NCBI GenBank assembly: GCA_000503835.1
Contig: CP006914.1
Span: 785,680 to 849,679 of the forward strand
Direction of reading: 5' to 3'
Source of the DNA: a candidate division WWE3 bacterium RAAC2_WWE3_1
GTDB lineage: Bacteria; Patescibacteriota; WWE3; UBA101185; UBA10185
DNA: 64,000 nucleotides
Shown here: positions 1 to 64,000 of the stretch, piece after piece
Layout: each line of letters opens with the position of its first letter
How positions within the stretch are numbered: the stretch's first letter is position 1
Program-made: the position numbers and the translations under genes
The notes under the pieces: generated by a model
Database searches by the model: none
The model's input: only the letters and a program-made list of their open reading frames with translations
Told to the model about the DNA's origin: nothing

Positions 1-10
1 TGAGGATTAC

Positions 11-2827
11 ATGTATAGCAACAATAATCCTACTCTCGACGCCCTTCTTACAAATTCTTTGGGGACAAAGACACTTTTGGATTTGGTCCGGCGTTCGGAA
101 GCAAAGTTCGTTCTTATATCAACGATTGACGTTTATCAGGGGAGGATGTCTCAGGACGAACTGGCCAAGTATTTCGGTCTTTCCAAACCGGAAGAAAATA
201 AATTCAGCTTGATAGAAGCAAAAAGATTCGCCGAGGCCGTGGTTTGGGAATATTTCAAAAAATACGATCTCGATGTCCGCATAGTCCGCTTGCCTGAAGT
301 TTACGGTCCGCGCATGAGCCTGGACTCAAGTGGCGTGATGGGTGTTTACATAAGGACTTTGATCGAGAACAGAGACATTGAAGTTCAGAACGACGGCGTG
401 GAAAAGGAATACTACCTTTATGTTTCCGATGCTGTCAGCGGCATCCTGAGGTCGATGTTCAACCGGGAAACAAAAGGAAATATTTATTCACTCGTACCGG
501 AATCAGCTATCACACAACTTGAACTTGCCTATCTTTTAAGAAGTGTGGCTGACGGCAACCTTCAGATTAGTTTTAAACAATCCGGATTTTCTATGCCTTT
601 CAGAGGTCCCGCGCCCGAGACGTTTAACCTAAAAGATTTGTCGTGGAAACCACGTATAAACCTGAAATCCGGAGTTGTGGATACATTGAAGTGGTTTGGA
701 TACGCCGTAAATCAGAACGCCTTTAAACCTACCAAATATGTTGAAGAGAGAGCAATCTCAAGGGGTACACAGACCACCACGGTAAGACCGCCCGAACCTC
801 CGAAGGTAAGTTCGATTTATCCGACAAATAGTGCCGACCTGTACACGAAAATGTATCCGGTCAGGAATATTAAGACCCGCAAGCGTTTTAATCCGGCGTC
901 AATATTCAGCAGGCACAAAAATGATGGTGCAGTTAAAAGCCTAACCCCTTCAAAAAAGCTCCCCGGATTTTTAGGGAACTCAAAATTTTATGTAGCCGTT
1001 GCGCTGATCGTTTCGGCGGTGTTGGTGTTTTTGGTCAATCCTGTTTTTAGTTTTTATTCAAATGCCCGTTCAGGAGCAGAGGCAATGCAAAGAGTCGCGG
1101 CTGCCGGTTCCGCACTTGATGTAGACAGTTTGTCGAAGAATGCTATTCTTGCTTCCGACAAATTCGAGGTTGCAAGAAAAAATCTTTCAAATCTCAAGTG
1201 GGTTTTCTCATTTTCGGGCAGATCCCAGGAATACATAAGTTATTTCCGTATGCTTTCTTCCTTACAAAACTTTTCGGATTCGGTGGAGCATCTTTCAAAA
1301 TCGGCCGAACCTTTGGAGGGAATGTGGGAGGTTCTACGTCCCGATACTAAAGATGTGCTGACACGTGAAACAGTTAACACCGCAAAACTTGAAATAGACT
1401 CGGCACAGAAACTTCTCTATATAGCCCAGGCCGATTTTAACGGGGTGGACAAAGTGCACATCCCCGAAAAATATAGGGGTTACGTATCGGATTACGGAAA
1501 ATATATAAGTACTCTCCAGCAAAATCTTGATCTGACAACTAAAATTATCGGAGAAGCCGCCGCCGTTCTGGGTGTCGACAAGGAAACCACGTATATTGTA
1601 TGGTTTCAAAATTCGAACGAGATAAGACCGACAGGTGGTTTCATAGGTTCATACGGGCTCTTAACTTTTGATAAGGGCAAGCTGAAAGACCTAAAGATTG
1701 ATGACATATACAACCCGGATGGCCAGATTCTGCTGAGGGAGATAAAGACAGTCCCGCCGGAGGTAATTTCCAAGTACCTGACCGAGGATAGACTTTACCT
1801 TAGGAATTCAAACTGGGATCCTGACTTTCCGACGGCAGCCGGCGTATTCAACGATTTGTTTTACAAAATAGACGGTCAGCGCGTTGACGGATATATTGCT
1901 GTAGATCTTAAATTTGTCGAGGGAATATTAAAAGCTACGGGTCCGGTGTTCCTGGCTGCTTACAACGAAGAGATTAACGCTGAAAACCTTTATGAGAGAA
2001 CGCAGTTTCACAGTGACTTCAATTACGTTCCCGGTTCCGATCAAAAAAGGTCTTTTCTAACTGTATTGGGAAGCAAACTGCTCGAAAAAATGTTCTCGCT
2101 CCCAAAAGATAAACTGCCTAATTTACTTGCGGAGACTCAAAGATCTCTCGATGAGAAACATTTGTTAATAAACTTATCGAACGGTGCGTTAAACGATGTA
2201 TTAAGAGAAAAAAATTGGAACGGGCAGGTTGTCCCCGTTGAAACCGATTATCTCTATGTTGTCAATTCCAACCTGGGCGGAACAAAAGCAAACTATTTTG
2301 TGAAGAATAACATCGATTATGAAATAAATTCCATGACACGCGACGGAGTGTTGAGAGCTACATTAAAGCTTACCTACAACCACACAGGAGAATCAATGGC
2401 GTGGCCGGGGGGTCCTTATAAGGATCATGTGAGGGTGTTGACTCAAACGGGATCTAAACTTACGGGGGCTGAGTTTATCGACGCCGCCGGAACCACTCTC
2501 GATGTGTTTAAAGATATAAAAGTAGGGGCTCCGAACGGATACGATGTTTTCAGCTATGATCTGATTGTTAACCCCAAGGAAACCGTTTCCCTGGTTTTAA
2601 AGTATGATCTTTCGGAGAGTCTTAATGTAACTAAAGACATGTCCTCTTACGCCTTGTATGTTCAGAAACAACCCGGAACGGACGCCGACCCGTTCAGTTT
2701 TACTTTCAACGCGCCGTTCGGTACAGAAATCATAAAAGCAAGTAAGGGGCTGGACATTTTGAACAATGGTATAGCAAACACATCGGATCTGCGCAGGGAT
2801 ATAAATTACTTTATAGAACTTCGCTGA
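11..2827 (+). CDS. 5' partial (open to the window edge). A degenerate NAD-dependent epimerase/dehydratase-like (SDR) segment is fused to a TM segment and a DUF4012-like extracytoplasmic domain.
   Basis: N-terminal 230 aa show a UXS/GalE-like pattern (RIVRLPEVYGPRM). The catalytic Tyr of YxxxK appears replaced (LIEAKRFAE). A hydrophobic segment follows (FYVAVALIVSAVLVFLV), then the DUF4012 hallmark IRPTGGFIGSYG. The frame is open back to nt 2. Confidence 0.5.
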   Translation: MYSNNNPTLDALLTNSLGTKTLLDLVRRSEAKFVLISTIDVYQGRMSQDELAKYFGLSKPEENKFSLIEAKRFAEAVVWEYFKKYDLDVRIVRLPEVYGPRMSLDSSGVMGVYIRTLIENRDIEVQNDGVEKEYYLYVSDAVSGILRSMFNRETKGNIYSLVPESAITQLELAYLLRSVADGNLQISFKQSGFSMPFRGPAPETFNLKDLSWKPRINLKSGVVDTLKWFGYAVNQNAFKPTKYVEERAISRGTQTTTVRPPEPPKVSSIYPTNSADLYTKMYPVRNIKTRKRFNPASIFSRHKNDGAVKSLTPSKKLPGFLGNSKFYVAVALIVSAVLVFLVNPVFSFYSNARSGAEAMQRVAAAGSALDVDSLSKNAILASDKFEVARKNLSNLKWVFSFSGRSQEYISYFRMLSSLQNFSDSVEHLSKSAEPLEGMWEVLRPDTKDVLTRETVNTAKLEIDSAQKLLYIAQADFNGVDKVHIPEKYRGYVSDYGKYISTLQQNLDLTTKIIGEAAAVLGVDKETTYIVWFQNSNEIRPTGGFIGSYGLLTFDKGKLKDLKIDDIYNPDGQILLREIKTVPPEVISKYLTEDRLYLRNSNWDPDFPTAAGVFNDLFYKIDGQRVDGYIAVDLKFVEGILKATGPVFLAAYNEEINAENLYERTQFHSDFNYVPGSDQKRSFLTVLGSKLLEKMFSLPKDKLPNLLAETQRSLDEKHLLINLSNGALNDVLREKNWNGQVVPVETDYLYVVNSNLGGTKANYFVKNNIDYEINSMTRDGVLRATLKLTYNHTGESMAWPGGPYKDHVRVLTQTGSKLTGAEFIDAAGTTLDVFKDIKVGAPNGYDVFSYDLIVNPKETVSLVLKYDLSESLNVTKDMSSYALYVQKQPGTDADPFSFTFNAPFGTEIIKASKGLDILNNGIANTSDLRRDINYFIELR

Positions 2828-2841
2828 TATAATAAAAACAA

Positions 2842-4524
2842 ATGCCACTAGCAGACATGCCCCAGTCAAATAAGCAGCACGCTGTTCCCCAGAATGTTAT
2901 GAGCGTGGATTTCAAACTTATCGGCGATCTTACGATGAGACAGTTTGCTTATGTTTTTATTGCCGGAATATTAGCTTATCTCTCGTACGTTTTTTTCATA
3001 GGTATTTTCCGCTGGCCCTTGGTATTTCTGATAGCTTTCGCAGGTGTGGGATTTGCTTTTATCCCGGTTCAGGAAAGGGGAATGGACGAGTGGATAGTTA
3101 ATTTTTTCAAGGCAATGTACATGCCCACCCAGCGTATTTGGAAAAAAGAACCTACTATCCCATCGGCATTTATGTACGACGATCTGGCTACCCTGAAACA
3201 GGAACTTATTACACTGGCACCGACATCCAGCCGAAGAAAGCTCGAAGAATACCTGAGGTACCAAACAGCCGAAGAAGAGGTGGACCCGCTTGATATTCCT
3301 GAAAAGGAATATGCTCAAAAGGTCAGGGATGCCTACCCCGCCTATAAGAAAAAGAGTAGTGCGGGAGCAACGGCTTTCTCACGTTCCTCATACGGGGCGG
3401 CGGCAGTTGGTGTTCAACCCGCATCGATAGCAGTTGTGGAAGCTCCGGCGCCTGCCGTCTTGGATGTGGAAACGGGGCAGGAAGAAGGTATTTTAGTGGA
3501 GACCCGGAAAGCCTCATCTACAACGCCCGAGAAACAAGAACTCAAAGAACAGACAGCAACTGTCCTTCAGAAACGCAAAGACGCCGGACTTTTTCACCTT
3601 TTCAGGGCAAAAGAGGCGCAAAAAGCACGGGAAGAGGCCAGGGGCAAGAGAATGCAGGATGTTACAGCCGTTCCCTTACCTCAGGGTGCACTTTCGGGAA
3701 CGGTCTCTTTAAGTCCTATGACGCCGGATATGCATTCAGGCAGGAGATTTATTAACCTGCTTCCGTCCCAGGGTGAGCTTATCCTGCCCATAAGAGGGGA
3801 GAAGGTGCTGCGCACGTCAGAGGAGATCTCGGTGGAGGAGAGTATAAACGATAAGGCGTTGAAACTTCAGTCTTTATTAAAAAAAATAAAGGACGAAGAG
3901 GGGATTAAGTCTCCGAAACCCGTAGCCGCACCCATTACGGTAGTACAAAAGAAAGAGCAGGAAGCCCAGGAAGTTCATGATGAAGCAAAGGATGTTGTAG
4001 GGAAGCTTAAGACACAAAGTGAAGAGCTTACGGACGAGATAATAAGACTTAGAAAGAATATTCAGACCACTTCTTCCCCGGGTGCCGGTTCTGAAACGCA
4101 GACAAGATTGTTGAAGAACCTGGAAAATAAGCAGCAGACGGTTGAAGAAAATTATCGGGTTCTCAGCCGCGGTATTCAAAGTCTAAAGTCTACTCCGTCC
4201 GGAGATACTGCGGGAAGTTCTACTCTAAACCTGGACAATTATCCGACGGACCACTTGGAGCCCAATACTTTACGCGGTGTGGTCAAAGGTAGTGAGGGAA
4301 AGGTGCTGACTGATGTTCTCCTGATAGTGAAGAACGAAAGAGAGGAGCCGGTACGCGCGTTAAAAACTGACAGCCTCGGCAGGTTTGAATTACTTTCAAA
4401 ACTCAGCAACGGTAAATACTCAATAGAAGTAAAACCCTCGGATGAAATGAAATTGTCCTTTGAGAAAATTTCTGTAGAATTAAAAGGTGAGGTAGTTCCT
4501 CCATTTGTGATATCCGGTAAATAA
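2842..4524 (+). CDS. PrgI/VirB3-like T4SS membrane protein with a long coiled-coil extension and a C-terminal carboxypeptidase-regulatory-like beta-sandwich.
   Basis: N-terminal 100 aa match the PrgI pattern (FKLIGDLTMRQFAYVFIAGILAYL, two TM helices). The middle is Lys/Glu/Gln-rich coiled coil. The C-terminus (LRGVVKGSEGKVLTDVLLIVKN...SLGRFEL) resembles a CarbopepD_reg fold. Confidence 0.5.
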   Translation: MPLADMPQSNKQHAVPQNVMSVDFKLIGDLTMRQFAYVFIAGILAYLSYVFFIGIFRWPLVFLIAFAGVGFAFIPVQERGMDEWIVNFFKAMYMPTQRIWKKEPTIPSAFMYDDLATLKQELITLAPTSSRRKLEEYLRYQTAEEEVDPLDIPEKEYAQKVRDAYPAYKKKSSAGATAFSRSSYGAAAVGVQPASIAVVEAPAPAVLDVETGQEEGILVETRKASSTTPEKQELKEQTATVLQKRKDAGLFHLFRAKEAQKAREEARGKRMQDVTAVPLPQGALSGTVSLSPMTPDMHSGRRFINLLPSQGELILPIRGEKVLRTSEEISVEESINDKALKLQSLLKKIKDEEGIKSPKPVAAPITVVQKKEQEAQEVHDEAKDVVGKLKTQSEELTDEIIRLRKNIQTTSSPGAGSETQTRLLKNLENKQQTVEENYRVLSRGIQSLKSTPSGDTAGSSTLNLDNYPTDHLEPNTLRGVVKGSEGKVLTDVLLIVKNEREEPVRALKTDSLGRFELLSKLSNGKYSIEVKPSDEMKLSFEKISVELKGEVVPPFVISGK

Positions 4525-4526
4525 AT

Positions 4527-5228
4527 ATGCCTGCTCAAACAACACCTACAACTCAAGATCATCTGGACATTTTTGATATAAAAGATAATCTCGTCCTTTT
4601 AAAAAATGGAGCTGTCTGTGCTGTTCTTCAAACGACTGCCGTAAATTTCGACCTGCTGTCCGAAATAGAACAGGATGCCATAATTGCGGCCTTTTCAATG
4701 CTTTTGAACTCTATTACCTTCCCGGTTCAGGTGGTCATAAGATCAAGAAGACTGGATATTACAAAATACATCGAGAAGGTGTACAGGGTAGAGACCCGTC
4801 TTACCGATCCGTTACTTAAGCATCAGGCACAGGCCTACAGAAAATTTGTTCAGGACGTTATAAAGAAAAACGATGTTTTGGACAAACGATTTTATGTTGT
4901 CATTCCTACAAGTGTTGCCGAGCTCACACAGCCCGGTTCCGGTCCTTTCGACTGGATGCTGAAGTTAACCGGACAGCATAACAAGAGGGTGTCTTTTAAC
5001 GTAGACAAAGTCCTTAATGATGGAAGAATAGAGCTAGCGCCGAAAGTCGACCACATTATAAAAGAATTTAACAGGCTTGGTATAAAAACCAAACAACTCA
5101 CGACCCAGGATCTTGTAGAGCTGTATTTTGATATTTATAACCCGACGACGATTCACGGGCAAAGAATACGAACAGGCATAGATGATTACACGACGGCGAT
5201 AGTAAACCCCGCCATCATAGAGGAATAA
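4527..5228 (+). CDS. VirB4 N-terminal-domain-like protein (CagE_TrbE_VirB-like), encoded as a separate ORF.
   Basis: Pattern IFDIKDNLVLLKNGAVCAVLQTTAVNFDLLSEIEQDAIIAAFSMLLNSITFPVQVVIRS resembles the N-terminus of Gram-negative VirB4/TrbE. No TM segment. The stop lies 1 nt before the next start. Confidence 0.35.
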   Translation: MPAQTTPTTQDHLDIFDIKDNLVLLKNGAVCAVLQTTAVNFDLLSEIEQDAIIAAFSMLLNSITFPVQVVIRSRRLDITKYIEKVYRVETRLTDPLLKHQAQAYRKFVQDVIKKNDVLDKRFYVVIPTSVAELTQPGSGPFDWMLKLTGQHNKRVSFNVDKVLNDGRIELAPKVDHIIKEFNRLGIKTKQLTTQDLVELYFDIYNPTTIHGQRIRTGIDDYTTAIVNPAIIEE

Positions 5229-5229
5229 T

Positions 5230-7347
5230 ATGGGACTAAATCTTTTTACAATGTTTTCCGACAAACCAAAACCCAGCAAACAACAGCAGGGGAAACCGGG
5301 TGAAAAAACACCGGCGCAGGTATTGGCTGAGGGAATGTTAAATGTCAGAGATATAATCGCGCCGTCGGCAATAGAGGTAGATTTCACATTTCTCCGCATA
5401 GGGAATGTCTACTTCAGAACAATATTCGTTTCAGGCTATCCGAGATTTGTAGGTGCAAACTGGCTGTCGCCCATCATCAACTTTGAGCATACGCTGGATG
5501 TTTCCATGTTTTATTATCCCGTTAAATCCAAAGTTATTTTGGATGACCTAAGAAGAAAAATTACGGAGCTTGAGGCCACGACGATGACCAACGTGGAAAA
5601 AGGAAAAATCGTAGACCCTGTCGTTTCTGCAGCACTTGAAGATGCAAAGGCTCTTCAGGAGCAACTCGTCAAAGGTGTGGAAAAATACTTTCAGTTTTCC
5701 TTCTACATAACAATTTCGGCTGAAACACTCGAAGAGCTTGAATCGGTAACTTCCAAGTTGGAAAGTACGTTAGGCGCCCTACTTCTTATTTCAAAAGTTG
5801 CGTCACTACAAATGGAAGATGCCTTCCAGTCCGCCATCCCCACCGGTTTGGACAAACTTTTAATAACCAGGAACATGGACACGACAAGTCTTGCAACTAC
5901 TTTTCCTTTCACCTCTTCGGATCTGACAATGGAAGAAGGGATCATGTACGGTATTAACAGGCACAACGGATCGCTGGTAATTTTCGACCGTTTCTCACTT
6001 GAAAATGCTAACTCGGTTGTCTTTGCAAAATCAGGTTCAGGTAAATCTTATTTCGTAAAACTTGAGGCCTTGAGATTGTTGGTGTTCGGTGCGGAAGTTA
6101 TGATTATCGATCCTGAAGAGGAGTATAGAACTCTCTGCGAAGCGGTAGGTGGGAATTATATAGACTTTTCGGCTAACTCTACTCATAAAATAAATCCGTT
6201 CGACCTTTCGGGAGTTGCGGTTGAAGGTGAAAACGAACTCGGCCAAAAATTAATTGGTTTAATCACTTTGCTTAAACTCATGCTTGGTGGCTTAACTGCA
6301 TCTGAAGAAGCAATTTTGGACAGAGCCCTAATTGAAACATACAGAATAAAAGGTATTACAACTGACCCCGATACTCAATCAGGTATAGAACCCCCGGTCA
6401 TGGAAGATCTCTATAAAGTTTTGATGGGGGCTTCCGAACCCGAAGCTAAGGGAATGGCCGAAAGACTTGAAAGATTTATTAAAGGGTCGATGACCGGCAT
6501 TTTCGATTCCCAGTCGAACATTAACCTCGACAGTAGAATGACCGTTTTCTCCACAAAGCATTTGGAGGAAGCATTAAGACCAATCGCTTTCTACTTAATT
6601 CTTGATTTCGTTTGGACCAGAATTAGGCGCGACTTGAAAAAAAGAATACTGATAGTGGAAGAAGCCTGGTACCTGATGCAGAATGAAGACAGCGCGAGGT
6701 TTATTTACGGAATTGCAAAGAGAGCCAGAAAATATTATTTGGGTCTGACGACTATCTCTCAGGATGTCGATGACTTTTTATCTTCGGAATACGGAAAGGC
6801 AATTGTTACAAACTCGTCTATTCAAATTTTGTTGAAACAGCACCCTGCAGGTATAGATAAAGTTGCCGAAACCTTTTATCTGTCGGAAGGTGAGAAAAGA
6901 TTGTTACTTGCTGCCGCAGTTGGAGAAGGTTTGTTCTTTGCCGGCGCCAACCACGTTGCAATAAAAGTCATGGCCTCTGAAGCGGAGCATAAACTTATTA
7001 CAACAAATCCGGAAGAACTGCTGAAGCTGAGGGAACAGGGTTTGATAAAACCGCTGGGTTCTAACGCACCGAAAAATACTGTTGCCATTCCGCCGGTGCA
7101 GAAACCTTACGAACCGATGAGGCAGGAGTCTTCGCAGAATACTCAAACTATTACCGACACGGCAACCACGTTGCAAAATCAGGGAGGGGCGAAACCTGAA
7201 GAGAATAAAACGGAGCAGCCTGCACCTCAGAACGAACCTTCCGCCGACGATATTTTGAGGTCGGTTGAGTCGCTTAATAAAGATCAGGGTACAATTAATC
7301 TTGGAAACACCCCATCACAGCCTGATCCTGCAGCTCCTACAGAATAA
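5230..7347 (+). CDS. virB4: VirB4/TraE/PrgJ-like type IV secretion ATPase.
   Basis: Walker A is AKSGSGKSYF and Walker B is RILIVEEAWYLM. The N-terminal RTIFVSGYPRFVGANWLSPII motif is typical of VirB4-family proteins. Length is 705 aa. Confidence 0.75.
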   Translation: MGLNLFTMFSDKPKPSKQQQGKPGEKTPAQVLAEGMLNVRDIIAPSAIEVDFTFLRIGNVYFRTIFVSGYPRFVGANWLSPIINFEHTLDVSMFYYPVKSKVILDDLRRKITELEATTMTNVEKGKIVDPVVSAALEDAKALQEQLVKGVEKYFQFSFYITISAETLEELESVTSKLESTLGALLLISKVASLQMEDAFQSAIPTGLDKLLITRNMDTTSLATTFPFTSSDLTMEEGIMYGINRHNGSLVIFDRFSLENANSVVFAKSGSGKSYFVKLEALRLLVFGAEVMIIDPEEEYRTLCEAVGGNYIDFSANSTHKINPFDLSGVAVEGENELGQKLIGLITLLKLMLGGLTASEEAILDRALIETYRIKGITTDPDTQSGIEPPVMEDLYKVLMGASEPEAKGMAERLERFIKGSMTGIFDSQSNINLDSRMTVFSTKHLEEALRPIAFYLILDFVWTRIRRDLKKRILIVEEAWYLMQNEDSARFIYGIAKRARKYYLGLTTISQDVDDFLSSEYGKAIVTNSSIQILLKQHPAGIDKVAETFYLSEGEKRLLLAAAVGEGLFFAGANHVAIKVMASEAEHKLITTNPEELLKLREQGLIKPLGSNAPKNTVAIPPVQKPYEPMRQESSQNTQTITDTATTLQNQGGAKPEENKTEQPAPQNEPSADDILRSVESLNKDQGTINLGNTPSQPDPAAPTE

Positions 7348-7375
7348 TTTTCAATTTTACAACTTAGGGATTTAC

Positions 7376-8488
7376 TTAAAGCTGAATCGGCATTATTATA
7401 TGCAAAAAATCTTCGGTAACATCGGTTTTAAAGATACATGCAGTACTGTTGGAACTCGCTTCCATATTTATCTTTTCACCCTTAACATTATTCAAAAAAT
7501 CAAGAAGGTATTTAGAACTAAAAGCTATTTCCAACATTTCCCCTTCTGTTTCGGCAGGAATTTCACTTTCATGAGTTCCGGTCTCGTTATTTAAAGAAGA
7601 GATTTTAATTAATCCTTCCGGATCTACGCGTAATTTAATAGTGTTATTTGTTCCCTCTTTTACAAAAACCGTAGTTAATCTCACTGCTTCCAAAAATTCA
7701 CCGGCGTTAAAAACCGCTTTTACTGGGGCAATTGTCGGTATTATTTTTTTGTAGTCCGGGTATTGTCCGTCAATAATTCTGGTTGCTATGGTTGTGTCTT
7801 CGGAAGAGAAAAGCGCGAGATTTTCATTTTCGCTCAGTATCATTTTCAAAGGTGATGTGGAAGATGCAAATACTTTGCTTACTTCCGCTAATGTTTTCGC
7901 GGGAATCAACGCTGTGAATTTCTTCGCGTCCGATTTTCCAACGGAAATGGATTTTTCGGAAAGTCTGAAACCGTCAGTTGCCGCTAAAACCATTTTGCCT
8001 TTCTCATATGTAATAAAGACACCGGTGAATATCGGTCTACTCTCATCCATAGATGAAGCAAATGTGACCATCGATACTGCCTGGGCAAAAACCGTCGGGT
8101 CAAGTTCCAGAGAAGTTTCGTCCTTTGAAATGCTGGGAAGTTCGGGATAATCTTTGGCGTCGGTTCCGTTTAATTTTGATTTTGTGTTGTCGGATTTTAA
8201 ATGAAGTATGTCGTTGTCCATTTTTATTTCAATAGTGGACGGGTGAAGATTGGCCACCAGTTCTTTTAAGACTTTCGCCGGTACGGTTATAGAACCCTCC
8301 TTATCAATGGAGGCGTTGACGTATGTGGTGATGGCTGTCTCGAGGTTGGTGGCGGCTAGTTTAATACGACCGTTGTCTGTAGAAATCAAAACGTTGGATA
8401 GTATAGGCAAAGAGCCTTTTGCAGGAACAGCCCTGGTTATTATTTGAAGACCTTTATTCAAATTTTCCTGGAGGCAAGAGAATTTCAT
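7376..8488 (-). CDS. dnaN: DNA polymerase III beta sliding clamp.
   Basis: MKFSCLQENLNKGLQIITRAV...ILSNVLI, 370 aa, canonical DnaN N-terminus. Confidence 0.9.
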   Translation of the reverse strand: MKFSCLQENLNKGLQIITRAVPAKGSLPILSNVLISTDNGRIKLAATNLETAITTYVNASIDKEGSITVPAKVLKELVANLHPSTIEIKMDNDILHLKSDNTKSKLNGTDAKDYPELPSISKDETSLELDPTVFAQAVSMVTFASSMDESRPIFTGVFITYEKGKMVLAATDGFRLSEKSISVGKSDAKKFTALIPAKTLAEVSKVFASSTSPLKMILSENENLALFSSEDTTIATRIIDGQYPDYKKIIPTIAPVKAVFNAGEFLEAVRLTTVFVKEGTNNTIKLRVDPEGLIKISSLNNETGTHESEIPAETEGEMLEIAFSSKYLLDFLNNVKGEKINMEASSNSTACIFKTDVTEDFLHIIMPIQL

Positions 8489-8490
8489 TT

Positions 8491-8943
8491 TTATCTTTTG
8501 GGTTTCAATGTAACCCTTCGGTCACGTCCTTCTCCGACGCTTTCCGAAACGACGTCATCGTATTCGGCAACAAACATGTGGATTTGTCTTCTTTCCCACG
8601 GGTCCATGGGAGGAAGTTCGACGTCCTTTTGAAAAAAGCGGACTCTGTCGATGTAGCTTTTAGCCATGTTTTGAATCTTTTCAGCGCGTTGGTCTTTGTA
8701 TCCGTTTATATCTATTAACACCGTGACCTGTTCTCCGGCTTGTCTCAAAACAGTCAAATGTAGAATGCTTTGCAAAGCATCCAAAGATTGGCCCTGATGT
8801 CCGATTAGGAAATTCAGGTTATTGCCCTGGATTTTTACTTCAAAGACCCCGTCGTCCTTGCCATTAATTTCATAGTTAGGATTTATTTTCATAAATCCGA
8901 AAATGTTGTCTAAAGTATTTTTTATTACTTCTATAATGTTCAT
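8491..8943 (-). CDS. jag: Jag/KhpB-like RNA-binding protein (KH + R3H), short form.
   Basis: C-terminal R3H motif (RRQIHMFVAEYDDVVSESVGEG). Sits immediately downstream of yidC. Confidence 0.75.
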   Translation of the reverse strand: MNIIEVIKNTLDNIFGFMKINPNYEINGKDDGVFEVKIQGNNLNFLIGHQGQSLDALQSILHLTVLRQAGEQVTVLIDINGYKDQRAEKIQNMAKSYIDRVRFFQKDVELPPMDPWERRQIHMFVAEYDDVVSESVGEGRDRRVTLKPKR

Positions 8944-9728
8944 TTTTTTGCTCCTTTAGCTAAGGCCAATTTCTTGACCCAGGGCTCCAGGCCGCCCCAT
9001 CCACTGGTAAAGTACGTCTGGGCAATCTGGAATAGGGTCGAGACAATTATGTATATCATAACACCTGAGGGCAAGGTCAGACCGAAAACAAAAAACATGA
9101 GGGGCATGACGTACAAGTTTTGTTTTTGCATTGATTGCATCATGTCGTCGGTCTTATCCGGAGTTTTCTTAACGATCTTATCGTTTATTTTGGAGAAGGG
9201 CATCATCATTTTGGTTGCTAAAAACTGGAAGACCACCGCCAATATAGTGATGATGAATATCGGATCCGGTTTTGACAGGTCGAGATAGAGGAATTTGGTG
9301 TTTATGGTTTCATCGGCCTTAAATTGAAATTGCTGAAAATATATATTTTTGTTTAAGTCGTTCAGACTTGTGCCGTTAGTCATCGTTATCACCGATCTGT
9401 AGACGGCAATCATGAAGATAAGTGTGACTATTGTTGTAAGACACCCTGACGCCGGGTTGATCCCGTGCTTTTTCATAAGTTCCATTTGCATAGCAGCCAT
9501 CTTTTTCTTGTCGTAACCATATTTTTCTTTTATTTTTTGGATTTCCGGTTGAATATCACGCTGTTTCTGGCTCATCTTAATAGATGGAAGGGTAACGGGT
9601 ATCATCACGGCCTTAATTATTAGGGTAAAAAGTATAATCGCGGTTCCCAGGCTACCTACAAATGAGTAAATAACAATTAAAATGTTAAATATCGGATTTA
9701 AAATTATATTTTGCCAGATTTCCGCCAT
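8940..9728 (-). CDS. yidC: Membrane protein insertase YidC/Oxa1 (short form).
   Basis: NPIFNILIVIY...AIILFTLIIKAVMIPVTLPSIKMSQKQRDIQPEIQKIKEKY is the conserved YidC core. Confidence 0.85.
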   Translation of the reverse strand: MAEIWQNIILNPIFNILIVIYSFVGSLGTAIILFTLIIKAVMIPVTLPSIKMSQKQRDIQPEIQKIKEKYGYDKKKMAAMQMELMKKHGINPASGCLTTIVTLIFMIAVYRSVITMTNGTSLNDLNKNIYFQQFQFKADETINTKFLYLDLSKPDPIFIITILAVVFQFLATKMMMPFSKINDKIVKKTPDKTDDMMQSMQKQNLYVMPLMFFVFGLTLPSGVMIYIIVSTLFQIAQTYFTSGWGGLEPWVKKLALAKGAKK

Positions 9729-9734
9729 AATCGT

Positions 9735-9950
9735 TTATTTTACAGGATCGTAACCTCCTTTGGAAAACGGATTACATCTTACCAGTCTTTTTACTCCCAG
9801 GATAGTGCCTTTTAAGGCGCCGTACTTTTCCACAGCTTCGTAGGTGTAATCGGCGCAGCTGGGTGTGAATCTACAGGTATTTATACCGAAATTGCCGGGA
9901 CTAAGCGTTTTTTTGTATATTTTTATTAAAGTCAGTATCAATTTCTTCAT
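9735..9950 (-). CDS. yidD: Membrane protein insertion efficiency factor YidD.
   Basis: [33 protein letters not shown] is the YidD signature. Confidence 0.8.
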
Positions 9951-10239
9951 ATGTTTTTCCCGCCGAAGAATGTTTGGGATATATGGAAATCCAGCGGTCT
10001 GCGGGTATCAAAGCCAGGTTTTTCCTTACGGTTTCGCGGAAAAGCCTTTTTATCCTGTTTCTGTCTGTGGCGTTCTTGCTGAATCTGGTGGATACAACAA
10101 AGCCTATTTTCGGCTGTCCTGTGTAGTTTTCGGGTTTTAGGATGTATAAGATGAAGTTGTCGCCCTCGATTTTTTGACCGTATTTCTTGGTTATCTTGTA
10201 TTCGAAGGGTGTGGAGAGACGGTTTTCTTTTTTCAGCAT
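9901..10239 (-). CDS. rnpA: RNase P protein component.
   Basis: [31 protein letters not shown]...NRIKRLFRE is the RnpA pattern. Overlaps the yidD start. Confidence 0.8.
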
Positions 10240-10245
10240 TTAGGA

Positions 10246-10404
10246 TTACTTGCCGTTATACGCTACCGCAAGCCTTTTTCGACCCCTAAGTCTTCTTCTT
10301 TTTAGGACGTTGTTGCCGTTCTTGGTAGAAGTTCTGTTTCTAAAGCCGTGTTTGCGGACTCTTTTAACTTTTTTTGGCTGCCACGTTCGTTTTGTTTTAG
10401 GCAT
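10246..10404 (-). CDS. rpmH: 50S ribosomal protein L34.
   Basis: Hand translation of the reverse strand gives [52 protein letters not shown] (52 aa). It is not in the ORF track because it is under 60 aa. Confidence 0.85.
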
Positions 10405-10485
10405 ATTAATGACCTCGAGAGGGATTATAACTGGATGTTGGCGTTATTTCAAGAAGGTATTCTATTGGATAAATAGACCGATTTT

Positions 10486-10851
10486 TTGTATAGTCTACCA
10501 ATGAACCATATAAAACCCGAGATAACATATGAAGACTTCTCGAAACTTGATATACACGCCGGAACCGTCCTGTCGGCCGAAAGAGTAGAGGGGTCCGAAA
10601 AGCTTATAAAACTACAGGTAGATTTCGGCCCGGAACTCGGTCAAAAACAGATCCTGACCGGATTATTAAAATGGTACAAACCCGAAAGTTTTGTGGGGAT
10701 GCAAACAACCTTTATTGTCAATCTTCCTCCCCGAAAAATGATGGGGCTTATGTCGGAAGGAATGATTCTTGCTCTCGGACTATCCGACGAAGAAAAACCA
10801 ACCCTTCTAAAACCCAAAAGAAAGGTTAAAAACGGAGAAGGCGTACGCTAA
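10486..10851 (+). CDS. tRNA-binding domain protein (CsaA/Myf-like).
   Basis: DFSKLDIHAGTVLSAERVEGSEKLIKLQVDFG is an OB-fold tRNA-binding motif. Confidence 0.65.
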   Translation: MYSLPMNHIKPEITYEDFSKLDIHAGTVLSAERVEGSEKLIKLQVDFGPELGQKQILTGLLKWYKPESFVGMQTTFIVNLPPRKMMGLMSEGMILALGLSDEEKPTLLKPKRKVKNGEGVR

Positions 10852-12054
10852 GTGAGATCCAAAACATACTACATAAAAACATTCGGATGTTACTCTAACA
10901 CGGCCGATTCAGGCACGATGGCCGGAATGCTGGAAGTCCTGGGTTACGAAGCTCTTTCCGTTCCTGAATTTAAAACCGAAAAAGAAACTCTCCAATTTGT
11001 TATGAAGGACGCCGACCTTTTAATCGTAAACTCCTGCTCTGTCCGCCAGAAAAGCGAAGACAAGGTTTACGGCATAGGTAAGGTGGTCAAGGAAATAAAA
11101 GTTCTCACCGGCCACAAGCCGTTTATCATCCTAGCCGGATGCATTGTGGGGAGTGTTACGGGGGAGAGACAGAGATACGATTTTGCTACGTTAAAAAAGA
11201 AAACTCCCTGGGCGGATCTTTACATGAATCCCTCACAAATACATGAATTGCCCTTACTACTTAAAAAAGAAGGATTGTTAGGTGAATGGGCAGCAGGAAA
11301 TAAAGTAATAGAGGGCGCGCAGGACACAGCTAACCACGCTTTTATTAATATTTCACAGGGTTGCGACAATTTTTGTGCGTTCTGTGTTGTTCCCTACGCG
11401 CGGGGAAGGGAAGTGTCCCGCAGTAAAGAGGATATTCTCAAGGATATCGGGCGTTTGGTTAAAAAGGGTGTAACGGAAATAACTTTAAGCGCCCAGAACG
11501 TAAATTCCTGGGGTTTATCGGTTAAAGAAAAGTTTCAAATTAGAACAGGCAGCAACCAGAAACTGCCGTTTGCCTCGCTGTTAAGGGAAATTCACGACAT
11601 TCCGGAGATTAAAAAGATAAGTTTTTTGTCATCAAATCCTTTTGATTTTACAAACGATCTTGTTGAGGCGGTATCTTTGCCCAAAATCGACAATTACATC
11701 CACATAGCGGTACAGTCTGGAAATAACGACGTTCTCCACAGGATGAACCGCCGGCACACCATCGAGGATTTCACCGCCCTAATAAATAAATTAAATAAAG
11801 TCAAAAAAGATATTGAGATCGGAACTGATCTCATTGTTGGGTTTCCGGGCGAAACACGTGAACAATTTATGGACACCGTCGAACTGGTTAAAAAATCAAA
11901 TTTTTCAGTGGCTTTCATAGCTATGTACTCTCCGCGTAAAGGAACGGTTTCGGAAACGACATTCGAAGACGATGTTCCTTCCGTCGAGAAAAAATACAGA
12001 CACGATTTTCTTACCAAGACATGGAAAGCTTCGAAGAAGAAAGAACGTCTATGA
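10852..12054 (+). CDS. miaB: Radical-SAM tRNA methylthiotransferase (MiaB family).
   Basis: N-terminal MTTase domain and a CDNFCAFCVVPYARG radical-SAM cysteine triad. Followed by miaA. GTG start. Confidence 0.7.
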   Translation: MRSKTYYIKTFGCYSNTADSGTMAGMLEVLGYEALSVPEFKTEKETLQFVMKDADLLIVNSCSVRQKSEDKVYGIGKVVKEIKVLTGHKPFIILAGCIVGSVTGERQRYDFATLKKKTPWADLYMNPSQIHELPLLLKKEGLLGEWAAGNKVIEGAQDTANHAFINISQGCDNFCAFCVVPYARGREVSRSKEDILKDIGRLVKKGVTEITLSAQNVNSWGLSVKEKFQIRTGSNQKLPFASLLREIHDIPEIKKISFLSSNPFDFTNDLVEAVSLPKIDNYIHIAVQSGNNDVLHRMNRRHTIEDFTALINKLNKVKKDIEIGTDLIVGFPGETREQFMDTVELVKKSNFSVAFIAMYSPRKGTVSETTFEDDVPSVEKKYRHDFLTKTWKASKKKERL

Positions 12055-12986
12055 AAGTTTTCGTAATAGTAGGTCCAACATCAACCGGCAAAACTTCTCT
12101 ATCCGTTGAATTATGTAAAAAGCTGGGTGGGGAAATAATCTCGGCCGATTCCAGGCAGATTTATAAATACATGGATGTAGGGACAGGCAAACTTCCTATC
12201 GGTAGTTCTGTAAATATTAAAAAGGGGGACGAATTCTGGGAGCTGGACGGGATCAAGGTTTGGGGTTACGACCTGGTAGTTCCCGACCAATACTTTTCAA
12301 GCTATGACTTTGCAAAGTATGCACCGGAGAAGACCGAAGAGATTTTTTCCGGAGGCAAAAACGTGTTTCTTGTTGGCGGCACCGGGTACTACGTGGACAC
12401 GGTGACCGGGAAATTGGTATTAAATAACAATATTGAACCTGATTTTGCCTTACGTACCGAACTTGAAAAAAAGCCTCTCCCGGAATTGCAGACCCTTCTC
12501 ACGTCGTTAAATCTAGAGGCCTTCCAAAAAATAGATAAGAAAAATCCGGTGAGATTAATCCGTGCTATTGAAAAAGAAAAAGGGAAGAAAAAAAATCTTA
12601 CTCCCCTACCCCACCCCGACGCTGAATTTATTTATATCGGACTTTCTGGTCCCCGCGAATTTTTATATTTCAGAGCGGATAAATGGGTCGAAGAAATTTG
12701 GAAAAATAAACAAGTTATTTCGGAAACAGAAAAATTACTGTCTATGAATTTCGGTTCCTTCCCACCTCTCCGCGGACTTGTATATAAAACTGCGGTGTCC
12801 TTTATAAATAAGGAAATTACGGAGGCCGCGGCAATTCAAAGGATAAAATTTGATATTCACGCGTATATAAGGCGACAGCAAACTTGGTTCAAACGTAACC
12901 CGGATATTAAATGGTTTGATGTTTCTGTCGATTCATATACGGAAAACGTGTATAGTTTTATTAAGGAGAACTTAAAAAATGGATAA
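12051..12986 (+). CDS. miaA: tRNA dimethylallyltransferase.
   Basis: MKVFVIVGPTSTGKTSLSVELCKKLGGEIISADSRQIY P-loop. The ORF track starts at 12021; the internal Met at 12051 is the likelier start. Confidence 0.8.
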   Translation: MKVFVIVGPTSTGKTSLSVELCKKLGGEIISADSRQIYKYMDVGTGKLPIGSSVNIKKGDEFWELDGIKVWGYDLVVPDQYFSSYDFAKYAPEKTEEIFSGGKNVFLVGGTGYYVDTVTGKLVLNNNIEPDFALRTELEKKPLPELQTLLTSLNLEAFQKIDKKNPVRLIRAIEKEKGKKKNLTPLPHPDAEFIYIGLSGPREFLYFRADKWVEEIWKNKQVISETEKLLSMNFGSFPPLRGLVYKTAVSFINKEITEAAAIQRIKFDIHAYIRRQQTWFKRNPDIKWFDVSVDSYTENVYSFIKENLKNG

Positions 12987-13968
12987 ACAGGTCGTTATTT
13001 CTTTTAAAACTATTTTATTAACCTTTGCGGTTGTATTGGCAGGTTACGTAATTTATAGACTGGGTTCTGTTATAGGCATCTTCGCCATCGCCACTCTTTT
13101 AGTTATCGCCATGGAGTCGGTGATAAATTATTTTATGAGACTCACGGTCTTTAATAAGCCTTTGAAAAAAGGGGTTGCTGTTTTGATTTCGTATGGGTTG
13201 TTACTACTGGTAATGATTGTAGTAGGGACAGTGGGACTGCCTCCGGTTATTGCCCAGTTCCAGAAAATGATTGTGGGAATTTCGCAGATTGCTCAGGGGC
13301 TCAATCTGGGCGATGATTTCAGCATTCAGCTAAAAGACTTTTTACCCCAGGCCGCCAACGTTTCATCCGAGCTTTTGTCTGTGACCATTTCTGTATTTTC
13401 AAATGCAACTACGATATTCAGCATATTTGTGATTGCAATCTATATGTCTTTAGACTGGAAGAATCTTAAGAAACGCTTCCTATCTCTTTTCCCCGAGCGT
13501 TTAGAAGATGAGGCCGAAGATACTTTTTTGGAAGTAGAAAGAAATGTCGGCCAGTGGTTAAAAGGCCAGCTTCTTTTGATGCTGGTCATCGGCGTGGCAA
13601 GTTTTATCGGTTTATTGTTGCTCGATATTAGGTATCCTTTGGCTTTGGCTATGGTCGCCGGTCTATTGGAAATAGTTCCGATGATAGGACCTGTACTTTC
13701 TGCCGTGGTAGCGGCGATTATTGGATTCTCCGATACCCCCGTAAAAGGTGTGGGAGTCATCGCTTTATTTATAATCATTCAACAGTTGGAAAATAATTTG
13801 CTCGTCCCGAAGATTATGCAGAAAGTGTCGGGGTTCAGCCCTTTGATTATTTTGTTGGCTTTACTTATTGGATCTGAATTTTTCGGTGTGGTAGGAGCAA
13901 TTGTTGCGGTACCGACGACGATGATAATTTCAATAATTCTAAAGAGAGTTTTGGGGCGGTCGGATTAA
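12979..13968 (+). CDS. AI-2E family (PerM/UPF0118) transporter.
   Basis: Eight predicted TM segments; topology and length typical of AI-2E permeases. Confidence 0.65.
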   Translation: MDKQVVISFKTILLTFAVVLAGYVIYRLGSVIGIFAIATLLVIAMESVINYFMRLTVFNKPLKKGVAVLISYGLLLLVMIVVGTVGLPPVIAQFQKMIVGISQIAQGLNLGDDFSIQLKDFLPQAANVSSELLSVTISVFSNATTIFSIFVIAIYMSLDWKNLKKRFLSLFPERLEDEAEDTFLEVERNVGQWLKGQLLLMLVIGVASFIGLLLLDIRYPLALAMVAGLLEIVPMIGPVLSAVVAAIIGFSDTPVKGVGVIALFIIIQQLENNLLVPKIMQKVSGFSPLIILLALLIGSEFFGVVGAIVAVPTTMIISIILKRVLGRSD

Positions 13969-14006
13969 GTCCAGTTAAGTCAGCCAAGCTTTTCAATGGA
14001 TTTTTA

Positions 14007-14774
14007 TCAAAGCTTGTAATTATTGCTAACCAGGGCATCGATAGATTCAAGCAAAAGTTTAAAGTCCTTCATATAATCTACCTCAGAAATTTGGACGGGA
14101 TTTTCCAATAAATAGCAGGTGCCGCCCTCTTTTATAAACTCTTTTGGATAAAACTCAATTTTATTTTTAAACAAGTCCTTTTTTATAGTATCTTCGTAGA
14201 ATTTAAAATCAATGATATACGGCATTTGTGTTATATATTCGTTTTCAGTCGCCCTAAAATCTCTTGGTTCTGCAGCAGCAATGTTATTAAAATCTATGAC
14301 TTTATTGCTTTCAACTTTCCCTATCGAAACACAGGATTCATATCTGTATCTATACCCGGATAAAACAATTGAATTATCTGTGTACGTGTCGCCCATTCTT
14401 TTAAGAAATGAAGATGACTGAGGTGAGTGTCCGCATAGCAAATAGAAAGGCTCCGAGCCAAAATGATCCTTAACTAAATCCAAGGCACCCCTAAAACCCA
14501 ATCCCAACTCTTTTGGAAATTGAACCCATCTGATATTTGAATTGGACTCTTTTAGGTATCTTAATCGAGTTATCTTTTCTTTTGATAAGGTATCTTCGAT
14601 ATCTTTATTTGGAAGAAAAACCACTAAGTCCTTTATACCAGCAAGATTAACGGAATCTAAAACGTATTCTAAAAGTAGCCTGTCCTTGTACAAAATGTGA
14701 GATTTTGTACCCATCCCCAATCTGGTTCCACTACTTCCCGCCATAATCAAGGCTTTATTAACCTTACTAGACAT
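14007..14774 (-). CDS. Sugar-phosphate nucleotidyltransferase family protein.
   Basis: N-terminal MAGSSGTRLG matches the G-x-G-x-R-L NTP-transferase motif. Confidence 0.5.
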   Translation of the reverse strand: MSSKVNKALIMAGSSGTRLGMGTKSHILYKDRLLLEYVLDSVNLAGIKDLVVFLPNKDIEDTLSKEKITRLRYLKESNSNIRWVQFPKELGLGFRGALDLVKDHFGSEPFYLLCGHSPQSSSFLKRMGDTYTDNSIVLSGYRYRYESCVSIGKVESNKVIDFNNIAAAEPRDFRATENEYITQMPYIIDFKFYEDTIKKDLFKNKIEFYPKEFIKEGGTCYLLENPVQISEVDYMKDFKLLLESIDALVSNNYKL

Positions 14775-14958
14775 AAGGGTATATTATCACGGCCATTCGG
14801 CTGCTATAAGTTCAAATAGCGTACAATACTGCTAGCCAAAGTATCAAATCCCCACCTCTTCTTTAAACTATCGGTTCCAAAGTAGTACAATAACGCGTAT
14901 AAATAATATCTTAACGTACGCTTTCTGTAACAATAAAAAAAGAAATATCTCCAACGAG

Positions 14959-15417
14959 GTGATGATAAATCTTAAGTGTACTGATTTCCTTTCAGTTGAG
15001 TGCTCAACAAATGCGATCGGTTTAATGAATACTAATAAACTTCTGTCACTTATAAAGGAGTCTAATTATAAATACATCATTGGTTTGGGAATTTATGCTA
15101 GTAAAAATAATGTAATAAAAATCGAAAAAAAGGCGACGAATCACTTCAGAAATGAGAAAGCTATAAAGAAGGCACCTAACTATTATGATATTGGTGAGTT
15201 TATCAAAATTGAAGATATGGACACTAATTTTGTTATTAGTGACAAGATGGGAAACTCTTGGTGCAATATGACTGCTTTTGTTATAAGGGACTGTCTAAAC
15301 AGAAATAACATCTCCGCACTAAATGGGTTTATACATATTCCAAACGAACCTGAAAATCTACCTGTATATCAGAGTGTAATTCAAAACGTTTTAAATAGTA
15401 TAAAAAGTTCCAACTAG
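14959..15417 (+). CDS. Pyroglutamyl-peptidase I (C15)-like, N-terminally truncated.
   Basis: GLGIYASKNNVIKIEKKATN, WCNMTAFVI (like GTFVCNH) and NGFIHIPN (like GGFIHIPY). Only 152 aa. Lies in an AT-rich islet. Confidence 0.4.
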   Translation: MMINLKCTDFLSVECSTNAIGLMNTNKLLSLIKESNYKYIIGLGIYASKNNVIKIEKKATNHFRNEKAIKKAPNYYDIGEFIKIEDMDTNFVISDKMGNSWCNMTAFVIRDCLNRNNISALNGFIHIPNEPENLPVYQSVIQNVLNSIKSSN

Positions 15418-15447
15418 TTTCCAACTGCCAGGCTCAAGACAAATACA

Positions 15448-15779
15448 AATACGGGAAGCGAATAAGCCAGATTCTGTTCGCCCTTGCGGGTTGCGAACCA
15501 TCTATCTACGCCCCATCTTCGTGCCTCGCCGAGCAGGCTGATAACGGCACATTCGTGGGTTGCTGAGGGGTGGGATTGCCCGTTTCACCCTGTTTCATGG
15601 CAAAGCTTTAGAAACAGGCTCGTCTCTGTTGCTCTCGGAGCGCGTCCTCGCCCTCCGTCCTTTCGCCCTTTCGGGCTAAGACACCAGAACTTGCGTTTCG
15701 GAGATTGCCCTCCGTCCCCCTGCTCTGTACAGTCTGGACTTTCCTGGCCTTAAAAGGCCCGGTTCGCCTGCTTCCCGTG
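15448..15779 (-). ncRNA. rnpB: RNase P RNA (bacterial type A-like, compact).
   Basis: The reverse complement contains GGAAAGUCC (P4 5' strand), AGCAACAGAGA, GGGUGAAACGGG, and a 3' UAGAUAGAUGG...ACAGAAUCUGGCUUAUUCGCUUCCCGU. P1 pairs ACGGGAAGC (5') with GCUUCCCGU (3'). The ORF 15484..15753 is antisense to it. Confidence 0.8.
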
Positions 15780-15784
15780 GCCGT

Positions 15785-15812
15785 ATTCTACCACCTTTTC
15801 TTTTATCGGTAA
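15785..15812 (-). promoter_or_regulatory. Candidate sigma70-like promoter for rnpB.
   Basis: On the minus strand: TTACCG, 16 nt, TAGAAT, ending about 6 nt before the predicted RNA 5' end. Confidence 0.35.
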
Positions 15813-15915
15813 TGTTTTCAGCGTATGAAAAATGTATTAACCGGCCAACTTTTCCGTATGCGAAATCTATCTACTAAGGGTATGGTGCGAGGAGGTAACA
15901 TTCTCCGTACACGGA

Positions 15916-16056
15916 GTTGTTACCGATGAGCAGCACGCCCACTCTGTGATGAGATAACCTTTTGTACCAGATAAAGGTGTTGCGAACAGACAACTTCTGA
16001 GTATTCGAAGCTGTTGTCCTGTGAGCAACACGCCCGACCTATGATATCATTACTCC
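15916..16056 (+). repeat. Hairpin plus duplicated ~47-nt element upstream of mltG.
   Basis: Hairpin GGTAACATTCTCCGT/ACGGAGTTGTTACC. It is followed by GGAGTTGTTACCGATGAGCAGCACGCCCACTCTGTGATGAGATAACC and a second copy GAAGCTGTTGTCCTGTGAGCAACACGCCCGACCTATGATATCATTAC. Confidence 0.3.
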
Positions 16057-17127
16057 ATGACCGAGCCACTTGATCCAAATAAATATCATGTATTAACACC
16101 GGTGGCTAAAAAGAGGATTGTGTTCGCCGGATTATTCTTCGCACTTATCGTTTTGCCCTTTCTTTTAAGAGCCTACTACCGGGTTGCCTTAAACAGGCCC
16201 TCCCAGTCCGGAAAAGAGGTAAGTGTGGAAATTATGAAGGGGGACGGAGTTGCCGATATTGCCCGGGATCTTTTAGAAAAAGGAGTGATAAATTCGGATT
16301 TTCTTTTTAACATCTACGTTTACACAGGCAAGTTCGGAAACAGGATACAGGCGGGGACATATAAAATACCTGCTGGGTCTAATTTGAAACAAGTCGTTGA
16401 AATCATTCAGCACGGAACTAACGATGTTCAACTCACTTTTCTCGAGGGATGGAGATCCGAGGAATTCGCGCGTCTTGCGTCAAACAATCTGGATAATATA
16501 GATTTCCAGGAATTTATAAGTCTGGCAAAAGACAAAGAAGGATTTCTTTTCCCTGATACATATTCTATAAATAAAGATATACAGGAAGAGGAGCTCCTGA
16601 ATATTTTTACTTCTACTTTTACCGAAAAGACAAAAGACATTTTGACCGAAGACAAACTGACAAAAGCAGGTTTGACGCGGGAGCAGGTGATTATTTTTGC
16701 CTCAATTCTGGAACGCGAAATTCATACAGAAGAAGATAGACCGATTGTAGCCGGAATTATTATTAAAAGATGGAGGGAAGACATGAAGCTGGATGTGGAC
16801 GCTACTACACAGTACGTTGCCGCGTGGCAGGATATTTGCGGCGCCCCGGAAAGATGCATTCCTCCGCTTGAGGACGTGGAAAATTTTGACTGGTGGCCTG
16901 CAATCCTTACGCAGGACGATCTTGAGTTGGACAGCCCTTACAACACCAGAAAAAACCTCGGATTACCCCCGTTGCCCATTTCCAATCCGGGCTTAAGTGC
17001 AATGGATGCGGTATTGAATGCTAAGGAAAGTCCCTATTATTTTTATCTTACGGATAAGGAAGGCGCCGTTTATTACGCAGTAACCTTGGATCAACACAAT
17101 GCCAACGCTGTGAAATATCTTCAGTAA
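16057..17127 (+). CDS. mltG: Endolytic murein transglycosylase MltG (YceG-like).
   Basis: N-terminal TM; YceG core SNLKQVVEII...PYNTRKNLGLPPLPISNPG. Confidence 0.8.
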   Translation: MTEPLDPNKYHVLTPVAKKRIVFAGLFFALIVLPFLLRAYYRVALNRPSQSGKEVSVEIMKGDGVADIARDLLEKGVINSDFLFNIYVYTGKFGNRIQAGTYKIPAGSNLKQVVEIIQHGTNDVQLTFLEGWRSEEFARLASNNLDNIDFQEFISLAKDKEGFLFPDTYSINKDIQEEELLNIFTSTFTEKTKDILTEDKLTKAGLTREQVIIFASILEREIHTEEDRPIVAGIIIKRWREDMKLDVDATTQYVAAWQDICGAPERCIPPLEDVENFDWWPAILTQDDLELDSPYNTRKNLGLPPLPISNPGLSAMDAVLNAKESPYYFYLTDKEGAVYYAVTLDQHNANAVKYLQ

Positions 17128-17531
17128 TTTTGCGGAGAGTTGTTAAGGGCATTCTCTATCATTCTTCTTGTAACACAAAAACCCAGATCCCTGATTATCT
17201 TTTCGTTGATGAAAATCGGGATGTTGAACATTTTGCAGACCTTGAACGCCACCATCGGCGGTATATTAATATCAGTAAATTTTCTTCCCTGCTTTAAAGT
17301 TAAATATGAGTAGAAAGTGTTGTCCTGAAATTTATATATTTTTGAGGAAACAATCTCTGCTTTTAATGTAGTGAGGATGTGACGGAAAATAGTATAAAGA
17401 TCGGGGTAGACAACATCTGACCTATCCCTAAGTTCCATCGGGATAAGAACTTTCGGATTTTTGCACAAAAAATAAGCAGTCTTCTTGGCGTCCCCGGGTA
17501 TAGTAGTGATATACTTTGCTTCCTTATACAT
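17121..17531 (-). CDS. Hypothetical protein, possibly DUF151/bifunctional-nuclease-like.
   Basis: Weak pattern resemblance only. Confidence 0.25.
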   Translation of the reverse strand: MYKEAKYITTIPGDAKKTAYFLCKNPKVLIPMELRDRSDVVYPDLYTIFRHILTTLKAEIVSSKIYKFQDNTFYSYLTLKQGRKFTDINIPPMVAFKVCKMFNIPIFINEKIIRDLGFCVTRRMIENALNNSPQNY

Positions 17532-17572
17532 TTTCCCGATGTTAGAATATAGCTGTATAATTTACTTATTGT

Positions 17573-17998
17573 ATGCAACTGCTCAAAGATATTTACAATA
17601 ACGCCGAAGCCCTGAAAGGGCGCAGGCTCATAACCGCGACCGTTGCCCTTTCAATAGTTTTCCTGGGAATCGGCATTTTCATAGGTTATCTTAACAACCT
17701 CATATTAAAAAAAGGTGAAATATCAATGGATACGGTACTTCCTCCCCCTGTGGCAGACACTACAATCGTGCTTGAGGGCCGCGTAGTCTATACCAACCCG
17801 GAATACTACCCCGGTGATGAGATATCATTTGTTTTGACAGATGCCTCCGGTAAGGAAGTTTCTTTACTCAGGGCCGATGACGACAAACTGGCTTTAGCCG
17901 AGGGGTTAAATGTTAAAGTGCGGGGCGATGAGATGAGGACCAAGTCAGGAACCAAGTATTTAATGGTCAGGGAGGTTATTATTAATGCCGCAAATTGA
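17573..17998 (+). CDS. Hypothetical membrane-anchored protein.
   Basis: Single N-terminal TM (ITATVALSIVFLGIGIFIGYL). Overlaps the ftsE start. Confidence 0.3.
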   Translation: MQLLKDIYNNAEALKGRRLITATVALSIVFLGIGIFIGYLNNLILKKGEISMDTVLPPPVADTTIVLEGRVVYTNPEYYPGDEISFVLTDASGKEVSLLRADDDKLALAEGLNVKVRGDEMRTKSGTKYLMVREVIINAAN

Positions 17999-18671
17999 AT
18001 TTATCAACGTTTCCAAAGAATATGATCCCGGCAAAAAAGTGCTGGATGATGTGACGTTCAAAGTTGAACCAGGTGAGTTTATGTTCGTAGTCGGGCCTTC
18101 GGGTGCAGGTAAGTCGACGATTATTAAATTGCTGACCAAAGAAGAAATGCCCGAAGTCGGAGACATCCTGTTTAACGGTGAGAGTATTTTGAATATTTTA
18201 AAGGAGTCCGTACCCGATCTGAGAAGAAAGATTGGCGTTGTTTTTCAGGACTTCAGGCTTCTGGACTCAAAAACTGTTTTTGACAATGTCGCAGTGGCCC
18301 TGGAAGTTGCCGACTCAAATTTAGACGAGATCAGAAGCATCGTACCCAATGTTCTGAACATGGTCGGATTAACAGACAAAATGTTCAAGTATCCCAGACA
18401 GCTTTCGGGAGGAGAAAAACAAAAAGTCGCTATTGCCCGCGCATTAGCCCACGAGCCCGACGTCATATTAGCCGACGAGCCTACAGGGATGATAGATCCT
18501 GATTCTGTGGATGATGTGCTCGAGGTTCTCGAAAAAATAAACTCCTTGGGTACCACGATCTTAATGGCCACGCACGACCAGGAGATTGTGAACGCGATGA
18601 AAAAGAGGGTGCTCCGTATCGAAAGAGGTCAGGTAATTTCGGATAAGAAGGGGGGAAAATATCGTGGCTAA
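17985..18671 (+). CDS. ftsE: Cell division ATP-binding protein FtsE.
   Basis: Walker A is GPSGAGKST; LSGGEKQKVAIARAL signature; 228 aa. Confidence 0.85.
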   Translation: MPQIEFINVSKEYDPGKKVLDDVTFKVEPGEFMFVVGPSGAGKSTIIKLLTKEEMPEVGDILFNGESILNILKESVPDLRRKIGVVFQDFRLLDSKTVFDNVAVALEVADSNLDEIRSIVPNVLNMVGLTDKMFKYPRQLSGGEKQKVAIARALAHEPDVILADEPTGMIDPDSVDDVLEVLEKINSLGTTILMATHDQEIVNAMKKRVLRIERGQVISDKKGGKYRG

Positions 18672-19551
18672 AAGTTGGTCAATTTTCATGTCGAATATAA
18701 AGAAGGAGAAGTTGCTGAGCGTTTCAAATATCCTGATAATGACCGTTACTTTCGTTCTGCTCGGGCTTCTTATAAATATTGTAGTATTCTCACAGACTGC
18801 GTTAAGGTATCTGGAGGATCAAGCCCAGGTTACGGTTTTTTTCAAAGATGATTTCGGTGAAGACAAAATTGCCGTTTTAAAAGACAATCTGGCAAAAGAT
18901 AAAAGAGTATCCGAAATGGTGTATGTTTCAAAAGAAGACGCGCTGCGAATTTTCAGGGAAATAAATAAGGATGAACCTGTGTTGCTCGAGTCGGTCTCGG
19001 CTAGCATACTTCCTGCGAGTTTGGAAGTCCGCGCTGGAAATATTTCCAACCTAAAACCTTTAGCCGAAGAACTGAAGCTTTTGGATGGTGTGGAAGAAGT
19101 TAGATATTTTGAAGACGTGGTGTCCCGTTTCAAATTTTGGAGCACGGTAGTTTATATCGTTGGCACACTTTTGGTTCTGATATTTTTCGTGATCTCCTAT
19201 TCCGTAGTCATTGCTGCTCTGAGAACAACCATAAATTCTAAAGGCGTAGAGTTTGAAATCATGAAAGTAGTGGGAGCGTCTGATGACTACGTTAAATCAC
19301 CTCTTATACATCAGGGCGTGTTTTTCGGATTGTTCTCATCTTTTATAGCCTCCGTGATAATGATTTTGCTTGGGGTTGGAATTACGCTTGCCAATGTATT
19401 TCCCAAGGGATTGGGCCTTGGTTTTTTACCGGGTGTTTTTATGGCGCCGTGGGTTTTCTCAATAATTCTCACCTTCATCTTGCTTCTTTCAGGTTTCCTC
19501 CTGGGTTACCTCGGAAGCTCGGCGGCTATCAAAAAATATCTGAATTATTAA
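18664..19551 (+). CDS. ftsX: Cell division permease FtsX.
   Basis: Four TM topology with a large first periplasmic loop; immediately after ftsE. Confidence 0.8.
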   Translation: MAKSWSIFMSNIKKEKLLSVSNILIMTVTFVLLGLLINIVVFSQTALRYLEDQAQVTVFFKDDFGEDKIAVLKDNLAKDKRVSEMVYVSKEDALRIFREINKDEPVLLESVSASILPASLEVRAGNISNLKPLAEELKLLDGVEEVRYFEDVVSRFKFWSTVVYIVGTLLVLIFFVISYSVVIAALRTTINSKGVEFEIMKVVGASDDYVKSPLIHQGVFFGLFSSFIASVIMILLGVGITLANVFPKGLGLGFLPGVFMAPWVFSIILTFILLLSGFLLGYLGSSAAIKKYLNY

Positions 19552-19555
19552 AGTT

Positions 19556-20800
19556 ATGCTAAGTAAAAAAACGTTGTTATGGGTTTTACCCTTAATATTT
19601 TTTCTGATTCCTTTGATGACTGTTTTGGGTCAGACGACAGCAAATCCAGATGATGTTGAAGAATTGGAAGAAAAAATTGAAAAATATGAGGTGAAGATAA
19701 ACGAACTTCAAGGCAGAGCAAACACTTTAGCGAATGAAATAGAATACATGAACAGCCAGATCGGTCTTACAGAGCTTAAAATCCAAAACTCCGTTGCAAA
19801 GATAGCCAAGACTGAAAAAGAGATCCAAAAACTAGCAGGGGACATCGAAGATTTGAAAGCACGTATAGTAAAGCTGGAAAAGTCCATCGATTACCAAAAA
19901 GATGTATTGTCGGCAAGGATACGGGAACGGTATAAATCGCGGGATGAAAACGCCATGGTTGTGCTCTTTGGTTCGATAACGCTCGAAACCATGGTTCAAA
20001 AAGTAGAATATCTCAAAGCAATGGAAAGGTACGACAACAAACTTCTGGTAGAAATGGGAGACACAAAGACCAGGTACGACATGCAGAAAAATCTGTTCGA
20101 GCAGAAAAAAGAGGAGGAGGAAAAGCTAAAGTCCCAGCTGTTGAATGAAAAAGCTGCGCTGGATGTTTATAAAGGACAGTTGGACGCTCAGAAAGAGGAA
20201 AAAAAACAATTATTGGAGTCTACCCAGAACGACGAAAGTAAATACCAGCAACTCCTAAGGGAAGCTCAACGTGAGTTGGAGCAGATACTTGGGGCTGTCG
20301 GAGTGTTAATTAATACTGAATCAAGAGAAGTAGAAAAGGGAGAATTGATAGGAATACAAGGCAACACCGGACGTTCGTCGGGAGAACACCTACATTTTGG
20401 AGTTTATAGGTATTCGTCGTTGTCAGAGATAAACGGATGGAATTGGTATTACAGCAATACTGTCGACCCTCTCAAGAAATTGGAATCAAAAACTGTCACC
20501 TGGTATGACTGCGGTGTGTCAACTAAAACAGTGGGAAAAGGTGATTGGGATTGGCCAATAGCTGGTTCTGTAAAAGTTACAAATAGTTACGGCGACAATT
20601 GCTATAAATATACAGATAATGGGGGGAAAATGCATCCTGCCCTAGACTTAGTTGGGGCGCCAAGTTCTCCAATATACGCGGTTGATGACGGTGATGCCTA
20701 TTTCTGTAAAAATTGTCTCGGTGATGGTGCTAACGGAGTTTTCATTTTCCATGACGATGATTATATGACCGTGTACTGGCACTTACAGAACTACAAGTAA
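19556..20800 (+). CDS. EnvC/PcsB-like coiled-coil protein with an M23 (LytM) domain whose segments are in permuted order.
   Basis: Signal/TM, then a long coiled coil, then GNTGRSSGEHLHFGVY (the C-terminal M23 motif). About 75 aa later comes WPIAG...MHPALDLVGAPSSPIYAVDDGDAYF...VFIFHDDDYMTVYWHL (the N-terminal M23 motifs), after which the protein ends. Confidence 0.6.
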   Translation: MLSKKTLLWVLPLIFFLIPLMTVLGQTTANPDDVEELEEKIEKYEVKINELQGRANTLANEIEYMNSQIGLTELKIQNSVAKIAKTEKEIQKLAGDIEDLKARIVKLEKSIDYQKDVLSARIRERYKSRDENAMVVLFGSITLETMVQKVEYLKAMERYDNKLLVEMGDTKTRYDMQKNLFEQKKEEEEKLKSQLLNEKAALDVYKGQLDAQKEEKKQLLESTQNDESKYQQLLREAQRELEQILGAVGVLINTESREVEKGELIGIQGNTGRSSGEHLHFGVYRYSSLSEINGWNWYYSNTVDPLKKLESKTVTWYDCGVSTKTVGKGDWDWPIAGSVKVTNSYGDNCYKYTDNGGKMHPALDLVGAPSSPIYAVDDGDAYFCKNCLGDGANGVFIFHDDDYMTVYWHLQNYK

Positions 20801-20865
20801 AGTGAGTTTATCAGACTAGTATCTATTCTGTTTAGAAAACGTTATCACATTTTTTATTCCTCCTC

Positions 20866-21432
20866 GTGCATATTATCCGTGTGAAGATTTTGATGCTTAT
20901 CTTTGTGTTATTTGTATTAATTAATGGAACTGGAGCCACTTCGGTGTACTCCGGACGTTGTGTGTATCCGGGCGGCATTTTTAAACTCAATCTTTCCGGT
21001 GACGATAACTACCGCGCGGCCGTTAGTAACGAACACTCAATACTTGAGTTTTATGATGTTGTAGAAGAAAGCGCTGAAAAGCTTGAGCCCGGTTTTGCCG
21101 GAAGGTTTCAGTTATCGAAACTCAACTATGTGAAAGTGAATTCTGTAAGTGGCCCCTATTTTAAGCTGGGGTTCGATATTTATGATGGGACAGGAAATTT
21201 AGTTTCTACTATAGACTCCGGGGGAATTTGTAATCTTGCTTGGTTCCGGGAAAAACACGGGGGTTTCGGACGCCATTTACGTGAAAAACCCCCGCCCGAA
21301 ATTTACGGAACCGTAGTATCTGCCAAATCCGGGGAAAAGGGAAAAAATATGAAGGCAGCAGTATTTTGCCTGGTTTGTTTCACACTGGGCGGGTTTATGG
21401 GTTTCAGGACGCCAAAAATGATAGAATACTGA
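20866..21432 (+). CDS. Hypothetical secreted/membrane protein.
   Basis: N-terminal signal-like segment and a C-terminal TM. Confidence 0.3.
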   Translation: MHIIRVKILMLIFVLFVLINGTGATSVYSGRCVYPGGIFKLNLSGDDNYRAAVSNEHSILEFYDVVEESAEKLEPGFAGRFQLSKLNYVKVNSVSGPYFKLGFDIYDGTGNLVSTIDSGGICNLAWFREKHGGFGRHLREKPPPEIYGTVVSAKSGEKGKNMKAAVFCLVCFTLGGFMGFRTPKMIEY

Positions 21433-21433
21433 G

Positions 21434-21817
21434 GTGTCAAAAACCCTGAAAAGCTACAAAAGATGGCTTCCGGCTATTATAGTAATGGCCGTAATAACCC
21501 TTTTGTCGTCCATCAAAGGGCCATATATCGACGCTGTAGGTTTGGGTAAAGAAAGTTACCACATAAACGGACACTTTTTCTTTTTTGTCGCCCTTTGTAT
21601 TTCTTACTACTACGCTACAAAAAAAGTGGCGTTATCGGTTGTACTTACTATGATATTCGGAATATTCGACGAGCTGCACCAGCTTTTTACCCCATTTAGG
21701 AACGCAAGCTTTTTTGATATTCAGGTAGATAGTTTGGGAGCGTTGATCGGAGGCGCATTCTCATGGAAATTGTGGCCGCTAATACGAAACAAACTCGAAA
21801 ATTTGCAGAAGAAATAG
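21434..21817 (+). CDS. VanZ-like family membrane protein.
   Basis: FGIFDELHQLFTPFRNASFFDIQVDSLGALIGG is the VanZ motif. Confidence 0.6.
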   Translation: MSKTLKSYKRWLPAIIVMAVITLLSSIKGPYIDAVGLGKESYHINGHFFFFVALCISYYYATKKVALSVVLTMIFGIFDELHQLFTPFRNASFFDIQVDSLGALIGGAFSWKLWPLIRNKLENLQKK

Positions 21818-22200
21818 CTGCAAAATTAAAGCCCGGAAATATTGTGGCGTTGTATGGAGATCTCGGCGCGGGTAAAACAACTTTCGTCTCGATGGTCACT
21901 AAAGCGTTGGGATTTAGCGACAGAGTTCAAAGCCCGACCTTTGTTGTTTCAAGAATATATAGCGGGGGCAATTCAACTTCTGAAATAAAATATATTCATC
22001 ATCTTGATCTTTACAGAATGCAGGATTCCACCGACATTAAAGATTTGGGAATAGACGACTATCTGAGCCAACCCGATTCCGTAGTCTTTATTGAGTGGCC
22101 GGAAGTAGCCGAGAAGTATTTACCGGAAAAAACAATCAGAATCTTCTTTGAAATCCTATCTGAAAACGAAAGGAAAATACATGTTCAAAATTTACATTGA
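21763..22200 (+). CDS. tsaE: tRNA t6A biosynthesis ATPase TsaE.
   Basis: LYGDLGAGKTTFV P-loop; SPTF and HLDLYR motifs. Confidence 0.75.
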   Translation: MEIVAANTKQTRKFAEEIAAKLKPGNIVALYGDLGAGKTTFVSMVTKALGFSDRVQSPTFVVSRIYSGGNSTSEIKYIHHLDLYRMQDSTDIKDLGIDDYLSQPDSVVFIEWPEVAEKYLPEKTIRIFFEILSENERKIHVQNLH

Positions 22201-22561
22201 TACGAGATTAAGAAAACAAACTACGGTGTCCCTTTTTGAAAAAACCTTTTTATTCTGGTTTAAAAAAGACAGTCTGGTCGTTGAGGCCGATCCCGCCGAC
22301 GCACTCTCGGAAATTTTGAGAAAAAACAACCTCGGGTTAGACCAGATTTCCTCATTTAAGGCTTACCCGGGTCCCGGTTCTTATACCGGTTTGAAAATGG
22401 GTCACGCTGCCGTAAATGCTTTAAACTGGGTTCTCAAAGGTACCCCGGCAGTTAAATTGCCCCTGCCTAAATATGGCTCGGAGCCTAACATTACGCCCCC
22501 GAAAGGCTCAAATGAGTTGCCTCCGGCATCCTCTTTTGCTCGTCCCCAGGTTACAAAATAG
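22181..22561 (+). CDS. tsaB: TsaB (YeaZ)-like protein, short N-domain-only form.
   Basis: MFKIYIDTRLRKQTTVSLF and the GPGSYTGLKMG motif. The ORF track starts at 22148; the internal Met at 22181 is the likelier start. Confidence 0.5.
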   Translation: MFKIYIDTRLRKQTTVSLFEKTFLFWFKKDSLVVEADPADALSEILRKNNLGLDQISSFKAYPGPGSYTGLKMGHAAVNALNWVLKGTPAVKLPLPKYGSEPNITPPKGSNELPPASSFARPQVTK

Positions 22562-22568
22562 AGTATAA

Positions 22569-23534
22569 TTGTCCAATATGAAAATTGTCGTAACAGGAGC
22601 TGCAGGCTTTATAGGGTCGCATCTTTCCGAGAGATTAAAAAGTTTGGGTCACGACGTTATCGGGATAGACAGTTTTAATACTTATTACAACCCCGAGCTT
22701 AAAAAATTGAACGCCAAGGATCTTGAGGAAAAAGGAATTTCTATTGAAAAAAGAGATTTGGTGACCGACGATGTTAGCGATGTTATACAGGGAGCCGATG
22801 CCATTTTTCATCTTGCTGCGCAGCCGGGAATATCATCCACAACCCCATTCGAACATTATTTAAACAACAACTTCATTGCTACTAATAACCTGGTAGAGGC
22901 TGCAAGGTCCGCAGGGACAAAGAAATTTATAAACATAGCTACTTCCTCGATATACGGCGCGCACGCGACTGAGGACGAAACTACAGCCCCAAAACCTACA
23001 TCTAATTACGGTGTCACCAAACTTGCTGCAGAACAGCTCGTTCTCTCCTACTTTAGAGATAAGGGGTTTCCTGCTGCATCAGCAAGACTTTTCTCCGTTT
23101 ACGGCGAAAGAGAAAGACCTGAAAAGCTATATCCTAAATTGATAGACGCGATTCTTAACGACAAGCCATTCCCTCTTTTTGAAGGGAGCCAGGAGCATCT
23201 CCGCAGCTACACTTATGTCGGTGATATTATCGACGGGCTCGTACTCATTCTTGATAATTTCGAGAAAAGTGCGGGAGAGATATTTAACCTGGGCACCGAT
23301 CAGGCTATTACAACCGGAGAGGGTATAAAGATTGTAGAAGATGTTCTTGGAAAGAAAGCCGTTTTGGATATTAAGCCAAAAAGACCGGGGGATCAAAAGG
23401 AAACCCACGCCTGTATTGATAAAGCGAGGCGTATATTAGGTTATAATCCGGTTACGACCCCTCAGGTCGGGCTCAAAAAAGAGGTGGATTGGTTTAAGGA
23501 GAAAATATGGAAAAAAATCGACTTATATCTCTAG
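22569..23534 (+). CDS. NAD-dependent epimerase/dehydratase (GalE/WcaG-like).
   Basis: VTGAAGFIGSHL Rossmann motif; YGVTK (YxxxK) present. Confidence 0.8.
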   Translation: MSNMKIVVTGAAGFIGSHLSERLKSLGHDVIGIDSFNTYYNPELKKLNAKDLEEKGISIEKRDLVTDDVSDVIQGADAIFHLAAQPGISSTTPFEHYLNNNFIATNNLVEAARSAGTKKFINIATSSIYGAHATEDETTAPKPTSNYGVTKLAAEQLVLSYFRDKGFPAASARLFSVYGERERPEKLYPKLIDAILNDKPFPLFEGSQEHLRSYTYVGDIIDGLVLILDNFEKSAGEIFNLGTDQAITTGEGIKIVEDVLGKKAVLDIKPKRPGDQKETHACIDKARRILGYNPVTTPQVGLKKEVDWFKEKIWKKIDLYL

Positions 23535-24490
23535 TTATTCCCTGCTACAACGAAGAAAAAAATATAAATAGGACAATTGAAGGTTTGCTGGAACTTGAAA
23601 AGCAGTCGGGCGAAACCTTCGAAATAATTGCCGTCAACGACGGAAGTAAAGACGGAACATGGGGTGTAATCAAAGATTATTCCGAAAAATACCACAATGT
23701 TATCGGTGTTAATTTAATGGCAAATTTCGGACAAAGCGCCGCTTATATGGCCGGATTTGATATTTCAACAGGAGACTACGTGATAACGGTGTCAGCGGAT
23801 ATGGAAATTTCATTGGAAAATATTTCTAAAGTTATCCGGTATCTGGACGAAGGTTACGATTTCGTAAATACGCATCGCGTGGGAAGATGGGGCGACGAGA
23901 AAGCCGGGCGTCAGGCTAAGAGCGGTTTGGCTAATAAAATAATCGCAAAAATATCCGGAGTGACTATGCAGGACAGGGGCTCGGGTATGAAAGGATTCAG
24001 ACGTGTTTTGGTAGAAAACCTACGTTTATACGGAGAAATGCACCGTTTTATCCCCGACTACGTAAAAGTATACGGAGCCAAAATGACCGAATTTGAAGTC
24101 GGGTTCAAAGACCGTGAGTACGGCGAGTCTTACTATAAAGGGCACAAAAGGACTATTAAAGTTTTGCTAGACTTGGTCACTTTATTCTTTATGCTCTATT
24201 TCTCTACAAAACCCTTTAAGGCTATGCCCGGCAGACTGTTCGGTTTTGCGGGGGCACTGATAGCCGGTCTCGGGGGTCTGGGAGCATTTTATCTTTTAAT
24301 ACTGAAATTAATGGGGGAGAGCATCGGAAATAGACCTTTGCTTACCCTGTCGGTCTTATTGATAATAGTAGGTGTTCAGTCGATGATGACAGGTATGATG
24401 GGGGAGCTGAGCATGAGAACCTACTTCGAATCTTCGGGAAGAAAGACCTATATTGTTCGTCAAGTCGCCAAAAAAGGCGGGCAAAACTAG
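23507..24490 (+). CDS. GT2 polyprenyl-phosphate glycosyltransferase (GtrB/ArnC/DPM1-like).
   Basis: LVIPCYNEEKNI...IIAVNDGSKDGT; two C-terminal TM helices. Confidence 0.75.
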   Translation: MEKNRLISLVIPCYNEEKNINRTIEGLLELEKQSGETFEIIAVNDGSKDGTWGVIKDYSEKYHNVIGVNLMANFGQSAAYMAGFDISTGDYVITVSADMEISLENISKVIRYLDEGYDFVNTHRVGRWGDEKAGRQAKSGLANKIIAKISGVTMQDRGSGMKGFRRVLVENLRLYGEMHRFIPDYVKVYGAKMTEFEVGFKDREYGESYYKGHKRTIKVLLDLVTLFFMLYFSTKPFKAMPGRLFGFAGALIAGLGGLGAFYLLILKLMGESIGNRPLLTLSVLLIIVGVQSMMTGMMGELSMRTYFESSGRKTYIVRQVAKKGGQN

Positions 24491-24577
24491 GTCATTCCCG
24501 GTTGTGTTTTAAAGGTTGCAAGCCTTGTGTTCCTTATGTAGCATTGACAGATACAAATTTGTTTTTAGGAGGTATTT

Positions 24578-25321
24578 ATGGAAAAGTCTAAAAGTTCAAA
24601 CATCGTTCAATTAGTACTCATTGCGGCGTTAGTCGGGGCGGCTTTTTATATCGGCGGGCTGTCATCAAAAGTGGGAAAGTTGGAAGAAGCTAGTAAGAAT
24701 AATGCCGGGACGCCTTCTAAAGCTACCGGTGAGGATGCGGCTGCCTTTAATGCTGTGGAACTGGCTTCCACCCTTGGTTTGGACTCGGGAGCTTTCAAGA
24801 CCTGCGTCGACAACCGTGAAACGAAAGCAAGGGTCGAGGAGGAAGAAAAAGGCGGACAGAAAGCCGGTGTATCCGGAACTCCCGGTATATTCATGTTCGA
24901 TACCCAGACAGGAAATTCCGCAGTCATTCCCGGAGCAGTAGATTCCACCACGATGCAGCTTTTTCTTGATAACCTGATTGCGGGGAAAAGCACAACATTA
25001 GGTACTCAGGAGTTCAAACTTGAAAAAGTCGCGAACTTAGTAGCTTTGAATGATGCAGACTACGTTAGAGGAGATAAATCGGCACGTGTGTTGTTGTTCG
25101 AGTATTCCGACTACGACTGTCCTTTCTGCAAAAGGGTTCACCCTACATTAAAAACTCTTCTGGAAAATAACGCAGACAAGGTCGCCTGGATCTACAGGCA
25201 GTTCCCGCTGGATCAGTTGCATCCTACAGCCAGAGCCAAATCCGAGGCCGCGCTTTGCGCAGGAAAGCTCGGTGGAAATGATGTCTTTTGGGCATTTTCC
25301 GACGCACTGGCCACTAAATAA
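24578..25321 (+). CDS. Membrane-anchored DsbA-like thiol:disulfide oxidoreductase whose domain segments are in permuted order.
   Basis: TM, then LGLDSGAFKTCVDN...GVSGTPGIFMF (the C-terminal half of DsbA), then VLLFEYSDYDCPFCKRVHP...AALCAGKLGGNDVFWAFSDAL (the CxxC N-terminal half), after which the protein ends. Confidence 0.6.
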   Translation: MEKSKSSNIVQLVLIAALVGAAFYIGGLSSKVGKLEEASKNNAGTPSKATGEDAAAFNAVELASTLGLDSGAFKTCVDNRETKARVEEEEKGGQKAGVSGTPGIFMFDTQTGNSAVIPGAVDSTTMQLFLDNLIAGKSTTLGTQEFKLEKVANLVALNDADYVRGDKSARVLLFEYSDYDCPFCKRVHPTLKTLLENNADKVAWIYRQFPLDQLHPTARAKSEAALCAGKLGGNDVFWAFSDALATK

Positions 25322-25349
25322 GTGGGGGTAAGAGTCCCCGCTCGTTAAT

Positions 25350-25787
25350 ATGAACAGATCAAGATTATTATTTACTGCAAAATTATTGGCCTCAATAGGA
25401 ATAGGATTGGCCTTGTACTTGTTCGTAAACTACCTGACACAGCCCGCATACAGGCTGTGTACGATAAGTGCCAAAGTCAACTGCGATGCCGTTATTAGCG
25501 GAGAAGTATCCCAAACTTTGGGCATTCCTACGGCTTTATATGGCCTTGTCGGTTACACGGTGATTTTGGTAGCTGCTTTTCTTGGTAAAAAGAAACTTAT
25601 GTTGGGAACTGCTATCTTCGGCGCCCTTTTTTGTATTCGCTTAATTTATATTGAAATCTTCCGAATAGGTGTGATTTGTCCGGTATGTATTTTGTGCTTC
25701 ATAGACATGGTATCTTTACTTACCGTGTCGTATCTTCTGGTCAAGAAGAAAGGTTCCGTTACCCCACCCGTGGAAAACGTGCAGTAA
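25350..25787 (+). CDS. Vitamin K epoxide reductase (VKOR) family protein.
   Basis: Loop Cys pair CTISAKVNCDA and a CPVC redox motif in the last TM; 4-TM topology. Confidence 0.65.
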   Translation: MNRSRLLFTAKLLASIGIGLALYLFVNYLTQPAYRLCTISAKVNCDAVISGEVSQTLGIPTALYGLVGYTVILVAAFLGKKKLMLGTAIFGALFCIRLIYIEIFRIGVICPVCILCFIDMVSLLTVSYLLVKKKGSVTPPVENVQ

Positions 25788-25799
25788 TACCCACCCAGT

Positions 25800-27413
25800 T
25801 TGTATAATAGAGTCATGTTCGGAAACTATCCTGTAAATGATGATTGGGTTTTCTTTTGGCAGGTAAAAGCATTTGCGTCAGGAATCTTTAAAATAAACGC
25901 CGAACTCGATCCGTCATTTGTCGCGCAGGGTTTTTTGGGATTGCTTTGGTCAAAAATATTCGGTTTGGATTATATTTCACTTCAGGTTTTGACTTTTCTA
26001 ATTTCATTAGGAACCGCCTTTTTCGTTTATAGAATTTTATTATTATTGGGTTCACGAAAAATCTATGCGATTGCCGGGGCGCTTACCCTGCTTTTTAATC
26101 CTCTGTTTTTTGTTTCTTCTTTCACTTTTATGACAGACAACTACCTTCTGTTTTTTCTGTCCGCTTCAACCTACTTTTTTGTCCGTTACTTCACAGTGCC
26201 TTCATACAGGAATTTAATAACGGGTTCTTTTTTCGGTATGCTGGCGTCTGCGACCCGCCAGAACGGTATTCTTATTTTTATACCCGCACTTCTGTTGTGC
26301 GCCCTTCCGTTCAATAAAGAAAAATTCAAGAAATTAATAGTGCCTGTGTTTTTCTTTTTCCTTTCCATAGCAATAGCATTATTTTGGCCAAGGTTCGGGG
26401 AGAACAAAAGATTTTTAGAAGTTGCTGATATTGCCGGGCGTCTGCAAAGCCTACTTTATGCTCCCCAATATCTGCTAATATTTTTATCTCCGGTTTTGTT
26501 AGGAATAAGAGGGCAGTTGAAAGGTCTGTGGAGAAAAGTTACCGCCATGCTAATGGCTATTCTCGTTGCCTACTTGCTTTTCACAACAGACCTTTTTCCG
26601 ATGGGCAATGTGGTCTACATCGAAGAACTTTACGCAAAGTCCGACTTCAGATCTAATTTTAGTCTCTTTGATAACATCTTTTTTAAAACGTTTCTCTCCG
26701 TTGTATGGGGTTTTGGTCTTTCCAAGATATTGTTCTATGTGATACCGAAAATTAAAAATATTGCGAAACGCGTCGGTTTGCATAAACAGGAAATATTTCT
26801 GCTACTCTCAGCCGCTTTAAATTATGCGGTCTTATTATTTTCCTCGGACATGTACGATCGCTATCTTCTCCCGGTCTTCTTATTTTTACTGTTATTTTTA
26901 TTCGGGCGGTTGGGCGCGGGTTATTCTCTGGATAAAGTCTCTGTATATTTATCAATCGCTCTTTTCGCGTTTATATCAATTGCTCTTCAGTGGGATTTTT
27001 CGGCGAAGAATAGTTTAATGTGGGAACAGTTAGGGGAACTTAGACAAAAGACGGGGTTGAGTACACAAATAGATCTTAACGACACTTACATAAATCATAT
27101 TACCGTGAGAGAGTCCGGGGATTTTACAGGTTTGGAGCCAAGGCGCGGAAGTTTTGACTCCCTCTGTTTTATTCAGGATTATACGTTGGACAGCACCTAC
27201 CCGTTTTCAAAAAAGGTGGAGAGTCTGGGGCGCGTTCTTTCTTCAAAAACGCTGGAAAACCCCAAACCTGCCGGGGTAAGAAAAAAGACACGCCCACGGG
27301 TCAAAAACAATCTGGACAGTTTGATTATTAACGAAGAATACCCATCCATACTTTATGGTTCGGTTGGGAAAAAGGCGTTTGTCGGAAGTTTTTGCGTGGC
27401 GAAAGACGACTAA
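25800..27413 (+). CDS. GT-C fold membrane glycosyltransferase (ArnT/PMT-like, GT39/GT83-like).
   Basis: About 11 TM segments; an acidic NDDW motif near the N-terminus; a C-terminal soluble domain. Confidence 0.5.
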   Translation: MYNRVMFGNYPVNDDWVFFWQVKAFASGIFKINAELDPSFVAQGFLGLLWSKIFGLDYISLQVLTFLISLGTAFFVYRILLLLGSRKIYAIAGALTLLFNPLFFVSSFTFMTDNYLLFFLSASTYFFVRYFTVPSYRNLITGSFFGMLASATRQNGILIFIPALLLCALPFNKEKFKKLIVPVFFFFLSIAIALFWPRFGENKRFLEVADIAGRLQSLLYAPQYLLIFLSPVLLGIRGQLKGLWRKVTAMLMAILVAYLLFTTDLFPMGNVVYIEELYAKSDFRSNFSLFDNIFFKTFLSVVWGFGLSKILFYVIPKIKNIAKRVGLHKQEIFLLLSAALNYAVLLFSSDMYDRYLLPVFLFLLLFLFGRLGAGYSLDKVSVYLSIALFAFISIALQWDFSAKNSLMWEQLGELRQKTGLSTQIDLNDTYINHITVRESGDFTGLEPRRGSFDSLCFIQDYTLDSTYPFSKKVESLGRVLSSKTLENPKPAGVRKKTRPRVKNNLDSLIINEEYPSILYGSVGKKAFVGSFCVAKDD

Positions 27414-27425
27414 AATGTCCGGTGT

Positions 27426-28019
27426 CTATCGGAACTCCAGAGTGTAATTATTGCAGTTGTTGCTGGAAGAGTCTTCGAGGGCCAAAAACCTTTCAGGACC
27501 GAGATCTCCGTGGGTTTCGGGGACGTAGTAAAAGCATTTTACCTGGTCGTACGTATCATTTTCCGGAGTTACTTTTATGAGCTTTGCAGTACCTTCGCCG
27601 CTTCCTGCACCAAACTGATCAACCAGCAATAAATATAAACCGTCCCCAACCCATAATTTATACGGATTGTTTTTCGCCTGATCAGGCTCGCTTATAATCT
27701 TTATGTATTCCTGCCATTCGGTAGCGCCGGCAGTTCTTCGTACAACCCCGGCATAACCGGTCGAGTTTCTTATGGGGGCATTCATGCTTGAGCGCCAGAC
27801 CTCGGCATAGTTGTACCCACTATAAGTATATGTGTCTCTTAATTGTTCAGAGGAATAGAGGTTGTTTATTGCCGGATAATTAACACTTTCATTTTTACCC
27901 TGTTCTATTCCTAGCAAAAAACCAAAATAGAACCAAAAGAATGGGAGTGTAACGAATAATAGTAAGGCGAGAATTTTCGAAAACTTTGTTACAGTTGTTA
28001 ATGACGTGGGGAGTTTCAC
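27426..28019 (-). CDS. Hypothetical membrane-anchored secreted protein.
   Basis: N-terminal TM only. Confidence 0.3.
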   Translation of the reverse strand: MKLPTSLTTVTKFSKILALLLFVTLPFFWFYFGFLLGIEQGKNESVNYPAINNLYSSEQLRDTYTYSGYNYAEVWRSSMNAPIRNSTGYAGVVRRTAGATEWQEYIKIISEPDQAKNNPYKLWVGDGLYLLLVDQFGAGSGEGTAKLIKVTPENDTYDQVKCFYYVPETHGDLGPERFLALEDSSSNNCNNYTLEFR

Positions 28020-28044
28020 CGATTAATTATACATCTGTTTGAAT

Positions 28045-28072
28045 TTGCATCTGCGGGTAAAGTGGGTAGAAT
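28045..28072 (+). promoter_or_regulatory. Candidate promoter for the LRR gene (near-leaderless).
   Basis: TTGCAT, 16 nt, TAGAAT; the ATG at 28079 lies 7 nt after the -10. Confidence 0.3.
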
Positions 28073-28078
28073 GCGTTT

Positions 28079-28672
28079 ATGAAGAAAACCCTGCCGTTAA
28101 TTATTATAGGTCTTGCCATCCTCGTGGGTCTATATCTCGCATTTCCCCGTACGGTAGATATAACAACGCAGGATATCGGAAGCGGTGTGCAGAAAACAGT
28201 GGAAATAGTAAAGGAGGAAGCAGATCTTAACATCGGAAATAAAGTAGATCTGACAAATAGAGGTTTAACCGCCGTTCCGAAAAGCGTGCTCGACAATTCG
28301 GGTATCATCGAACTCGATCTTTCAGGCAACCCTATTAGTTCAATGCCTTCCCAGGTACAAAACTGGAAAAATCTTAAGGTTTTTAAGGCCGAGAACAATA
28401 TCATGAAGTCTTTACCCGCGGAAATAAGACTTTGGTCGAAAATTGAATCGATAGATGTCAGCGGAAACGGTATGACGGACCTTCCGGCCGAAATTGGTCA
28501 GCTTAGGAATTTAAAAGTTCTGGATCTTTCGAACAACGACATAGACGAATTCCCTAACGAACTGTTAAACCTTACGCAGCTTGAAACACTGGATCTGAGG
28601 GGCAATCCGGTTAAGAGCGATCATCTTGAGAGGATAAAAGGTAAACTGACTGATACGGAAATTTTGTTTTAG
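28079..28672 (+). CDS. Leucine-rich repeat protein (secreted or membrane-anchored).
   Basis: N-terminal TM, then about six LRRs (LxLSxNxIxxxP). Confidence 0.7.
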   Translation: MKKTLPLIIIGLAILVGLYLAFPRTVDITTQDIGSGVQKTVEIVKEEADLNIGNKVDLTNRGLTAVPKSVLDNSGIIELDLSGNPISSMPSQVQNWKNLKVFKAENNIMKSLPAEIRLWSKIESIDVSGNGMTDLPAEIGQLRNLKVLDLSNNDIDEFPNELLNLTQLETLDLRGNPVKSDHLERIKGKLTDTEILF

Positions 28673-28709
28673 GTTTTTTGGTCGACCTTGTAACAGACAA
28701 CGTCTGCAG

Positions 28710-29348
28710 TTATTTTAGATTAATTTCCCGAACAAGTTTGTAGCCGGTTTCTTCCCCTCTTACTACTTGTATATTATTTATCATGAATGCCTTTGTCTTT
28801 GTATGTTCCAATAATTCCAGTCTTATCTTCTCCAGCCGGCTGTTGTTGTTCTTAACAAACCCTAAAGTTATATGCGGAAAATATTGGTTTATTACGAAAG
28901 GATTTCCATAAATTTTTAGCATTTCTTTCTGTTCTATATTATATTTTCTCCGGGGTTTCAGGTAATCTTTGCACACGCAGTTACCTTTATATTTTGATAC
29001 TTTTTCGACTATAGAACGATGAAGAGTTTTTAGCTCCGGGGTAGCTTCCAATTTCAGGTAAAATAATCCGAAGGGAAAGTACTCCAGTTTAGAAATTACG
29101 GTCTTTATACCGGACCGGTCTTTGAGTAAATCTTCAAGCTCCGAAATCACTTGAGGGATATTTTCTGTCGGAACATCCAGGTCATACATATTTAGATGGG
29201 GTCTGTTCGTGTCGGAAAATACAGATACCCCGTTATATTTAGAATTCAATATTTCGTTTATTATCGTGATTTCTTTAAAAAGTTCAGACTCTTTCCAAAC
29301 ATCACTTCCGATTCCTAACCATTCGCATTTAACGTTACTATTATTCAT
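28710..29348 (-). CDS. 2H phosphoesterase (LigT / 2'-5' RNA ligase-like) family protein.
   Basis: HITLGF and HLNMYDL H-x-T/S-x motifs. The ORF-track start at 29477 overlaps a tRNA; the internal Met (MNNSNV) is the likelier start. Confidence 0.45.
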   Translation of the reverse strand: MNNSNVKCEWLGIGSDVWKESELFKEITIINEILNSKYNGVSVFSDTNRPHLNMYDLDVPTENIPQVISELEDLLKDRSGIKTVISKLEYFPFGLFYLKLEATPELKTLHRSIVEKVSKYKGNCVCKDYLKPRRKYNIEQKEMLKIYGNPFVINQYFPHITLGFVKNNNSRLEKIRLELLEHTKTKAFMINNIQVVRGEETGYKLVREINLK

Positions 29349-29385
29349 TTGCTTGTATTTTGTCTTAATAACTGATGTTCTTTTC

Positions 29386-29462
29386 TGGTCGGGGTGACAG
29401 GACTCGAACCTGCGGCCTTTCGCACCCCATGCGAACGCGCTAGCCAACTGCGCCACACCCCG
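29386..29462 (-). tRNA. tRNA-Pro (anticodon GGG).
   Basis: The reverse complement CGGGGUGUGGCGCAGUUGGCUAGCGCGUUCGCAUGGGGUGCGAAAGGCCGCAGGUUCGAGUCCUGUCACCCCGACCA folds as a cloverleaf. Acceptor is 7 bp, T-loop TTCGAGT, U33, anticodon GGG, G37, encoded CCA. Confidence 0.85.
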
Positions 29463-29556
29463 ACGCCTACGAGTCAAAATTTACCATTATTCCGGTCAAA
29501 AATCCAACATTTAAGGTTGGAAAAGGATTTAGAAAAAGAAAAAGCGGCAAAATTTT

Positions 29557-30097
29557 TTAAGTTTTGCCGCTAAGCTTTTTGCCGAAACGATTTTTTAATT
29601 CTTTGAACTTTTCGGCTTTTTTGTCCGTACCGGGAGTATTGATTGGTTTCCTTTTCGGTTTCGCTAATTGGGTTTTGGAAAAGAAACCCCAATTTAAGAT
29701 AACTCCCTCTTTGCTTAACTCGCCCAAGAGCCGGGTTGGGTTCTTACTCGACTTAAAGGCGTACTGGAGATTGGTCAGGTTCGTTGAGCGGGTTGGTGCA
29801 GCTCCCCAAAGCTCAATCCTTTTGTAGGTGCTTTGGACCTCGCTTTTTGTGCCCTGACCTGTCAGTTCTACCCAGAACTCGTACACGGTATTTCCGTCCT
29901 TTCTGCCCGCCGTAAAAAAGCAGCGAACGCGGTATTTGATGCAGTGCATCCATGACGTCCGGCTGTCGATCCGACTTAATGACCACGCGGCCATTATCTT
30001 CAACGGTAACTACTGCGAACTTATCCACGGAAAGAACAAAACGTGCAAAGTTCTCAGCAGCCTTGCCGTGCATAGGCGGCCCATTCATAACAATCAT
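29557..30097 (-). CDS. Hypothetical Lys-rich protein; apparent frameshift in an A6/T6 tract (29895-29900).
   Basis: Two overlapping minus-strand ORFs (29813..30097 and 29557..30003) join at the homopolymer and give one plausible protein of about 180 aa. Confidence 0.35.
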
Positions 30098-30166
30098 TTT
30101 TTCTCCTTTCTTTTGTTTTTTGATTTCTGAACACGAATGTTACACGATAAAAGGGGAAAAGGAAAA

Positions 30167-30859
30167 TCAAAGAGGTTTAATTAGTTTTATTTTGTATATT
30201 TGGCGTACCTTGCCAAAAGCCAGTTTTTTTGCCCAGCTTGAGCCTATATCCGTAAGTTTCTCTTTAGGAAAAAGCTCCATCTTATCCAATTTCATTGTTC
30301 CCGGCAGTGTTATAAATGCCCGTACGACGACATTTTCAATATATTCCCGGGAAAGCTCCGGAAGTTCCAGCCTGTCCGATTCGGATGGCTCCAGCTCAGG
30401 CGAATACCCAAGTATTAACTCTAATTCACCGGATGCCTTTAACAACGCTGTAATCTTGTTAACAGCCTCTTTAGTCGGATTCACTACCTGACCCAAAAGC
30501 GACCCCCAGGGAAGAATAATGCTCACTTTATCAGCAATTTCCGTCATGGTTACCGGTAAGTTTTCCAGGGAGGACACCAAAAAGAGGACGTTACCGAGCT
30601 TTTTTCGCACAGATTTGACCGAATACTCCTTCAACTGCTTTTCTACCGGATCAACCCCAATATACAGTGTGTCCGGATCATGCAGAGCTGATTCATACAC
30701 AAATCTTCCGTCTCCGGTGCCGAAGTCGAGGTGAACAAATGAGTATTTAACGGCCATTTCTCTCAGGTCTTCTACCGAAATATCAATTGTCTTATTACCT
30801 TTTACCGACTTCATGCGGTAATGATAGAATAAGGCCGTGCATAAAGCAAAAGACAACAT
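30167..30859 (-). CDS. Kam-family (KamB/NpmA-like) 16S rRNA (adenine1408-N1)-methyltransferase-like protein.
   Basis: VHLDFGTGDGRF...YIGVDPV; PWGSLL and SSWAKKLAFG resemble the NpmA/KamB motifs PWGTLL and SLWAKRLAFG. Confidence 0.6.
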   Translation of the reverse strand: MLSFALCTALFYHYRMKSVKGNKTIDISVEDLREMAVKYSFVHLDFGTGDGRFVYESALHDPDTLYIGVDPVEKQLKEYSVKSVRKKLGNVLFLVSSLENLPVTMTEIADKVSIILPWGSLLGQVVNPTKEAVNKITALLKASGELELILGYSPELEPSESDRLELPELSREYIENVVVRAFITLPGTMKLDKMELFPKEKLTDIGSSWAKKLAFGKVRQIYKIKLIKPL

Positions 30860-31646
30860 TTTAGCCGTCTGGCAGCCTGTCGGAGTGTCGACAAACCGCC
30901 TCTCCCAAATAGTGGGTGAGCGGTATGGTGCGCTTTCAAGTCATACGGGTACTCTGGATCCGATGGCGGAAGGTGTAGTAATAATTTTATTGAAGGACAC
31001 CCGTCTTAAGAAATATGAATTTGCTCACTGGCACAAAACCTATGAGTTTCAAATTATTTTTGGCATGTCTACGGATTCTTATGACGCGATGGGTTTCACT
31101 ACAGGAAAAAATAACCACGTTCCTTCTAAAAGGGAAATTGAAAATATACTGCCCAGCTTTGTCGGCTCATACTCTCAAAATGTTCCCATGTATTCCGCGG
31201 TAAAAGTAAAAGGGAAAAAACTTTTTGAAATAGCACATGCCGGCGAGACTCTGGAAAGCACACCTTTGAAAAAAGGGGAGATTTTCAACCTGAATTTAAA
31301 AAAATACAGCGAGGCGTCCCTTAATGAATGTATTAAAAACATCATAAGAAGATTGAACTCGGTCAAAGGAGACTTCAGGCAGGAGCCCATTCTTTCACAA
31401 TGGAAAAAGTTTGCGGACACCGACCGTAAAGTTATCAAAGCCAAATTCGAGGTAGAGATGTCGAAAGGCTTGTATGTACGTTCTTTATCTCAGGATATTT
31501 GTAACAAATTAGGCTGTTTGGGATTTACTTACACAATAGTCAGAACGAAAAACGGCAGTTACGGAAAAAAGGAAGCGGTAACAGTAGAGAAGTTATTTGG
31601 CTCCCGGCGCGATTTCGACAACTTTGTTTCGGGAGTTAAATCCTGA
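30837..31646 (+). CDS. truB: tRNA pseudouridine55 synthase.
   Basis: HTGTLDPMAEGVVII catalytic Asp motif. Confidence 0.8.
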   Translation: MHKAKDNILAVWQPVGVSTNRLSQIVGERYGALSSHTGTLDPMAEGVVIILLKDTRLKKYEFAHWHKTYEFQIIFGMSTDSYDAMGFTTGKNNHVPSKREIENILPSFVGSYSQNVPMYSAVKVKGKKLFEIAHAGETLESTPLKKGEIFNLNLKKYSEASLNECIKNIIRRLNSVKGDFRQEPILSQWKKFADTDRKVIKAKFEVEMSKGLYVRSLSQDICNKLGCLGFTYTIVRTKNGSYGKKEAVTVEKLFGSRRDFDNFVSGVKS

Positions 31647-31820
31647 CACGATGCTGATCCTGCTTTTCGCAATGCCAAAATAATCGGATAAAGTATCGAT
31701 TAGCTCGTTGTTAGCCTCATTTTCTTTTGCAACGGCTTTTACCGAAATCCTGAAGATTCCGTTAGATTGTTCAATTTTCGGTTCTTTTGCTCCAGGCTTT
31801 AAAAGTACATGGATTCTCAT
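31593..31820 (-). CDS. DUF167 (YggU/UPF0235) family protein.
   Basis: 75 aa with an ISVKAVAKENEAN...IAKSRISIVSG pattern. Confidence 0.6.
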   Translation of the reverse strand: MRIHVLLKPGAKEPKIEQSNGIFRISVKAVAKENEANNELIDTLSDYFGIAKSRISIVSGFNSRNKVVEIAPGAK

Positions 31821-31875
31821 ACGTCTATATATGATAATATATTTTGGCGTTCTTTTTAATTACCGGGAGGAATTT

Positions 31876-32238
31876 ATGAATTTAGATATAGTTACAAAAA
31901 GACTTAAAATTATTTCGGATTTGCAGGAAGAGTTAAATGGCGTAAGAGCTGCCTATCAGGAGTCACTCGAAAACGACCCTGCTTACCAGGAATTGCAGGA
32001 AGAGGCGTCCAAATTTAGGGAAAGTTCCAAAGATAAAAAAATTCAGGTAGCTTCCAGCCAGACAATGAAAGCTATGGCCGATCAGATGAAAGAGCTCAAG
32101 ACCGAGATTACAGAGAATAAGGACATTCTGGGTCAGGAGCTGGCTGACTACTACAAAGAGAGCGGCTCGATGGAAATTACTGATGAAGATGGGAACGTTA
32201 AAAGGATAGTGTTCTCAGTAAAACTTATAAACGGGTAA
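31876..32238 (+). CDS. Hypothetical coiled-coil protein.
   Basis: GGAGG RBS 7 nt upstream of the ATG at 31876. The ORF-track start at 31708 overlaps the gene on the opposite strand. Confidence 0.4.
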   Translation: MNLDIVTKRLKIISDLQEELNGVRAAYQESLENDPAYQELQEEASKFRESSKDKKIQVASSQTMKAMADQMKELKTEITENKDILGQELADYYKESGSMEITDEDGNVKRIVFSVKLING

Positions 32239-32253
32239 TGGCTACAAAAAAAG

Positions 32254-32286
32254 AAGAGACAGGTTTTTTATACGCTGTCTCTTTTT
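32254..32286 (+). terminator. Rho-independent terminator.
   Basis: AAGAGACAG, loop, CTGTCTCTT, then TTTTT. Confidence 0.45.
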
Positions 32287-32318
32287 AGTACTCTCTGCTT
32301 CACGAATTTATGTCTTCT

Positions 32319-32771
32319 TTAGTGGGCATTGTTCCTTCTGTAATCCCACACAAGAGCGGCGCATAAGAAACAAAAACGGGAAATCCGCATGCCGTATTCG
32401 GTCTTATCTGCCCGATTTGTTGTAAATTTATCAGCGCCCCCTGCCCGGAAGTTGTCACTCAACTTCCTGTAAATTTTATCCGCGCTGTCAGTCCCGTTAC
32501 AAGCGTTGTAGGCCAGCGAGAATAAACTGCAGGCATCTTCCGAATCTTCAAGAAGAGCCATTTTTCCTGCAGTCATGATTTGCCGCCTGGTTTCGGCTAC
32601 GGCTTCGTTATTTGCTTCCAGAAGGTTCTTAACTGCTTCTTCTGAAATAGCCCGCACACTTTCCCGCAAAATCGTGTGGATTTTCGTAACTGTTTCCTGG
32701 GGAACGTCGTGGAACAGGCCCCAGATATAAGTACCTTTTGCCAATTCGACAAAAAATTCATGTGAACGCAT
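32319..32771 (-). CDS. Hypothetical protein.
   Basis: ORF only. Confidence 0.3.
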   Translation of the reverse strand: MRSHEFFVELAKGTYIWGLFHDVPQETVTKIHTILRESVRAISEEAVKNLLEANNEAVAETRRQIMTAGKMALLEDSEDACSLFSLAYNACNGTDSADKIYRKLSDNFRAGGADKFTTNRADKTEYGMRISRFCFLCAALVWDYRRNNAH

Positions 32772-32989
32772 TGTTTTAGCTCCCTTTCTAGTGGACTATT
32801 TCGCATCATTGTAACATCAGACAATAACATAGTCAACCTATAGCGTTAGAGTGCACGCGCAAAACCTATTGCCAAACCGCCCTTTTATGAGAGAATATCA
32901 ATGTTATGAGCATTAGAAAAAAGAAAAAAGACGCACAAAAGAATAAAATGATCAGAAAGCACAGAAAGAAGTTCCGAAGGGTCAGCTAG

Positions 32990-33766
32990 TCACTTTTTTG
33001 TTGTATTTCCACCAAATCTTCTATCCCTGGTATTGTAATCCTCTATAGCTTTCACTAACTCTTTTTCATCGAAATCAGGCATATGTACGTCGGCGAAGTA
33101 TATTTCGCTGTAAGCTGTTTGCCACGGTAAAAACCCGCTTAACCGTCTTTCCCCCGAGGTTCTTATCAAAAGGTCGGGGTATGGGTAAAGTTGTTCTTTG
33201 GTGTCAAAATAGTTCTTGAGCGCATATAAAGGATACTTTTTTGCGTATTTACCTGTGACGTTTCTGAGTTCTTCTGCTTTAACCCCGCCACTTTTTACAT
33301 CTTTCAATACTTTTTCGATAACCCTGAGAATTTCATCCTGACCGCCGTAGTCGATAGCCATGTTCAGGTCGTAGTTAGAGTAGTTCTTGGTCTCTTCTTC
33401 AGCCTGAATAAGTCCCTTTCTCAACGACTCGGGTATTCTGTCTTTTCTTCCCAGGTGGTAGATTCTCACTCCATATTTATGGGCGTCCTTCATATTATCT
33501 AAAATATAGCTCTCGAAGATTTTCATTAAGTAAGACACCTCTTCGTCAGAGCGGTTCCAGTTCTCGGTAGAAAATCCCCAGAAGGTCAGTGTGTGTACGC
33601 CGAGTTCCCTGGATTTGTGCATGATGTTCTTAACGGCTTCAAAACCTCTTCTATGGCCTTCAAACGCGGGCAACCCGTGCTCTTTCGCCCATCTGCGGTT
33701 TCCATCCGGGATTATTGCTATGTGGTTGGGAATATTAAGTTGTTGGACGGTTTCCCCTTTTTCCAT
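32990..33766 (-). CDS. uppS: Undecaprenyl diphosphate synthase.
   Basis: HIAIIPDGNRRWA and FSTENWNR motifs. Confidence 0.85.
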   Translation of the reverse strand: MEKGETVQQLNIPNHIAIIPDGNRRWAKEHGLPAFEGHRRGFEAVKNIMHKSRELGVHTLTFWGFSTENWNRSDEEVSYLMKIFESYILDNMKDAHKYGVRIYHLGRKDRIPESLRKGLIQAEEETKNYSNYDLNMAIDYGGQDEILRVIEKVLKDVKSGGVKAEELRNVTGKYAKKYPLYALKNYFDTKEQLYPYPDLLIRTSGERRLSGFLPWQTAYSEIYFADVHMPDFDEKELVKAIEDYNTRDRRFGGNTTKK

Positions 33767-33801
33767 ACTTGTTCAGAATTTGCCGTAACCCGTCCATTTT
33801 A

Positions 33802-34284
33802 CTATAACAGCGATTGTATGTCCCGAAGGACCTCTTTCGCGTGCTCTGCCGGTTTTACGTTTTCGTAAATTTTGGCAATTTTGCCACGGGGATCGATTAG
33901 GAAGGATGTGCGGCGGATTCCCATGAAAGTTTTTCCCATGAAACTTTTCATGCCCCAGACCCCGTACGCTTCCACAACCTTTTTTTCTGTATCCGAAAGG
34001 ATTGTAAAGGGTAAAGAATGTTTACCACCGAACTTTTTGTGACTTTCCACTGAATCTGTGCTAATTCCTACTACCCCGATTCCGGCTTTCTTGAACTCCC
34101 CCCAGTTATCTCTTATTTCGCATGCCTCCGTGGTACATCCGGGTGTGTTGTCCTTCGGGTAAAAGTATATAAGCAGCCACTTGTCTGAGAATTCCTTTAA
34201 CGTTCTGACATTGCTGTTTTGGTCGGGCAGTGAGAACTGTGCCGCAACGTCCCCCACATTTAATTTTTTATTTTCCTTGTTCAT
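33802..34284 (-). CDS. bcp: Peroxiredoxin Bcp (thiol peroxidase).
   Basis: FYPKDNTPGCTTEAC peroxidatic Cys motif. Confidence 0.8.
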   Translation of the reverse strand: MNKENKKLNVGDVAAQFSLPDQNSNVRTLKEFSDKWLLIYFYPKDNTPGCTTEACEIRDNWGEFKKAGIGVVGISTDSVESHKKFGGKHSLPFTILSDTEKKVVEAYGVWGMKSFMGKTFMGIRRTSFLIDPRGKIAKIYENVKPAEHAKEVLRDIQSLL

Positions 34285-34306
34285 TTTTTATGGGTAGCGA
34301 AAAATT

Positions 34307-34681
34307 TTACAGGTTAAGGTCGTCCAGATTGGTTTCGATAATGAGCTGATCCATTTCTTCAATATTGACACTATCAATCTCTTCAATCTGCTCTTCCGAG
34401 GTCTTTTCTTTTTCCGTCACCGGTTGTTCTTTCTTTACTTCTTCCGTAATCGGTTCTCTCTGTAATTGTTCCGCGGGTGTTTTGCCCTTGACCATCGTCT
34501 GGTAGACGAATAATCCTATGGCCGCTAATATCACTAAAAACCCGACTACCAGGAAGACCTTCAGACCTTTTCCGGCACCGTATTTGTTTAGCTCGTCTTC
34601 TACAGGCTTAGGTGTGTTCCAGTCGGGCATCGGTTCTGCCTGAGGTTGTTGTTCTATTGGTGTGTTAATTTGTTCATCCAT
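34307..34681 (-). CDS. Hypothetical acidic single-TM protein.
   Basis: ORF only. Confidence 0.3.
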   Translation of the reverse strand: MDEQINTPIEQQPQAEPMPDWNTPKPVEDELNKYGAGKGLKVFLVVGFLVILAAIGLFVYQTMVKGKTPAEQLQREPITEEVKKEQPVTEKEKTSEEQIEEIDSVNIEEMDQLIIETNLDDLNL

Positions 34682-34701
34682 ATTTTTTCTCCTTATTAAA
34701 A

Positions 34702-35364
34702 TTAATCCTGTTCCTCTTCTGTATCCGTAGCTTCATTTTCCGGTTTTTCGTTCTGTTCCCGGTTAAGTTTCTCTTCTTTTATTTGTTCTCTCATAGCTGC
34801 AATATGGGGTTTTACCTCTGTAAGATAGAAGTCTTTAATTTCCTGTATAACTTCTCTGGTTGCTGCAAGTTCTTCTCTGGCGGTCTTTAGTGCCTGTGTG
34901 AAGTTAATGTCGGAATCCTCGCAGGAAGCTGATTTTAATTCTTCAAGTTTGGCAAGATAATCGGAATAATTGGCTTTTAGTTTTTCGGAAAGCTCGTCCA
35001 GCTTAGTCATGTCTGTTTCCAAGGCGGTAATATTTTCTCCGGTGTACCCGTCTTCTTTTAGTCTGTTCACGAGATTTTCAAGTTTGTTTCCAAGGCCCAG
35101 GTATATTCCCTGATGTCTTTTTTCCAAATTTTTGTAGCGTGCAATCTTGTCCGCAATCCTTTGTGTCACGAGCTCGCATCTTCTTTCCTGGTTTTCAGCC
35201 TTTGTTAGCTGAACCCGCGGGGCGTCCAACTTGGGAAGGCTTTCATTCTGAAGATTTTTTCCCTCGCCGGCCGGAAGTACATTTTGAGTGGCGGAGGTGT
35301 ATACAAGAGGGGAGATAAACAACAAAGAAACAACAGCAAGTTTAGTGAGAGTGTTAGTTTTCAT
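34702..35364 (-). CDS. Hypothetical secreted coiled-coil protein.
   Basis: Signal peptide, then heptad-rich sequence. Confidence 0.3.
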   Translation of the reverse strand: MKTNTLTKLAVVSLLFISPLVYTSATQNVLPAGEGKNLQNESLPKLDAPRVQLTKAENQERRCELVTQRIADKIARYKNLEKRHQGIYLGLGNKLENLVNRLKEDGYTGENITALETDMTKLDELSEKLKANYSDYLAKLEELKSASCEDSDINFTQALKTAREELAATREVIQEIKDFYLTEVKPHIAAMREQIKEEKLNREQNEKPENEATDTEEEQD

Positions 35365-35371
35365 AGCGTTA

Positions 35372-35956
35372 TTATACGAATTGTTTGGTTAGTTTGGCAA
35401 ATTCGGCGGCGGTCATAAATTCGGGAGTTGGGTGGTCAATATAGTTAGGATTAGGTTCTATATCCGCTGTTCCGTCCTTTTTCACCAGGTAGAAAGCCAT
35501 TCCGTGCAGTTCTTCAATCTCTTCGTAGTCGGCGGGGGTATGACCGTGTGTCCAGTTGTCCATGGTAATTAGGGGGTCGTCGCCTACGTTGCTTAAACAA
35601 TGTCCCCACTCCTGTGTTATTACGAGCTCATCTCCGGGCAGAATGCTCACAATGACAAATCTGTCTACTTTATTAGGTGTCCACGAACCGCCCTCGAAAT
35701 GTTTTTCCTGCAAAAGAAGTATCCCTTTACCGCTCACTACGCGGTACGTTTCTTCATGGGGGTCGTTGTGATAGTGGCCGAACGTCTTTATAAATTCCTG
35801 TCCGTAAGTTCCGGGTGTAAGAACGGTCATGTTTTCCCAGCGGTTGTTCCGGGTTACACCGGAGAAAACCCAGTAAGCAAAATCCGGTCCTTTTTCTTCG
35901 GGACTTAACAGAACCGGAGACAGCTCTTCTTTTGTCCTTACTGTTTTAATTTGCAC
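35372..35956 (-). CDS. Cupin-type glucose-6-phosphate isomerase (archaeal-type cPGI)-like.
   Basis: TPGTYGQEFIKTFGHYH...EETYRVVSG resembles the cPGI TxGxxGxEFxKTxGHxH metal motif. Confidence 0.55.
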   Translation of the reverse strand: MQIKTVRTKEELSPVLLSPEEKGPDFAYWVFSGVTRNNRWENMTVLTPGTYGQEFIKTFGHYHNDPHEETYRVVSGKGILLLQEKHFEGGSWTPNKVDRFVIVSILPGDELVITQEWGHCLSNVGDDPLITMDNWTHGHTPADYEEIEELHGMAFYLVKKDGTADIEPNPNYIDHPTPEFMTAAEFAKLTKQFV

Positions 35957-35965
35957 GGGCAGCAG

Positions 35966-36679
35966 TTAGTAATTTATCAGAACGTTAACATTTCCGGTCG
36001 TTTTTAGTTCTGCAATGTAGTTGTAATATTCCTGGCTCATTTTAGTCTGTTTGAGGCTTTCCCTGACCAGCGAGCGTCCCTGCTCATCATCGGTAATTTC
36101 AGGAAAGTTTTCCTTATTTTCTTCGATGTATTGTGTTACCTCTTCCTCTGATACCGTAACTTTGTCCTGCATTAATTTCTCTATGAGGGCGATATGTCTC
36201 ACCTGATCTCTAAAATCAGTTTCGGTCATTCCGTTCTGTTCAAGGAACTGTTCCATTGTTTGTCCGCCCTGCACAATACCGTCCTGTATAGTTGCTATTT
36301 TGATATTAATTTCATCTTCGGAGACAACTATGTTTTTTGCGGCGGCCTCATTTTGTACGAGCCTTTTTTCTATCATATTGTTCAAGGCCTGTTCTCCAAG
36401 CTGAGCCTCAAGTACTTTTACAATTTCCCATCTGTATATGGGTTTGCCTTGAACTGTCGCAGCTATAAATAGGGACTTATTGTTATACAAAAGGGCGCCG
36501 AGGGCGAGAACCACAAGAGCGAGCACAAGTGCCCTGTTCTTTTTGAGCTCTCTTCCTATAAAACCTGCGGCCTCCTTGAATTTAACCGGCTCTAACTTTT
36601 TCAACTTAATCTCTATATTCTCCGACTTTTCCGGAACTTTTTCCTCTTCGATATTATGTGTTTTTTCTTTTTTATCCAT
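35966..36679 (-). CDS. SurA-N/PrsA-like periplasmic chaperone domain protein (no PPIase domain).
   Basis: Single TM plus a SurA N-terminal-like helical domain. The start is taken at the internal Met (MDKKEK). Confidence 0.4.
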   Translation of the reverse strand: MDKKEKTHNIEEEKVPEKSENIEIKLKKLEPVKFKEAAGFIGRELKKNRALVLALVVLALGALLYNNKSLFIAATVQGKPIYRWEIVKVLEAQLGEQALNNMIEKRLVQNEAAAKNIVVSEDEINIKIATIQDGIVQGGQTMEQFLEQNGMTETDFRDQVRHIALIEKLMQDKVTVSEEEVTQYIEENKENFPEITDDEQGRSLVRESLKQTKMSQEYYNYIAELKTTGNVNVLINY

Positions 36680-36714
36680 TGCGAAAGTATAGCACAAAAA
36701 TATGCGTTTATAGT

Positions 36715-37173
36715 TTAATTTAATACTACTATGCTTAGATTCAGAATAGCGGCAAAACCGACCCATATTATATAGGGAATAAATAAACGGGCTGCCACTT
36801 TAGACATTTTTCTAAAGCTCAGGGCGGTCAGGATAATTACCGTTTCAAGTACGACAATCTCAGCTAAAGCTATACCCGGTTCTCTCATTCCAAAGAAGAT
36901 CACAGACCAGAGAGCATTCAGGCTCAACTGTATAGCATAAAGTATTATCGCCTTTGTTTTGTCTTGTTGCGGGGAATCTTTTTTCCAGACCAGATAAAGG
37001 GCAATTGCCATAAGAATATATAAAAGGCTCCACACCGGGGCAAATATCCATTCGGGAGGACTAAAAAAGGGTTTGTTTAGGCTCGCGTACCAGGTGCTGA
37101 TGTTCGGTGTTGTGAAATAGGATCCGAGAGCCGCGGCCGCGAAAGTTACGATTAAGGATATTATTAGTTTCAT
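36715..37173 (-). CDS. tspO: TspO/MBR tryptophan-rich sensory protein.
   Basis: WYASLNKPFFSPPEWIFAPVWSLLY; 5-TM topology. Confidence 0.7.
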   Translation of the reverse strand: MKLIISLIVTFAAAALGSYFTTPNISTWYASLNKPFFSPPEWIFAPVWSLLYILMAIALYLVWKKDSPQQDKTKAIILYAIQLSLNALWSVIFFGMREPGIALAEIVVLETVIILTALSFRKMSKVAARLFIPYIIWVGFAAILNLSIVVLN

Positions 37174-37264
37174 TTATCGGTTGGACTGCGCGTCCGTTAA
37201 AAATAATTAACCTGTATTTATTATACATTTTTGAAGCACACCCATCCGTTATATAATCGACAGG

Positions 37265-37999
37265 ATGAGATTTATAAAATTCGTATTTCCTGCCGGTCTT
37301 GTTCTTCTCTATTTGTATCTATCATACGCCGGGTTTTATAACAATATGAAAGAAAAGAATTTACAAAGTGTGTTCAAAGGAAATTTAATGATATTCGATA
37401 ATCCCGACGCCGGTGGTTCGGTTAAGTACGTAGCTTTGGGGGACAGTCTGAGTGCCGGTGTCGGCAGTGAAAGCATGGAAGAAACTATTGTGTATCTTTT
37501 CGCGTCCGAACTTTCCAAAACATACGGAAAAGTGAACGCGGTCAACCTGGCTTTACCCGGCGGTACCACGGAGGATGTGATAAATGACCAACTGCCCTTC
37601 ACCATAAGTGAAAAACCTGATTATGTCACACTTTTGATCGGGGTAAATGACATTCATAACAAAAGAACCGAAAAGGATTTTAGAGAAAATTATTCGTTAA
37701 TCTTAAATGAGCTGGTATCAAAAACGGAAGCAAAGATCGTAGTCATAAATCTGCCTTACTTAGGAGCAGATAAAGCTATCCTTCCGCCTTACAGCTGGAT
37801 ACTAAACTCAAGGACACAAAAATTTAATAAGGTAATTTCCGAACTGGTGACCGGAAACGAAAGCCGTATCAGACTTGTAGATCTGTACGGCAAAACGTAT
37901 AAAATCTCTAAACAGGTCCCCGGATACTATTCTTCTGATTTGTTTCATCCGTCAGGTAAAGCGTATTTACTCTGGAGTCAATTTATAAATGAGAATTAA
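37265..37999 (+). CDS. SGNH/GDSL hydrolase.
   Basis: VALGDSLSAGVG block I. Confidence 0.7.
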   Translation: MRFIKFVFPAGLVLLYLYLSYAGFYNNMKEKNLQSVFKGNLMIFDNPDAGGSVKYVALGDSLSAGVGSESMEETIVYLFASELSKTYGKVNAVNLALPGGTTEDVINDQLPFTISEKPDYVTLLIGVNDIHNKRTEKDFRENYSLILNELVSKTEAKIVVINLPYLGADKAILPPYSWILNSRTQKFNKVISELVTGNESRIRLVDLYGKTYKISKQVPGYYSSDLFHPSGKAYLLWSQFINEN

Positions 38000-39086
38000 C
38001 ATCCCGGATCCGGTTTTTCAAACGACCCTATTTATTATAATTTTTGCCTTTTTTGTTGTGCTGTCCATAAGAAAGGACGCGAAACCACATGAATTGGATC
38101 ATGGTCACACCGATGAATTGAAAGGGCTGGCCATATTAATGGTGTTTTTTTCGCATATCGGATACTTTCTTTCCACGGACGACAGATTCTTATTTCCCCT
38201 ATCAATAGCGGCCGGTGTGGGAGTTAACATCTTTCTATTTTCGTCGGGGTTTGGGCTCACAAGCTCGGAGCTAAAAGTTAAAAAAACGTGGAAAGAATTT
38301 TATATGAAACGGTTGAAGACCATTTTCATTCCTATGTGGGTTGCGTTGCTTATCATCTTGGCCGCAGACTATTTTTTGCTTGGAAAGACTTACGAAATGC
38401 CGGTTATTATTAAGAGTTTCTTAGGATATTTTCCGGTTGCCGACATTTTCACTTCGATGAATTCCGCATTGTGGTATTTCACGTTCATTCTTTTTTACTA
38501 TCTTATGTTTCCAATCGTATTCCGTAGAAGTCAGCCATTGTTTTCGGCCTTAGTTATGCTTCTGCTGGGATATTTGGTGACCCAACTTGCTTTACCGGTA
38601 ACTAAGGATTTGTTAAAGCTTTATAAACTTCACATACTGTTATTTCCGCTGGGAATGGCTTTTGCCCGGTTAAACACGAAGAAGCCGGGGGTATGGTTTC
38701 AGGAATTTTTATTAAAAATGTTTCACAAACCTTTGTCGGCGTGGGTTGTCCGTTATCTTATCGTGGCCGGATTACTTTTTGTGTTTGGTTACACAGCGGT
38801 ACATTCGGGTGTGGGAAAGGGGATTATGGCGGAACAGCTGTCGAGTATCGTAACCATGCTGGTACTGATAGCCGCGTTTTTATTAAAGGACGTTCACTCT
38901 GAAGTGTTGACCATTCTGGGTAAATATTCTTACGAGATTTATTTACTGCACTGGCCGATTATGTACAGACACGATTTTATTTATAAATATGTTCCGGCTT
39001 CTTTTGGAACCTTACTTTACTTATTGTTATTTGTAGGAACCGGGTTTGTTTTGAACAGACTCACGCGGCGGATATTGGTCAAGTAA
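37989..39086 (+). CDS. Acyltransferase family 3 membrane protein (OatA-like).
   Basis: LKGLAILMVFFSHIGYF; about 10 TM segments. Confidence 0.7.
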   Translation: MRINIPDPVFQTTLFIIIFAFFVVLSIRKDAKPHELDHGHTDELKGLAILMVFFSHIGYFLSTDDRFLFPLSIAAGVGVNIFLFSSGFGLTSSELKVKKTWKEFYMKRLKTIFIPMWVALLIILAADYFLLGKTYEMPVIIKSFLGYFPVADIFTSMNSALWYFTFILFYYLMFPIVFRRSQPLFSALVMLLLGYLVTQLALPVTKDLLKLYKLHILLFPLGMAFARLNTKKPGVWFQEFLLKMFHKPLSAWVVRYLIVAGLLFVFGYTAVHSGVGKGIMAEQLSSIVTMLVLIAAFLLKDVHSEVLTILGKYSYEIYLLHWPIMYRHDFIYKYVPASFGTLLYLLLFVGTGFVLNRLTRRILVK

Positions 39087-39131
39087 GATTTATTGGACAT
39101 GACAAAATTCCTTATCCGGAACCTGCGGATA

Positions 39132-39320
39132 GCATCACAACACCTACCTTGATAGTTTGGGCACCGGCGATAAAGTGTTACCTCTGAGTATGAGAAAAGA
39201 GCTGAGCAAAAAAATAAAAGGCTGGCAATTCCTTGAAATTCCCGGAGGTCGCAATGCCCGCCAAGAATCATTGAAAGATTTTAACGCTTTGGTGATGGAG
39301 TTTATAAACCGCGACTAAGG
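39132..39320 (+). pseudogene. Remnant of the C-terminus of an alpha/beta-hydrolase gene.
   Basis: Translates to ...DSLGTGDKVLPLSMRKELSKKIKGWQFLEIPGGRNARQESLKDFNALVMEF, the typical C-terminal strand, helix and His region of an alpha/beta hydrolase. There is no upstream body. Coordinates are approximate. Confidence 0.35.
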
Positions 39321-39347
39321 AGCTGTGTTTCCAAACTCAGGTCCTTT

Positions 39348-40139
39348 TTAATTTATGCCGGTCAATTTAAGACTTTCGCCCGTGTCCGGTTTTGTTTCCA
39401 GAACCATTGCACCTACTTCCGAGCAGTAGTGTTTGAATTCTTTTGCGTCGGGTTCAAGGGGAGTCCAGTCATACATTTTTACGCAATCTTTGTAGGAACC
39501 GAGTGCAATCTGGATCGGTTCACCGACAGTGGAAACGTCCCTCATGTCCTCTGCCTTACCTTTGTAATATTCCTGTCTGTACGAATCCCCTACTACATGA
39601 GCAGCTTTTATCCAAATACCCGGTTGAGCCCCGTCAACTCCTGCAAGCCATGCCCCCTCGTGATCCAGCAGCCGGCCGTCCTCATAATTATTAACATCCT
39701 CGCCGAAATACCAGACGTTGCCGTAAATATCCTGAGCTAAATAATCTTTGGTCTCTTCCACAAGTTCGTCGTCGAGCCAAACTTTGTCTAGGTAAACCAA
39801 TGTTTTTACCCCCAATATTTCTTTTATGTCTCCGGAAATTGTTATTTCGACCCTCTCGAGGCCGTCCTCCGTATCCCCCTCGTATATCAGTTTTCTGCCA
39901 ACAGGAAGACTAAAATATTTATTATTAATATTTGTACTTGTTAAGAATAGGGAGGGATCGACATTTGCCGGGTCTACCTGTTTTGCACTTTGCTTTTCTG
40001 TTATTTTGTCGGAGACAGTTCGTGTGTCAGAAATTTCCACAGCGTCATTTTGGCTTTTAGCGTTTTTATTTAAATAAATTATGGATAGAACGAAAATTGC
40101 CAATACAGCTGTCAAAATCACCAGAAATCTGGTTCTCAT
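39348..40139 (-). CDS. Hypothetical secreted protein.
   Basis: N-terminal TM; no recognised motif. Confidence 0.3.
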   Translation of the reverse strand: MRTRFLVILTAVLAIFVLSIIYLNKNAKSQNDAVEISDTRTVSDKITEKQSAKQVDPANVDPSLFLTSTNINNKYFSLPVGRKLIYEGDTEDGLERVEITISGDIKEILGVKTLVYLDKVWLDDELVEETKDYLAQDIYGNVWYFGEDVNNYEDGRLLDHEGAWLAGVDGAQPGIWIKAAHVVGDSYRQEYYKGKAEDMRDVSTVGEPIQIALGSYKDCVKMYDWTPLEPDAKEFKHYCSEVGAMVLETKPDTGESLKLTGIN

Positions 40140-40192
40140 ATATAGACAATTATATATATAATGCTCGGATTGTCAATGTTGTGGGGTGTTAG

Positions 40193-40738
40193 ATGCGATA
40201 TAATATTTCGGATATGAGAAACACCGAGACAATAGAGAATCTACCTCAACTTTTTAATGATCCTGTGGAGTATCTGACCTGTTTTAGGGACAGTGCTTCG
40301 TACAGAAATAGTTATGCGAAGTTTTATGAAGGGAAAGAATTTTCACAGGAGGTGTCTGAAATTGACAAAAGGGATGTATTCGAAGGCGATGAGACTTGCA
40401 GAAAATCGCTGATAGAGTTTGCCAGGACACAGGACATGATATTGATGTATACCCCCGAGTATTACGGTGAGAGTTTTAAAGACAACATAAAAGATTATTT
40501 TTCACTTATAAAAGACTTTGCCAAGGGCAGGGTTTCGGGCGGGGAGGGTGTAGCGGCTTATGACCGGCTTCGCGGTTCTTATCACGACGCGGCCGCGCAG
40601 GAGTTGTCTGATTCCATGGGCATATCTCATAGGCTGGCTCGGGGGTTAATACAGGTAATGACGATTCATGAGGGGTTGGATACCTTCGATTCTGCCGGTC
40701 AGGACGAACGACGCAGAATGATGTCCATGCTTAGGTAA
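40193..40738 (+). CDS. Hypothetical protein.
   Basis: ORF only. Confidence 0.3.
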   Translation: MRYNISDMRNTETIENLPQLFNDPVEYLTCFRDSASYRNSYAKFYEGKEFSQEVSEIDKRDVFEGDETCRKSLIEFARTQDMILMYTPEYYGESFKDNIKDYFSLIKDFAKGRVSGGEGVAAYDRLRGSYHDAAAQELSDSMGISHRLARGLIQVMTIHEGLDTFDSAGQDERRRMMSMLR

Positions 40739-40850
40739 CAGCCTGATACTAATAGCTTGTTTGTACTAACAAGGTGGGTTTATCTAACGGTTTCTGTTTC
40801 CTCTGTATCTGACTGTTTTTATACTTATTTACATAAAGTAAAATAAGGGT

Positions 40851-41315
40851 ATGGATCACGTCGCAATACTACGCAAAGCAAAAATTACCAAAGGAGATAA
40901 CTTGCTGGGAGACATACTAGCCGGCACAAAAACAATTGAGTCAAGATGGTATGTTAATAAAATTAGTCCCTGGAACAAAATTAAAATAAATGATTTTGTT
41001 TACTTTAAAGAGTCGGGGTCTCCGGTTACCGCAGTTGCAAGAGTTTCAAAGGTAATACAATACGAGAACTTAGATAAAGATACCGTTAACCGGATTATCA
41101 AAGATTATGGTAAACAAATTGCACCTAACGCGTCCGAAAGCGAACTTCAATCTTGGGCCGCGAAAGAAATTAACAAAAGATATTGCATACTAATATTTCT
41201 AACCGGCGTTAAGAATGTTCCGGCGTTTGGCATAACCAAAAAGGGATACGGCATTTCATCCGCATGGCTATGTGTAGGGAATATTGAGAAGGTCAGATTG
41301 GCTTCCCACGACTAG
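40851..41315 (+). CDS. ASCH (PUA-like) domain protein.
   Basis: ILAGTKTIESRWY ASCH-like motif. Confidence 0.5.
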   Translation: MDHVAILRKAKITKGDNLLGDILAGTKTIESRWYVNKISPWNKIKINDFVYFKESGSPVTAVARVSKVIQYENLDKDTVNRIIKDYGKQIAPNASESELQSWAAKEINKRYCILIFLTGVKNVPAFGITKKGYGISSAWLCVGNIEKVRLASHD

Positions 41316-42301
41316 AGCTTGTAGTCAAGTCTTACGGGCAGTTCGTGTTTAGTGTGATTTTCACGATAATCGCTAATAAGCTTGTTGTATATCGGGGACA
41401 GTTCGGTTAACCTTTTCACACTTTTACCGACCAGTACTTTCGGATTTACTATTCTTATTTTCTTTGGAAATATGACGTCAGGATTTTTTCTGTCCTCGTA
41501 CACAATCATATGGTTATTATATTTTGCCAGCCATTTCTGTATTCGTTTGTTTTTTGAACGTTTAAGTTTATCTGTTAATTCAATATCGTCACTAAACCAG
41601 TCCTTTTCTTTCAACACTCTATTTCTGACTGCGTACTTAACTAAATTTCCGAAATCGTTATTGAAATGTGCTTCCGCAGGTGATCCATAATACATAAGAT
41701 TTAAGAGATAGAAGTTAAATGAGTATATAAATGCCGCTTCGGTGTCTGAAAATACAAATTCATTATTGTGCACTTTCAAACTTTTCAGAACCCGATCAAC
41801 TTGTTGTCTCGAGAGAATTTGTAAATGCAGACCATCCCTGAGAGCATAGTCTATTCTGTCAGCACAAATATCCGGCAGGTCATTTTCCAGTAAAGAATAC
41901 TTTTTATCATGCAAAAGCCGATCCGGGTCATATCCCAGTTTGATAAGTAATTTTGAAAGACCCGAGGATTCAATAAATTTATGTTGTTGTAACTCATGAA
42001 ATTCAGTACCGGTGTATTTTTCTTGAAATGCGTAAGTAGACACGTGCGATAAAGCCGTATGTGAAACGTCGTGGATCAGTCCGGCAACCTGTTCTTCTTT
42101 TGATGCCCCAAAGTTCTTTAAAAGTAAATAAACACCGATACTATGGTCATAGCGTGTTGCGTTTCTCTTTAGTTCAAAAAGGTACCCATATGTGGATATC
42201 CAGATATTTTTTATTCTCTGCAAGGCCGGATGTTTGATTATTTTGGTGATATCTTTGTCCTGAAGATTTGTATTTCCCCATACCGCATCATATATTTTCA
42301 T
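41312..42301 (-). CDS. HD-domain phosphohydrolase with a dNTP-triphosphohydrolase-like motif.
   Basis: RYDHSIGVY...GLIHDVSHTALSH and ADRIDYALRD. Confidence 0.6.
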   Translation of the reverse strand: MKIYDAVWGNTNLQDKDITKIIKHPALQRIKNIWISTYGYLFELKRNATRYDHSIGVYLLLKNFGASKEEQVAGLIHDVSHTALSHVSTYAFQEKYTGTEFHELQQHKFIESSGLSKLLIKLGYDPDRLLHDKKYSLLENDLPDICADRIDYALRDGLHLQILSRQQVDRVLKSLKVHNNEFVFSDTEAAFIYSFNFYLLNLMYYGSPAEAHFNNDFGNLVKYAVRNRVLKEKDWFSDDIELTDKLKRSKNKRIQKWLAKYNNHMIVYEDRKNPDVIFPKKIRIVNPKVLVGKSVKRLTELSPIYNKLISDYRENHTKHELPVRLDYKL

Positions 42302-42393
42302 GCGCTGATTGTACCAAAAGTGTCCTATCCTGTAAGCGGTCTCTCCGGGTTATGTGAATTGGCCGTTGTATTTAGCCGGGACTTTTGTAGAAA

Positions 42394-42834
42394 GTGCGTG
42401 TGGGGTATTATAGTAAACATATGCGAATAGGAGTTGTTGGTAGTATGCAATATACAGAAAGAATGCTGGAACTTAGAGATGAGTTAAGAAATCTGGGGCA
42501 TGAGGCCTATATAACAACACTATCACAACCTTTTGTTGGTAAAACTGATGAGGAAAAGGAAGTTATAAAGCTCCACCAGAAAAATAATATGGACGCAATC
42601 AGGGAGTTCTGGAACTTAATGCAGGGTGGGGATGCAATTTTAGTAGCTAACTACGATAAAAATGGAATAGAAAACTATATAGGCGGGAATACTCTTATGG
42701 AGATTGGCTTTGCCCATGTATTGAATCAGAAAGTTTACTTATTAAACCCGGTTCCGGAAATTAAGTTTTACAAGACAGAAATTGAAGCGGTAAAACCGGT
42801 TATTCTGCACGGTGATTTAACTTTAATCCGGTAA
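42394..42834 (+). CDS. Nucleoside 2-deoxyribosyltransferase-like (SLOG-fold) protein.
   Basis: MRIGVVGSM...DAILVANYD...GGNTLMEIGFAHVLNQKVY. Confidence 0.45.
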   Translation: MRVGYYSKHMRIGVVGSMQYTERMLELRDELRNLGHEAYITTLSQPFVGKTDEEKEVIKLHQKNNMDAIREFWNLMQGGDAILVANYDKNGIENYIGGNTLMEIGFAHVLNQKVYLLNPVPEIKFYKTEIEAVKPVILHGDLTLIR

Positions 42835-43058
42835 ATTATTGGCTAGGCACGTCGGTCAGGAACTATTTTACAATAAATTTAATTATCGAAAAGTTGACTA
42901 CATACTTCTTCTGTATGTGTTAGATTACAATTAAGGAATGCCTCGTAGTGGTGTTAAATAGATTTGTCTAGAAGTAAAAACTAAATTATCACATACAGTA
43001 GCGTGAGAGAAAGGTCCTGTTGTCGGAGGGAGGCGCGGGAGTTAGTTATTAATAAAAT

Positions 43059-43086
43059 AAAAGGCACATTTTGTGGTGTGCCTTTT
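43059..43086 (-). terminator. Rho-independent terminator for the gene at 43110-43508.
   Basis: AAAAGGCACA, 8-nt loop, TGTGCCTTTT. On the minus strand it is followed by TTTTATTTTATT. Confidence 0.5.
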
Positions 43087-43109
43087 GGTGTAATACCCAA
43101 AATTCAATA

Positions 43110-43508
43110 CTACGTTGCTGTGAATACAATGTTTCCGACTGTTGCTTCAATCTTCAGCTTACTGAAGCCTCGTTCAAGAAAGATCAGCACCCTATTTTTA
43201 ACAACACCGGCAACGGTCTCAGGGGTGGCTCCAACGTAGTACCGTACCTTGTCACCTTCAAGCCGGATAAATGCGCATCTGTTATCTCCTTCAATTACCA
43301 GACGGGCTAATCCGCACTCTTTTTCCAACACAAAAATACTTATATCGTAGTATTTCCGTGGGTCACACCCCACTTTTTTAAGAAATACTGATATTGCATT
43401 TTTGTTGTCTGGGTTGGGTTGAACTATTACCGCTTCTAACTCTTTGTCACCTTTCCCAGCTTCGATATCAACATCAAAAATAGATTTGATTTTCTTAGTC
43501 TCTCCCAC
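43110..43508 (-). CDS. Hypothetical protein.
   Basis: ORF with a terminator just downstream. Confidence 0.3.
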   Translation of the reverse strand: MGETKKIKSIFDVDIEAGKGDKELEAVIVQPNPDNKNAISVFLKKVGCDPRKYYDISIFVLEKECGLARLVIEGDNRCAFIRLEGDKVRYYVGATPETVAGVVKNRVLIFLERGFSKLKIEATVGNIVFTAT

Positions 43509-43699
43509 AGCATTCTCCTTTTCTTATTATTTATGCGGATAGTACTACAAGGCAGGTAGAATGTAAAATTTAGTATGATTATTTAGTTGTTACGACAACA
43601 AAAACTCTTTTTTGGCTGAGTACTAGGGTTTAGAACCAACATATTATTCTCACTATAACAAAAATACCCGGTCTTATTGTGTAGTGCTAGAATAACTTT

Positions 43700-44515
43700 A
43701 TGTATACTCCTGAGGATCGTGAAAATGTACTAAATAAACTATCCATTTTATTTCCTCAAGTACCGAATGTTGAAGGTGTCATTTTAGTAGGATCTGGTGC
43801 AAAAGGATTCTTTGATGAGTACTCGGACGTTGATTTGTCTGTGGTTGTAGAGCCTGCCGAGGAAACAAACAAAACATGGAGCCAAATAAATAATGTCATA
43901 AAAAATAATTTTGATGTATTTCATTATTCTCTAACTCAGTACGGGGATAACAACTACTTAACATTGTTTATACTCACAAATTATTTGCAGATTGATGTGG
44001 GAGTCATAGCACTGGATAACCTTATAGCTAAAAGACCGTTGTGGAATATCTTATATGATAAGAACAGCAGAGTTCTTGAGAAAATGAAAGCTACAGAAAA
44101 GCTTAAACAACAGAAACCTATTTCAGATGTGTCAAATGAAACAACCGAAAACTTACATTATCATACCCAAAACGCTGCGTTTGCCATTAAAAGAAATCGT
44201 GTATTTAGAGCAGCGAAAGAAATAGAGGAAATCAGAGAACTTACGATAAAACTTTTTGGTATTTATAACAATCTTGAGACTAAACATCATAGAGAAGTTG
44301 ATGACTTTGATGACTCGTTTAAGAAAAAATTAATTGCTGCTGTACCAGAGAAATTAACTATCGATATGTTAAGCCAATCTTTAGTAAAAAATATCGATAT
44401 GTATTTTGAGGTGATCAAAATGGTTTCGGACACCGATGGTTGGAATAAGGACGAAATGTTTATAAAGAAATTTATTAATGAAGTACTGTTATTAAACCCC
44501 GAATTTAGGTTATAA
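43700..44515 (+). CDS. Pol-beta-superfamily nucleotidyltransferase with a C-terminal helical domain.
   Basis: GSGAKGFFDEYSDVDLSVVV is the G-S...D-x-D NTase motif. Confidence 0.5.
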   Translation: MYTPEDRENVLNKLSILFPQVPNVEGVILVGSGAKGFFDEYSDVDLSVVVEPAEETNKTWSQINNVIKNNFDVFHYSLTQYGDNNYLTLFILTNYLQIDVGVIALDNLIAKRPLWNILYDKNSRVLEKMKATEKLKQQKPISDVSNETTENLHYHTQNAAFAIKRNRVFRAAKEIEEIRELTIKLFGIYNNLETKHHREVDDFDDSFKKKLIAAVPEKLTIDMLSQSLVKNIDMYFEVIKMVSDTDGWNKDEMFIKKFINEVLLLNPEFRL

Positions 44516-44773
44516 AATTTTTAGCGTTCGTCAAACAGAGTTGGTAGTTCGGATACTTATTTCCAGAAGTTAGCTTTAGCAGGAAATTAAAAAGTATTTA
44601 ACACTTCGTTGTCACTTGCGTGTCGATGTTGGCTGGCGAACTTGACCGTAGGTGGAACCAAATCCTCCCTAGTTTACTCAAGACCTACGAAAAGCTCAAG
44701 AACCTTGGGTTTACCTACGAAAACGGCACTGTCTCTATAAAACCCCTGAAATTTAATTGGAAAGGAGAGGTTT

Positions 44774-45271
44774 ATGAATGACCTTATAGTTTCTTGTGCC
44801 AAAAAATGGCTCCACCTATCACCGGATCTGGTCCAATCCCGGCTATATAACGAGGCGGATTTCTACAAACAGTTCATAGCGGATCTGAAGCGCTGTAAGC
44901 GGGAAGTCATTATCGAAAGCCCGTTCATATCCTCCAACAGGATGTATTCGCTCATACGGCCATTCGAAGACCTGATTAACCGGAAAATCAAGGCCTATGT
45001 CATTACCCGCCATCCGGATGAACATGATTTGACCATGAAGCAGCAAGCTGAAGAGGCAATCAGGCGTTTTGAGACTATCGGCGTACAAGTACTGCTCACC
45101 CTCGATTACCACCACCGGAAATTAGCCATTTTAGACAGATCGATCTTATGGGAAGGAAGTCTAAACATCCTTTCCCAAACGTGCAGCCGGGAAATCATGC
45201 GACGCATCAGCAGCACAAGCTTATCTGAAGAAATGTTTGACTATCTCAAATTAGAGAGGTTTATCTATTAG
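44774..45271 (+). CDS. Phospholipase D-like (single HKD) nuclease-family protein.
   Basis: HHRKLAILDRSILWEGSLNI is an H-x-K-x4-D motif. Confidence 0.6.
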   Translation: MNDLIVSCAKKWLHLSPDLVQSRLYNEADFYKQFIADLKRCKREVIIESPFISSNRMYSLIRPFEDLINRKIKAYVITRHPDEHDLTMKQQAEEAIRRFETIGVQVLLTLDYHHRKLAILDRSILWEGSLNILSQTCSREIMRRISSTSLSEEMFDYLKLERFIY

Positions 45272-45298
45272 TATAGATTTTGAGGTATAATTATCTCT

Positions 45299-45520
45299 AT
45301 GAGTACAAAAACCAAAAAATATCAGATCAACGAAAAAGATATCGACACTGTCTTAAATATCCTTAAGCGTACAGATCCGAAGCATGCCACACCAGAAATG
45401 GCTATCGATATCCTCGAGCATTTGCAAGCTACTTTTCATACCATGAGACATTATGATCCTGAAACTTTAGTTAAACTCTATGAAGAGCTAAAAAAGCAAA
45501 AGCAATTGAGTAGAAATTAA
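45299..45520 (+). CDS. Small hypothetical protein (73 aa), translationally coupled to the M23 gene.
   Basis: TAATG overlap with the next gene. Confidence 0.35.
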   Translation: MSTKTKKYQINEKDIDTVLNILKRTDPKHATPEMAIDILEHLQATFHTMRHYDPETLVKLYEELKKQKQLSRN

Positions 45521-46119
45521 TGGAATACAAGACCAAAACAAATTTAATTCTTCCGTTTCATGATAAATTAATGGTAAGTAATGGTGGTAGGTCCGCCGAA
45601 ACTAACAATCATTTCCGACCTGCAGGCTCGGGACCTCAGAACCAACTTTATGCCTACGACTTTCGCTCAGAAACGACTGGCAAGGAGACAAAACTTGAAG
45701 ATTTTACTGTATTTGGGATAGATGTTATCGCACCAGGAGAAGGTGAAGTTATACAAGTTGTGAATGGATCATTTGATTGCGAACCAGGACAATTTGATCG
45801 GAGTATAGGCGTAGGTAATATGGTTATCATTGACCATATGAACGGAGAATATAGCTTGTTGTGCCATTTTAAGCATGATTCTATCGTTGTAAAAGTAGGC
45901 GATATTGTAAAACAGGGGCAGAAACTTGGCCGGTGTGGAAACACCGGAAATACCAACCAGCCACATATACATTTCAATCTTCAAGACGGAGTGATGAGCT
46001 ATAGCGCGAGGGCATTGCCAGCTCAATTTGCCAAAATTTTAGTTAATGATGTGGAAAGAACTAATTACGAGCCTGTTCGATTCGAAAAGGTCACCAATAT
46101 TAAGCAAACAACACCTTAA
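45520..46119 (+). CDS. M23 family metallopeptidase (canonical motif order), with no signal peptide.
   Basis: VIIDHMNGEYSLLCHF...GNTGNTNQPHIHF. Confidence 0.7.
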   Translation: MEYKTKTNLILPFHDKLMVSNGGRSAETNNHFRPAGSGPQNQLYAYDFRSETTGKETKLEDFTVFGIDVIAPGEGEVIQVVNGSFDCEPGQFDRSIGVGNMVIIDHMNGEYSLLCHFKHDSIVVKVGDIVKQGQKLGRCGNTGNTNQPHIHFNLQDGVMSYSARALPAQFAKILVNDVERTNYEPVRFEKVTNIKQTTP

Positions 46120-46340
46120 AACGTCAGTACTTCCGATGATTTCACCTTGAGAGCAGTAAGGATTTTCTTCAAAGTCACTACAGTTGGAATCGCTTCACCT
46201 CGCTCAACCCTGGCGTAATAGTTACTATTCAAACCAGCCTTATCCGCGACATCCACCTGTTTCATGCCCTTCTTAAGCCTGATTTTCCGGAGTTTTGAGG
46301 CAATTTCTTGAACTGACTTGTTATCTTGATCAGAGCGCAT
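46116..46340 (-). CDS. XRE-family HTH transcriptional regulator.
   Basis: LRKIRLKKGMKQVDVADKAGLNSNYYARVERGEAIPTVVTLKKI. Confidence 0.75.
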   Translation of the reverse strand: MRSDQDNKSVQEIASKLRKIRLKKGMKQVDVADKAGLNSNYYARVERGEAIPTVVTLKKILTALKVKSSEVLTF

Positions 46341-46344
46341 ATAA

Positions 46345-46359
46345 GGTTAGTATACTACC
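46345..46359. promoter_or_regulatory. Near-palindromic operator candidate 5 nt upstream of the XRE start.
   Basis: GGTTAGTATACTACC; the core AGTATACT is perfectly palindromic. Confidence 0.3.
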
Positions 46360-46543
46360 AGATTGATTTATTTGATCATATTATTGTTCCTGAAATTGTT
46401 TTGCAGAAAACGTGGTCTCTGCGGTGCCATGTTTTGTAAAGCAGGCCAATATGAGTCAAAAAGCCGAAAACTGATTTGGCTGGAGCATTAATAAAAGTTT
46501 CTTCTTTTAGTGTATACATATTCTTATTTTCTCTTATCGGACA

Positions 46544-48763
46544 TTACTTTTGAATAGGTTCCGCGTTATTATCCGACGTTGCCTGTGGCTTGGGGATCTT
46601 TTTTAATGTTCTGGTATAAATCACCACTTTGGCATCCTTCATAAGTTTCGATGAAAGTTGCTGGGAAAGCTCGCTGTGTTTTTCTGCGGTTAACCGTTCG
46701 CGGATATATTCCTTTGATTGCTCAAACGTAAGCTGTTCAGGTTCCGAACGATCCAGAACTTCGACGATGTAGATATAACCATTCGCTTCAAACGGTGGGC
46801 CGATTTCTCCTTTGGGAATAGCCTGGACCTGCTCATGGTACTGATGCTTGACAATTTCTCCCATAAGATCCATTTCCTCTTCCACCCATTCGGCAACTTC
46901 GCCTCCTTTATCTTTTGTGGCTTCATCTTCCGAATATTGTTTGGCAACAGAAGCAAAATCTTCTCCTTTTTTCAGAGGTCCGGGGACGAGCTTTTTGTAC
47001 GCTTCGTTAGCTTTGTCGAAGGCCTTTTTGTGTTCATCGTCGGTTGCGTTATCGGAACTACCCGCACGAATGACGATCTGACGAACCTTTGACTTGGCAG
47101 GTTTTATAAATTGCGGTTTGTTGCGGTTGTAGTACTCCTGGATATCTTTGTCCTCAACTTTGATTTTCTCATCTACCTCCTCCTGTTCAAGCATCTGAGC
47201 CAGGACTTTCAGGCGCATCTCATCTTTGCGCTCCTTTGTTTCAGTTTGGGATACCTGGCTTAGACTGTCTTCGTATAAAAGCAAACGCTCGATAATTTTC
47301 TCAACCAATGCCTGCTTACCTTCAGTACCGGCGTATGAAGATAGAAACGAAAGCGGCAGTTCCTGATATTCTTCCCAGAATTCACCCAACGTAAACCGTT
47401 TGCCGTTGACGGTAAAGAGTGTCCTGTCGGCATTGTCGGTATAATATTTCTTTTCCGTCTCGGTCAGGACCGCCGTCTGCACCTGTGAGCGGATTTCCTC
47501 AAAGCTCTGCTGCCGTTCCGGCTGTTTGGAACTAAGTTTGGCAATGACAAATGAATCTTTGTCAACAATAACATCGCTTATCTGCTGCGGATCTAGCCGG
47601 AAAATCGCTTCTTCATAACCAGGATCGTTTTCTCCTTTGATCCTTGTTTCTCCGGTCTGGGGAAGCGGAGAGCCGGTTATTTCCTGATACACCTGGCCAA
47701 AATCGCTTCCGGAACGGATTTTCGATAAAGTCTGTTCGGCTTTTTCTTTAGCCTTCTTTTCATCAGCGCCTTTCGGAATACGGATTTCAAATACAACGGC
47801 CTGGGCTTTGACCAGATATTTATCCTTATTGGCATCATAGTAGTTACGCAGTTCCCAGTCGGCAGGTTCAGGAATGACCAACACCGCCGGATCACGGGTA
47901 ATTGAGGCTTTATTTTTCAGACCGGTAATGTAGTTTTGGACAAACTGATCTTCTTTTTCACTCTGAAGTTTCGTTTTTATTTCTTCACGGACATCGGTCA
48001 GCGTTTTATCTCCGAAATCCTTTCTGTTGGCGTCATAGTAGGCACCGATGTCTCCCTCGGTTACCCCGAGTTGCCCTTTATGCATTTGGGCATGAAGCTC
48101 ATCCAGGTTTATTTCCTCGGTAATATGCTTCATCACATGGGAAAATTCTTTATCCTGATCGGGTTTGCGGGTAGCCTGCCAGCGTTTGACGATTTCATCG
48201 GTGATCATTTCCTGAACGATCAATGCATACCCTTGGGGAGACTTAAGCTGCATTTGCGTCGCCTTGTCCTCAACGAGAGACGCCAGATGCTTTTCAACAT
48301 CCTCAATCGTGATTCTGCCGCCGTCATATGCCGCGACGACATTAGGGGCTGGTGGCCAGGGGGCAAAAATGTCTTCACGAAATCTAAATATAAGAAATGC
48401 TGCAACTATAATTACGCCCAAAACAATCTTCTTCTTTTTTGATAAGTGAATTTTGGGGAGGGGTAATCGTGATGGCTTACTCTCCGGTGACTGCTCTTCG
48501 GCCTTAATAGACTCTATCGTTTGTACCGGGGGAATTTCCTGAGGTGGAATTTCTTTCGGAACCTCAGCACCTTTTTTATCAGGTTTCTTTTTCTCGTGTT
48601 GAATCCGCACCGGTTTTTCAGGCAGAGGTTTCTGTTTTTGGCTGCCTCCGGAAAAACCCAATGATTGTCTGATGTCAGCAAACACCTGACCCCAGTCCTC
48701 ACCGGATTTGTCTTTAGCGGCCACCTTCGGTTTGTGGTGGGAAGACATTGACTTTTGTTTCAT
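46544..48763 (-). CDS. PpiD/SurA-like membrane-anchored peptidyl-prolyl isomerase (parvulin domains), with a Lys/Pro-rich N-terminus.
   Basis: Single TM (IVLGVIIVAAFLIF). The PpiC-type block GEDFASVAKQYSEDEATKDKGGEVAEW...GEIGPPFEANGYIYIVEV. Confidence 0.6.
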   Translation of the reverse strand: MKQKSMSSHHKPKVAAKDKSGEDWGQVFADIRQSLGFSGGSQKQKPLPEKPVRIQHEKKKPDKKGAEVPKEIPPQEIPPVQTIESIKAEEQSPESKPSRLPLPKIHLSKKKKIVLGVIIVAAFLIFRFREDIFAPWPPAPNVVAAYDGGRITIEDVEKHLASLVEDKATQMQLKSPQGYALIVQEMITDEIVKRWQATRKPDQDKEFSHVMKHITEEINLDELHAQMHKGQLGVTEGDIGAYYDANRKDFGDKTLTDVREEIKTKLQSEKEDQFVQNYITGLKNKASITRDPAVLVIPEPADWELRNYYDANKDKYLVKAQAVVFEIRIPKGADEKKAKEKAEQTLSKIRSGSDFGQVYQEITGSPLPQTGETRIKGENDPGYEEAIFRLDPQQISDVIVDKDSFVIAKLSSKQPERQQSFEEIRSQVQTAVLTETEKKYYTDNADRTLFTVNGKRFTLGEFWEEYQELPLSFLSSYAGTEGKQALVEKIIERLLLYEDSLSQVSQTETKERKDEMRLKVLAQMLEQEEVDEKIKVEDKDIQEYYNRNKPQFIKPAKSKVRQIVIRAGSSDNATDDEHKKAFDKANEAYKKLVPGPLKKGEDFASVAKQYSEDEATKDKGGEVAEWVEEEMDLMGEIVKHQYHEQVQAIPKGEIGPPFEANGYIYIVEVLDRSEPEQLTFEQSKEYIRERLTAEKHSELSQQLSSKLMKDAKVVIYTRTLKKIPKPQATSDNNAEPIQK

Positions 48764-49847
48764 TTCCTTCCAGTAATTTTAGATTAACCCGTTCTCCCGG
48801 CTTAACGATATAGGTAGCGATTCTGGGAAATATTTTTTCCATCCGCTCCAGATACAGCCGGAAACGGGTTACCTGCTCTCCGTAAATACTACTGTTGGTT
48901 CTGTATTGGGTCAAAATTTCATTGAATGCCACCGCTGATCCGCTTGCTTCATTGATCTGCGCAGTCGCCGAACTGCTGGCTTCGGTGATCAATTTTTGGG
49001 CCTGTCCACGGGCCTCAGGAATGACGCTATTTTTATACCCTTCGGCTTCATTGACGGTTTTGCTTTTATCCTCTCTGGCGCTTGAGACGTCACGGAAGGC
49101 ATCGGCTACTTCATCGGGGGGATAAGCCTTTTGAAAGTTGACACTGACAACTGCCAGTCCGCTATTATATGAATCCAGAAGTGTTTGTGTTTCTTTCTGT
49201 AGCCGGTTCAAAACACTCTGACGTTCTGAGGTAAGAATATTATCTACTGCAGTTTCAGCGCTGATCTTTGTTACTGCAGCCCGCACGGCATCACGGACTG
49301 TCTGATACGGAGCATAGTCAATGTTAAAAAGGTAAGCGGCTGGTTCCCTGACCTGATATTGAACAATTACTTCATAATCAATAATATTGGTGTCACCGCT
49401 TAACACCTGCAACTTCCCGGGTTGTTCCATATGTTTGGGGTGCTCCGGTTCCGGACTAAGGAGACCGACACTTTCCCGTCTGACTTCGGAAACACTTACA
49501 ATGGTTTCTTTGTCAACCGGCCACGGCAGCCGATAATGCAGACCCTCCGATACTTTGGGACTGACTACTTTGCCGAAACGGGTAACTACCGCAGCTTCTC
49601 CGGGTTTAACGATATAAATACCTGAGAGAAAATAAATAACCACAATAATTTTGACAATATTCCCGGAAATATAGCGGGCATTAACGTGGGCAAAGGCCTG
49701 TTTGATGTCAGTCAGGGATGATGATCCGTCGGCTGACCGGATTTTGGCCGTGACCGACTGAATCAACCGCACCAGCATACCTATAACCGTGAGTATGCGT
49801 TTGGTAATCTGTGCTAACAGCTGTTTTATGTTGTTTGTTTGTTCCAT
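48714..49847 (-). CDS. hflK: SPFH/band-7 protein HflK.
   Basis: IVKPGEAAVVTRFGKV...LSGDTNIIDYEVIVQYQV...PDEVADAFRDVSSAREDK. Confidence 0.8.
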   Translation of the reverse strand: MEQTNNIKQLLAQITKRILTVIGMLVRLIQSVTAKIRSADGSSSLTDIKQAFAHVNARYISGNIVKIIVVIYFLSGIYIVKPGEAAVVTRFGKVVSPKVSEGLHYRLPWPVDKETIVSVSEVRRESVGLLSPEPEHPKHMEQPGKLQVLSGDTNIIDYEVIVQYQVREPAAYLFNIDYAPYQTVRDAVRAAVTKISAETAVDNILTSERQSVLNRLQKETQTLLDSYNSGLAVVSVNFQKAYPPDEVADAFRDVSSAREDKSKTVNEAEGYKNSVIPEARGQAQKLITEASSSATAQINEASGSAVAFNEILTQYRTNSSIYGEQVTRFRLYLERMEKIFPRIATYIVKPGERVNLKLLEGNETKVNVFPPQTEGGR

Positions 49848-49911
49848 ATAAAGATACCGACACTTCTTTTACTTATCTTCTTCACGATTTCAGCACTTCA
49901 TCTGAATCCGT

Positions 49912-50844
49912 TTACGGATTGAGATATTTTAAGAGTTCTGAATCGGAAGGAAGAATAAGCGTTGTGCCCTGATTTATGACCTTGTCGTATGATTCAAGCG
50001 TACGCAGAAACTGGTAAAACGCCGGATCCTTGCCGAAGGCCTGAGCATAGATACGGATTGCCTGGGCTTCACCCTCTCCCTTAATCTTGTTTGATTCCTC
50101 CTGAGCTTTGGATAAAAGAGTGATTTTCTCAGCGTCAGCTTCGGCTCTGATCTTTGTTGCTTCTTCTGTCCCTTCAGAGCGCAACTGCCTGGCTATCTGC
50201 TGACGTTCTGCGCGCATGCGCTGAAATACACTTTGTCTATTGGACTCGGGGAAATTAAGCTGTTTGAGCCGCACATCGGCAACTTTAAAGCCGTAGGATC
50301 GTGTCCGTTCGTCTGTTTGCTTGGTAAGGCCCGCAAGCATTTCATCCAGCTTCATCTGGCTTTGGTCGGTAGTGACCAAATTGGTCAACTCATACTGTGA
50401 CAGCGCCACTCCGAGTTCGGACGTAAGAATATCCGATAGCCGTGAGGACGCTCCCTGGGCATCTCTGACACTTTTGAAAAATTGCACTGGGTCATCTATC
50501 TGCCAGGTAGCGTATGCTTCTACCAATACGTTCTTCTTGTCTTTGGTCAGGAACTCGGTTTGGGTGACGTTATGCACCTGAACGCGCTTATCCAGGCGAA
50601 TTAGATTTTGCAAAGGATCGGGAAGTTTGACATACAACCCCGGCTCTTTAATCGCCCGGACCGGACTGCCGAACTGAGAGACGATGGCATACTGCGTGGC
50701 GTCTACCTGAAAAGCGACTAACGTCGAGAGAATCAATAGGATTCCGACTCCTAAACCAACTAACACTTTCGGCTGACGCAGCGTCTGCCAACTGATTCTG
50801 TTTCTTGCCTGGTCTACAAACGATGATTGTGTTCTGTTTCTCAT
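49912..50844 (-). CDS. hflC: SPFH/band-7 protein HflC.
   Basis: VDATQYAIVSQFGSPV...LTKDKKNVLVEAYATWQI...ADVRLKQLNFPESNRQSVFQRMRAER. Confidence 0.8.
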   Translation of the reverse strand: MRNRTQSSFVDQARNRISWQTLRQPKVLVGLGVGILLILSTLVAFQVDATQYAIVSQFGSPVRAIKEPGLYVKLPDPLQNLIRLDKRVQVHNVTQTEFLTKDKKNVLVEAYATWQIDDPVQFFKSVRDAQGASSRLSDILTSELGVALSQYELTNLVTTDQSQMKLDEMLAGLTKQTDERTRSYGFKVADVRLKQLNFPESNRQSVFQRMRAERQQIARQLRSEGTEEATKIRAEADAEKITLLSKAQEESNKIKGEGEAQAIRIYAQAFGKDPAFYQFLRTLESYDKVINQGTTLILPSDSELLKYLNP

Positions 50845-50856
50845 AAATTCACCTCC

Positions 50857-52377
50857 TTACGGTTGAGCAGGTTTTCCATTAGTAATCCACAAATCAGTGG
50901 AATTGGTTTCCACCCGTGGATCGAGAATGTATTTTTTAATGTTTGGTAACACTTTCTCTAAAGACTCTAAATACAGTCTGGTACGGGTTACCTGAGGTGC
51001 ATTCTGATATGCCGCGAGTTTTTTGTTAAAGCGCTCTGATTCGCCGGTTGCCAAAGCGATCTTGCTGGCTTTTTCAGCTTCTGCTGCTGTTACCTGTTTG
51101 GTAGCTTCTCCGCGGGCAACAGCCACTGTCTCGTTTTTATACGCCAGGGCTTCATTCATGTAAGTATTCTTGTCTTCTCTGGCGCTGGCCACATCCAAGA
51201 ATGCGTCTGCGACTTCGTTGGGTGGAGTAACAGAAAGAAGCTGTATATTGGCAACTTTTATGCCAGTGTTATGTTCTTCAAGCAAGCTCTGAGTCTTTAT
51301 TGAAGTATCGGCGAGAATGGCACTTCGACTGGCCGTCAATAAATCATCGACACCCTTCTGAGCAACAGCAGCCCGGAATGCGGTTTCTGTTTCCTTAGCA
51401 AGTAAGTTTTCAGGATTTTGAGTGCTAAAAATATAGTTAGCTGGATTAGTGATCGTATACTGCACCGTTAATTTTGTATTAATGAGGTTGGTGTCTCCCG
51501 TAAGCACCAATGAAGCTTCAGTTTCGACTTGGCGAACTTGGTCAACATTCACTCGTGATATGGAATCGACAAGAGGCACACGAATATGAATTCCTGAGCC
51601 AAAAGTGCCGGCCACTTTTCCAAATCTCTGTACTACAGCCTGTTCGCCCATAGGAACGGTATAAACGCCGGAAAGCAGGATGAAAATAAGAGCAATGCCT
51701 CCGAGGTATGCAAGCATCCGCTTATTGTGCAAAAAGGCTAGGTGATGGTGTCCCTCAATATGATTGGGTAATGCCTGTTTGGTCCGCAGGGCATGAACGG
51801 CTGACTCGGCAATTTCCCAGCCGGAGGTAACGATCAGAACAATCACAAATATCGCGGCCAATTTATCCAAAGCCGGAAACCCAACAGCGGCGGCGATCAG
51901 ACCTACGACGACAAGCATTGAAGCATAAAGGTCCATCCGCGAGTGGTACCCGCTGGCAATCAGAGAAAGGGAGTCAGTTGCCCGACCAACGAATTCTTTA
52001 TAGCGTGCAGTGAAGTAGGTAATGGCAATTGTTAAAAATGCACCGATTGTCACGGGCCAGATATTTCGTAGATCGGGTGTTTCCGAAGCACCGGTTACTT
52101 CCCTGAAAATATCCAGCGCGGAGAAAAACATCAGACCTGAGACGATCAGGGCAACGATATTCTCGATTGTTCCTGCCTGCAACCGCCGTCTGGCTTCCCA
52201 GGCCGCAGATAAAAGCCCTAAAAGTACAAAGACAGAAACAAATACATCCCCGACAGAATGCCAGGCACTGGCTTTAAGGGATAAACTACCCGATGAGGAG
52301 GCAAGGAAGAACTTGAGAAGAACCAGAATAACGTTTGCAACAATGGTGACGACAATAGTTTTTTCTTTCCGGTTCAT
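50857..52377 (-). CDS. Fusion protein: an N-terminal cation-diffusion-facilitator (CDF)-like 6-TM domain and a C-terminal HflK-like SPFH domain.
   Basis: GSLSLKASAWHSVGDVF and ASGYHSRMDLYAS carry HxxxD motifs as in CDF TM2 and TM5. The C-terminal half (YTVPMGEQAVVQRFGKV...PPNEVADAFLDVASAREDK) is paralogous to the adjacent HflK. Confidence 0.55.
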   Translation of the reverse strand: MNRKEKTIVVTIVANVILVLLKFFLASSSGSLSLKASAWHSVGDVFVSVFVLLGLLSAAWEARRRLQAGTIENIVALIVSGLMFFSALDIFREVTGASETPDLRNIWPVTIGAFLTIAITYFTARYKEFVGRATDSLSLIASGYHSRMDLYASMLVVVGLIAAAVGFPALDKLAAIFVIVLIVTSGWEIAESAVHALRTKQALPNHIEGHHHLAFLHNKRMLAYLGGIALIFILLSGVYTVPMGEQAVVQRFGKVAGTFGSGIHIRVPLVDSISRVNVDQVRQVETEASLVLTGDTNLINTKLTVQYTITNPANYIFSTQNPENLLAKETETAFRAAVAQKGVDDLLTASRSAILADTSIKTQSLLEEHNTGIKVANIQLLSVTPPNEVADAFLDVASAREDKNTYMNEALAYKNETVAVARGEATKQVTAAEAEKASKIALATGESERFNKKLAAYQNAPQVTRTRLYLESLEKVLPNIKKYILDPRVETNSTDLWITNGKPAQP

Positions 52378-52473
52378 AGCTAGGTAATATGAATTCTCTG
52401 GGCAGCATCAATAACTTATTATTTTACTACAAATTGTAGGAGAATTGTGTCATAATTTCAAGAGGGTAGATAT

Positions 52474-53241
52474 ATGAATATTTTTAGCGCGATTTTGCTT
52501 GGACTTATTGAAGGAGTTACAGAATTTTTACCGATTTCATCAACCGGTCACATGATTCTAGTCTCCGATATTCTTAAGCTGCCTAATACTGATTTTCTGA
52601 AATCATTTGAGATAGCAATTCAAGTGGGAGCAATCTTTGCAATTATTGTCATGTACACACCAAGGTTCTTAAAGAATATTAGGGTATATCAGCTTCTTCT
52701 CTTCGCATTTCTGCCAGCAACAATAATTGGGTTCCTATTCTATGACTTTATTAAAACATATTTATTTAATCCAGCAATCGTTTCAGCAACACTAATAACA
52801 GGTGGAGTATTTCTTGTTTATTTTGATCGCAAGATAAAGAACCACTCAGAAAAGATTGAAAAGCTTGAGGAAATCTCCAGTAAAGATGCTTTTATTATTG
52901 GACTTTCACAAACTTTAGCCATGATCCCTGGAGTGTCGAGGGCGGCTGCAACTATCACGGGTGGAGTACTTCGAGGTTTATCCAAAAAACAAGCCATGGA
53001 ATTTTCGTTTCTTCTAGCAGTTCCAACAATGCTTGCAGCTACCGGATATGATTTGATAAAGACCTCGTCTAACTACTCAACATATGAATTTGGATTATTA
53101 GGGATGGGAAGTATTGTTTCGTTTGTATCAGCTTGGATAGCAGTTAGGCTCTTTATCAAAATCATAGACAAACATGGCTTAGCTTTTTTTGGTTATTACA
53201 GAATAATTTTAGGCGTGGTGTACTTGTTGTATTTTCAGTAG
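52474..53241 (+). CDS. uppP: Undecaprenyl-diphosphatase.
   Basis: LGLIEGVTEFLPISSTGHMIL. Confidence 0.85.
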   Translation: MNIFSAILLGLIEGVTEFLPISSTGHMILVSDILKLPNTDFLKSFEIAIQVGAIFAIIVMYTPRFLKNIRVYQLLLFAFLPATIIGFLFYDFIKTYLFNPAIVSATLITGGVFLVYFDRKIKNHSEKIEKLEEISSKDAFIIGLSQTLAMIPGVSRAAATITGGVLRGLSKKQAMEFSFLLAVPTMLAATGYDLIKTSSNYSTYEFGLLGMGSIVSFVSAWIAVRLFIKIIDKHGLAFFGYYRIILGVVYLLYFQ

Positions 53242-53498
53242 AAATATTTACTTCAATTGCTTAGCACTCTCTTCGGTCTTTGTTCAATTGGTTCACCTGA
53301 CGGTAAATCTACTTCTAAGGGGTTTACAGCTTCACCGTTTTTTAACATAGCGTATTGAAGATGAGCACCTATTAAGCCGACATATTCAATTTTCTAGTTT
53401 TGTTTGACTTCTGAATACGCTTTTGTCCCTTCGGGGTAAAAAAAAGTCCAAAGATAAAATTCAAGCCTTTGAATTCAAGGGGTTAACGTATCAGCAGT

Positions 53499-54431
53499 TT
53501 ACCAAAACCTAAAACCCTTAAGTATCCGTTCATAGACCCGATAGGGTTTGGGTCCAACTAAACCTTTGCCATTAACAAATACCAATGGGGTACCGTAGAT
53601 ATTAGTTTTCTCCAGTTCGATCCGTTGCGCGACGACGGCCGCCTGGGTTTGGGGAGACTGGCTGCAGGAATTGATTGCCGACACGTCATATCCCAGATTT
53701 CCAAGAATATTTTCTACAAATTCCTTTTTGGCAATATCTTCCTTGGAGCTGGCAAAGAGTTTATCGTTTAACCGCCAGTATTTATTTTGGTCCTGGTTAT
53801 ACGCGCAGTAGCCGATAGGCAGAAGGTAAAGCATTTCTTCTTTGATGGGGTAATGGGCAAAGGTATAGTTGACCTGATTTTCTGAAATAAGTTTTTGGAT
53901 CAGCGGGTATGCTTTTCTGGTATAGTCGCAGCTATAACAACCAATGAATACCACCGAATCCTTGACTCCTTTATCAACGGTGGGGAAAAGACTTAAATCA
54001 ACGCTAGTAAGAGTAACCTTACTTTCATCTCCCGCTCCGTCTACACAACTGCCGCCGGTTTGGGAAACTTTATTATTCTCGCCTTTCGGATCCAGGGCAC
54101 AGAAGCCGGTTTTATTCAGACCATTGCAGCTGCCGTACATGTAATAGTTATAGAGTCCCTTGCCTGTCCAGAAAATGCTGGCGACTGTGGTGATAAATAA
54201 TATCCACGAAAGCAACTCAAAATGTCTGTTGACTATCCTGGCTGCAATAGCAGAACGGGAAAGCAGTGTTCCTACCAGCTGTGCCTTCATCTTTTCTTTA
54301 AACCCGGTAGTGCAGGGGCGAAGTGTAATCCGCCTAAAAACGCAGTCAAATGCCTCTTTAGCCAACCATCGGTGAGAGGCGCTAAATATACTGATAATTG
54401 ATAAAGCGATAAACGCTAAAATACAAAACAT
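53499..54431 (-). CDS. Membrane-anchored thioredoxin-fold (DsbA-like) protein.
   Basis: Two N-terminal TM segments plus a Cys-rich loop; CYSC redox motif; C-terminal YGTPLVFVNG. Confidence 0.45.
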   Translation of the reverse strand: MFCILAFIALSIISIFSASHRWLAKEAFDCVFRRITLRPCTTGFKEKMKAQLVGTLLSRSAIAARIVNRHFELLSWILFITTVASIFWTGKGLYNYYMYGSCNGLNKTGFCALDPKGENNKVSQTGGSCVDGAGDESKVTLTSVDLSLFPTVDKGVKDSVVFIGCYSCDYTRKAYPLIQKLISENQVNYTFAHYPIKEEMLYLLPIGYCAYNQDQNKYWRLNDKLFASSKEDIAKKEFVENILGNLGYDVSAINSCSQSPQTQAAVVAQRIELEKTNIYGTPLVFVNGKGLVGPKPYRVYERILKGFRFW

Positions 54432-54435
54432 AGGT

Positions 54436-55632
54436 TTAGAGAATACTTAATACCTTGTGTAATTCCTTAACAAAAAGTTCAGCTTCTTCAAGCGTGTTAT
54501 AAAAATAAACGGATGCCCGTACCGAGCCGGGAATCTTTCTGTCAGCAAACCACGAATGGACACAGTGTTGACCCGAGCGCACCATGATTTTTGTGGAGGC
54601 ATCAAGCATCAGGGCGATCTGGTGATGGTCTTTGCCGGAAATATAGAAGGAAATAATGCCGCTTCTTTCTTTCGGATCAGAAGGGCCAAGAATAACCAGA
54701 TTAGGGATTTTCTGCAGTTCCTCAGTTATGTAGCTATTCAGTGCATATTCCTGTTTCTGAATTTGGGCAAAACCAATCCTTTCAAGATACGAAACTGCTT
54801 CTCCCAAACCTATGATACCCGCATAATCCTGAAGACCCGCCTCAAACTTTTCCGGCGGGGGGAGAAATTCACAGGAATCATAGGTTGATGAAGAAACAGT
54901 ATCACCTCCGACTAAAAATGGTGAAAGTTTTTCCAGAAGTTCATATTTACCATAGAGGACACCCGTTCCGGACGGACCCAGCATCTTATGACCGGAAAAA
55001 GCCAGAAAATCAACATCCAGTTTCCTGACATCAATTACCTGATGCGGTATCGCCTGAGCTGCATCAAGTAACACGACCGCTCCGTCTTGATGTGCCAGTT
55101 TAATAATCTCGGCAGCGGGAATCGTCACACCGTCCAGGTTGGATGTCATGCCCAAGCTCACCAGTTTTACGCCGCTTTCTAGCGCCTGTTTGTAGGCATC
55201 CATGTCAAACGTATTATCGTCCCTCGACCGCACAATCCGGTGAATAATTCCGGATTTCCTATGCAATATTTGCCAGGGAATAAGGTTTGAGTTATGTTCT
55301 TTATCTGAAGTAAGAACTACGTCACCTTCCTTGAGATTTAAAGTATTTGCTACGAGATTAATTCCTTCGGTGGTATTTCTGGTAAAAACGATTTCTTCTT
55401 TCCGTTTGGCGTGCAGGAATTTGGCAATCCGCGTCCGGGCCTCGTCACACTTTTGGGTAACCTTAGCAGCCAGATGGTGGTTGCTTCTTCCGGCACAGGC
55501 AGAATACTCCTGATAATATTCGGTTACTGCGTTTATCACCGATTGAGGGCGCAAGCTCTGACAGGCATTGTCAAAATAAATGCCGTTTTCTGAAAGCACC
55601 GGAAAATCATGTCTGATTTTTGTTATATCCAT
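54436..55632 (-). CDS. Class V aminotransferase-fold cysteine desulfurase (SufS/NifS-like).
   Basis: FLAFSGHKMLGPSGTGVLYG PLP-Lys motif; C-terminal catalytic Cys region. Confidence 0.8.
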   Translation of the reverse strand: MDITKIRHDFPVLSENGIYFDNACQSLRPQSVINAVTEYYQEYSACAGRSNHHLAAKVTQKCDEARTRIAKFLHAKRKEEIVFTRNTTEGINLVANTLNLKEGDVVLTSDKEHNSNLIPWQILHRKSGIIHRIVRSRDDNTFDMDAYKQALESGVKLVSLGMTSNLDGVTIPAAEIIKLAHQDGAVVLLDAAQAIPHQVIDVRKLDVDFLAFSGHKMLGPSGTGVLYGKYELLEKLSPFLVGGDTVSSSTYDSCEFLPPPEKFEAGLQDYAGIIGLGEAVSYLERIGFAQIQKQEYALNSYITEELQKIPNLVILGPSDPKERSGIISFYISGKDHHQIALMLDASTKIMVRSGQHCVHSWFADRKIPGSVRASVYFYNTLEEAELFVKELHKVLSIL

Positions 55633-55634
55633 AT

Positions 55635-57539
55635 TCAGTTCTTTCGGGTATCGAAATTAAATAACCTTAGACTGTTGGCCACCACCAGAACAGTCACCCC
55701 AACATCAGCAAAAATGGCTAAGGCTAAACTACTCTTTCCTACCAAAGCTAGTGCCAGGAAAATAGCTTTAACCGCAATTGCCGCACCGGTATTAATGCGG
55801 ATCGTACTACCCGATATTCTGCCTAATTTTACCAAGAAAGGAATGAGTCCGAGGTTATTGTTCATCAGGGCAATATCGGCATTCTCGACAGCAACTTCAG
55901 AACCGATCGCTCCCATGGCAATGCCAACCGAGGCAGTTGAAAGGGACGGGGCATCATTAACCCCATCACCGACCATGGCCACATCTTTATGTTTATTCAC
56001 TAAGTTTTTTAATTGAATGACTTTCTCATCCGGCAAGAGCTTGGCGTGGACTTCATCAATACCGACTTCCTTGGCAACGTAGCCGGCAGCTGACGGGTTG
56101 TCTCCGGTAAGGATGGCCGTTTTGACTTTTAATTTATGCAGTTCTCTGACAGCTGTAGAACTTTCCGGTCGTATCTCATCAACAATTCCTAAAATGCCTT
56201 TGAGTTTTTTGTCATCGCTTATGATAATGGCGGTTTTCCCTTCTTTTTCAAACCGTTCCACAATATCTACAGCCCGCTGATCTACCTTGTGCTCCTCCAT
56301 CACAAACTGCAGCGTGCCTATACAGTGGTGCTTATCAACACAGACCAGACATTCACCGGAAATACCTTTGCCTAAGATTGCCTTAAAGTTGGCATACTCG
56401 TGGACTTTGATATCGGGAAAACTTTTTGAACTTTCGACAATGCTTTTGGCAATCGGGTGTTCGGAGAAAGCTTCAGCTCCGGCCACACAGGCCAGAAGTT
56501 CACCTTTGGAGTACCCGTTTAAGGGAATGACGTCAGAGACTGCCGGCTCGCCTTTGGTGAGCGTTCTGGTTTTGTCAAAAGCAACAGCCTTAATTCTGCC
56601 CATCTCTTCCAAAAACTGGCCGCCTTTAATGAGGATCCCGCGTTTAGTGGCGTTGCCAATGGCGGAAAAGATTGTGATAGGGGTGGAGATAACCAATGCA
56701 CAGGGACAAGCGATTAAAAGAATCGTCAGGCTCTGGGCAAACCACGGAGTAAACGGTTGGGAAAGGAATACTACGGGGATAACCGTCAGTAAAGCCGCTA
56801 CAACCAAAACTCCCGGCGTATAGTAGGAAGCGAATTTTTCTATAAACTTAGCGGCCTGAGACTTCCGTTCTGCCGCCTGAAAGGTCAGATCCACGATTTT
56901 AGCCAGGGTAGTGTCTTTGGAAGTTTTGGTAACCTTAATTTCCAGATACCCCTGGCTGTTTAGCGTTCCGGCAAAAACCAGTTCCCCCATATATTTGTTT
57001 TTCGGCAACGGTTCTCCGGTGATGCTGCTTTCATCAACCAGCGACTCACCTTTTACCACCACCCCGTCCAGGGGAATATAATCCCCGGGTTTGACGACTA
57101 CGATATCGTTGACTGATATTTTCTCTATCGGCGTTTTGGTATCCTGCCCTTTAAGTAACGCAGTTTTAGGAGCTTTTTCAACTAGTTCCTCCAGAGCATT
57201 CTGGCTTCTCTCAATACCAAACTCTTCCATGGCCTCACTGACGGCAAACAGGACGATAATAATAACGGCTTCTTCCAGCTCGCCCAGATAGACGGCCCCA
57301 AAGGTAGCCACGGTCATGAGCAGATTGATATTGGAAAACCTGAGTCTGACCAGGCTTTGCAGGCCACCGATAATGACATCACGGCCGAAAAAGAAAATGA
57401 TAGCCGCAAACAACGGATACTCGACAAATTTAGGCAGATGAACCGAAAAAAGTGACAGGATTTCAAGAGGAATAATGAGAAGGAGAGTGGCTGCTAGCCG
57501 CTTAAACTTGGTTTCTTTGAAAATCTCTGAAATAAGCAT
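55635..57539 (-). CDS. P1B-type heavy-metal-translocating ATPase (CPC type) with no N-terminal HMA domain.
   Basis: ACPCALVISTP, DKTRTLT, GDGVNDAP and TGES-like motifs. Confidence 0.8.
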   Translation of the reverse strand: MLISEIFKETKFKRLAATLLLIIPLEILSLFSVHLPKFVEYPLFAAIIFFFGRDVIIGGLQSLVRLRFSNINLLMTVATFGAVYLGELEEAVIIIVLFAVSEAMEEFGIERSQNALEELVEKAPKTALLKGQDTKTPIEKISVNDIVVVKPGDYIPLDGVVVKGESLVDESSITGEPLPKNKYMGELVFAGTLNSQGYLEIKVTKTSKDTTLAKIVDLTFQAAERKSQAAKFIEKFASYYTPGVLVVAALLTVIPVVFLSQPFTPWFAQSLTILLIACPCALVISTPITIFSAIGNATKRGILIKGGQFLEEMGRIKAVAFDKTRTLTKGEPAVSDVIPLNGYSKGELLACVAGAEAFSEHPIAKSIVESSKSFPDIKVHEYANFKAILGKGISGECLVCVDKHHCIGTLQFVMEEHKVDQRAVDIVERFEKEGKTAIIISDDKKLKGILGIVDEIRPESSTAVRELHKLKVKTAILTGDNPSAAGYVAKEVGIDEVHAKLLPDEKVIQLKNLVNKHKDVAMVGDGVNDAPSLSTASVGIAMGAIGSEVAVENADIALMNNNLGLIPFLVKLGRISGSTIRINTGAAIAVKAIFLALALVGKSSLALAIFADVGVTVLVVANSLRLFNFDTRKN

Positions 57540-57580
57540 AGTTTTATTGTACCGCGAATTGGTTTCATAGGTCTAAACGT

Positions 57581-58066
57581 TTATTCTTGTTTAAGATCGC
57601 CGATAAAGAAACCTTTTAATAACTCATTAGCTTGGGCGGGATGTGGCCCTTTATTGTTGGTGGGGCGTTCGTTAAACAACGTCGAGGCATCTTTCCCGCA
57701 ACCTCGCACTATTGCCTTACCACCCGGATGTTTTGGGATGAACTCAGTCACGTTATACACTTTCCCTTCGATAGCCATCCAACAGTCTTTTTCTGAATTG
57801 TGCGTGACAACTTCAGCCAAGCTATATGTTTTCGCTTCTGTCGAAGGAGTGTCGGAAACCTGCGATTCTCCTGGAGAAGCTGCAGTAGGTGAATTCCGTA
57901 GGGAACTACCTTCAGGCTGCGGGAGAGATTTGGATGACTTATTGGAAAACAATAAAAACCCTCCGCCCAGAAGCAAAACACCGACCACTACGACACCAAT
58001 TATCATAGGACTCGTCGATTGTTTCGGTTGTTTATTTTGATTAACATTTTCGTCCATAAGTTCCAC
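57581..58066 (-). CDS. Membrane-anchored cytochrome b5-like heme-binding domain protein.
   Basis: Single TM, a Ser/Pro-rich linker, then EVVTHNSEKDCWMAIEGKVYNVTEFIPKHPGG (the b5 HPGG motif). Confidence 0.55.
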   Translation of the reverse strand: MELMDENVNQNKQPKQSTSPMIIGVVVVGVLLLGGGFLLFSNKSSKSLPQPEGSSLRNSPTAASPGESQVSDTPSTEAKTYSLAEVVTHNSEKDCWMAIEGKVYNVTEFIPKHPGGKAIVRGCGKDASTLFNERPTNNKGPHPAQANELLKGFFIGDLKQE

Positions 58067-58072
58067 CTCCTC

Positions 58073-58945
58073 CTATAAAATCTCTTTCGGTGCCGAAATA
58101 ACAGATGAGATGCTGTATTCATTGACAATAAATTGCTCACCATCGGAAGCACGTTTCACCATGTAATCGGATGCACCCTTGTAAAACTCGAGGGTTTCCA
58201 TCTTACCGTCGTATTCAACTGTAAAAACCAGACTGGTCTGTTTCGGATAAGTACTTTTACCTGTAACATCATAAAGAGATTGCGCGGTCAGGCTATTAAT
58301 TTGAGAAAGAATGGGGTCCATTTTATCTTTTCCGATTTCTTCATTTTTAGAGCCGCCTTTCCATTTATCTCCTTCTTTAGTGAGTATGGTTATCGAATTT
58401 CCTTCTCTGAAAGTAATTTTCGTGGCTTTGGTCTGATCAAAGGCAAGAATAGTTTTGTCATACCACTCGGAAGCAATTGAAGTAACTGATGGATTATTTT
58501 TAAGAAGGTAAACGGCAGGATCGCTATCGAACCGGGTATAAACCCCTGAAGCTGCGGATTTCCCGGTAAGCAAAGTGAGTTTGTTATCAAGCTTTATTTT
58601 AGTGGCCAAGTCGTCGGTCAGTTCTAATTCTTTGTGACGTTTGTCTGTCTGAGCAATCAGCTCAGGGGAAGTTGTGGGAAGCAGGGATGAGAGAAGACTG
58701 TTGATTTTAGCGGTATCCGCCTTTTTACCGTTTACTTTCCAGACGTCTCCCTCTTTCTTCAGTTGCACGGATCCGGAGGAATTACTGATTTCAATTGCAG
58801 AAACGGTCTGGGCGCTGATGTCTTTTGTTTTTTGGACATAGGCTGAGGTAGGTTGTGATAAAGAAGGCGCATACTGCTTAAAGACCAAAAGGCCTATCAA
58901 AACAATAAAAACTGCCAGTAGTAATTTTATATTTTTATTTGACAT
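58073..58945 (-). CDS. DUF4340-like accessory protein of a GldG-type ABC system.
   Basis: N-terminal TM; position immediately downstream of the GldF/G-like gene. Confidence 0.4.
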   Translation of the reverse strand: MSNKNIKLLLAVFIVLIGLLVFKQYAPSLSQPTSAYVQKTKDISAQTVSAIEISNSSGSVQLKKEGDVWKVNGKKADTAKINSLLSSLLPTTSPELIAQTDKRHKELELTDDLATKIKLDNKLTLLTGKSAASGVYTRFDSDPAVYLLKNNPSVTSIASEWYDKTILAFDQTKATKITFREGNSITILTKEGDKWKGGSKNEEIGKDKMDPILSQINSLTAQSLYDVTGKSTYPKQTSLVFTVEYDGKMETLEFYKGASDYMVKRASDGEQFIVNEYSISSVISAPKEIL

Positions 58946-61118
58946 AGGTTCTTTGCGTGAGTAATTTTCTGCGCCTCAGGTAATAAACGGCAAACCCGAT
59001 GACTACCACCGGAGGAATGAGTAAGTTTCCGTACTGGACAAACAAAATATCCGTAGGCGACTTAAACTCAAAGACTGCACGTCCGGAAGATTTACTCGGT
59101 ATTGCCGCCAGATCCTTGTCAGTAGCTAAATAATCGATGGTGTTTGACAGGAAGGCTACATTGTCGCGGTTATTCCCCAGGAACTGATCGTCAGCCAGAG
59201 TGTTTGAGCCTATCACAACCAGACGGGTGTCTCCTTTTTCTGCAAGTGCGGCAAGAGTCACTTCCTTAGCATTCGGCCGCAGGCTTCCCACTGCCTGCGG
59301 GGAAATATTGAAACTCCCTTCTGTTTTTCCCGCATTCGGACCGGTCGTAAGAAGCTTCTTCTGGGTTACTCCGTCTTTTGTCTCAAGCGTGACAGAGCTT
59401 GGCCAGCCTAAACTGATACTCTTAACCGTTGCCAGAGGTGAGAAATTGGTATCTGCCGGAAGAGCCCGCAACCAGTACGGGTACTGAGCCAGATAGCGCT
59501 GTCCACCCTGTCCTCCAAAAGCCAAGGTCTCTGAAAGCTGCAAATCATAAACCAGATCGGTATTCACGGTTATACCATAGTCTTTAAGTACCCCTAACAT
59601 CGGCGAAGTACTGACCTGGGCCGAAAGGGTCTGCTGGCTGACATTCACACCGCTGATCATCACCAGAGCTTTTCCGCCGCTACCGAGATACTCCTTAAGG
59701 GTGGCGGAAGCTGTACTTTGGTTTTGACTGCTACCGTCATCTATCACCAACAAAGCCGATAGATCTTTGACAGCTGACGCATCACCTTCAGAAATAGTCT
59801 TTACCTGGTATTGAGTAGAAAGGAACTCATTAAGCACTTGGTTTTGCGAGTATCCGCCTTGCATGATACCAATTGTTTGCTCCTTTTCGTTTGTTAGCTT
59901 TCTGATCCTGCGGGTTAACTGATATTCAAGATCCGAAGAATCCGACACAAAAGGAATGCTTTCGGTTTTGTCCCCGTAACGCACGGCAATTCCCAGAACC
60001 CCCGCCTGAACTTCGAATTTGCCTGATCCGACACTATTAAACTGTATCTCTCTGATTCCTGCCTGCTGGGCTTCTGAAGCTGCCTGGGGATTATCGGGAT
60101 AAACCACCTGGGTTTTTACATTACGGCTCAATTTCTCATAATCCTTGAGAAGATCAGTAATGTCGCGGGCGACCAGCTGGATCTGAGCGGGTAACTCACG
60201 GGATTGGTAAACCGTAATAGTGACTATGTCCGGCAGGTTCCTGATTGTCTGCTTGGTGCCTATCGACAAAGTGAAAAGTCTGGCCTGAGTAATATCCAGA
60301 CGGATCGGATATGATGACAACAAAATATTAGAGACAATACCGATGCCTGCGATAAGTCCGAATGCAAAATTCAGTTTTCTCTTTTCAGCGGGATTTTCAA
60401 CTGTCTTTCTTTCCGAAAGTTTAGTAACGGCAGCAGCCAGAAATAATCCGGTGATGGTGAGGAAGTAAAAGACATCACGGATGTCTAAAAGTCCCCGGGC
60501 AATGTTTTCTCCATGGGTTAATACTGACAACTCCGCCGCAATTCTGCTGAACGGAAAAGGCAGCATCTGGGTGACAAAGTCCAGTCCGATAATAATGAGT
60601 ACAAACCCGGTTGCAGCAGAAAGAAGAAAGCTGCTGATGGCGTTTTTAACGTAAGCAGAGGCAGCAATGCCGATGGATAAAAATGTAGCTCCGATAAAAA
60701 GCGCCCCGATATACTGTCCGGCAATCTGCCCAATATCAGGTCGGGAGTATGCAACCAGGGTCAGAGGTAAACCCATCGTTGTCAGTAGTATGATGACATA
60801 AAAAGAAAGCGCGCCGAAGAATTTCCCCAGGACAATTTCCAGTTCCGAGATCGGGTGGGCAAACAAAAGCTCCAGCGTCTCGGAGCGGTGCTCATCCGTC
60901 AGAAGTTTCATTGAGAGGGCCGGAGCTAAAAGCAGTAAAAACCAGGGCAAAAGTTCAAAGTAGGGCCGCAGACTTGCCTCGCCTCCGACTAAGGCGGTAC
61001 GGGTATAAATAAATATCGAAAGCAGCAAAAACGGTACGATCACCGTGTACGCCAAAGCGCTGTTGATGTAACCGAGAAATTCTTTTTTGGCAATTCTTTT
61101 AATCAGATTTAGTTTCAT
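58935..61118 (-). CDS. Fused ABC-2 permease (GldF-like) and GldG-like domain protein.
   Basis: N-terminal 6-TM ABC-2 domain, a large GldG-like extracytoplasmic region, and a C-terminal TM. Confidence 0.6.
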   Translation of the reverse strand: MKLNLIKRIAKKEFLGYINSALAYTVIVPFLLLSIFIYTRTALVGGEASLRPYFELLPWFLLLLAPALSMKLLTDEHRSETLELLFAHPISELEIVLGKFFGALSFYVIILLTTMGLPLTLVAYSRPDIGQIAGQYIGALFIGATFLSIGIAASAYVKNAISSFLLSAATGFVLIIIGLDFVTQMLPFPFSRIAAELSVLTHGENIARGLLDIRDVFYFLTITGLFLAAAVTKLSERKTVENPAEKRKLNFAFGLIAGIGIVSNILLSSYPIRLDITQARLFTLSIGTKQTIRNLPDIVTITVYQSRELPAQIQLVARDITDLLKDYEKLSRNVKTQVVYPDNPQAASEAQQAGIREIQFNSVGSGKFEVQAGVLGIAVRYGDKTESIPFVSDSSDLEYQLTRRIRKLTNEKEQTIGIMQGGYSQNQVLNEFLSTQYQVKTISEGDASAVKDLSALLVIDDGSSQNQSTASATLKEYLGSGGKALVMISGVNVSQQTLSAQVSTSPMLGVLKDYGITVNTDLVYDLQLSETLAFGGQGGQRYLAQYPYWLRALPADTNFSPLATVKSISLGWPSSVTLETKDGVTQKKLLTTGPNAGKTEGSFNISPQAVGSLRPNAKEVTLAALAEKGDTRLVVIGSNTLADDQFLGNNRDNVAFLSNTIDYLATDKDLAAIPSKSSGRAVFEFKSPTDILFVQYGNLLIPPVVVIGFAVYYLRRRKLLTQRTYVK

Positions 61119-61122
61119 AACT

Positions 61123-62031
61123 TTAATTACTGGTTAACTGGCTAAAGACATCTTCAATAGCCCGCTCTTTGGCCACGAGGGTCAAAAGCGTCCATTTATT
61201 TTTAACGGCCAATTTATAAAGCTTTTCCCGGATGTCCAGCTTCTTTTCAATTTCGACCACGAAATAATCCTTTTTGATTTCATGAACATCAATAACTCCG
61301 TCAACCTTTTTTAGAGTCGATAAAACATGGTTTCCCTTAACTTCTATTTCAACGGTTTGAGATGAGCTGCCCAGGCGGCGCAAATTATCCGGTGTTTCAT
61401 CAGCAACAATAGCGCCTTTATGGATAATAACCATCCGGTTTACGATTTTAGCCAGCTCACTTAAAACATGGGAAGAAATAATAACGGTGCGTTCTTTTCC
61501 TAAATCCCGAATGAGTGCGGCTATATCCTGGCGCTGATTGGGATCCAGCCCTTCGGTAGGTTCATCCAAAATCAGAATATCGGGTTTCGTCAGAATTGCC
61601 TGAGAAAGCCCGACCCGTTGGCGGTATCCTTTGGAAAGCTCAGAGATCGGACGGTAATACACCTCTGAAATTCCGCAGCGGTCAACCACAAAATCAATTG
61701 CTTCCTGCCGTTCACTTTTAGGAATCTCCTTCATGTCCGACCAAAATGATAGGTATTCCTCTACTGTCAGTTCTTCGTACAGCGGATTATTTTCAGGCAA
61801 AAAACCGATCCGTTTTTTGACAATACCGTCTGTTTCGATATTTGTCTCATCAATAACGACAGTACCCTTTGACGGAGGCAGTACTCCGGCAATCATCCGT
61901 AAGGTGGTTGTTTTGCCTGCGCCATTCGGGCCAAGAAGTCCGATGATTTCTCCCTGGTTAATTTTTAGATTGACATCGCTGACGACAAACTGTCTGTCAA
62001 ACCGTTTTGATAATTTTGTCAATGTAATCAT
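61123..62031 (-). CDS. ABC transporter ATP-binding protein (GldA-like).
   Basis: GLLGPNGAGKTT, LSKGYRQRVGLS, ILILDEPT. Confidence 0.8.
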   Translation of the reverse strand: MITLTKLSKRFDRQFVVSDVNLKINQGEIIGLLGPNGAGKTTTLRMIAGVLPPSKGTVVIDETNIETDGIVKKRIGFLPENNPLYEELTVEEYLSFWSDMKEIPKSERQEAIDFVVDRCGISEVYYRPISELSKGYRQRVGLSQAILTKPDILILDEPTEGLDPNQRQDIAALIRDLGKERTVIISSHVLSELAKIVNRMVIIHKGAIVADETPDNLRRLGSSSQTVEIEVKGNHVLSTLKKVDGVIDVHEIKKDYFVVEIEKKLDIREKLYKLAVKNKWTLLTLVAKERAIEDVFSQLTSN

Positions 62032-62037
62032 ATGTTT

Positions 62038-63165
62038 TTAATCACAATCTGTTCCTAATCCTCCGACACAATTTTCAGTCGGCGGTTTGCCCCGCTCAGG
62101 GCATTTTTCAGAGTAAATACATGCTCTGTCTGTGACTTCTGACAACTGTTTGTCAGAGACTTCAACAGTCGTAGTACTAAAACTCATAACAATTCTGTCC
62201 AGGTCCTTAAACTCATACCCTCTCCAATTACCGGTTTGTTTTTTTCCGTTTACGTACCAGCTCACCCCGGATGGCAGGTTTGCCTTCCAGGAGTCAATAA
62301 GCTGACCCAGGGTAACGCCGGTTTTATGTTTATGGATTACTTCTTCAGTATCTTTATGCGAGTGAATATCGGGGTCTTTTTCAAAATATTCCGGACGATC
62401 CTGAAGCAGCACCTTTTTCCCATTCACATATAAAGCAAGGTCTGCGTGTTCATGAACTTTTTCACCCGTTGATTGACCGGAGGGTTTTGGAGCTTTAAGA
62501 ATAGCCGCATTGATAAAGGTTTTGAAATCCTCCGGAGTTTTGGGATTGGGAATTTTGTCGCCATTGAGAAAAAAGGACGGTGTACCGGAAACGCCCAGTC
62601 TGGTACCCGAGTTTTTATCCCGTTCAACCCTGTCTTTTACTTCTTTTGAGGCCACATCCTTTTTAAATTGATCCATATTAAGCCCAAGTTGTCTTGCATA
62701 TTCTTCGAAAATCTTTGGGTCAGCGGCTGGTTTTTCGCCCCATTTTTTTTGTTCTTCAAATAACTTGTCATGCATCTCCCAGTACTTGCCCTGTCTGGCA
62801 GCGGCCTCAACAGCAAGGGCAGCCGGCAGACCATTTTTGTGTCCGGGGAGCGGGAAATAGCGATTGACAAAACGAACCTCGGTTTTGAATTCTTCTGCCA
62901 GTTGTTTTACCAGGGGATAATATGCACCGCAGGCTTCGCATTCAAAATCCAGATATTCAACCAGGGTTACTGAAGCTTCTTTGTTCCCTTTAATATAGTC
63001 ATCTGACACTACTTCAAGTAATTTTTTCTGTTCATCGGAAACGGGTGTGGAATTATTCGTGGTGGAGGATGATGAAGAGCCCATTTTGCTGGCGAAAAAT
63101 ACACCGCCCACCAAAACGACAACCGTAACGATCATTATTCCTAATACAAATTTGTCCTTAAACAT
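62038..63165 (-). CDS. DsbA-family thioredoxin-fold protein with a C-terminal Cys/His-rich extension.
   Basis: TM; a CEAC redox motif in canonical position; GVSGTPSFFLNG; extra C-terminal domain of about 150 aa. Confidence 0.6.
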   Translation of the reverse strand: MFKDKFVLGIMIVTVVVLVGGVFFASKMGSSSSSTTNNSTPVSDEQKKLLEVVSDDYIKGNKEASVTLVEYLDFECEACGAYYPLVKQLAEEFKTEVRFVNRYFPLPGHKNGLPAALAVEAAARQGKYWEMHDKLFEEQKKWGEKPAADPKIFEEYARQLGLNMDQFKKDVASKEVKDRVERDKNSGTRLGVSGTPSFFLNGDKIPNPKTPEDFKTFINAAILKAPKPSGQSTGEKVHEHADLALYVNGKKVLLQDRPEYFEKDPDIHSHKDTEEVIHKHKTGVTLGQLIDSWKANLPSGVSWYVNGKKQTGNWRGYEFKDLDRIVMSFSTTTVEVSDKQLSEVTDRACIYSEKCPERGKPPTENCVGGLGTDCD

Positions 63166-63211
63166 ATTTTGTTATTTTACTATGTTTTGTAGTAATTTTT
63201 AAACCCTTTAT

Positions 63212-63430
63212 TTATGAGGCGACTTTCACCTCATATTCCAGTGACTTTATAACTTCAATAATCTTTCCCAGGTTAACCACATTCGGATCGAAAGTGACAA
63301 CCGTTTTTTGCTTAGCGTAATTTGTGCTGGCTTCCCTGACACCCTTTAAGTCCTCCAGCTCAAAGTCAATATTCATGGCACAACTGGTGCAATGCATGCC
63401 GACAATTTTTAATGTTACCGTTTTCATCAT
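63212..63430 (-). CDS. copZ: Copper chaperone CopZ (HMA domain).
   Basis: LKIVGMHCTSCAMNI (MxCxxC). Confidence 0.75.
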   Translation of the reverse strand: MMKTVTLKIVGMHCTSCAMNIDFELEDLKGVREASTNYAKQKTVVTFDPNVVNLGKIIEVIKSLEYEVKVAS

Positions 63431-63435
63431 TTTTA

Positions 63436-63963
63436 TCAGATTACGTTAATGTTTCCTTTAAACATGCCCATACTGCACATAAAAGCAAGCGGACCGGGAG
63501 TTGTGGGAGCGGTAAATTCAATTGTGTCAGACTGGCCGATCGGCACAACTCTTTGCAGTCCCAGTTTAGGAATCGTAAGCGACTGAGCACAGCCGCCGCC
63601 ACCCTGGTTGACAACCGTAAACTTTACCTTTGAGCCGGCCTTGATATTTACAATTCCCGGATCCGTACTGTAACCGTTTCTGGTAATAAAAATTGTCGCT
63701 TCCTTAACCGCCATGGTGGTAGCACCGGCCACTCTTCCTTCATCACAGAAACTGATGGTGCAGTTAATGCCCGTTAAAATGCCGTCCAGGGTGAAACTGC
63801 TACCGCTAAGTGCTAATGCCCCATTAAAATTGTAAACGGCGACCAGAATAATTGCTCCGGCCGCAATCCGATTAAACGTTCCGCTTAAAGAACCGCCAAG
63901 TTTTCGGGCAGCGTAACCAAGCAGGAAGAATAAAGGAGACGTACCCAGCATAAAGACAAACAT
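63436..63963 (-). CDS. Membrane-anchored cupredoxin-like protein; the 5' end may lie beyond the ORF-track start.
   Basis: GSKVKFTVVNQGGGGCAQ...FMCSMGMFKG resembles a cupredoxin with Cys in place of the first His. Confidence 0.35.
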   Translation of the reverse strand: MFVFMLGTSPLFFLLGYAARKLGGSLSGTFNRIAAGAIILVAVYNFNGALALSGSSFTLDGILTGINCTISFCDEGRVAGATTMAVKEATIFITRNGYSTDPGIVNIKAGSKVKFTVVNQGGGGCAQSLTIPKLGLQRVVPIGQSDTIEFTAPTTPGPLAFMCSMGMFKGNINVI

Positions 63964-64000
63964 GGTTGTGGCTCCGGCAAGCGCGGATCCGGTTGAGATG

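Follow-up and report, generated by a model that had tools for sequence, protein, structure and literature searches.

The protein encoded by a 560-codon ORF in an uncultured WWE3 bacterium is, judged from its sequence, a PrgI/VirB3-type inner-membrane subunit of a type IV secretion system (T4SS), enlarged about five-fold in this group. The ORF begins with ATG and was taken from the ORF list of the window, the 64,000-nucleotide stretch of the genome of candidate division WWE3 bacterium RAAC2_WWE3_1 that was analyzed (Table 1). The identity of its N-terminal module, its domain layout, its conservation, and the order of the surrounding genes are established here. The machine itself is already known; the enlarged subunit appears to have gone undescribed so far, since no description of this architecture was found in the literature on the PrgI family or on PrgI in Patescibacteria.

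Table 1. Coordinates, in the window, of the long PrgI gene, its parts, and the two genes downstream
Feature	Position	Strand	Evidence
Elongated PrgI/VirB3-family gene	2842..4524	+	560 aa + stop codon; ORF list, full-length homologues
N-terminal segment, aa 1-33 (QHAVPQN.M.V.FKL.GDLTMRQ)	2842..2940	+	3.45-3.85 bits per column, invariant columns
Pfam PrgI domain PF12666, aa 15-99	2884..3138	+	38.1 bits vs gathering cut-off 27
Two-helix membrane hairpin, aa 34-77	2941..3072	+	Hydropathy and AF2; turn of 1-3 residues (F-R/K-W-P)
Post-hairpin module, aa 78-165	3073..3336	+	2.9-3.9 bits, invariant residues
Disordered linker, aa 166-290, Pro/Ala/Ser/Thr/Gln-rich	3337..3711	+	1.0-1.5 bits; pLDDT below 50
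Linear motif, aa 291-325 (P.TPDMHSGR.F.NLLPS.GELILPIRGE.VL)	3712..3816	+	Conservation, invariant residues
Three long charged helices, aa 326-353, 370-409, 415-449	3817..4188	+	AF2 pLDDT 82-90
Transthyretin-like (CarboxypepD_reg-type) beta-sandwich, seven strands, aa 475-560	4264..4521	+	Pfam, AF2, Foldseek
TrsD-like protein gene, 233 aa	4527..5228	+	NCBIfam TrsD 3.5e-7, VirB4 N-terminal regions; 2 nt downstream
VirB4-type ATPase, 705 aa, CD1110 family	5230..7347	+	NF045971 382 bits vs cut-off 325

Domain layout of the long PrgI protein

The first 165 residues carry the family identity. A first-pass annotation of this DNA had claimed similarity to PrgI/VirB3, and the Pfam search, far from coming back empty, bears this out with an above-threshold match to PF12666 (E 2.3e-9, profile positions 2-90 of 91) that is shared by all 53 aligned homologues. 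Both features named as marking the PrgI core are present: exactly two hydrophobic segments (34-56 and 58-77) form a tight hairpin in the hydropathy profile, and the motif RQFAYVF occupies residues 33-39. AF2 models helices at 23-51 and 57-73 (pLDDT 82-91), the first of which starts within the conserved N-terminal segment. The hairpin has a median length of 42 aa, with one Lys or Arg in the turn in most of 214 relatives, and no third hydrophobic segment follows it in the query or in 118 of 120 homologues. As in other family members, a short helix comes after the hairpin, placed by AF2 at 80-93. This amphipathic helix opens the post-hairpin module, which continues as LAPTSSRRKLEEYL...DPLDIPE.EY..KVR. 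Helices in this module are modeled at pLDDT 56-71, and residues 100-165 lie outside the Pfam PrgI domain. Conservation within the protein is highest at residues 1-33 and 78-160. By analogy with VirB3 of R388 (PMC9259494), we infer that residues 1-33 are the cytoplasmic part that binds VirB4/TrsD, equivalent to VirB3 alpha1.

Size sets the protein apart. Canonical members were said to have about 100 aa, which agrees with the 117 aa of PrgI from pCF10 and the 10-15 kDa of VirB3 (PMC12857230). Family proteins fall at ∼100-150 aa (10-15 kDa) and have short cytoplasmic extensions, whereas the WWE3 protein has 560 aa and its relatives 391-1074 aa; it therefore counts as a variant of PrgI/VirB3.

The 125 residues that follow the N-terminal module form a low-complexity, indel-rich linker that is predicted to be disordered and takes most of the alignment insertions. 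Its length across the family varies from 36 to 427 aa (median 119-120), and its Pro content is 13%. Such a Pro-rich, charged linker also resembles wall-spanning spacers, a likeness that counts against a cytoplasmic tail. The adjoining 35-aa motif is strongly conserved (3.69 bits over residues 301-320), and seven of its residues are invariant: H298, G300, R301, F303, L315, P316, and G319. AF2 gives it no confident fold, and it has no match in Pfam or NCBIfam.

The three helices that come next are only partly coiled coil. Heptad periodicity exceeds the 99th percentile of shuffled sequences at 380-416 and 421-454, ∼75 aa in all; two further windows at 287-316 are marginal and fall outside the helices predicted by AF2. 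A search of the PDB with the family profile returned weak matches of the helical region to the coiled coils of keratin, CdvA, and mitofusin, and Pfam, NCBIfam, and PDB profile searches gave neither the motif nor the helices a family-level function. The first-pass annotation had described an extension of roughly 450 aa made of coiled coil, ∼300 aa of it and charged, plus a beta-sandwich. The sandwich stands, as do helices within 326-449, but AF2 and the heptad scan show the share of coiled coil to have been overstated: residues 166-325 are disordered or linear motif, and a coiled-coil check of the kind suggested there singles out the two periodic stretches and not the rest.

A beta-sandwich at the C terminus, predicted to be carboxypeptidase-regulatory-like, is confirmed by modeling. 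Modeled alone, it reaches pLDDT 90.9 and pTM 0.80 with seven strands, the prealbumin-type sandwich also found in carboxypeptidase regulatory-like domains (PF13620; carboxypeptidase D, 3mn8 and 5aq0). The query scores 23.5 bits against PF13620, below the gathering cut-off of 32.3; 52 of the 53 aligned homologues match at E<=1e-3 (best 9.8e-10), and one relative scored singly, P0198, reaches 33.2 bits. Foldseek aligns the domain with probability 1.0 and TM 0.58-0.70 to transthyretin-like domains of carboxypeptidases D, N, and M, to CnaB domains, and to transthyretins, the structures matched including 3mn8, 2nsm, 5aq0, 8bdw, and 4v4c. Identity to solved examples is only 12-22%, and PF13620-type domains sit on an enzyme, receptor, or pilin, whereas this one sits on a T4SS membrane subunit. 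Even in relatives with as little as 26% overall identity, the sandwich conserves charged residues of surface type (R505, K508, and E529, and almost invariably K497 and K548). This domain was the sole Foldseek match of the full-length model, VirB3 not being among the matches. Sequence searches of the PDB, with the single sequence and with the family profile, likewise found no VirB3/PrgI chain, only weak similarities to coiled coils and SdrD-B.

Spread of the long form and its operon

Full-length homologues occur in WWE3/Patescibacteria at 26-95% identity. A survey of relatives for long PrgI homologues, proposed along with the first annotation, shows that the N-module and the beta-sandwich are both kept in 229 of 249 and that all four blocks are kept in 159. 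The long form is thus the norm in the WWE3 lineage. Because the two ends are retained together, and because motif and sandwich are conserved while linkers vary, selection acts on the arm as a whole. Relatives at the upper end of the length range (890-1074 aa) contain PrgI and CarboxypepD_reg as their only domains and have longer linkers. Seven candidates for natural splits of the tail were considered and rejected, as all start inside conserved blocks; such mid-block starts mark the short relatives as fragments cut at contig ends.

The gene belongs to a tight operon of long PrgI, TrsD-like, and VirB4 genes separated by 2 and 1 nt, an order conserved across the related species genomes examined. 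The ATPase is divided here between two genes, one for a TrsD-like protein resembling the VirB4 N-domain and one for VirB4, which also matches the Pfam TraG P-loop (4e-29); the TrsD-like protein would be the direct partner of the PrgI module. Of 80 related loci, 71 have a TrsD-like gene in synteny with long PrgI and 68 have VirB4 there; dnaN-jag-yidC lie downstream in convergent orientation. Among relatives, TrsD and VirB4 are 65-80% identical, as against ∼40% for the whole long PrgI. The locus adjoins replication-origin neighbors (dnaN, jag, yidC, yidD, and rnpA), and the gene upstream of long PrgI is an epimerase-DUF4012 fusion. A promoter and terminator scan of positions 2400-7800 found sites no more numerous than in shuffled sequence.

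In Patescibacteria, T4SS genes for VirB4, TrsD, and PrgI/VirB3 lie near dnaA/dnaN, and in most cases a relaxase is missing and no coupling protein is encoded close by (PMC12102498). The WWE3 locus is this same chromosomal, MPF-FATA-related T4SS, since a VirB4 of CD1110/FATA type, TrsD, and PrgI stand near origin genes with no relaxase match in the ORFs scanned, which fits that description. No family match to VirB6, VirB2, VirB8, VirD4, or relaxase was found in 34 ORFs of the window and seven upstream ORFs of locus L004; the other families in these ORFs were housekeeping ones only, and small or divergent components may escape a scan of this type. The long form of PrgI leaves the picture of the locus identity unchanged.

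Topology and possible roles of the tail

[quoted passage not shown] Since the WWE3 protein has an even number of membrane helices, two, and lacks a third segment resembling a signal peptide, both of its ends should be on the same side. Taken together, these features and the R388 structure suggest that the tail probably lies on the inner side of the membrane, not at the cell surface, and that it most likely serves the ATPase as a tethering or adaptor arm and is no adhesin. They argue against the surface-exposed, adhesin-like tail entertained in the first-pass annotation. The distribution of charge agrees weakly with cytoplasmic termini, as judged by ∼2 Lys or Arg in each hairpin flank versus one in the turn among the 214 relatives. 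The high conservation of residues 1-33 and 78-160 is what contacts with TrsD and VirB4, themselves highly conserved, would lead one to expect. Depletion of Cys was tried as a marker of location and set aside as uninformative (P(0 Cys in 460 aa) = 0.13), because Cys accounts for just 0.44% of residues across 19 other proteins of the window.

The reading that we favor, and regard as moderately likely, is that this VirB3/PrgI subunit of the origin-proximal WWE3 T4SS combines a canonical ATPase holder of ∼165 residues with a lineage-specific, likely cytoplasmic arm. The holder would do the VirB3 job of keeping the cytoplasmic ATPase against the membrane, with the N-terminal segment, the membrane hairpin, and the post-hairpin module together contacting the split ATPase (TrsD-like protein plus VirB4). 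One PrgI per ATPase protomer would be expected from R388. The extra ∼400 residues would form an arm specific to the lineage, most likely hanging into the cytoplasm, in which the Pro-rich disordered stretch may act as a tether of variable length and the conserved 35-aa motif as a docking motif. The helical, partly coiled-coil segment could pair arms of neighboring protomers, and the terminal transthyretin-like sandwich may be a binding module. Such an arm would most likely serve to hold or bring in a partner on the cytoplasmic side of the ATPase. It might act on the ATPase barrel itself, as a kind of stator or clamp, or it might bind a substrate or adaptor. Binding of a substrate or adaptor would be in keeping with gene clusters that usually lack a coupling protein, and a rigid stator is disfavored because the tether is disordered. 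Partner and role of the arm are both speculative.

A different topology, which we consider unlikely, would have the hairpin inserted with both ends out, so that the tail forms an extracellular stalk through the wall and displays the beta-sandwich outside the cell, where it acts as an adhesin or belongs to a conduit toward the host. Such a stalk might take the place of components like VirB8 or VirB10, which are elusive in Patescibacteria, where VirB8 homologues are scarce and adhesins undetected in T4SS clusters (PMC12102498). The Pro-rich linker would suit a stalk, and the conserved Lys or Arg of the hairpin turn is compatible with a cytoplasmic turn, although these residues are commoner in the flanks. 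Inversion would also reverse the VirB3 topology and export a conserved, charged 33-aa N-tail that binds the ATPase in R388 (PMC9259494, PMC12857230), in a protein with neither a signal peptide nor a third membrane helix. The module at 78-160 is as conserved as the ATPase partners, and the C terminus has no wall-anchoring or sorting signals in its sequence. CarboxypepD_reg-type domains are found mostly in secreted or surface proteins. The structural neighbors and similarities of this one (many of them CnaB, pilin, or adhesin domains in the Foldseek results, with SdrD-B and carboxypeptidase transthyretin-like domains besides) are mostly extracellular; however, the same fold occurs in cytosolic enzymes (4v4c, 5-hydroxyisourate hydrolases, dioxygenases), and therefore the fold does not decide the location. 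A specific form of the exported tail, which strikes us as rather improbable, has six copies with inverted VirB3 topology building a wall-spanning stalk whose sandwich tips touch the host cell. If this were true, the inverted PrgI would be the missing envelope-spanning or adhesive part of the essential, non-conjugative machine with which ultrasmall epibionts meet their host. On an equal footing is a cytoplasmic version, in which the arm would be a built-in substrate receptor in place of the absent coupling protein.

Alternatively, the tail may be a largely passive, fast-evolving appendage that serves as a spacer or crowds the ATPase, with no specific partner and the sandwich as a stable cap. 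In favor of this idea, roughly one-fourth of the protein is disordered, with large variation in length and sequence, and the motif and helices lack an assignable family-level function. The idea is nonetheless very doubtful, given the seven invariant residues of the motif, the conserved charged residues of the sandwich, and the four-block order kept in most relatives. An artifact, either two genes joined through faulty assembly or a frameshift error or a PrgI-like hairpin that arose by chance and has no tie to T4SS, draws on nothing beyond a few short relatives, themselves contig-end fragments, and is effectively refuted by synteny (the gene always stands before TrsD-virB4), ORF lengths (the same single ORF, 391-744 aa, in 65 loci from dozens of independent assemblies), fragment starts, and PrgI scores above the cut-off in every aligned member.

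Relation to known secretion systems

PrgI of pCF10 and VirB3 (TrwM of R388) share with the WWE3 protein the PrgI domain, the conserved N-terminal segment, the two-helix hairpin, and the short amphipathic helix (PMC12857230, PMC9259494), and in each case the gene lies directly ahead of the VirB4 genes. Relative to PrgI of pCF10, the 560-aa WWE3 form adds a conserved 65-aa module after the domain, the linker, the motif, the helices, and the beta-sandwich. Unlike pCF10 and R388, the WWE3 locus is chromosomal, has a split VirB4 as its neighbor, and shows no relaxase or coupling-protein gene in the scanned parts of the window.

The same system, with the order PrgI, TrsD-like, VirB4 near origin genes, has been described in other Patescibacteria (Quinonero-Coronel et al. 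2025, PMC12102498). That survey nowhere mentions VirB3 extensions, coiled coils, or carboxypeptidase-like domains, and WWE3 is absent from its main text. In Southlakia epibionticum, SEML1_0008-0010 are essential genes whose order matches the WWE3 locus (Wang et al. 2023, PMC10633639 supplement). The PrgI protein of this species, SEML1_0010, is itself elongated (903 bp, 300 aa) by extra helical regions and is essential for epibiotic growth (PMC10633639). The WWE3 protein has almost double this length, and its terminal CarboxypepD_reg-type sandwich has no reported counterpart in SEML1_0010. The genes upstream of PrgI also differ: Southlakia encodes a 998-aa protein with "Type IV secretion system protein" as its closest structural match (PMC10633639), as opposed to the epimerase-DUF4012 fusion of WWE3.

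Enlargement of a T4SS inner-membrane subunit by big hydrophilic domains has a parallel in the "extended" VirB6 proteins (PMC12857230), although subunit and fold are different, and the likeness is one of analogy with no homology implied. For the favored cytoplasmic arm, mechanical parallels can be drawn as well. A membrane anchor, long helices, and a terminal binding domain beside a ring ATPase also characterize peripheral-stalk or stator tethers such as the b subunit of F-type ATPases and flagellar FliH. No similarity in sequence or fold to either was found, so the comparison is again an analogy, and the 125-aa disordered linker would make long PrgI a poor rigid stator.

The Patescibacteria T4SS is essential for growth on the host in one tractable species (PMC10633639, PMC12102498, PMC12857230). 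Among the core subunits of such machines, VirB3 is normally the smallest and the least elaborated; across the whole class WWE3 it is five times larger. The partner of the arm could point to a substrate, an adaptor, or a further structural contact made by the ATPase, and the location of the arm would show where the WWE3 machine departs from conjugative systems.

Layout of the elongated PrgI protein

The 560-aa protein PrgI-long carries an N-terminal PrgI core, as the first-pass annotation had proposed: Pfam PrgI matches residues 15-99 with 38.1 bits (E 2.3e-9; gathering score 27), and the membrane hairpin and gene position agree. The layout in the table draws on an alignment of 53 diverse homologues, a per-column conservation profile and an AlphaFold2 model (mean pLDDT 64), all in agreement. 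Residues 100-165 lie outside the Pfam domain. Most insertions and deletions of the family alignment fall in the linker at 166-290, which ranges from 36 to 427 aa across relatives (block HMMs built from the alignment) and contains 13% Pro. The motif at 291-325 has no confident fold in the AlphaFold2 model and no match in Pfam or NCBIfam.

Features of PrgI-long (residues) and of its surroundings (nucleotides of the window unless stated)
Feature	Position	Strand	Remarks
Epimerase-DUF4012 fusion	1-2827; 4888-7986 in related locus L004	+	directly upstream of PrgI-long
PrgI-long ORF	2842-4524	+	560 aa, ATG start
TrsD-like ORF	4527-5228	+	233 aa, starts 2 nt past PrgI-long stop
VirB4 ORF	5230-7347	+	705 aa, 1 nt past TrsD-like gene
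dnaN, jag, yidC, yidD, rnpA	7376-10239	-	downstream, convergent to secretion genes
DsbA-like proteins	24578-25321	+	thioredoxin fold
	53499-54431	-	thioredoxin fold
	62038-63165	-	thioredoxin fold
Mechanical ORF	28710-29477	-	255 aa, overlaps tRNA-Pro gene
tRNA-Pro	29386-29462	-	anticodon GGG
SPFH/Band 7 genes	48714-52377	-	three consecutive: 377, 310, 506 aa
QHAVPQN.M.V.FKL.GDLTMRQ	residues 1-33		most conserved stretch (alignment, conservation profile)
Two hydrophobic helices	residues 34-77		turn of 1-3 residues; hydropathy, AlphaFold2 pLDDT 82-91
Amphipathic helix and conserved helical module	residues 78-165		conservation, AlphaFold2
Low-complexity linker	residues 166-290		variable, predicted disordered (conservation profile, AlphaFold2)
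P.TPDMHSGR.F.NLLPS.GELILPIRGE.VL	residues 291-325		strongly conserved motif (alignment, conservation profile)
Three long charged helices	residues 326-449		AlphaFold2 pLDDT 82-90
Beta-sandwich	residues 475-560		AlphaFold2 models

The first-pass annotation was largely correct, its exception being the extent of the coiled coil, given as about 300 aa after the core. A register scan of heptad a/d hydrophobic periodicity exceeds the 99th percentile of shuffles only at 380-416 and 421-454. At 287-316 there are two further, marginal windows, neither of them within a predicted helix, and the family profile weakly matches coiled-coil chains (keratin 2B, CdvA, mitofusin HR2) over 362-473. These results leave about 75 aa that are coiled-coil-like and about 125 aa that are helical, and do not sustain the longer extent.

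Its interpretation of the C-terminal domain as a carboxypeptidase-regulatory-like beta-sandwich was right, and the fold assignment is solid. In PrgI-long, CarboxypepD_reg scores 23.5 bits over residues 476-531, below its gathering score of 32.3, and the same Pfam family matches 52 of the 53 aligned homologues (best E 9.8e-10). Modeled alone from 58 sequences, the domain forms seven strands with pLDDT 90.9 and pTM 0.80 (AlphaFold2). Foldseek against the PDB matches extracellular modules with probability 1.0 and TM 0.58-0.70, among them the transthyretin-like domains of carboxypeptidases D, N, and M, CnaB2, and SdrD, UafA, and pilin modules. The same scores are reached with intracellular proteins (transthyretin-related 5-hydroxyisourate hydrolases, the pyrogallol transhydroxylase small subunit, and intradiol dioxygenases); the transthyretin-like fold gives no indication of cellular location.

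The secretion locus and its relatives

The N-terminal module of PrgI-long belongs to the PrgI/VirB3 family and is encoded together with a split VirB4. The 705-aa neighbor falls in the CD1110 family of VirB4 ATPases (NCBIfam: 382 bits, cut-off 325), and the 233-aa product resembles both TrsD and the first 200 residues of VirB4, so the ATPase is divided over two genes. VirB4 ends in a Pro/Gln/Thr-rich low-complexity tail of about 100 aa that is not kept in relatives, where tblastn matches mostly stop at residues 600-670. Among the 34 ORFs of the window and 5 kb upstream in L004 (groES/groEL, a nucleotidyltransferase, RNase H, a Wzz-like protein, and the epimerase-DUF4012 fusion), no further type IV secretion component was recognized; the local WWE3 module is thus PrgI-long, the TrsD-like protein, and VirB4. 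Any remaining parts would be encoded elsewhere in the genome or have diverged beyond detection.

A scan with one genome per species found a relative encoded in 120 genomes, and 80 loci were compared by local tblastn. The TrsD-like gene comes after PrgI-long in 71 of them and virB4 in 68, with dnaN, jag, and yidC convergent downstream in 49-52. The epimerase-DUF4012 gene, whose stop precedes PrgI-long by 14 nt, lies directly upstream in 48 and for this reason may be co-transcribed with the secretion genes. It joins an NAD-dependent epimerase/dehydratase, a membrane segment, and a large DUF4012 region (1032 aa in L004; 938 aa visible in the window, whose left edge cuts the gene).

Candidate division WWE3 MAGs such as RIFOXYC2_FULL_42_13 supply the nearest loci and the nearest proteins, the latter at 82-95% identity. 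Many other MAGs bearing the locus (including L006, L009, L010, L015, and L017) are titled 'uncultured Candidatus Saccharibacteria bacterium', names that are probably generic or wrong. Their DnaN (45-69%) and VirB4 (70-80%) identities to the window span the same range as those of WWE3-titled MAGs, and they were therefore treated as WWE3 lineage.

The whole ORF, readable in 65 loci, spans 391-744 aa. Exhaustive HMMER searching of 1.84 billion cluster representatives gave 2044 matches at E<=1e-3. Of these, 1457 also pass E<=1e-10 and 421 pass E<=1e-30; among the 150 best, nearly all measure 400-1074 aa. Automatic annotation calls relatives 'PrgI family protein' or 'Carboxypeptidase regulatory-like domain-containing protein'. 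Of 249 relatives, block HMMs detect the N-terminal module together with the beta-sandwich in 229, and the full set of four blocks in 159. Relatives lacking the N-terminal module begin midway through conserved blocks, and are therefore truncated gene calls rather than natural split genes.

Exactly such a locus was described across Patescibacteria by Quinonero-Coronel et al. in 2025 (PMC12102498). Its VirB4 is monophyletic and related to the MPF-FATA class of monoderms; TrsD is the commonest of the accessory proteins, and 1,649 VirB3/PrgI homologues were found, most of them adjoining virB4 (PMC12102498). Relaxases are almost absent, coupling proteins seldom nearby, and the locus is often near dnaA, dnaN, and rnpA (PMC12102498). 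The dnaN-to-rnpA neighborhood of the window is this origin-proximal placement; the stretch from rnpA to dnaN showed no dnaA. Tn-seq by Wang et al. in 2023 found the system essential for epibiotic growth of Southlakia epibionticum (PMC10633639). In this species the essential 'PrgI family protein' SEML1_0010 (903 bp, 300 aa) combines a PrgI domain at residues 5-90 with additional helical regions; next come a 293-aa protein and VirB4 (PMC10633639).

PrgI-long is a known-family member, by profile, hairpin, and gene position, in an already known system. It departs from the family in size: a mass of 10-15 kDa, two membrane helices, a helix at the C-terminus, and short cytoplasmic ends define VirB3, and PrgI of pCF10 has 117 aa (PMC12857230). 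A long tail, coiled coil, or carboxypeptidase-like domain on VirB3 is not mentioned in PMC12102498, PMC10633639, or PMC12857230, and a literature search on 'PrgI family' returned nothing relevant. We could not find a published description of this lineage-wide conserved elaboration.

Elsewhere in the window, the third SPFH/Band 7 gene carries a fused N-terminal cation-efflux (CDF) transporter domain. No tRNA gene other than tRNA-Pro was found, and the 255-aa ORF that overlaps it is probably not a real gene. The 64 kb encode three DsbA-like proteins, in a genome whose proteins otherwise contain very little cysteine (0.44%, 19 proteins checked).

Membrane side and possible role of the tail

PrgI-long crosses the membrane with two helices and lacks a third hydrophobic segment, which places both ends on one side of the membrane. 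Several observations suggest that this side is probably the cytoplasm. Both VirB3 termini are cytoplasmic according to a 2025 review (PMC12857230), and in the R388 cryo-EM structure VirB3, two of whose three helices cross the membrane, is present in six copies per machine and wraps the VirB4 N-terminal domain (PMC9259494). Across 214 relatives, K/R residues within 15 residues of the hairpin number about 2.0 on the N side and 1.9 on the C side versus one in the turn, a weak positive-inside signal for an N-in/C-in arrangement. Conservation in PrgI-long is highest at residues 1-33 and 78-160, and TrsD and VirB4 are 65-80% identical in relatives where PrgI-long overall is only about 40% identical; this would fit a conserved cytoplasmic interface. 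Two points count against a cytoplasmic tail: surface proteins often contain domains of this fold family, and the linker is Pro-rich. An extracellular tail, the surface-exposed or adhesin-like elaboration first suggested, is the less likely of the two readings. Cysteine content is uninformative as a marker of location.

The N-terminal module would anchor the TrsD/VirB4 ATPase at the membrane in a 1:1 ratio. Less certainly, the tail may be a cytoplasmic arm in which a flexible tether is followed by a docking motif, helices that pair, and a binding domain at the end. Speculatively, this arm could either grip the ATPase barrel or recruit a substrate or adaptor, the latter being plausible in a system generally without a dedicated coupling protein (PMC12102498). 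The basic residues K497, R505, K508, and K548 of the beta-sandwich, conserved in the alignment, might then suit a putative acidic or nucleic-acid ligand.

Follow-up and report, generated by a model that had tools for sequence, protein, structure and literature searches.

The window, by which we mean the whole 64-kb stretch of RAAC2_WWE3_1 DNA analysed here, contains at 2842-7347 three closely packed genes of a type IV secretion system (T4SS), all on the forward strand, encoding a PrgI/VirB3-like, a TrsD/TraC-like and a VirB4 protein. This triad most likely represents the membrane-anchored motor of a Patescibacteria chromosomal T4SS, the other half of which lies at a second locus, with a role in the host-dependent lifestyle (probability about 0.8). 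It is an instance of a T4SS already described in Patescibacteria and no new kind of system. What distinguishes it locally is its division between two loci and the long tail of its VirB3, which ends in a transthyretin-like domain.

T4SS triad and its neighbours

Features of the region are as follows.
1..2827, +, epimerase-DUF4012 fusion, 5'-truncated at the window start (PF13196, PF01370)
2842..4524, +, PrgI/VirB3-like membrane anchor, 560 aa (PF12666 PrgI at aa 15-99, 38.1 bits, cutoff 27)
2941..3072, +, TM hairpin of the VirB3-like protein, aa 34-77 (Kyte-Doolittle)
4267..4521, +, C-terminal transthyretin/CnaB-like beta-sandwich of the VirB3-like protein, aa 476-560 (PF13620, Foldseek)
4527..5228, +, TrsD/TraC-like protein, 233 aa (NF041427, TIGR00929, NF045975, PF26593, AF2 model)
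5230..7347, +, VirB4 ATPase, 705 aa (NF045971, TIGR00929, PF19044, 4AG5)
6025..6048, +, Walker A AKSGSGKS, aa 266-273 (translation; alignment to the 4AG5 P-loop)
6646..6669, +, Walker B ILIVEEAW, aa 473-480 (alignment to 4AG5)
7376..8488, -, dnaN (TIGR00663, 291 bits)

Gaps inside the triad measure 2 nt and 1 nt, which is operon-like packing. The initial annotation recognized a VirB3-like and a VirB4 gene only. Both identities are correct and so is their relatedness to T4SS, as PF12666 and NF045971 score above cutoff in 2842-4524 and 5230-7347, respectively, but the third T4SS gene at 4527-5228 was overlooked. The span given for the module, 2842-8488, is too wide, since it takes in dnaN, a conserved convergent neighbour and no component.

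VirB4 reaches 382 bits (cutoff 325) against NCBIfam NF045971, the CD1110-family VirB4-like ATPase, with residues 32-579 on model positions 180-735. It also covers positions 238-724 of TIGR00929, scores 101.9 bits against PF19044 and matches the VirB4 C-terminal domain in PDB 4AG5 over aa 230-591 (E=2e-49). The first approximately 180 positions of full-length VirB4 models are missing from the protein, and its C-terminal tail past approximately aa 600 is disordered and variable. Identity to WWE3 homologues is 59-95%, and all named sequences among the best 120 homologues belong to WWE3 or Patescibacteria. Judged by its sequence, VirB4 appears to be of MPF-FATA type, with patescibacterial proteins as nearest relatives. 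The family motifs tested were [AG]x4GK[ST] for Walker A and hhhhDE for Walker B. Walker A AKSGSGKS is unchanged in 14 homologues. In Walker B, glutamate replaces the canonical aspartate (the aligned 4AG5 stretch is VLVVDEAW); a scan over 80 WWE3 loci detected EE in 69 and DE in 11 of 81 VirB4-like ORFs. This replacement may alter the ATPase chemistry.

The TrsD/TraC-like protein resembles the VirB4 N-terminal domain, of which it is a separately encoded equivalent. It matches TIGR00929 at positions 19-202, complementary to the part covered by VirB4, and NF045975 at positions 112-233. Its score against NF041427 TrsD is 30.3 bits, under the cutoff of 200, and PF26593 TraC-like is its precomputed annotation. 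PDB profile search with its alignment yielded chance matches only. The top 14 PDB matches of its AF2 model are all R388 TrwK/VirB4 chains (8RTB_A, E=7.8e-4), the model itself being moderate (pLDDT 62.5; TM-score 0.41 normalised to query).

The PrgI/VirB3-like protein contains a VirB3 domain (hairpin, PF12666, location in the virB4 operon) without the canonical small architecture of 10-15 kDa. Its 560 aa are approximately five times the canonical VirB3 size, and its best 150 relatives are nearly all 400-1074 aa long; long VirB3 proteins with such tails seem to be typical of this patescibacterial branch. A conservation profile of 59 homologues displays, in order, a conserved PrgI domain with the TM hairpin, a linker of variable sequence, a further conserved motif at approximately aa 281-360, coiled coils and the beta-sandwich. 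The hairpin provides the sole hydrophobic segments, Kyte-Doolittle windows above 1.6 starting only at aa 34-60. Lysines and arginines per homologue number 2.0 in the N flank, 4.7 in the C flank and 0.9 in the 4-residue loop. Because these counts are higher in the flanks than in the loop, N-in/C-in topology is favoured and the tail is predicted to be cytoplasmic. In the AF2 model, helices 31-51 and 57-73 have pLDDT of about 90, coiled coils span 326-449, and strands at 478-558 have pLDDT 84-91. The C-terminus scores 23.5 bits against PF13620 CarboxypepD_reg, under the cutoff of 32.3, and this family is a precomputed match in most homologues. Top Foldseek matches of the beta-sandwich are carboxypeptidase D 3MN8 (E=4e-5), CnaB2 8BDW and UafA 3IS1.

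The tail comprises approximately 460 residues; in it, the motif PITPDMHSGRRF..LLPS.GELILPIRGE is conserved, and coiled coils and the terminal transthyretin-like domain are also present. We know of no counterpart of it in solved T4SS structures. It might be a built-in platform for substrate recruitment or scaffolding that stands in for the missing VirD4 coupling protein or VirB8; we regard this idea as doubtful. If true, this would be a T4SS in which VirB3 does substrate selection. A large conserved VirB3 tail that solved T4SS structures leave unexplained is a concrete target for structural and genetic work.

Downstream, dnaN closes an rpmH-rnpA-yidD-yidC-jag-dnaN string beside the triad. It is convergent with virB4 and at most 600 bp away from it in 49 of 63 WWE3 loci, and dnaN adjacency of Patescibacteria T4SSs has been published previously (PMC12102498). 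Of the proposal that the genes abut a dnaN/origin cluster, the dnaN part holds and the origin part is not supported. The whole 64-kb window lacks dnaA, its 21 DnaA boxes (15.5 expected) are unclustered and not enriched, and GC skew keeps its sign at the triad/dnaN site; no origin is demonstrable within the window. Promoter-like sites do not exceed shuffled expectation, the best one (11 of 12 matches) being located upstream of rpmH. The same applies to terminator-like sites, none of which falls into the 28-bp virB4-dnaN gap.

Upstream, the DUF4012 fusion named at the outset is confirmed, and its other domain is an epimerase (1031 aa in full contigs). Its co-location with the triad had been singled out as notable; it is lineage-specific, found in only 30 of 51 loci, and in other lineages this site is occupied by housekeeping genes such as an aminoacyl-tRNA synthetase, or by the VirB6 candidate described below. 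On synteny, the fusion was rejected as a T4SS component. The 10 kb upstream of the window encode a PEGA/SH3 protein, alaS, groES, groEL, RNase H and a Wzz-like gene. A low-GC stretch of the window at 39.3-46.2 kb was considered as home of missing T4SS parts and rejected: except for the first (39348-40139), its products have no evident signal peptide or TM segment. It encodes an HD-motif protein, a nucleotidyltransferase, a PLD-like protein and an M23 peptidase, and PADLOC matches are weak. Exact-protein look-up of window 25800-27413 gave no match.

Second locus and conservation across WWE3

Window 1-14524 is matched at 100% identity by JGI contig Ga0209211_10000109, which carries the window prgI at 168,579-170,261. 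The second locus is found on it at 78,284-90,037, that is 82 kb upstream of the triad; the two loci were linked through P0493, which is located on this contig too. Corresponding accessions in RAAC2_WWE3_1 are G0718 for second-locus genes and G0813/G0814 for TrsD-like and VirB4. The locus encodes four T4SS_pilin (VirB2-like) proteins, a 1273-aa protein, a 446-aa polytopic protein and a 1270-aa protein. The pilin genes, none of which occurs in the window, are arranged in tandem 88-90 kb upstream of prgI on the same chromosome. Against PF18895 (cutoff 26.6) they score 27.1 bits, 25.4 bits (just under) and, in two cases, as weak precomputed matches; the pilin array of a contiguous-type locus (L070) scores 28.7-34.6 bits.

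Only its position, its TM topology and automatic UniRef naming mark the 446-aa protein as a VirB6 candidate. It has a signal-like N-terminus and approximately seven further TM segments, about eight in all; in contiguous clusters its homologues immediately precede prgI, and UniRef automatically names some family members TrbL/VirB6. Neither this protein nor the two of approximately 1270 aa have a match in Pfam, NCBIfam or PDB profile search. Since split-type pilin/VirB6 loci gave no blastn or tblastx match to the window, this locus has no syntenic counterpart in it.

In 12-16 genome loci and approximately ten metagenome loci, the genes are found in contiguous form, in the order pilins, large protein, VirB6 candidate, PrgI, TrsD, VirB4, dnaN string, dnaA. 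This contiguity in relatives suggests that the two loci cooperate. The statement that no other T4SS genes are recognisable is accordingly valid for the 64-kb window and 10 kb upstream, but not for the chromosome, and the picture of a self-contained minimal T4SS of two genes is not supported: the triad is one half, and the other is contiguous with it in sister lineages.

Conservation was examined in 80 species-level WWE3 genomes. The TrsD-like gene adjoins virB4 in 72 of 72 loci and the PrgI/VirB3-like gene in 61 of 62; the triad was found in every WWE3 locus examined, and its ORFs are intact in all. Over the same 50 loci, the median identity shared with the corresponding protein of the window is 76% for VirB4, 69.5% for TrsD-like, 53% for DnaN, 50% for YidC and 49% for RnpA. 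That VirB4 and the TrsD-like protein are better conserved than the clamp and YidC argues for a core cellular role. Flanks of the triad are housekeeping genes that vary by lineage, and in several lineages the triad stands alone among them. Its G+C matches that of the surroundings, and no integrase or repeat boundary is present at the triad.

No relaxase or coupling protein was found in the 95 kb examined (window, 10 kb upstream and the 21-kb second locus) of the 878-kb genome. Because of this absence and because the genes are core genes, the system is probably not a conjugation apparatus; of the hallmarks of conjugative MPF-FATA systems, relaxase, VirD4/TcpA and integrase are not observed in these 95 kb, nor is a patchy distribution seen across the WWE3 loci examined. 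The initial annotation had pointed upstream of the window for VirB6, VirB8, VirD4 or relaxase homologues and for a complete conjugative T4SS. The 10 kb upstream contain no relaxase, no VirD4 and no such system. The non-conjugative role it favoured is in line with PMC10633639 and PMC12102498.

Proposed mechanism and alternatives

We propose that this T4SS derives from monoderm MPF-FATA conjugation machinery. The TM hairpin of the VirB3-like protein would anchor the ATPase to the membrane, and the TrsD-like protein would supply in trans what canonical VirB4 carries in cis, namely the N-terminal domain. A VirB4 hexamer would couple ATP hydrolysis to assembly of a VirB2-type pilus and/or to passage of macromolecules through the polytopic channel protein; pilins, channel candidate and two giant envelope proteins would come from the second locus. 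The most likely use is in the host-dependent lifestyle, either attachment to the host cell or macromolecule exchange with it, as in Saccharibacteria. S. epibionticum depends on its T4SS genes for viability (PMC10633639).

As to the substrate, the machine could be dedicated to DNA import, like archaeal Ced or H. pylori ComB, and feed host DNA to a nucleotide-auxotrophic cell. This sub-hypothesis, compatible with the motor reading, has been proposed in reviews for Patescibacteria, with ComEC being dispensable but T4SS essential in S. epibionticum (PMC11665869, PMC12102498). A CedB/CedD signal does exist, but it is weak (CedB 35.4 bits vs cutoff 700, CedD 28.2 bits vs cutoff 600). Neither locus contains a DNA-binding or processing gene, and the sequence carries no sign of transport direction. 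Wang et al. prefer protein export or another role (PMC10633639). We consider DNA import unlikely.

Still less probable is an autonomous minimal machine, in which the VirB3-like protein and VirB4, with or without TrsD, would alone form a stripped-down pilus or DNA-uptake motor. No other T4SS family is detected in the 64-kb window or 10 kb upstream, and the solitary triads of several lineages would fit such a machine. However, four VirB2-like pilins and a polytopic channel candidate are encoded 82 kb away on the same chromosome, and in sister lineages these genes are joined to the triad. Moreover, to our knowledge VirB4 without a channel component has no known means of trans-membrane transport.

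A decaying remnant of a Gram-positive-type integrated conjugative element that has lost relaxase, coupling and channel genes is highly improbable: the best curated match is indeed CD1110-family VirB4 of clostridial conjugative transposons, and TrsD with PrgI is typical of MPF-FATA plasmids and ICEs (PMC12102498), but ORFs are intact in all loci, synteny is invariant throughout the class, VirB4 and TrsD-like are conserved above DnaN and YidC, and the triad has the G+C of its surroundings and housekeeping flanks without integrase or repeat boundary.

Relation to known T4SSs

The motor reading agrees best with T4SSs of the Patescibacteria clade. Quinonero-Coronel et al. (2025, PMC12102498) describe a VirB4 that is accompanied by TrsD and PrgI, lacks a relaxase and is located near dnaN/rnpA/rpmH. 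Shared features are MPF-FATA-type VirB4 beside TrsD and PrgI/VirB3, VirB2-like pilin arrays, absence of a nearby relaxase, chromosomal location beside dnaN/rnpA/rpmH and vertical inheritance within the class. In S. epibionticum the T4SS corresponds to SEML1_0006-0019 (Wang et al. 2023, PMC10633639). Unlike these systems, the WWE3 genes occupy two loci 82 kb apart, dnaA is not near the triad locus, and Walker B is EE. The 560-aa VirB3 with coiled-coil and transthyretin-like tail is not mentioned in the results and conclusions of PMC12102498. Since the system is split, its pilins and VirB6 candidate fall outside the +/-20-CDS neighbourhood used in that paper. Surveys confined to virB4 surroundings therefore undercount pilins and channel proteins, and apparent minimal VirB4 clusters in Patescibacteria genomes can be artefacts of limited neighbourhood. 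This matters because T4SS is among the few machines kept by nearly all Patescibacteria and is essential in the sole species tested.

Systems of pGO1/pSK41/pIP501 type (TrsC/TraC, TrsD/TraD, TrsE/TraE) share the order VirB3-like, TrsD, VirB4 and a VirB4 N-terminal domain made as a separate small protein. In contrast to the WWE3 genes, which are chromosomal core genes without relaxase/T4CP and with pilins, they are plasmid-borne and lack VirB2 pilins, and a single operon unites them with relaxase, coupling protein and VirB1/VirB6/VirB8-like genes.

The inner-membrane complex of R388 Trw and Agrobacterium VirB (TrwM/VirB3-TrwK/VirB4; 7O41, 8RTB) likewise combines a VirB3 TM hairpin with the VirB4 ATPase, and the TrsD-like AF2 model superposes on TrwK. 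It differs in its diderm setting with an outer-membrane core complex, in single-chain VirB4 and in VirB3 of 10-15 kDa without long tail.

The Rickettsiales rvh T4SS is of MPF-T class, with duplicated components, and belongs to a diderm intracellular parasite of eukaryotes. Like the WWE3 system, it is chromosomal, scattered over several loci and harboured by a reduced, host-dependent genome (mentioned in PMC12102498).

Triad of T4SS genes convergent with dnaN

Three ORFs of the same direction (2842-7347), with intergenic gaps of 2 and 1 nt, code for T4SS components. The initial annotation described a two-gene module composed of VirB3-like and VirB4 proteins; a third T4SS ORF located between them, TrsD-like, had gone unmentioned.

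Genes of the triad and adjoining dnaN (window positions)
2842-4524, plus strand: PrgI-long (VirB3-like), 560 aa; Pfam PrgI at aa 15-99, 38.1 bits (cutoff 27)
4527-5228, plus strand: TrsD-like, 233 aa; matches TrsD/TraD NF041427 and, in precomputed annotation, Pfam TraC-like PF26593
5230-7347, plus strand: VirB4, 705 aa; NF045971 382 bits (cutoff 325), PF19044 101.9 bits
7376-8488, minus strand: dnaN, convergent, 28 bp beyond virB4

The dnaN gene is the last member of the string rpmH-rnpA-yidD-yidC-jag-dnaN (7376-10404, minus strand). Upstream of the triad, an epimerase-DUF4012 fusion ORF is truncated by the window start; its product has 1031 aa in full contigs.

VirB4 residues 32-579 align to positions 180-735 of the NF045971 model and residues 230-591 match PDB 4AG5 (E=2e-49). 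Compared with the CD1110-family model, VirB4 is missing the initial ~180 positions, and the TrsD-like protein covers just those N-terminal positions in other VirB4 models (TIGR00929 positions 19-202, NF045975 positions 112-233). An AlphaFold2 (AF2) model of the TrsD-like protein was built from a 40-sequence alignment (pLDDT 62.5, pTM 0.51). In the PDB, each of its 14 best matches is a TrwK/VirB4 chain from the R388 T4SS; 8RTB_A ranks first (E=7.8e-4, ~206 aligned columns), and the first unrelated match follows at E=0.18. Since the model is moderate and the query-normalised TM-score is 0.41, the predicted resemblance of the fold to the VirB4 N-terminal domain is taken as supported and not as proven.

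PrgI-long was aligned with full-length WWE3 homologues (59 sequences, 428-785 aa). Residues 1-160 are conserved and contain the sole hydrophobic stretch (~aa 34-77), residues 161-280 are gap-rich and variable, residues 281-360 carry a conserved motif with consensus PITPDMHSGRRF.NLLPS.GELILPIRGE, and residues 476-560 are again conserved. The AF2 model (overall pLDDT 64.8) displays a confident helical hairpin (31-73), long helices (326-353, 370-409 and 416-449) and a beta-sandwich (478-558, pLDDT 84-91); a weak Pfam CarboxypepD_reg match lies at aa 476-531. The sandwich resembles transthyretin-like/CnaB-like domains, namely carboxypeptidase D 3MN8 (E=4e-5), CnaB2 8BDW and UafA 3IS1. This fold type is commoner outside cells. 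Around the hairpin, the family average of lysines plus arginines is 2.0 for the N flank and 4.7 for the C flank, compared with 0.9 for the 4-residue loop. As there are only two transmembrane segments and VirB3 termini in known systems are cytoplasmic (PMC12857230), a tentative prediction places the entire tail of 460 residues in the cytoplasm.

Canonical VirB3 has 10-15 kDa (PMC12857230). A search with PrgI-long aa 1-160 against 1.84 billion representative proteins retrieved 1835 clusters (E<=1e-3). Of the top 150, almost every one measures 400-1074 aa and carries the PrgI domain at its N-terminus, so the long form appears to be the norm in this group.

By exact-protein look-up, the locus occurs in numerous groundwater contigs and MAGs. 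Window positions 1-14524 are 100% identical to JGI contig Ga0209211_10000109 (181,307 bp) and 99.986% identical to GCA_003525165.1; VirB4 and the TrsD-like protein are identical to RAAC2_WWE3_1 proteins AHB40716.1 (P147_WWE3C00001G0814) and AHB40715.1 (G0813), respectively. The upstream 10-kb flank codes for a PEGA/SH3 protein, alaS, groES, groEL, a hypothetical gene, RNase H and a Wzz-like gene. This segment harbours no T4SS gene or relaxase, and thus no complete conjugative T4SS; precomputed and fresh Pfam scans detected no VirB6, VirB8, VirD4, pilin or relaxase families in the remainder of the window. The initial proposal that conjugation genes are locally absent is therefore upheld.

Conservation of the locus in WWE3

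One scan of species-representative genomes with the VirB4 alignment retrieved 80 loci, essentially all from WWE3. Adjacency was counted in loci with enough sequence, and median identities to the window proteins were calculated from 50 loci carrying all genes.

Neighbours of virB4 in assessable WWE3 loci
TrsD-like, adjoining: 72/72
PrgI-long, adjoining: 61/62
dnaN, convergent within 600 bp: 49/63
epimerase-DUF4012 fusion, upstream: 30/51

Median identity to window proteins (50 loci)
VirB4: 76%
TrsD-like: 69.5%
DnaN: 53%
Jag: 50%
YidC: 50%
RnpA: 49%
PrgI-long: 41% (N-terminal third about 60%)

VirB4 and the TrsD-like protein exceed DnaN, Jag, YidC and RnpA in identity, so this ATPase pair evolves more slowly than its essential housekeeping neighbours. 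Such slow evolution is consistent with a core function and speaks against a decaying mobile element.

In loci devoid of the DUF4012 gene or dnaN, the neighbours are class II aminoacyl-tRNA synthetase, LeuRS, MutS, holA and sortase genes. Since other genes, housekeeping ones among them, replace the DUF4012 gene, its protein is a lineage-specific, incidental neighbour, and the association drawn in the initial annotation does not hold. A WWE3 subclade has no dnaN downstream: in its locus L036, holA-like and sortase genes follow virB4 (12652-13365), and ORFs of matching size are found at the equivalent places in L035, L044 and L050.

The same annotation placed the module beside an origin cluster. 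In 14 more distant WWE3 loci, divergent dnaA indeed lies beside rpmH, about 3.5-4 kb from virB4; in the window lineage, a tRNA-binding-domain gene, miaB and miaA fill this position. No dnaA was detected by tblastn in the whole 64-kb window, DnaA boxes are unclustered (21 observed, 15.5 expected) and GC skew keeps the same sign around dnaN. In this genome the term is thus a description by gene content only.

Walker B of VirB4 reads ILIVEEAW (6646-6669, aa 473-480) and aligns with VLVVDEAW of 4AG5, having glutamate where VirB4 proteins including 4AG5 carry aspartate. Among 81 VirB4-like ORFs scanned in the 80 loci, EE occurs in 69 and canonical DE in 11; judged from this distribution, the substitution arose inside the WWE3 class.

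The VirB4 C-terminal tail (7030-7347, aa ~600-705) is low-complexity, rich in Pro, Gln and Glu, and unconserved. Its length is very variable, homologues ranging from 623 to 950 aa.

Pilins and a VirB6 candidate at a second locus

All ORFs of the 80 loci were clustered by family, which revealed that 12-16 loci have three further families upstream of prgI. The first is a family of pilins of 105-160 aa that have a pair of hydrophobic helices and occur as tandem arrays of 3-5 copies; they match Pfam T4SS_pilin PF18895, some above its 26.6-bit cutoff (34.6, 32.7, 28.7 and 34.1 bits). The second is a large protein (~1100 aa) encoded on the opposite strand. The third, a polytopic membrane protein of ~450 aa, is the immediate upstream neighbour of prgI; we call it VirB6 candidate because prgH (VirB6) of pCF10 has the same position (PMC12857230). 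Profile searches of Pfam, NCBIfam and PDB gave no support for this label. Six-frame profile searches (E<=1) found no homologues of the three families in the window and its 10-kb upstream flank.

Scanning metagenomes with the alignment of the VirB6 candidate yielded 47 loci in two layouts. In the contiguous one (e.g. L090, L097, L101, L104, L107, L118), pilins, large protein and VirB6 candidate are followed by PrgI, TrsD, VirB4 and dnaN. In the split one (L117, L120, L122, L123, L126, L128, L129, L132), the same first three families occur with no triad in the available 8.7-10 kb downstream. By cluster look-up, one split-type VirB6 candidate (P0493) is AHB40629.1 of RAAC2_WWE3_1 (locus tag G0718), 96 locus tags from VirB4. 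It is also encoded on the JGI contig that carries the window sequence, at 84,869-86,209, on the same strand as prgI (168,579-170,261) and 82.4 kb apart from it. Pilins and VirB6 candidate thus reside on the same chromosome as the triad, some 80 kb upstream of the window, and are contiguous with it in other loci, so the system is not minimal as first described.

Genes of the second locus (L152), in order
1383-3284, minus strand: SpoIID-domain protein, 633 aa, also with coiled coil
four pilin genes: 267, 108, 103 and 159 aa
minus strand: 199-aa protein
6122-9943, minus strand: 1273-aa protein, one TM segment near residue 887, HELGH motif near C-terminus
plus strand: VirB6 candidate, 446 aa
11357-15169, minus strand: secreted-looking 1270-aa protein, N-terminal signal-like segment, Cys-rich
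smpB

The SpoIID domain is of lytic transglycosylase type; its protein, encoded next to the pilin array, might take over the function of VirB1. The two ~1270-aa proteins flanking the VirB6 candidate obtained no family assignment. The HELGH motif of the 1273-aa protein resembles that of a zinc protease, and the counterpart in another locus (L070) ends with an HVHIE motif instead, M23 peptidase-like.

Relation to described systems and other features of the window

The WWE3 system is a member of the T4SS already described for the phylum. According to a survey of 3,035 Patescibacteria genomes (Quinonero-Coronel et al. 2025, PMC12102498), their VirB4 proteins form a monophyletic clade nested within MPF-FATA, and virB4 is adjoined by PrgI/VirB3 and by TrsD, the commonest T4SS component close to it and a remote homologue of the VirB4 N-terminus. 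The same survey reports VirB2-like pilin arrays, often undetectable VirB6, almost absent relaxases, and enrichment of dnaN, dnaA, rnpA and rpmH around virB4. Essentiality was shown for the homologous T4SS genes of S. epibionticum, in which neither a coupling protein nor a relaxase could be recognised (Wang et al. 2023, PMC10633639). In reviews the function is termed "completely unknown", with effector delivery and DNA import as proposals (PMC11665869, PMC12857230). As far as the accessible text of the cited T4SS literature extends, we found in it neither the two-locus split layout in part of WWE3 nor the long VirB3 tail with transthyretin-like domain, the quantified conservation relative to DnaN or the Walker B Asp to Glu change.

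We assign a probability of about 80% to this identity of the system and its two-locus arrangement. The VirB3-like hairpin would serve as membrane anchor of a VirB4 hexamer, whose N-terminal domain TrsD would complete in trans; ATP hydrolysis could then drive assembly of a VirB2-type pilus and/or macromolecule transfer through the polytopic protein of the distant locus. The role of such a system would be host interaction and not conjugation. As to substrate, protein export, import of DNA or another macromolecule, and a pilus only are each a tentative proposal at best.

Elsewhere in the window, a stretch at 39348-46340 has low GC (0.376-0.388, compared with about 0.42-0.46 elsewhere) and small, mostly unannotated genes, including one for an HTH regulator. 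It may be an acquired island, and no T4SS genes were found in it.

Further genes of the low-GC stretch (window positions)
41312-42301: HD-type-motif protein
43700-44515: nucleotidyltransferase
44774-45271: PLD-like protein, weak PADLOC MkoC match (36.5 bits)
45520-46119: M23 peptidase

A small leucine-rich-repeat protein of 197 aa is encoded at 28079-28672 of this patescibacterial genome segment.

Follow-up and report, generated by a model that had tools for sequence, protein, structure and literature searches.

The locus lies in a 64,000-nucleotide stretch of the genome of a candidate division WWE3 bacterium (hereafter the window, whose numbering is used throughout), and the window features given with coordinates below are on the + strand. 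Its core is formed by ftsE (17985..18671), which codes for an ABC ATPase (Pfam ABC_tran, 124 bits), and ftsX (18664..19551), whose start overlaps the end of ftsE. FtsX is composed of an extracellular and a permease domain; the former matched Pfam FtsX_ECD above the cut-off (65.8 bits), and the latter scored 23.3 bits with Pfam FtsX, just below the 25.5-bit cut-off. An uninterrupted ORF (19556..20800) starts after a gap of 4 nt behind ftsX and codes for a coiled-coil protein of 414 residues, followed by a stop codon, with an M23 domain in which the usual order of motifs is changed. Its position directly after ftsE-ftsX had been given, with exact coordinates, in the original prediction made from the sequence. 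On the other side, ftsE is preceded by ORF141 (17573..17998), which codes for a 141-residue membrane protein without a Pfam family and overlaps the ftsE start by 14 nt. ORF141 is kept directly 5′ of ftsE in 13 WWE3-like loci; it may thus be an additional member of the operon and is a candidate accessory component of FtsEX. An MltG/YceG gene is present farther upstream, and VanZ, TsaE, and a TsaB-like gene are found downstream. The conservation of ORF188, downstream of the M23 gene, was not detectable in relatives, and tRNA and Rfam scans yielded a single tRNA-Pro with no relation to the M23 gene.

The protein starts with a putative signal peptide or membrane anchor (residues 1 to 25, 19556..19630), identified from the sequence and from a hydrophobic helix (residues 4 to 23) in the AF2 model. 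It is followed by a coiled coil (residues 30 to 250, 19643..20305), which AF2 models as helices 32-52, 58-130, 143-223, and 227-250. The conserved portions of the coiled coil are the hairpin tip (about residues 104 to 169), where Pfam CC_PcsB scored 22.2 bits, i.e., under its 27-bit cut-off, and the last helix (residues 223 to 250), in which T223, E227, E240, and A247 are invariant in relatives. Residues 255 to 311 (20318..20488), which read VEKGELIGIQGNTG...HLHFGVY...VDPLKKL and include H278 and H280, correspond to the C-terminal third of M23, the part with the HLH motif, as recognized by Pfam, by alignments with PDB chains, and by an HMM of that segment (segC). A linker (residues 312 to 328, 20489..20539), predicted as a beta-hairpin with AF2 strands 312-317 and 321-326 and containing C319, connects this canonical C terminus to the canonical N terminus. 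The N-terminal two thirds of M23 come last, in residues 329 to 411 (20540..20788), as supported by NCBIfam, PDB alignments, and the corresponding segN HMM. This part harbors GDWDWPIAG, HPALD (H360 and D364), PIYAVDDG, a CxxC insertion, and YWHL (H409).

The motifs thus occur as HLH (278-280), HPALD (360-364), and YWHL (407-410), and the protein ends at residue 414, shortly after the YWHL block as had been predicted. The original prediction had the order of HLH and HPALD right but their spacing slightly short, with 82 residues found instead of about 75. Four cysteine residues, C319 (20510-20512), C349 (20600-20602), and C384 and C387 of the CxxC motif (20705-20716), are invariant or nearly so in the aligned WWE3-type relatives and might be paired in disulfides or bind a second metal. 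The CxxC insertion is absent in more divergent permuted subfamilies, e.g., that of the Gottesmanbacteria type.

Profile and structure-based alignments agree that the two parts of the domain have been exchanged. Pfam Peptidase_M23 (PF01551) gave 53.8 bits summed over two stretches, for a cut-off of 28.7, and the best stretch aligned residues 255 to 286 with profile positions 59 to 90 of 96, so that the end of the profile comes first. Among the NCBIfam models, the C-terminal parts of MepM, ShyA, and Pgp3 aligned with residues 255 to 284, and the N-terminal M23 parts of ActS, NlpD, and DipM aligned with residues 319 to 411. Against the solved M23 chain 9gy1_A, residues 346 to 413 matched chain positions 28 to 94, and residues 257 to 283 matched positions 100 to 126; in canonical order, the stretch that ends the protein therefore borders on the one that opens its domain. 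As far as sequence alignments can tell, such a pattern marks a clean circular permutation in which the domain was cut once, behind the YxHL strand. The original prediction had noticed the HLHF block ahead of the other motifs and had proposed a profile alignment as a check; the Peptidase_M23 match is indeed split and its order swapped.

We then rejoined the segments in silico by placing residues 318 to 414 before residues 245 to 317. The rejoined sequence gave one collinear Pfam match covering profile positions 2 to 90 of 96 at 61.5 bits, or 69 bits with a trimmed junction. It also produced single-stretch alignments with 22 solved M23 chains, including LytM, lysostaphin, ShyA, zoocin A, and DipM, to which the native sequence aligned in two swapped stretches. 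The collinear order HxxxD, YxH, HxH fails in the native protein, where the order is HxH, HxxxD, YxH. Two contiguous segments have thus changed places, and the rejoined sequence is both collinear and complete, which is what defines a circular permutation. Judging by these alignments, the M23 domain is a true circular permutation.

A second M23 protein in the window, outside the system (199 residues, 45520..46119), served as a control. It gave single collinear Pfam and PDB matches, showing that the method does not create the split. The original prediction had regarded this protein as a canonical M23 protein; its order is normal, but the His residue of HxxxD is absent, the motif being replaced by VFGID, with the loss of one zinc ligand. 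The protein has no obvious export signal and, instead of being an enzyme, may be a degenerate LytM factor.

When 5.8 billion proteins were searched, 252 relatives were retrieved; among the matches listed, 119 were full length, with 50 to 80% identity. The nearest named relatives belong to candidate division WWE3 and other Patescibacteria, and the database labels of the relatives are "peptidoglycan DD-metalloendopeptidase family protein," "CwlO-like," or "hypothetical." HxH precedes YWHL in all 119 full-length relatives listed, and H278, H280, H360, D364, and H409 are invariant in them. All five of these catalytic residues are also kept in members of about 25 to 35% identity. The relatives share the C-terminal boundary as well, with 118 of 119 ending one residue past YWHL. 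The C terminus of the window protein (YWHLQNYK, 20783-20800) is three residues longer than usual, an extension that is uncommon given this shared end point.

The distribution of the two arrangements was determined by scanning one genome per species and classifying the resulting 80 loci with HMMs of both halves (segC and segN). Fifty-seven loci were permuted and 20 had the normal order. The permuted loci come from WWE3, Levy-, Davies-, Gottesman-, and Pacebacteria, Microgenomates, and a few others, and the normal-order loci include Doudnabacteria, Kaiserbacteria, and other Patescibacteria. A large group of ultra-small Patescibacteria thus shares the permutation. The permuted gene lies directly 3′ of ftsX in 49 of the 53 loci in which the upstream DNA was long enough, and the two genes are usually 4 nt apart or overlap by 4 nt. 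The same ftsEX synteny is found on contigs of 58 kb and 994 kb. For normal-order genes, no ftsEX was found within 4 kb in any of the 19 loci with enough upstream DNA. In one permuted locus (L001, 1636-4865), the M23 gene is separated from ftsX by an insertion of five genes on the minus strand (Q_salvage, NUDIX, and others), which breaks the otherwise conserved adjacency.

AF2 models were generated with the family alignment. The full-length protein was modeled with a pLDDT of 89.4 as a signal or anchor helix (4-23), coiled-coil helices, and then a beta domain. The M23 domain alone gave one compact domain (pLDDT 92.2, pTM 0.90), a confident single-domain prediction as expected from the AlphaFold check that the original prediction had proposed. 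The top PDB matches of the full-length model in Foldseek were EnvC in FtsEX complexes (8tzl_E and 6tpi_A), and the N-terminal domain of RipA, PcsB, and RipC were also among the best. With the isolated domain, Foldseek found no M23 match in the PDB, and the only matches in BFVD were three phage internal virion proteins. As sequential alignment is limited on a permuted fold, we read the negative PDB result as a limit of the method and not as evidence against an M23 fold.

Could an assembly error, a frameshift, or a chimeric contig within the gene have produced the swapped order? We found no support for such an artefact, whose probability we consider negligible. The 119 full-length relatives come from NCBI, JGI, ENA, and Logan assemblies, and their common order and C terminus in independent assemblies argue against chance or misassembly. 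The swapped order also recurs in the 57 species-representative genomes and in 48 distant cluster representatives, the ORF of the gene runs without interruption, and a leftover C-half was looked for behind its stop codon and not found. The original prediction, which took the order to be no reading artefact and proposed orthologues as a check, was thus borne out, both in the 119 relatives and in the 57 species-representative loci. The domain might instead be completed between two chains, as in a domain-swapped dimer, or each half might be a separate remnant. PcsB offers a parallel for the former, as it forms an inhibited dimer in which the catalytic domain is inserted into the coiled coil of the partner (PMC11627006), and the failure of Foldseek to retrieve an M23 structure from the PDB would fit either idea. 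We nevertheless regard this arrangement as very unlikely, given the single compact domain modeled by AF2 (pTM 0.90, pLDDT 92), the four-residue linkers between tail and head in relatives, which fit intramolecular closure, and the alignment of the rejoined sequence without a gap at the junction.

A further alternative concerns activity rather than order, namely, that the protein is a catalytically silent LytM factor of the EnvC/NlpD type that activates another hydrolase, e.g., an amidase, and in which the permutation is merely tolerated. Its architecture and top structural matches are EnvC-like, and many M23-type FtsEX partners are regulators (PMC11627006). However, the five residues lost in EnvC-type factors are invariant here, even in the members of about 25 to 35% identity, and the NCBIfam EnvC model (NF008644) scored 19.6 bits for a cut-off of 270. 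In addition, the envelope of Patescibacteria is Gram-positive-like, and in that setting the known FtsEX partners are hydrolases themselves. On balance a silent factor appears unlikely. Our preferred reading, to which we assign a probability of about 80%, is that the gene codes for an extracytoplasmic FtsEX partner with a truly permuted M23 domain, a zinc peptidase that arose by tandem duplication. With its catalytic residues intact, unlike those of EnvC, the protein itself is most likely the endopeptidase, i.e., an active, FtsEX-gated enzyme predicted to act on peptidoglycan.

The envC gene is not normally next to ftsEX in E. coli, whereas the permuted gene of the window is translationally coupled to ftsX. 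The EnvC proteins of E. coli and V. cholerae (6TPI and 8TZL) resemble the protein in their export, long antiparallel coiled coil, C-terminal LytM domain, and functional link to FtsEX, and, as mentioned above, they are the top Foldseek match. In contrast, the LytM domain of EnvC is collinear, has lost its metal ligands, and activates amidases, whereas here the domain is permuted and the ligands are kept. The original description of the protein as EnvC/PcsB-like therefore stands for the architecture, as supported by AF2 and Foldseek, but not for an EnvC-like function. Retention of the catalytic residues that EnvC has lost indicates a functional likeness to the self-hydrolysing PcsB/CwlO/RipC class of Gram-positives and mycobacteria, in which the coiled-coil partner of FtsX is itself a hydrolase and is autoinhibited (PMC11627006). 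The weak CC_PcsB match at the hairpin tip, the Foldseek matches to PcsB and RipC, and the ftsEX linkage, found both in the window and in most permuted loci, are further points in common. The proteins of that class are CHAP or NlpC/P60 cysteine peptidases, however, and not permuted zinc M23 enzymes, and the NCBIfam PcsB model scored 18 bits here for a cut-off of 450.

The protein also resembles canonical coiled-coil M23 proteins of other Patescibacteria (e.g., Doudnabacteria L062, Kaiserbacteria L081, and L061-L080), which likely represent the ancestral form. Their coiled coil is homologous and their length similar, and they share with the permuted family a helix motif ahead of the domain (TK/QNxExxYQ, TQNDExKYQ-like) and the HLHFGVY block. 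They differ in having the N-half before the C-half, in ending at NPLxYL, and in lacking adjacent ftsEX. The alignments suggest that the permutation most likely originated from a tandem duplication of M23 in such a gene, after which the first N-half and the last C-half would have been lost. When a canonical Patescibacteria M23 domain was duplicated in silico, the permuted domain aligned with the tandem in one piece across the C-to-N junction (with L067, query 38-191, 154 residues, E value of 1e-14), whereas the natural, untandemised canonical relatives aligned in two swapped pieces. In the most divergent permuted proteins (L053, L054, L057, and L060), the NPLxYL tail is joined to the GRLxWP head by about four residues, as expected if the domain was duplicated head to tail and its outer halves were then lost; so short a junction also suggests that the canonical termini lie near each other in the fold. 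The original prediction had proposed this very route, and both the simulated tandem and the short junctions support it.

In a neighbor-joining tree of rejoined domains, whose resolution is low and for which the extraction of segments favored the permuted family, 100 of the 103 permuted sequences formed one clade with no canonical member inside, and three permuted outliers adjoined the canonical Patescibacteria group. The permuted arrangement is inherited, being kept in orthologues. No living coiled-coil-M23-M23 intermediate was found among the tandem M23 proteins recovered. The tandem (NCNC) proteins were rejected as intermediates because their N termini are BlaR1/M56-like sensors without a coiled coil, and P0172 was rejected as it is an N-terminally truncated tandem protein.

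A working model for the protein can be proposed by analogy with other FtsEX partners, in which a coiled coil docks on FtsX and the protein is autoinhibited until FtsE turns over ATP (PMC11627006). The N-terminal signal or anchor would export the protein, and the long antiparallel coiled coil would dock on the extracellular domains of FtsX in the manner of EnvC, PcsB, and RipC; judging only by gene adjacency and architecture, the coiled coil most likely binds FtsX. The chain would enter the C-terminal M23/LytM-type domain at the strand that normally follows the YxHL histidine, run via HxH to the canonical C terminus, pass through a short linker to the canonical N terminus, and continue through HxxxD to a stop that lies one residue past YWHL in nearly all relatives. 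By analogy with LytM, zinc would be held by H360, D364, and H280, and H278 and H409 would be catalytic. Turnover of ATP by FtsE would release the autoinhibited catalytic domain, whose predicted activity is to cut the peptide bridges of peptidoglycan. In this topology the loop after H409 is the point of both entry and exit of the chain, so that helix 223-250 and the C terminus should lie beside the active site, which makes that helix a good candidate for an inhibitory arm. We infer, speculatively, that it could be the arm released by ATP turnover.

It is tempting to ask whether the permutation is an adaptive rewiring rather than a neutral accident, with the coiled coil gating catalysis and the permuted M23 domain behaving as a distinct mobile module. 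Entry and exit of the chain would have been moved to the loop right behind the catalytic histidine, bringing the last helix, with its conserved T223, E227, E240, and A247, and the length-constrained C terminus to the rim of the active site. Movement of the coiled coil driven by FtsEX might then gate catalysis by occlusion or by pulling on a strand, and the geometry of coupling would differ from that in EnvC, PcsB, and RipC. The same scenario would cover L082, a type IV secretion-like cell-wall hydrolase, and LysM fusions (L083) as cases in which the module is reused. We hold this adaptive interpretation only tentatively, as possible rather than probable.

M23/LytM domains have a central role in FtsEX signalling and in the division of bacterial cells, as well as in antibacterial enzymes such as lysostaphin, and to our knowledge every example studied is collinear. 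A full-text literature search retrieved no report of a permuted M23, LytM, or lysostaphin domain and nothing relevant on FtsEX in Patescibacteria. A precedent for natural permutation of a catalytic domain in a cell-wall peptidase superfamily comes from the permuted NlpC/P60 families (YaeF/poxvirus G6R and LRAT-like), in which the catalytic residues swap order according to a passage in PMC6403190 that cites Anantharaman and Aravind 2003, although their fold and catalytic mechanism are other than those of M23. A natural, ancient, and widespread permutant would show that the M23 fold tolerates re-threading at the loop beside the catalytic histidine, a property useful in protein engineering, and it would provide a natural experiment on how a coiled coil relays the FtsEX signal to a catalytic domain. 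It also points to the likely division hydrolase of many Patescibacteria, whose cell biology is almost unknown. Tools that depend on sequence order under-describe the family, as seen from the split Pfam match, the absence of PDB M23 matches in Foldseek, and the generic database labels. The permuted domain should be of moderate interest to specialists of cell-wall hydrolases and FtsEX, and a regulatory meaning is plausible.

Other architectures emerged when 1.84 billion cluster representatives were searched exhaustively with HMMER; the best 150 included 48 permuted, 78 canonical, and 14 tandem M23 proteins. L082 (6001-9357) codes for a protein of 1118 residues with a permuted M23 domain at its C terminus, within a type IV secretion-like cluster that contains six T4SS_pilin genes, PrgI, a TraC-like gene, and a VirB4/TraG-like ATPase; this protein is likely the wall-piercing hydrolase of the apparatus. 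L083 (1023-2234) codes for a 403-residue fusion of LysM with a permuted M23 domain on a contig of 44% GC, adjoined by Ni-superoxide dismutase genes, so that the module may not be confined to the FtsEX context, nor perhaps to Patescibacteria. A short membrane-anchored form with the permuted module also exists.
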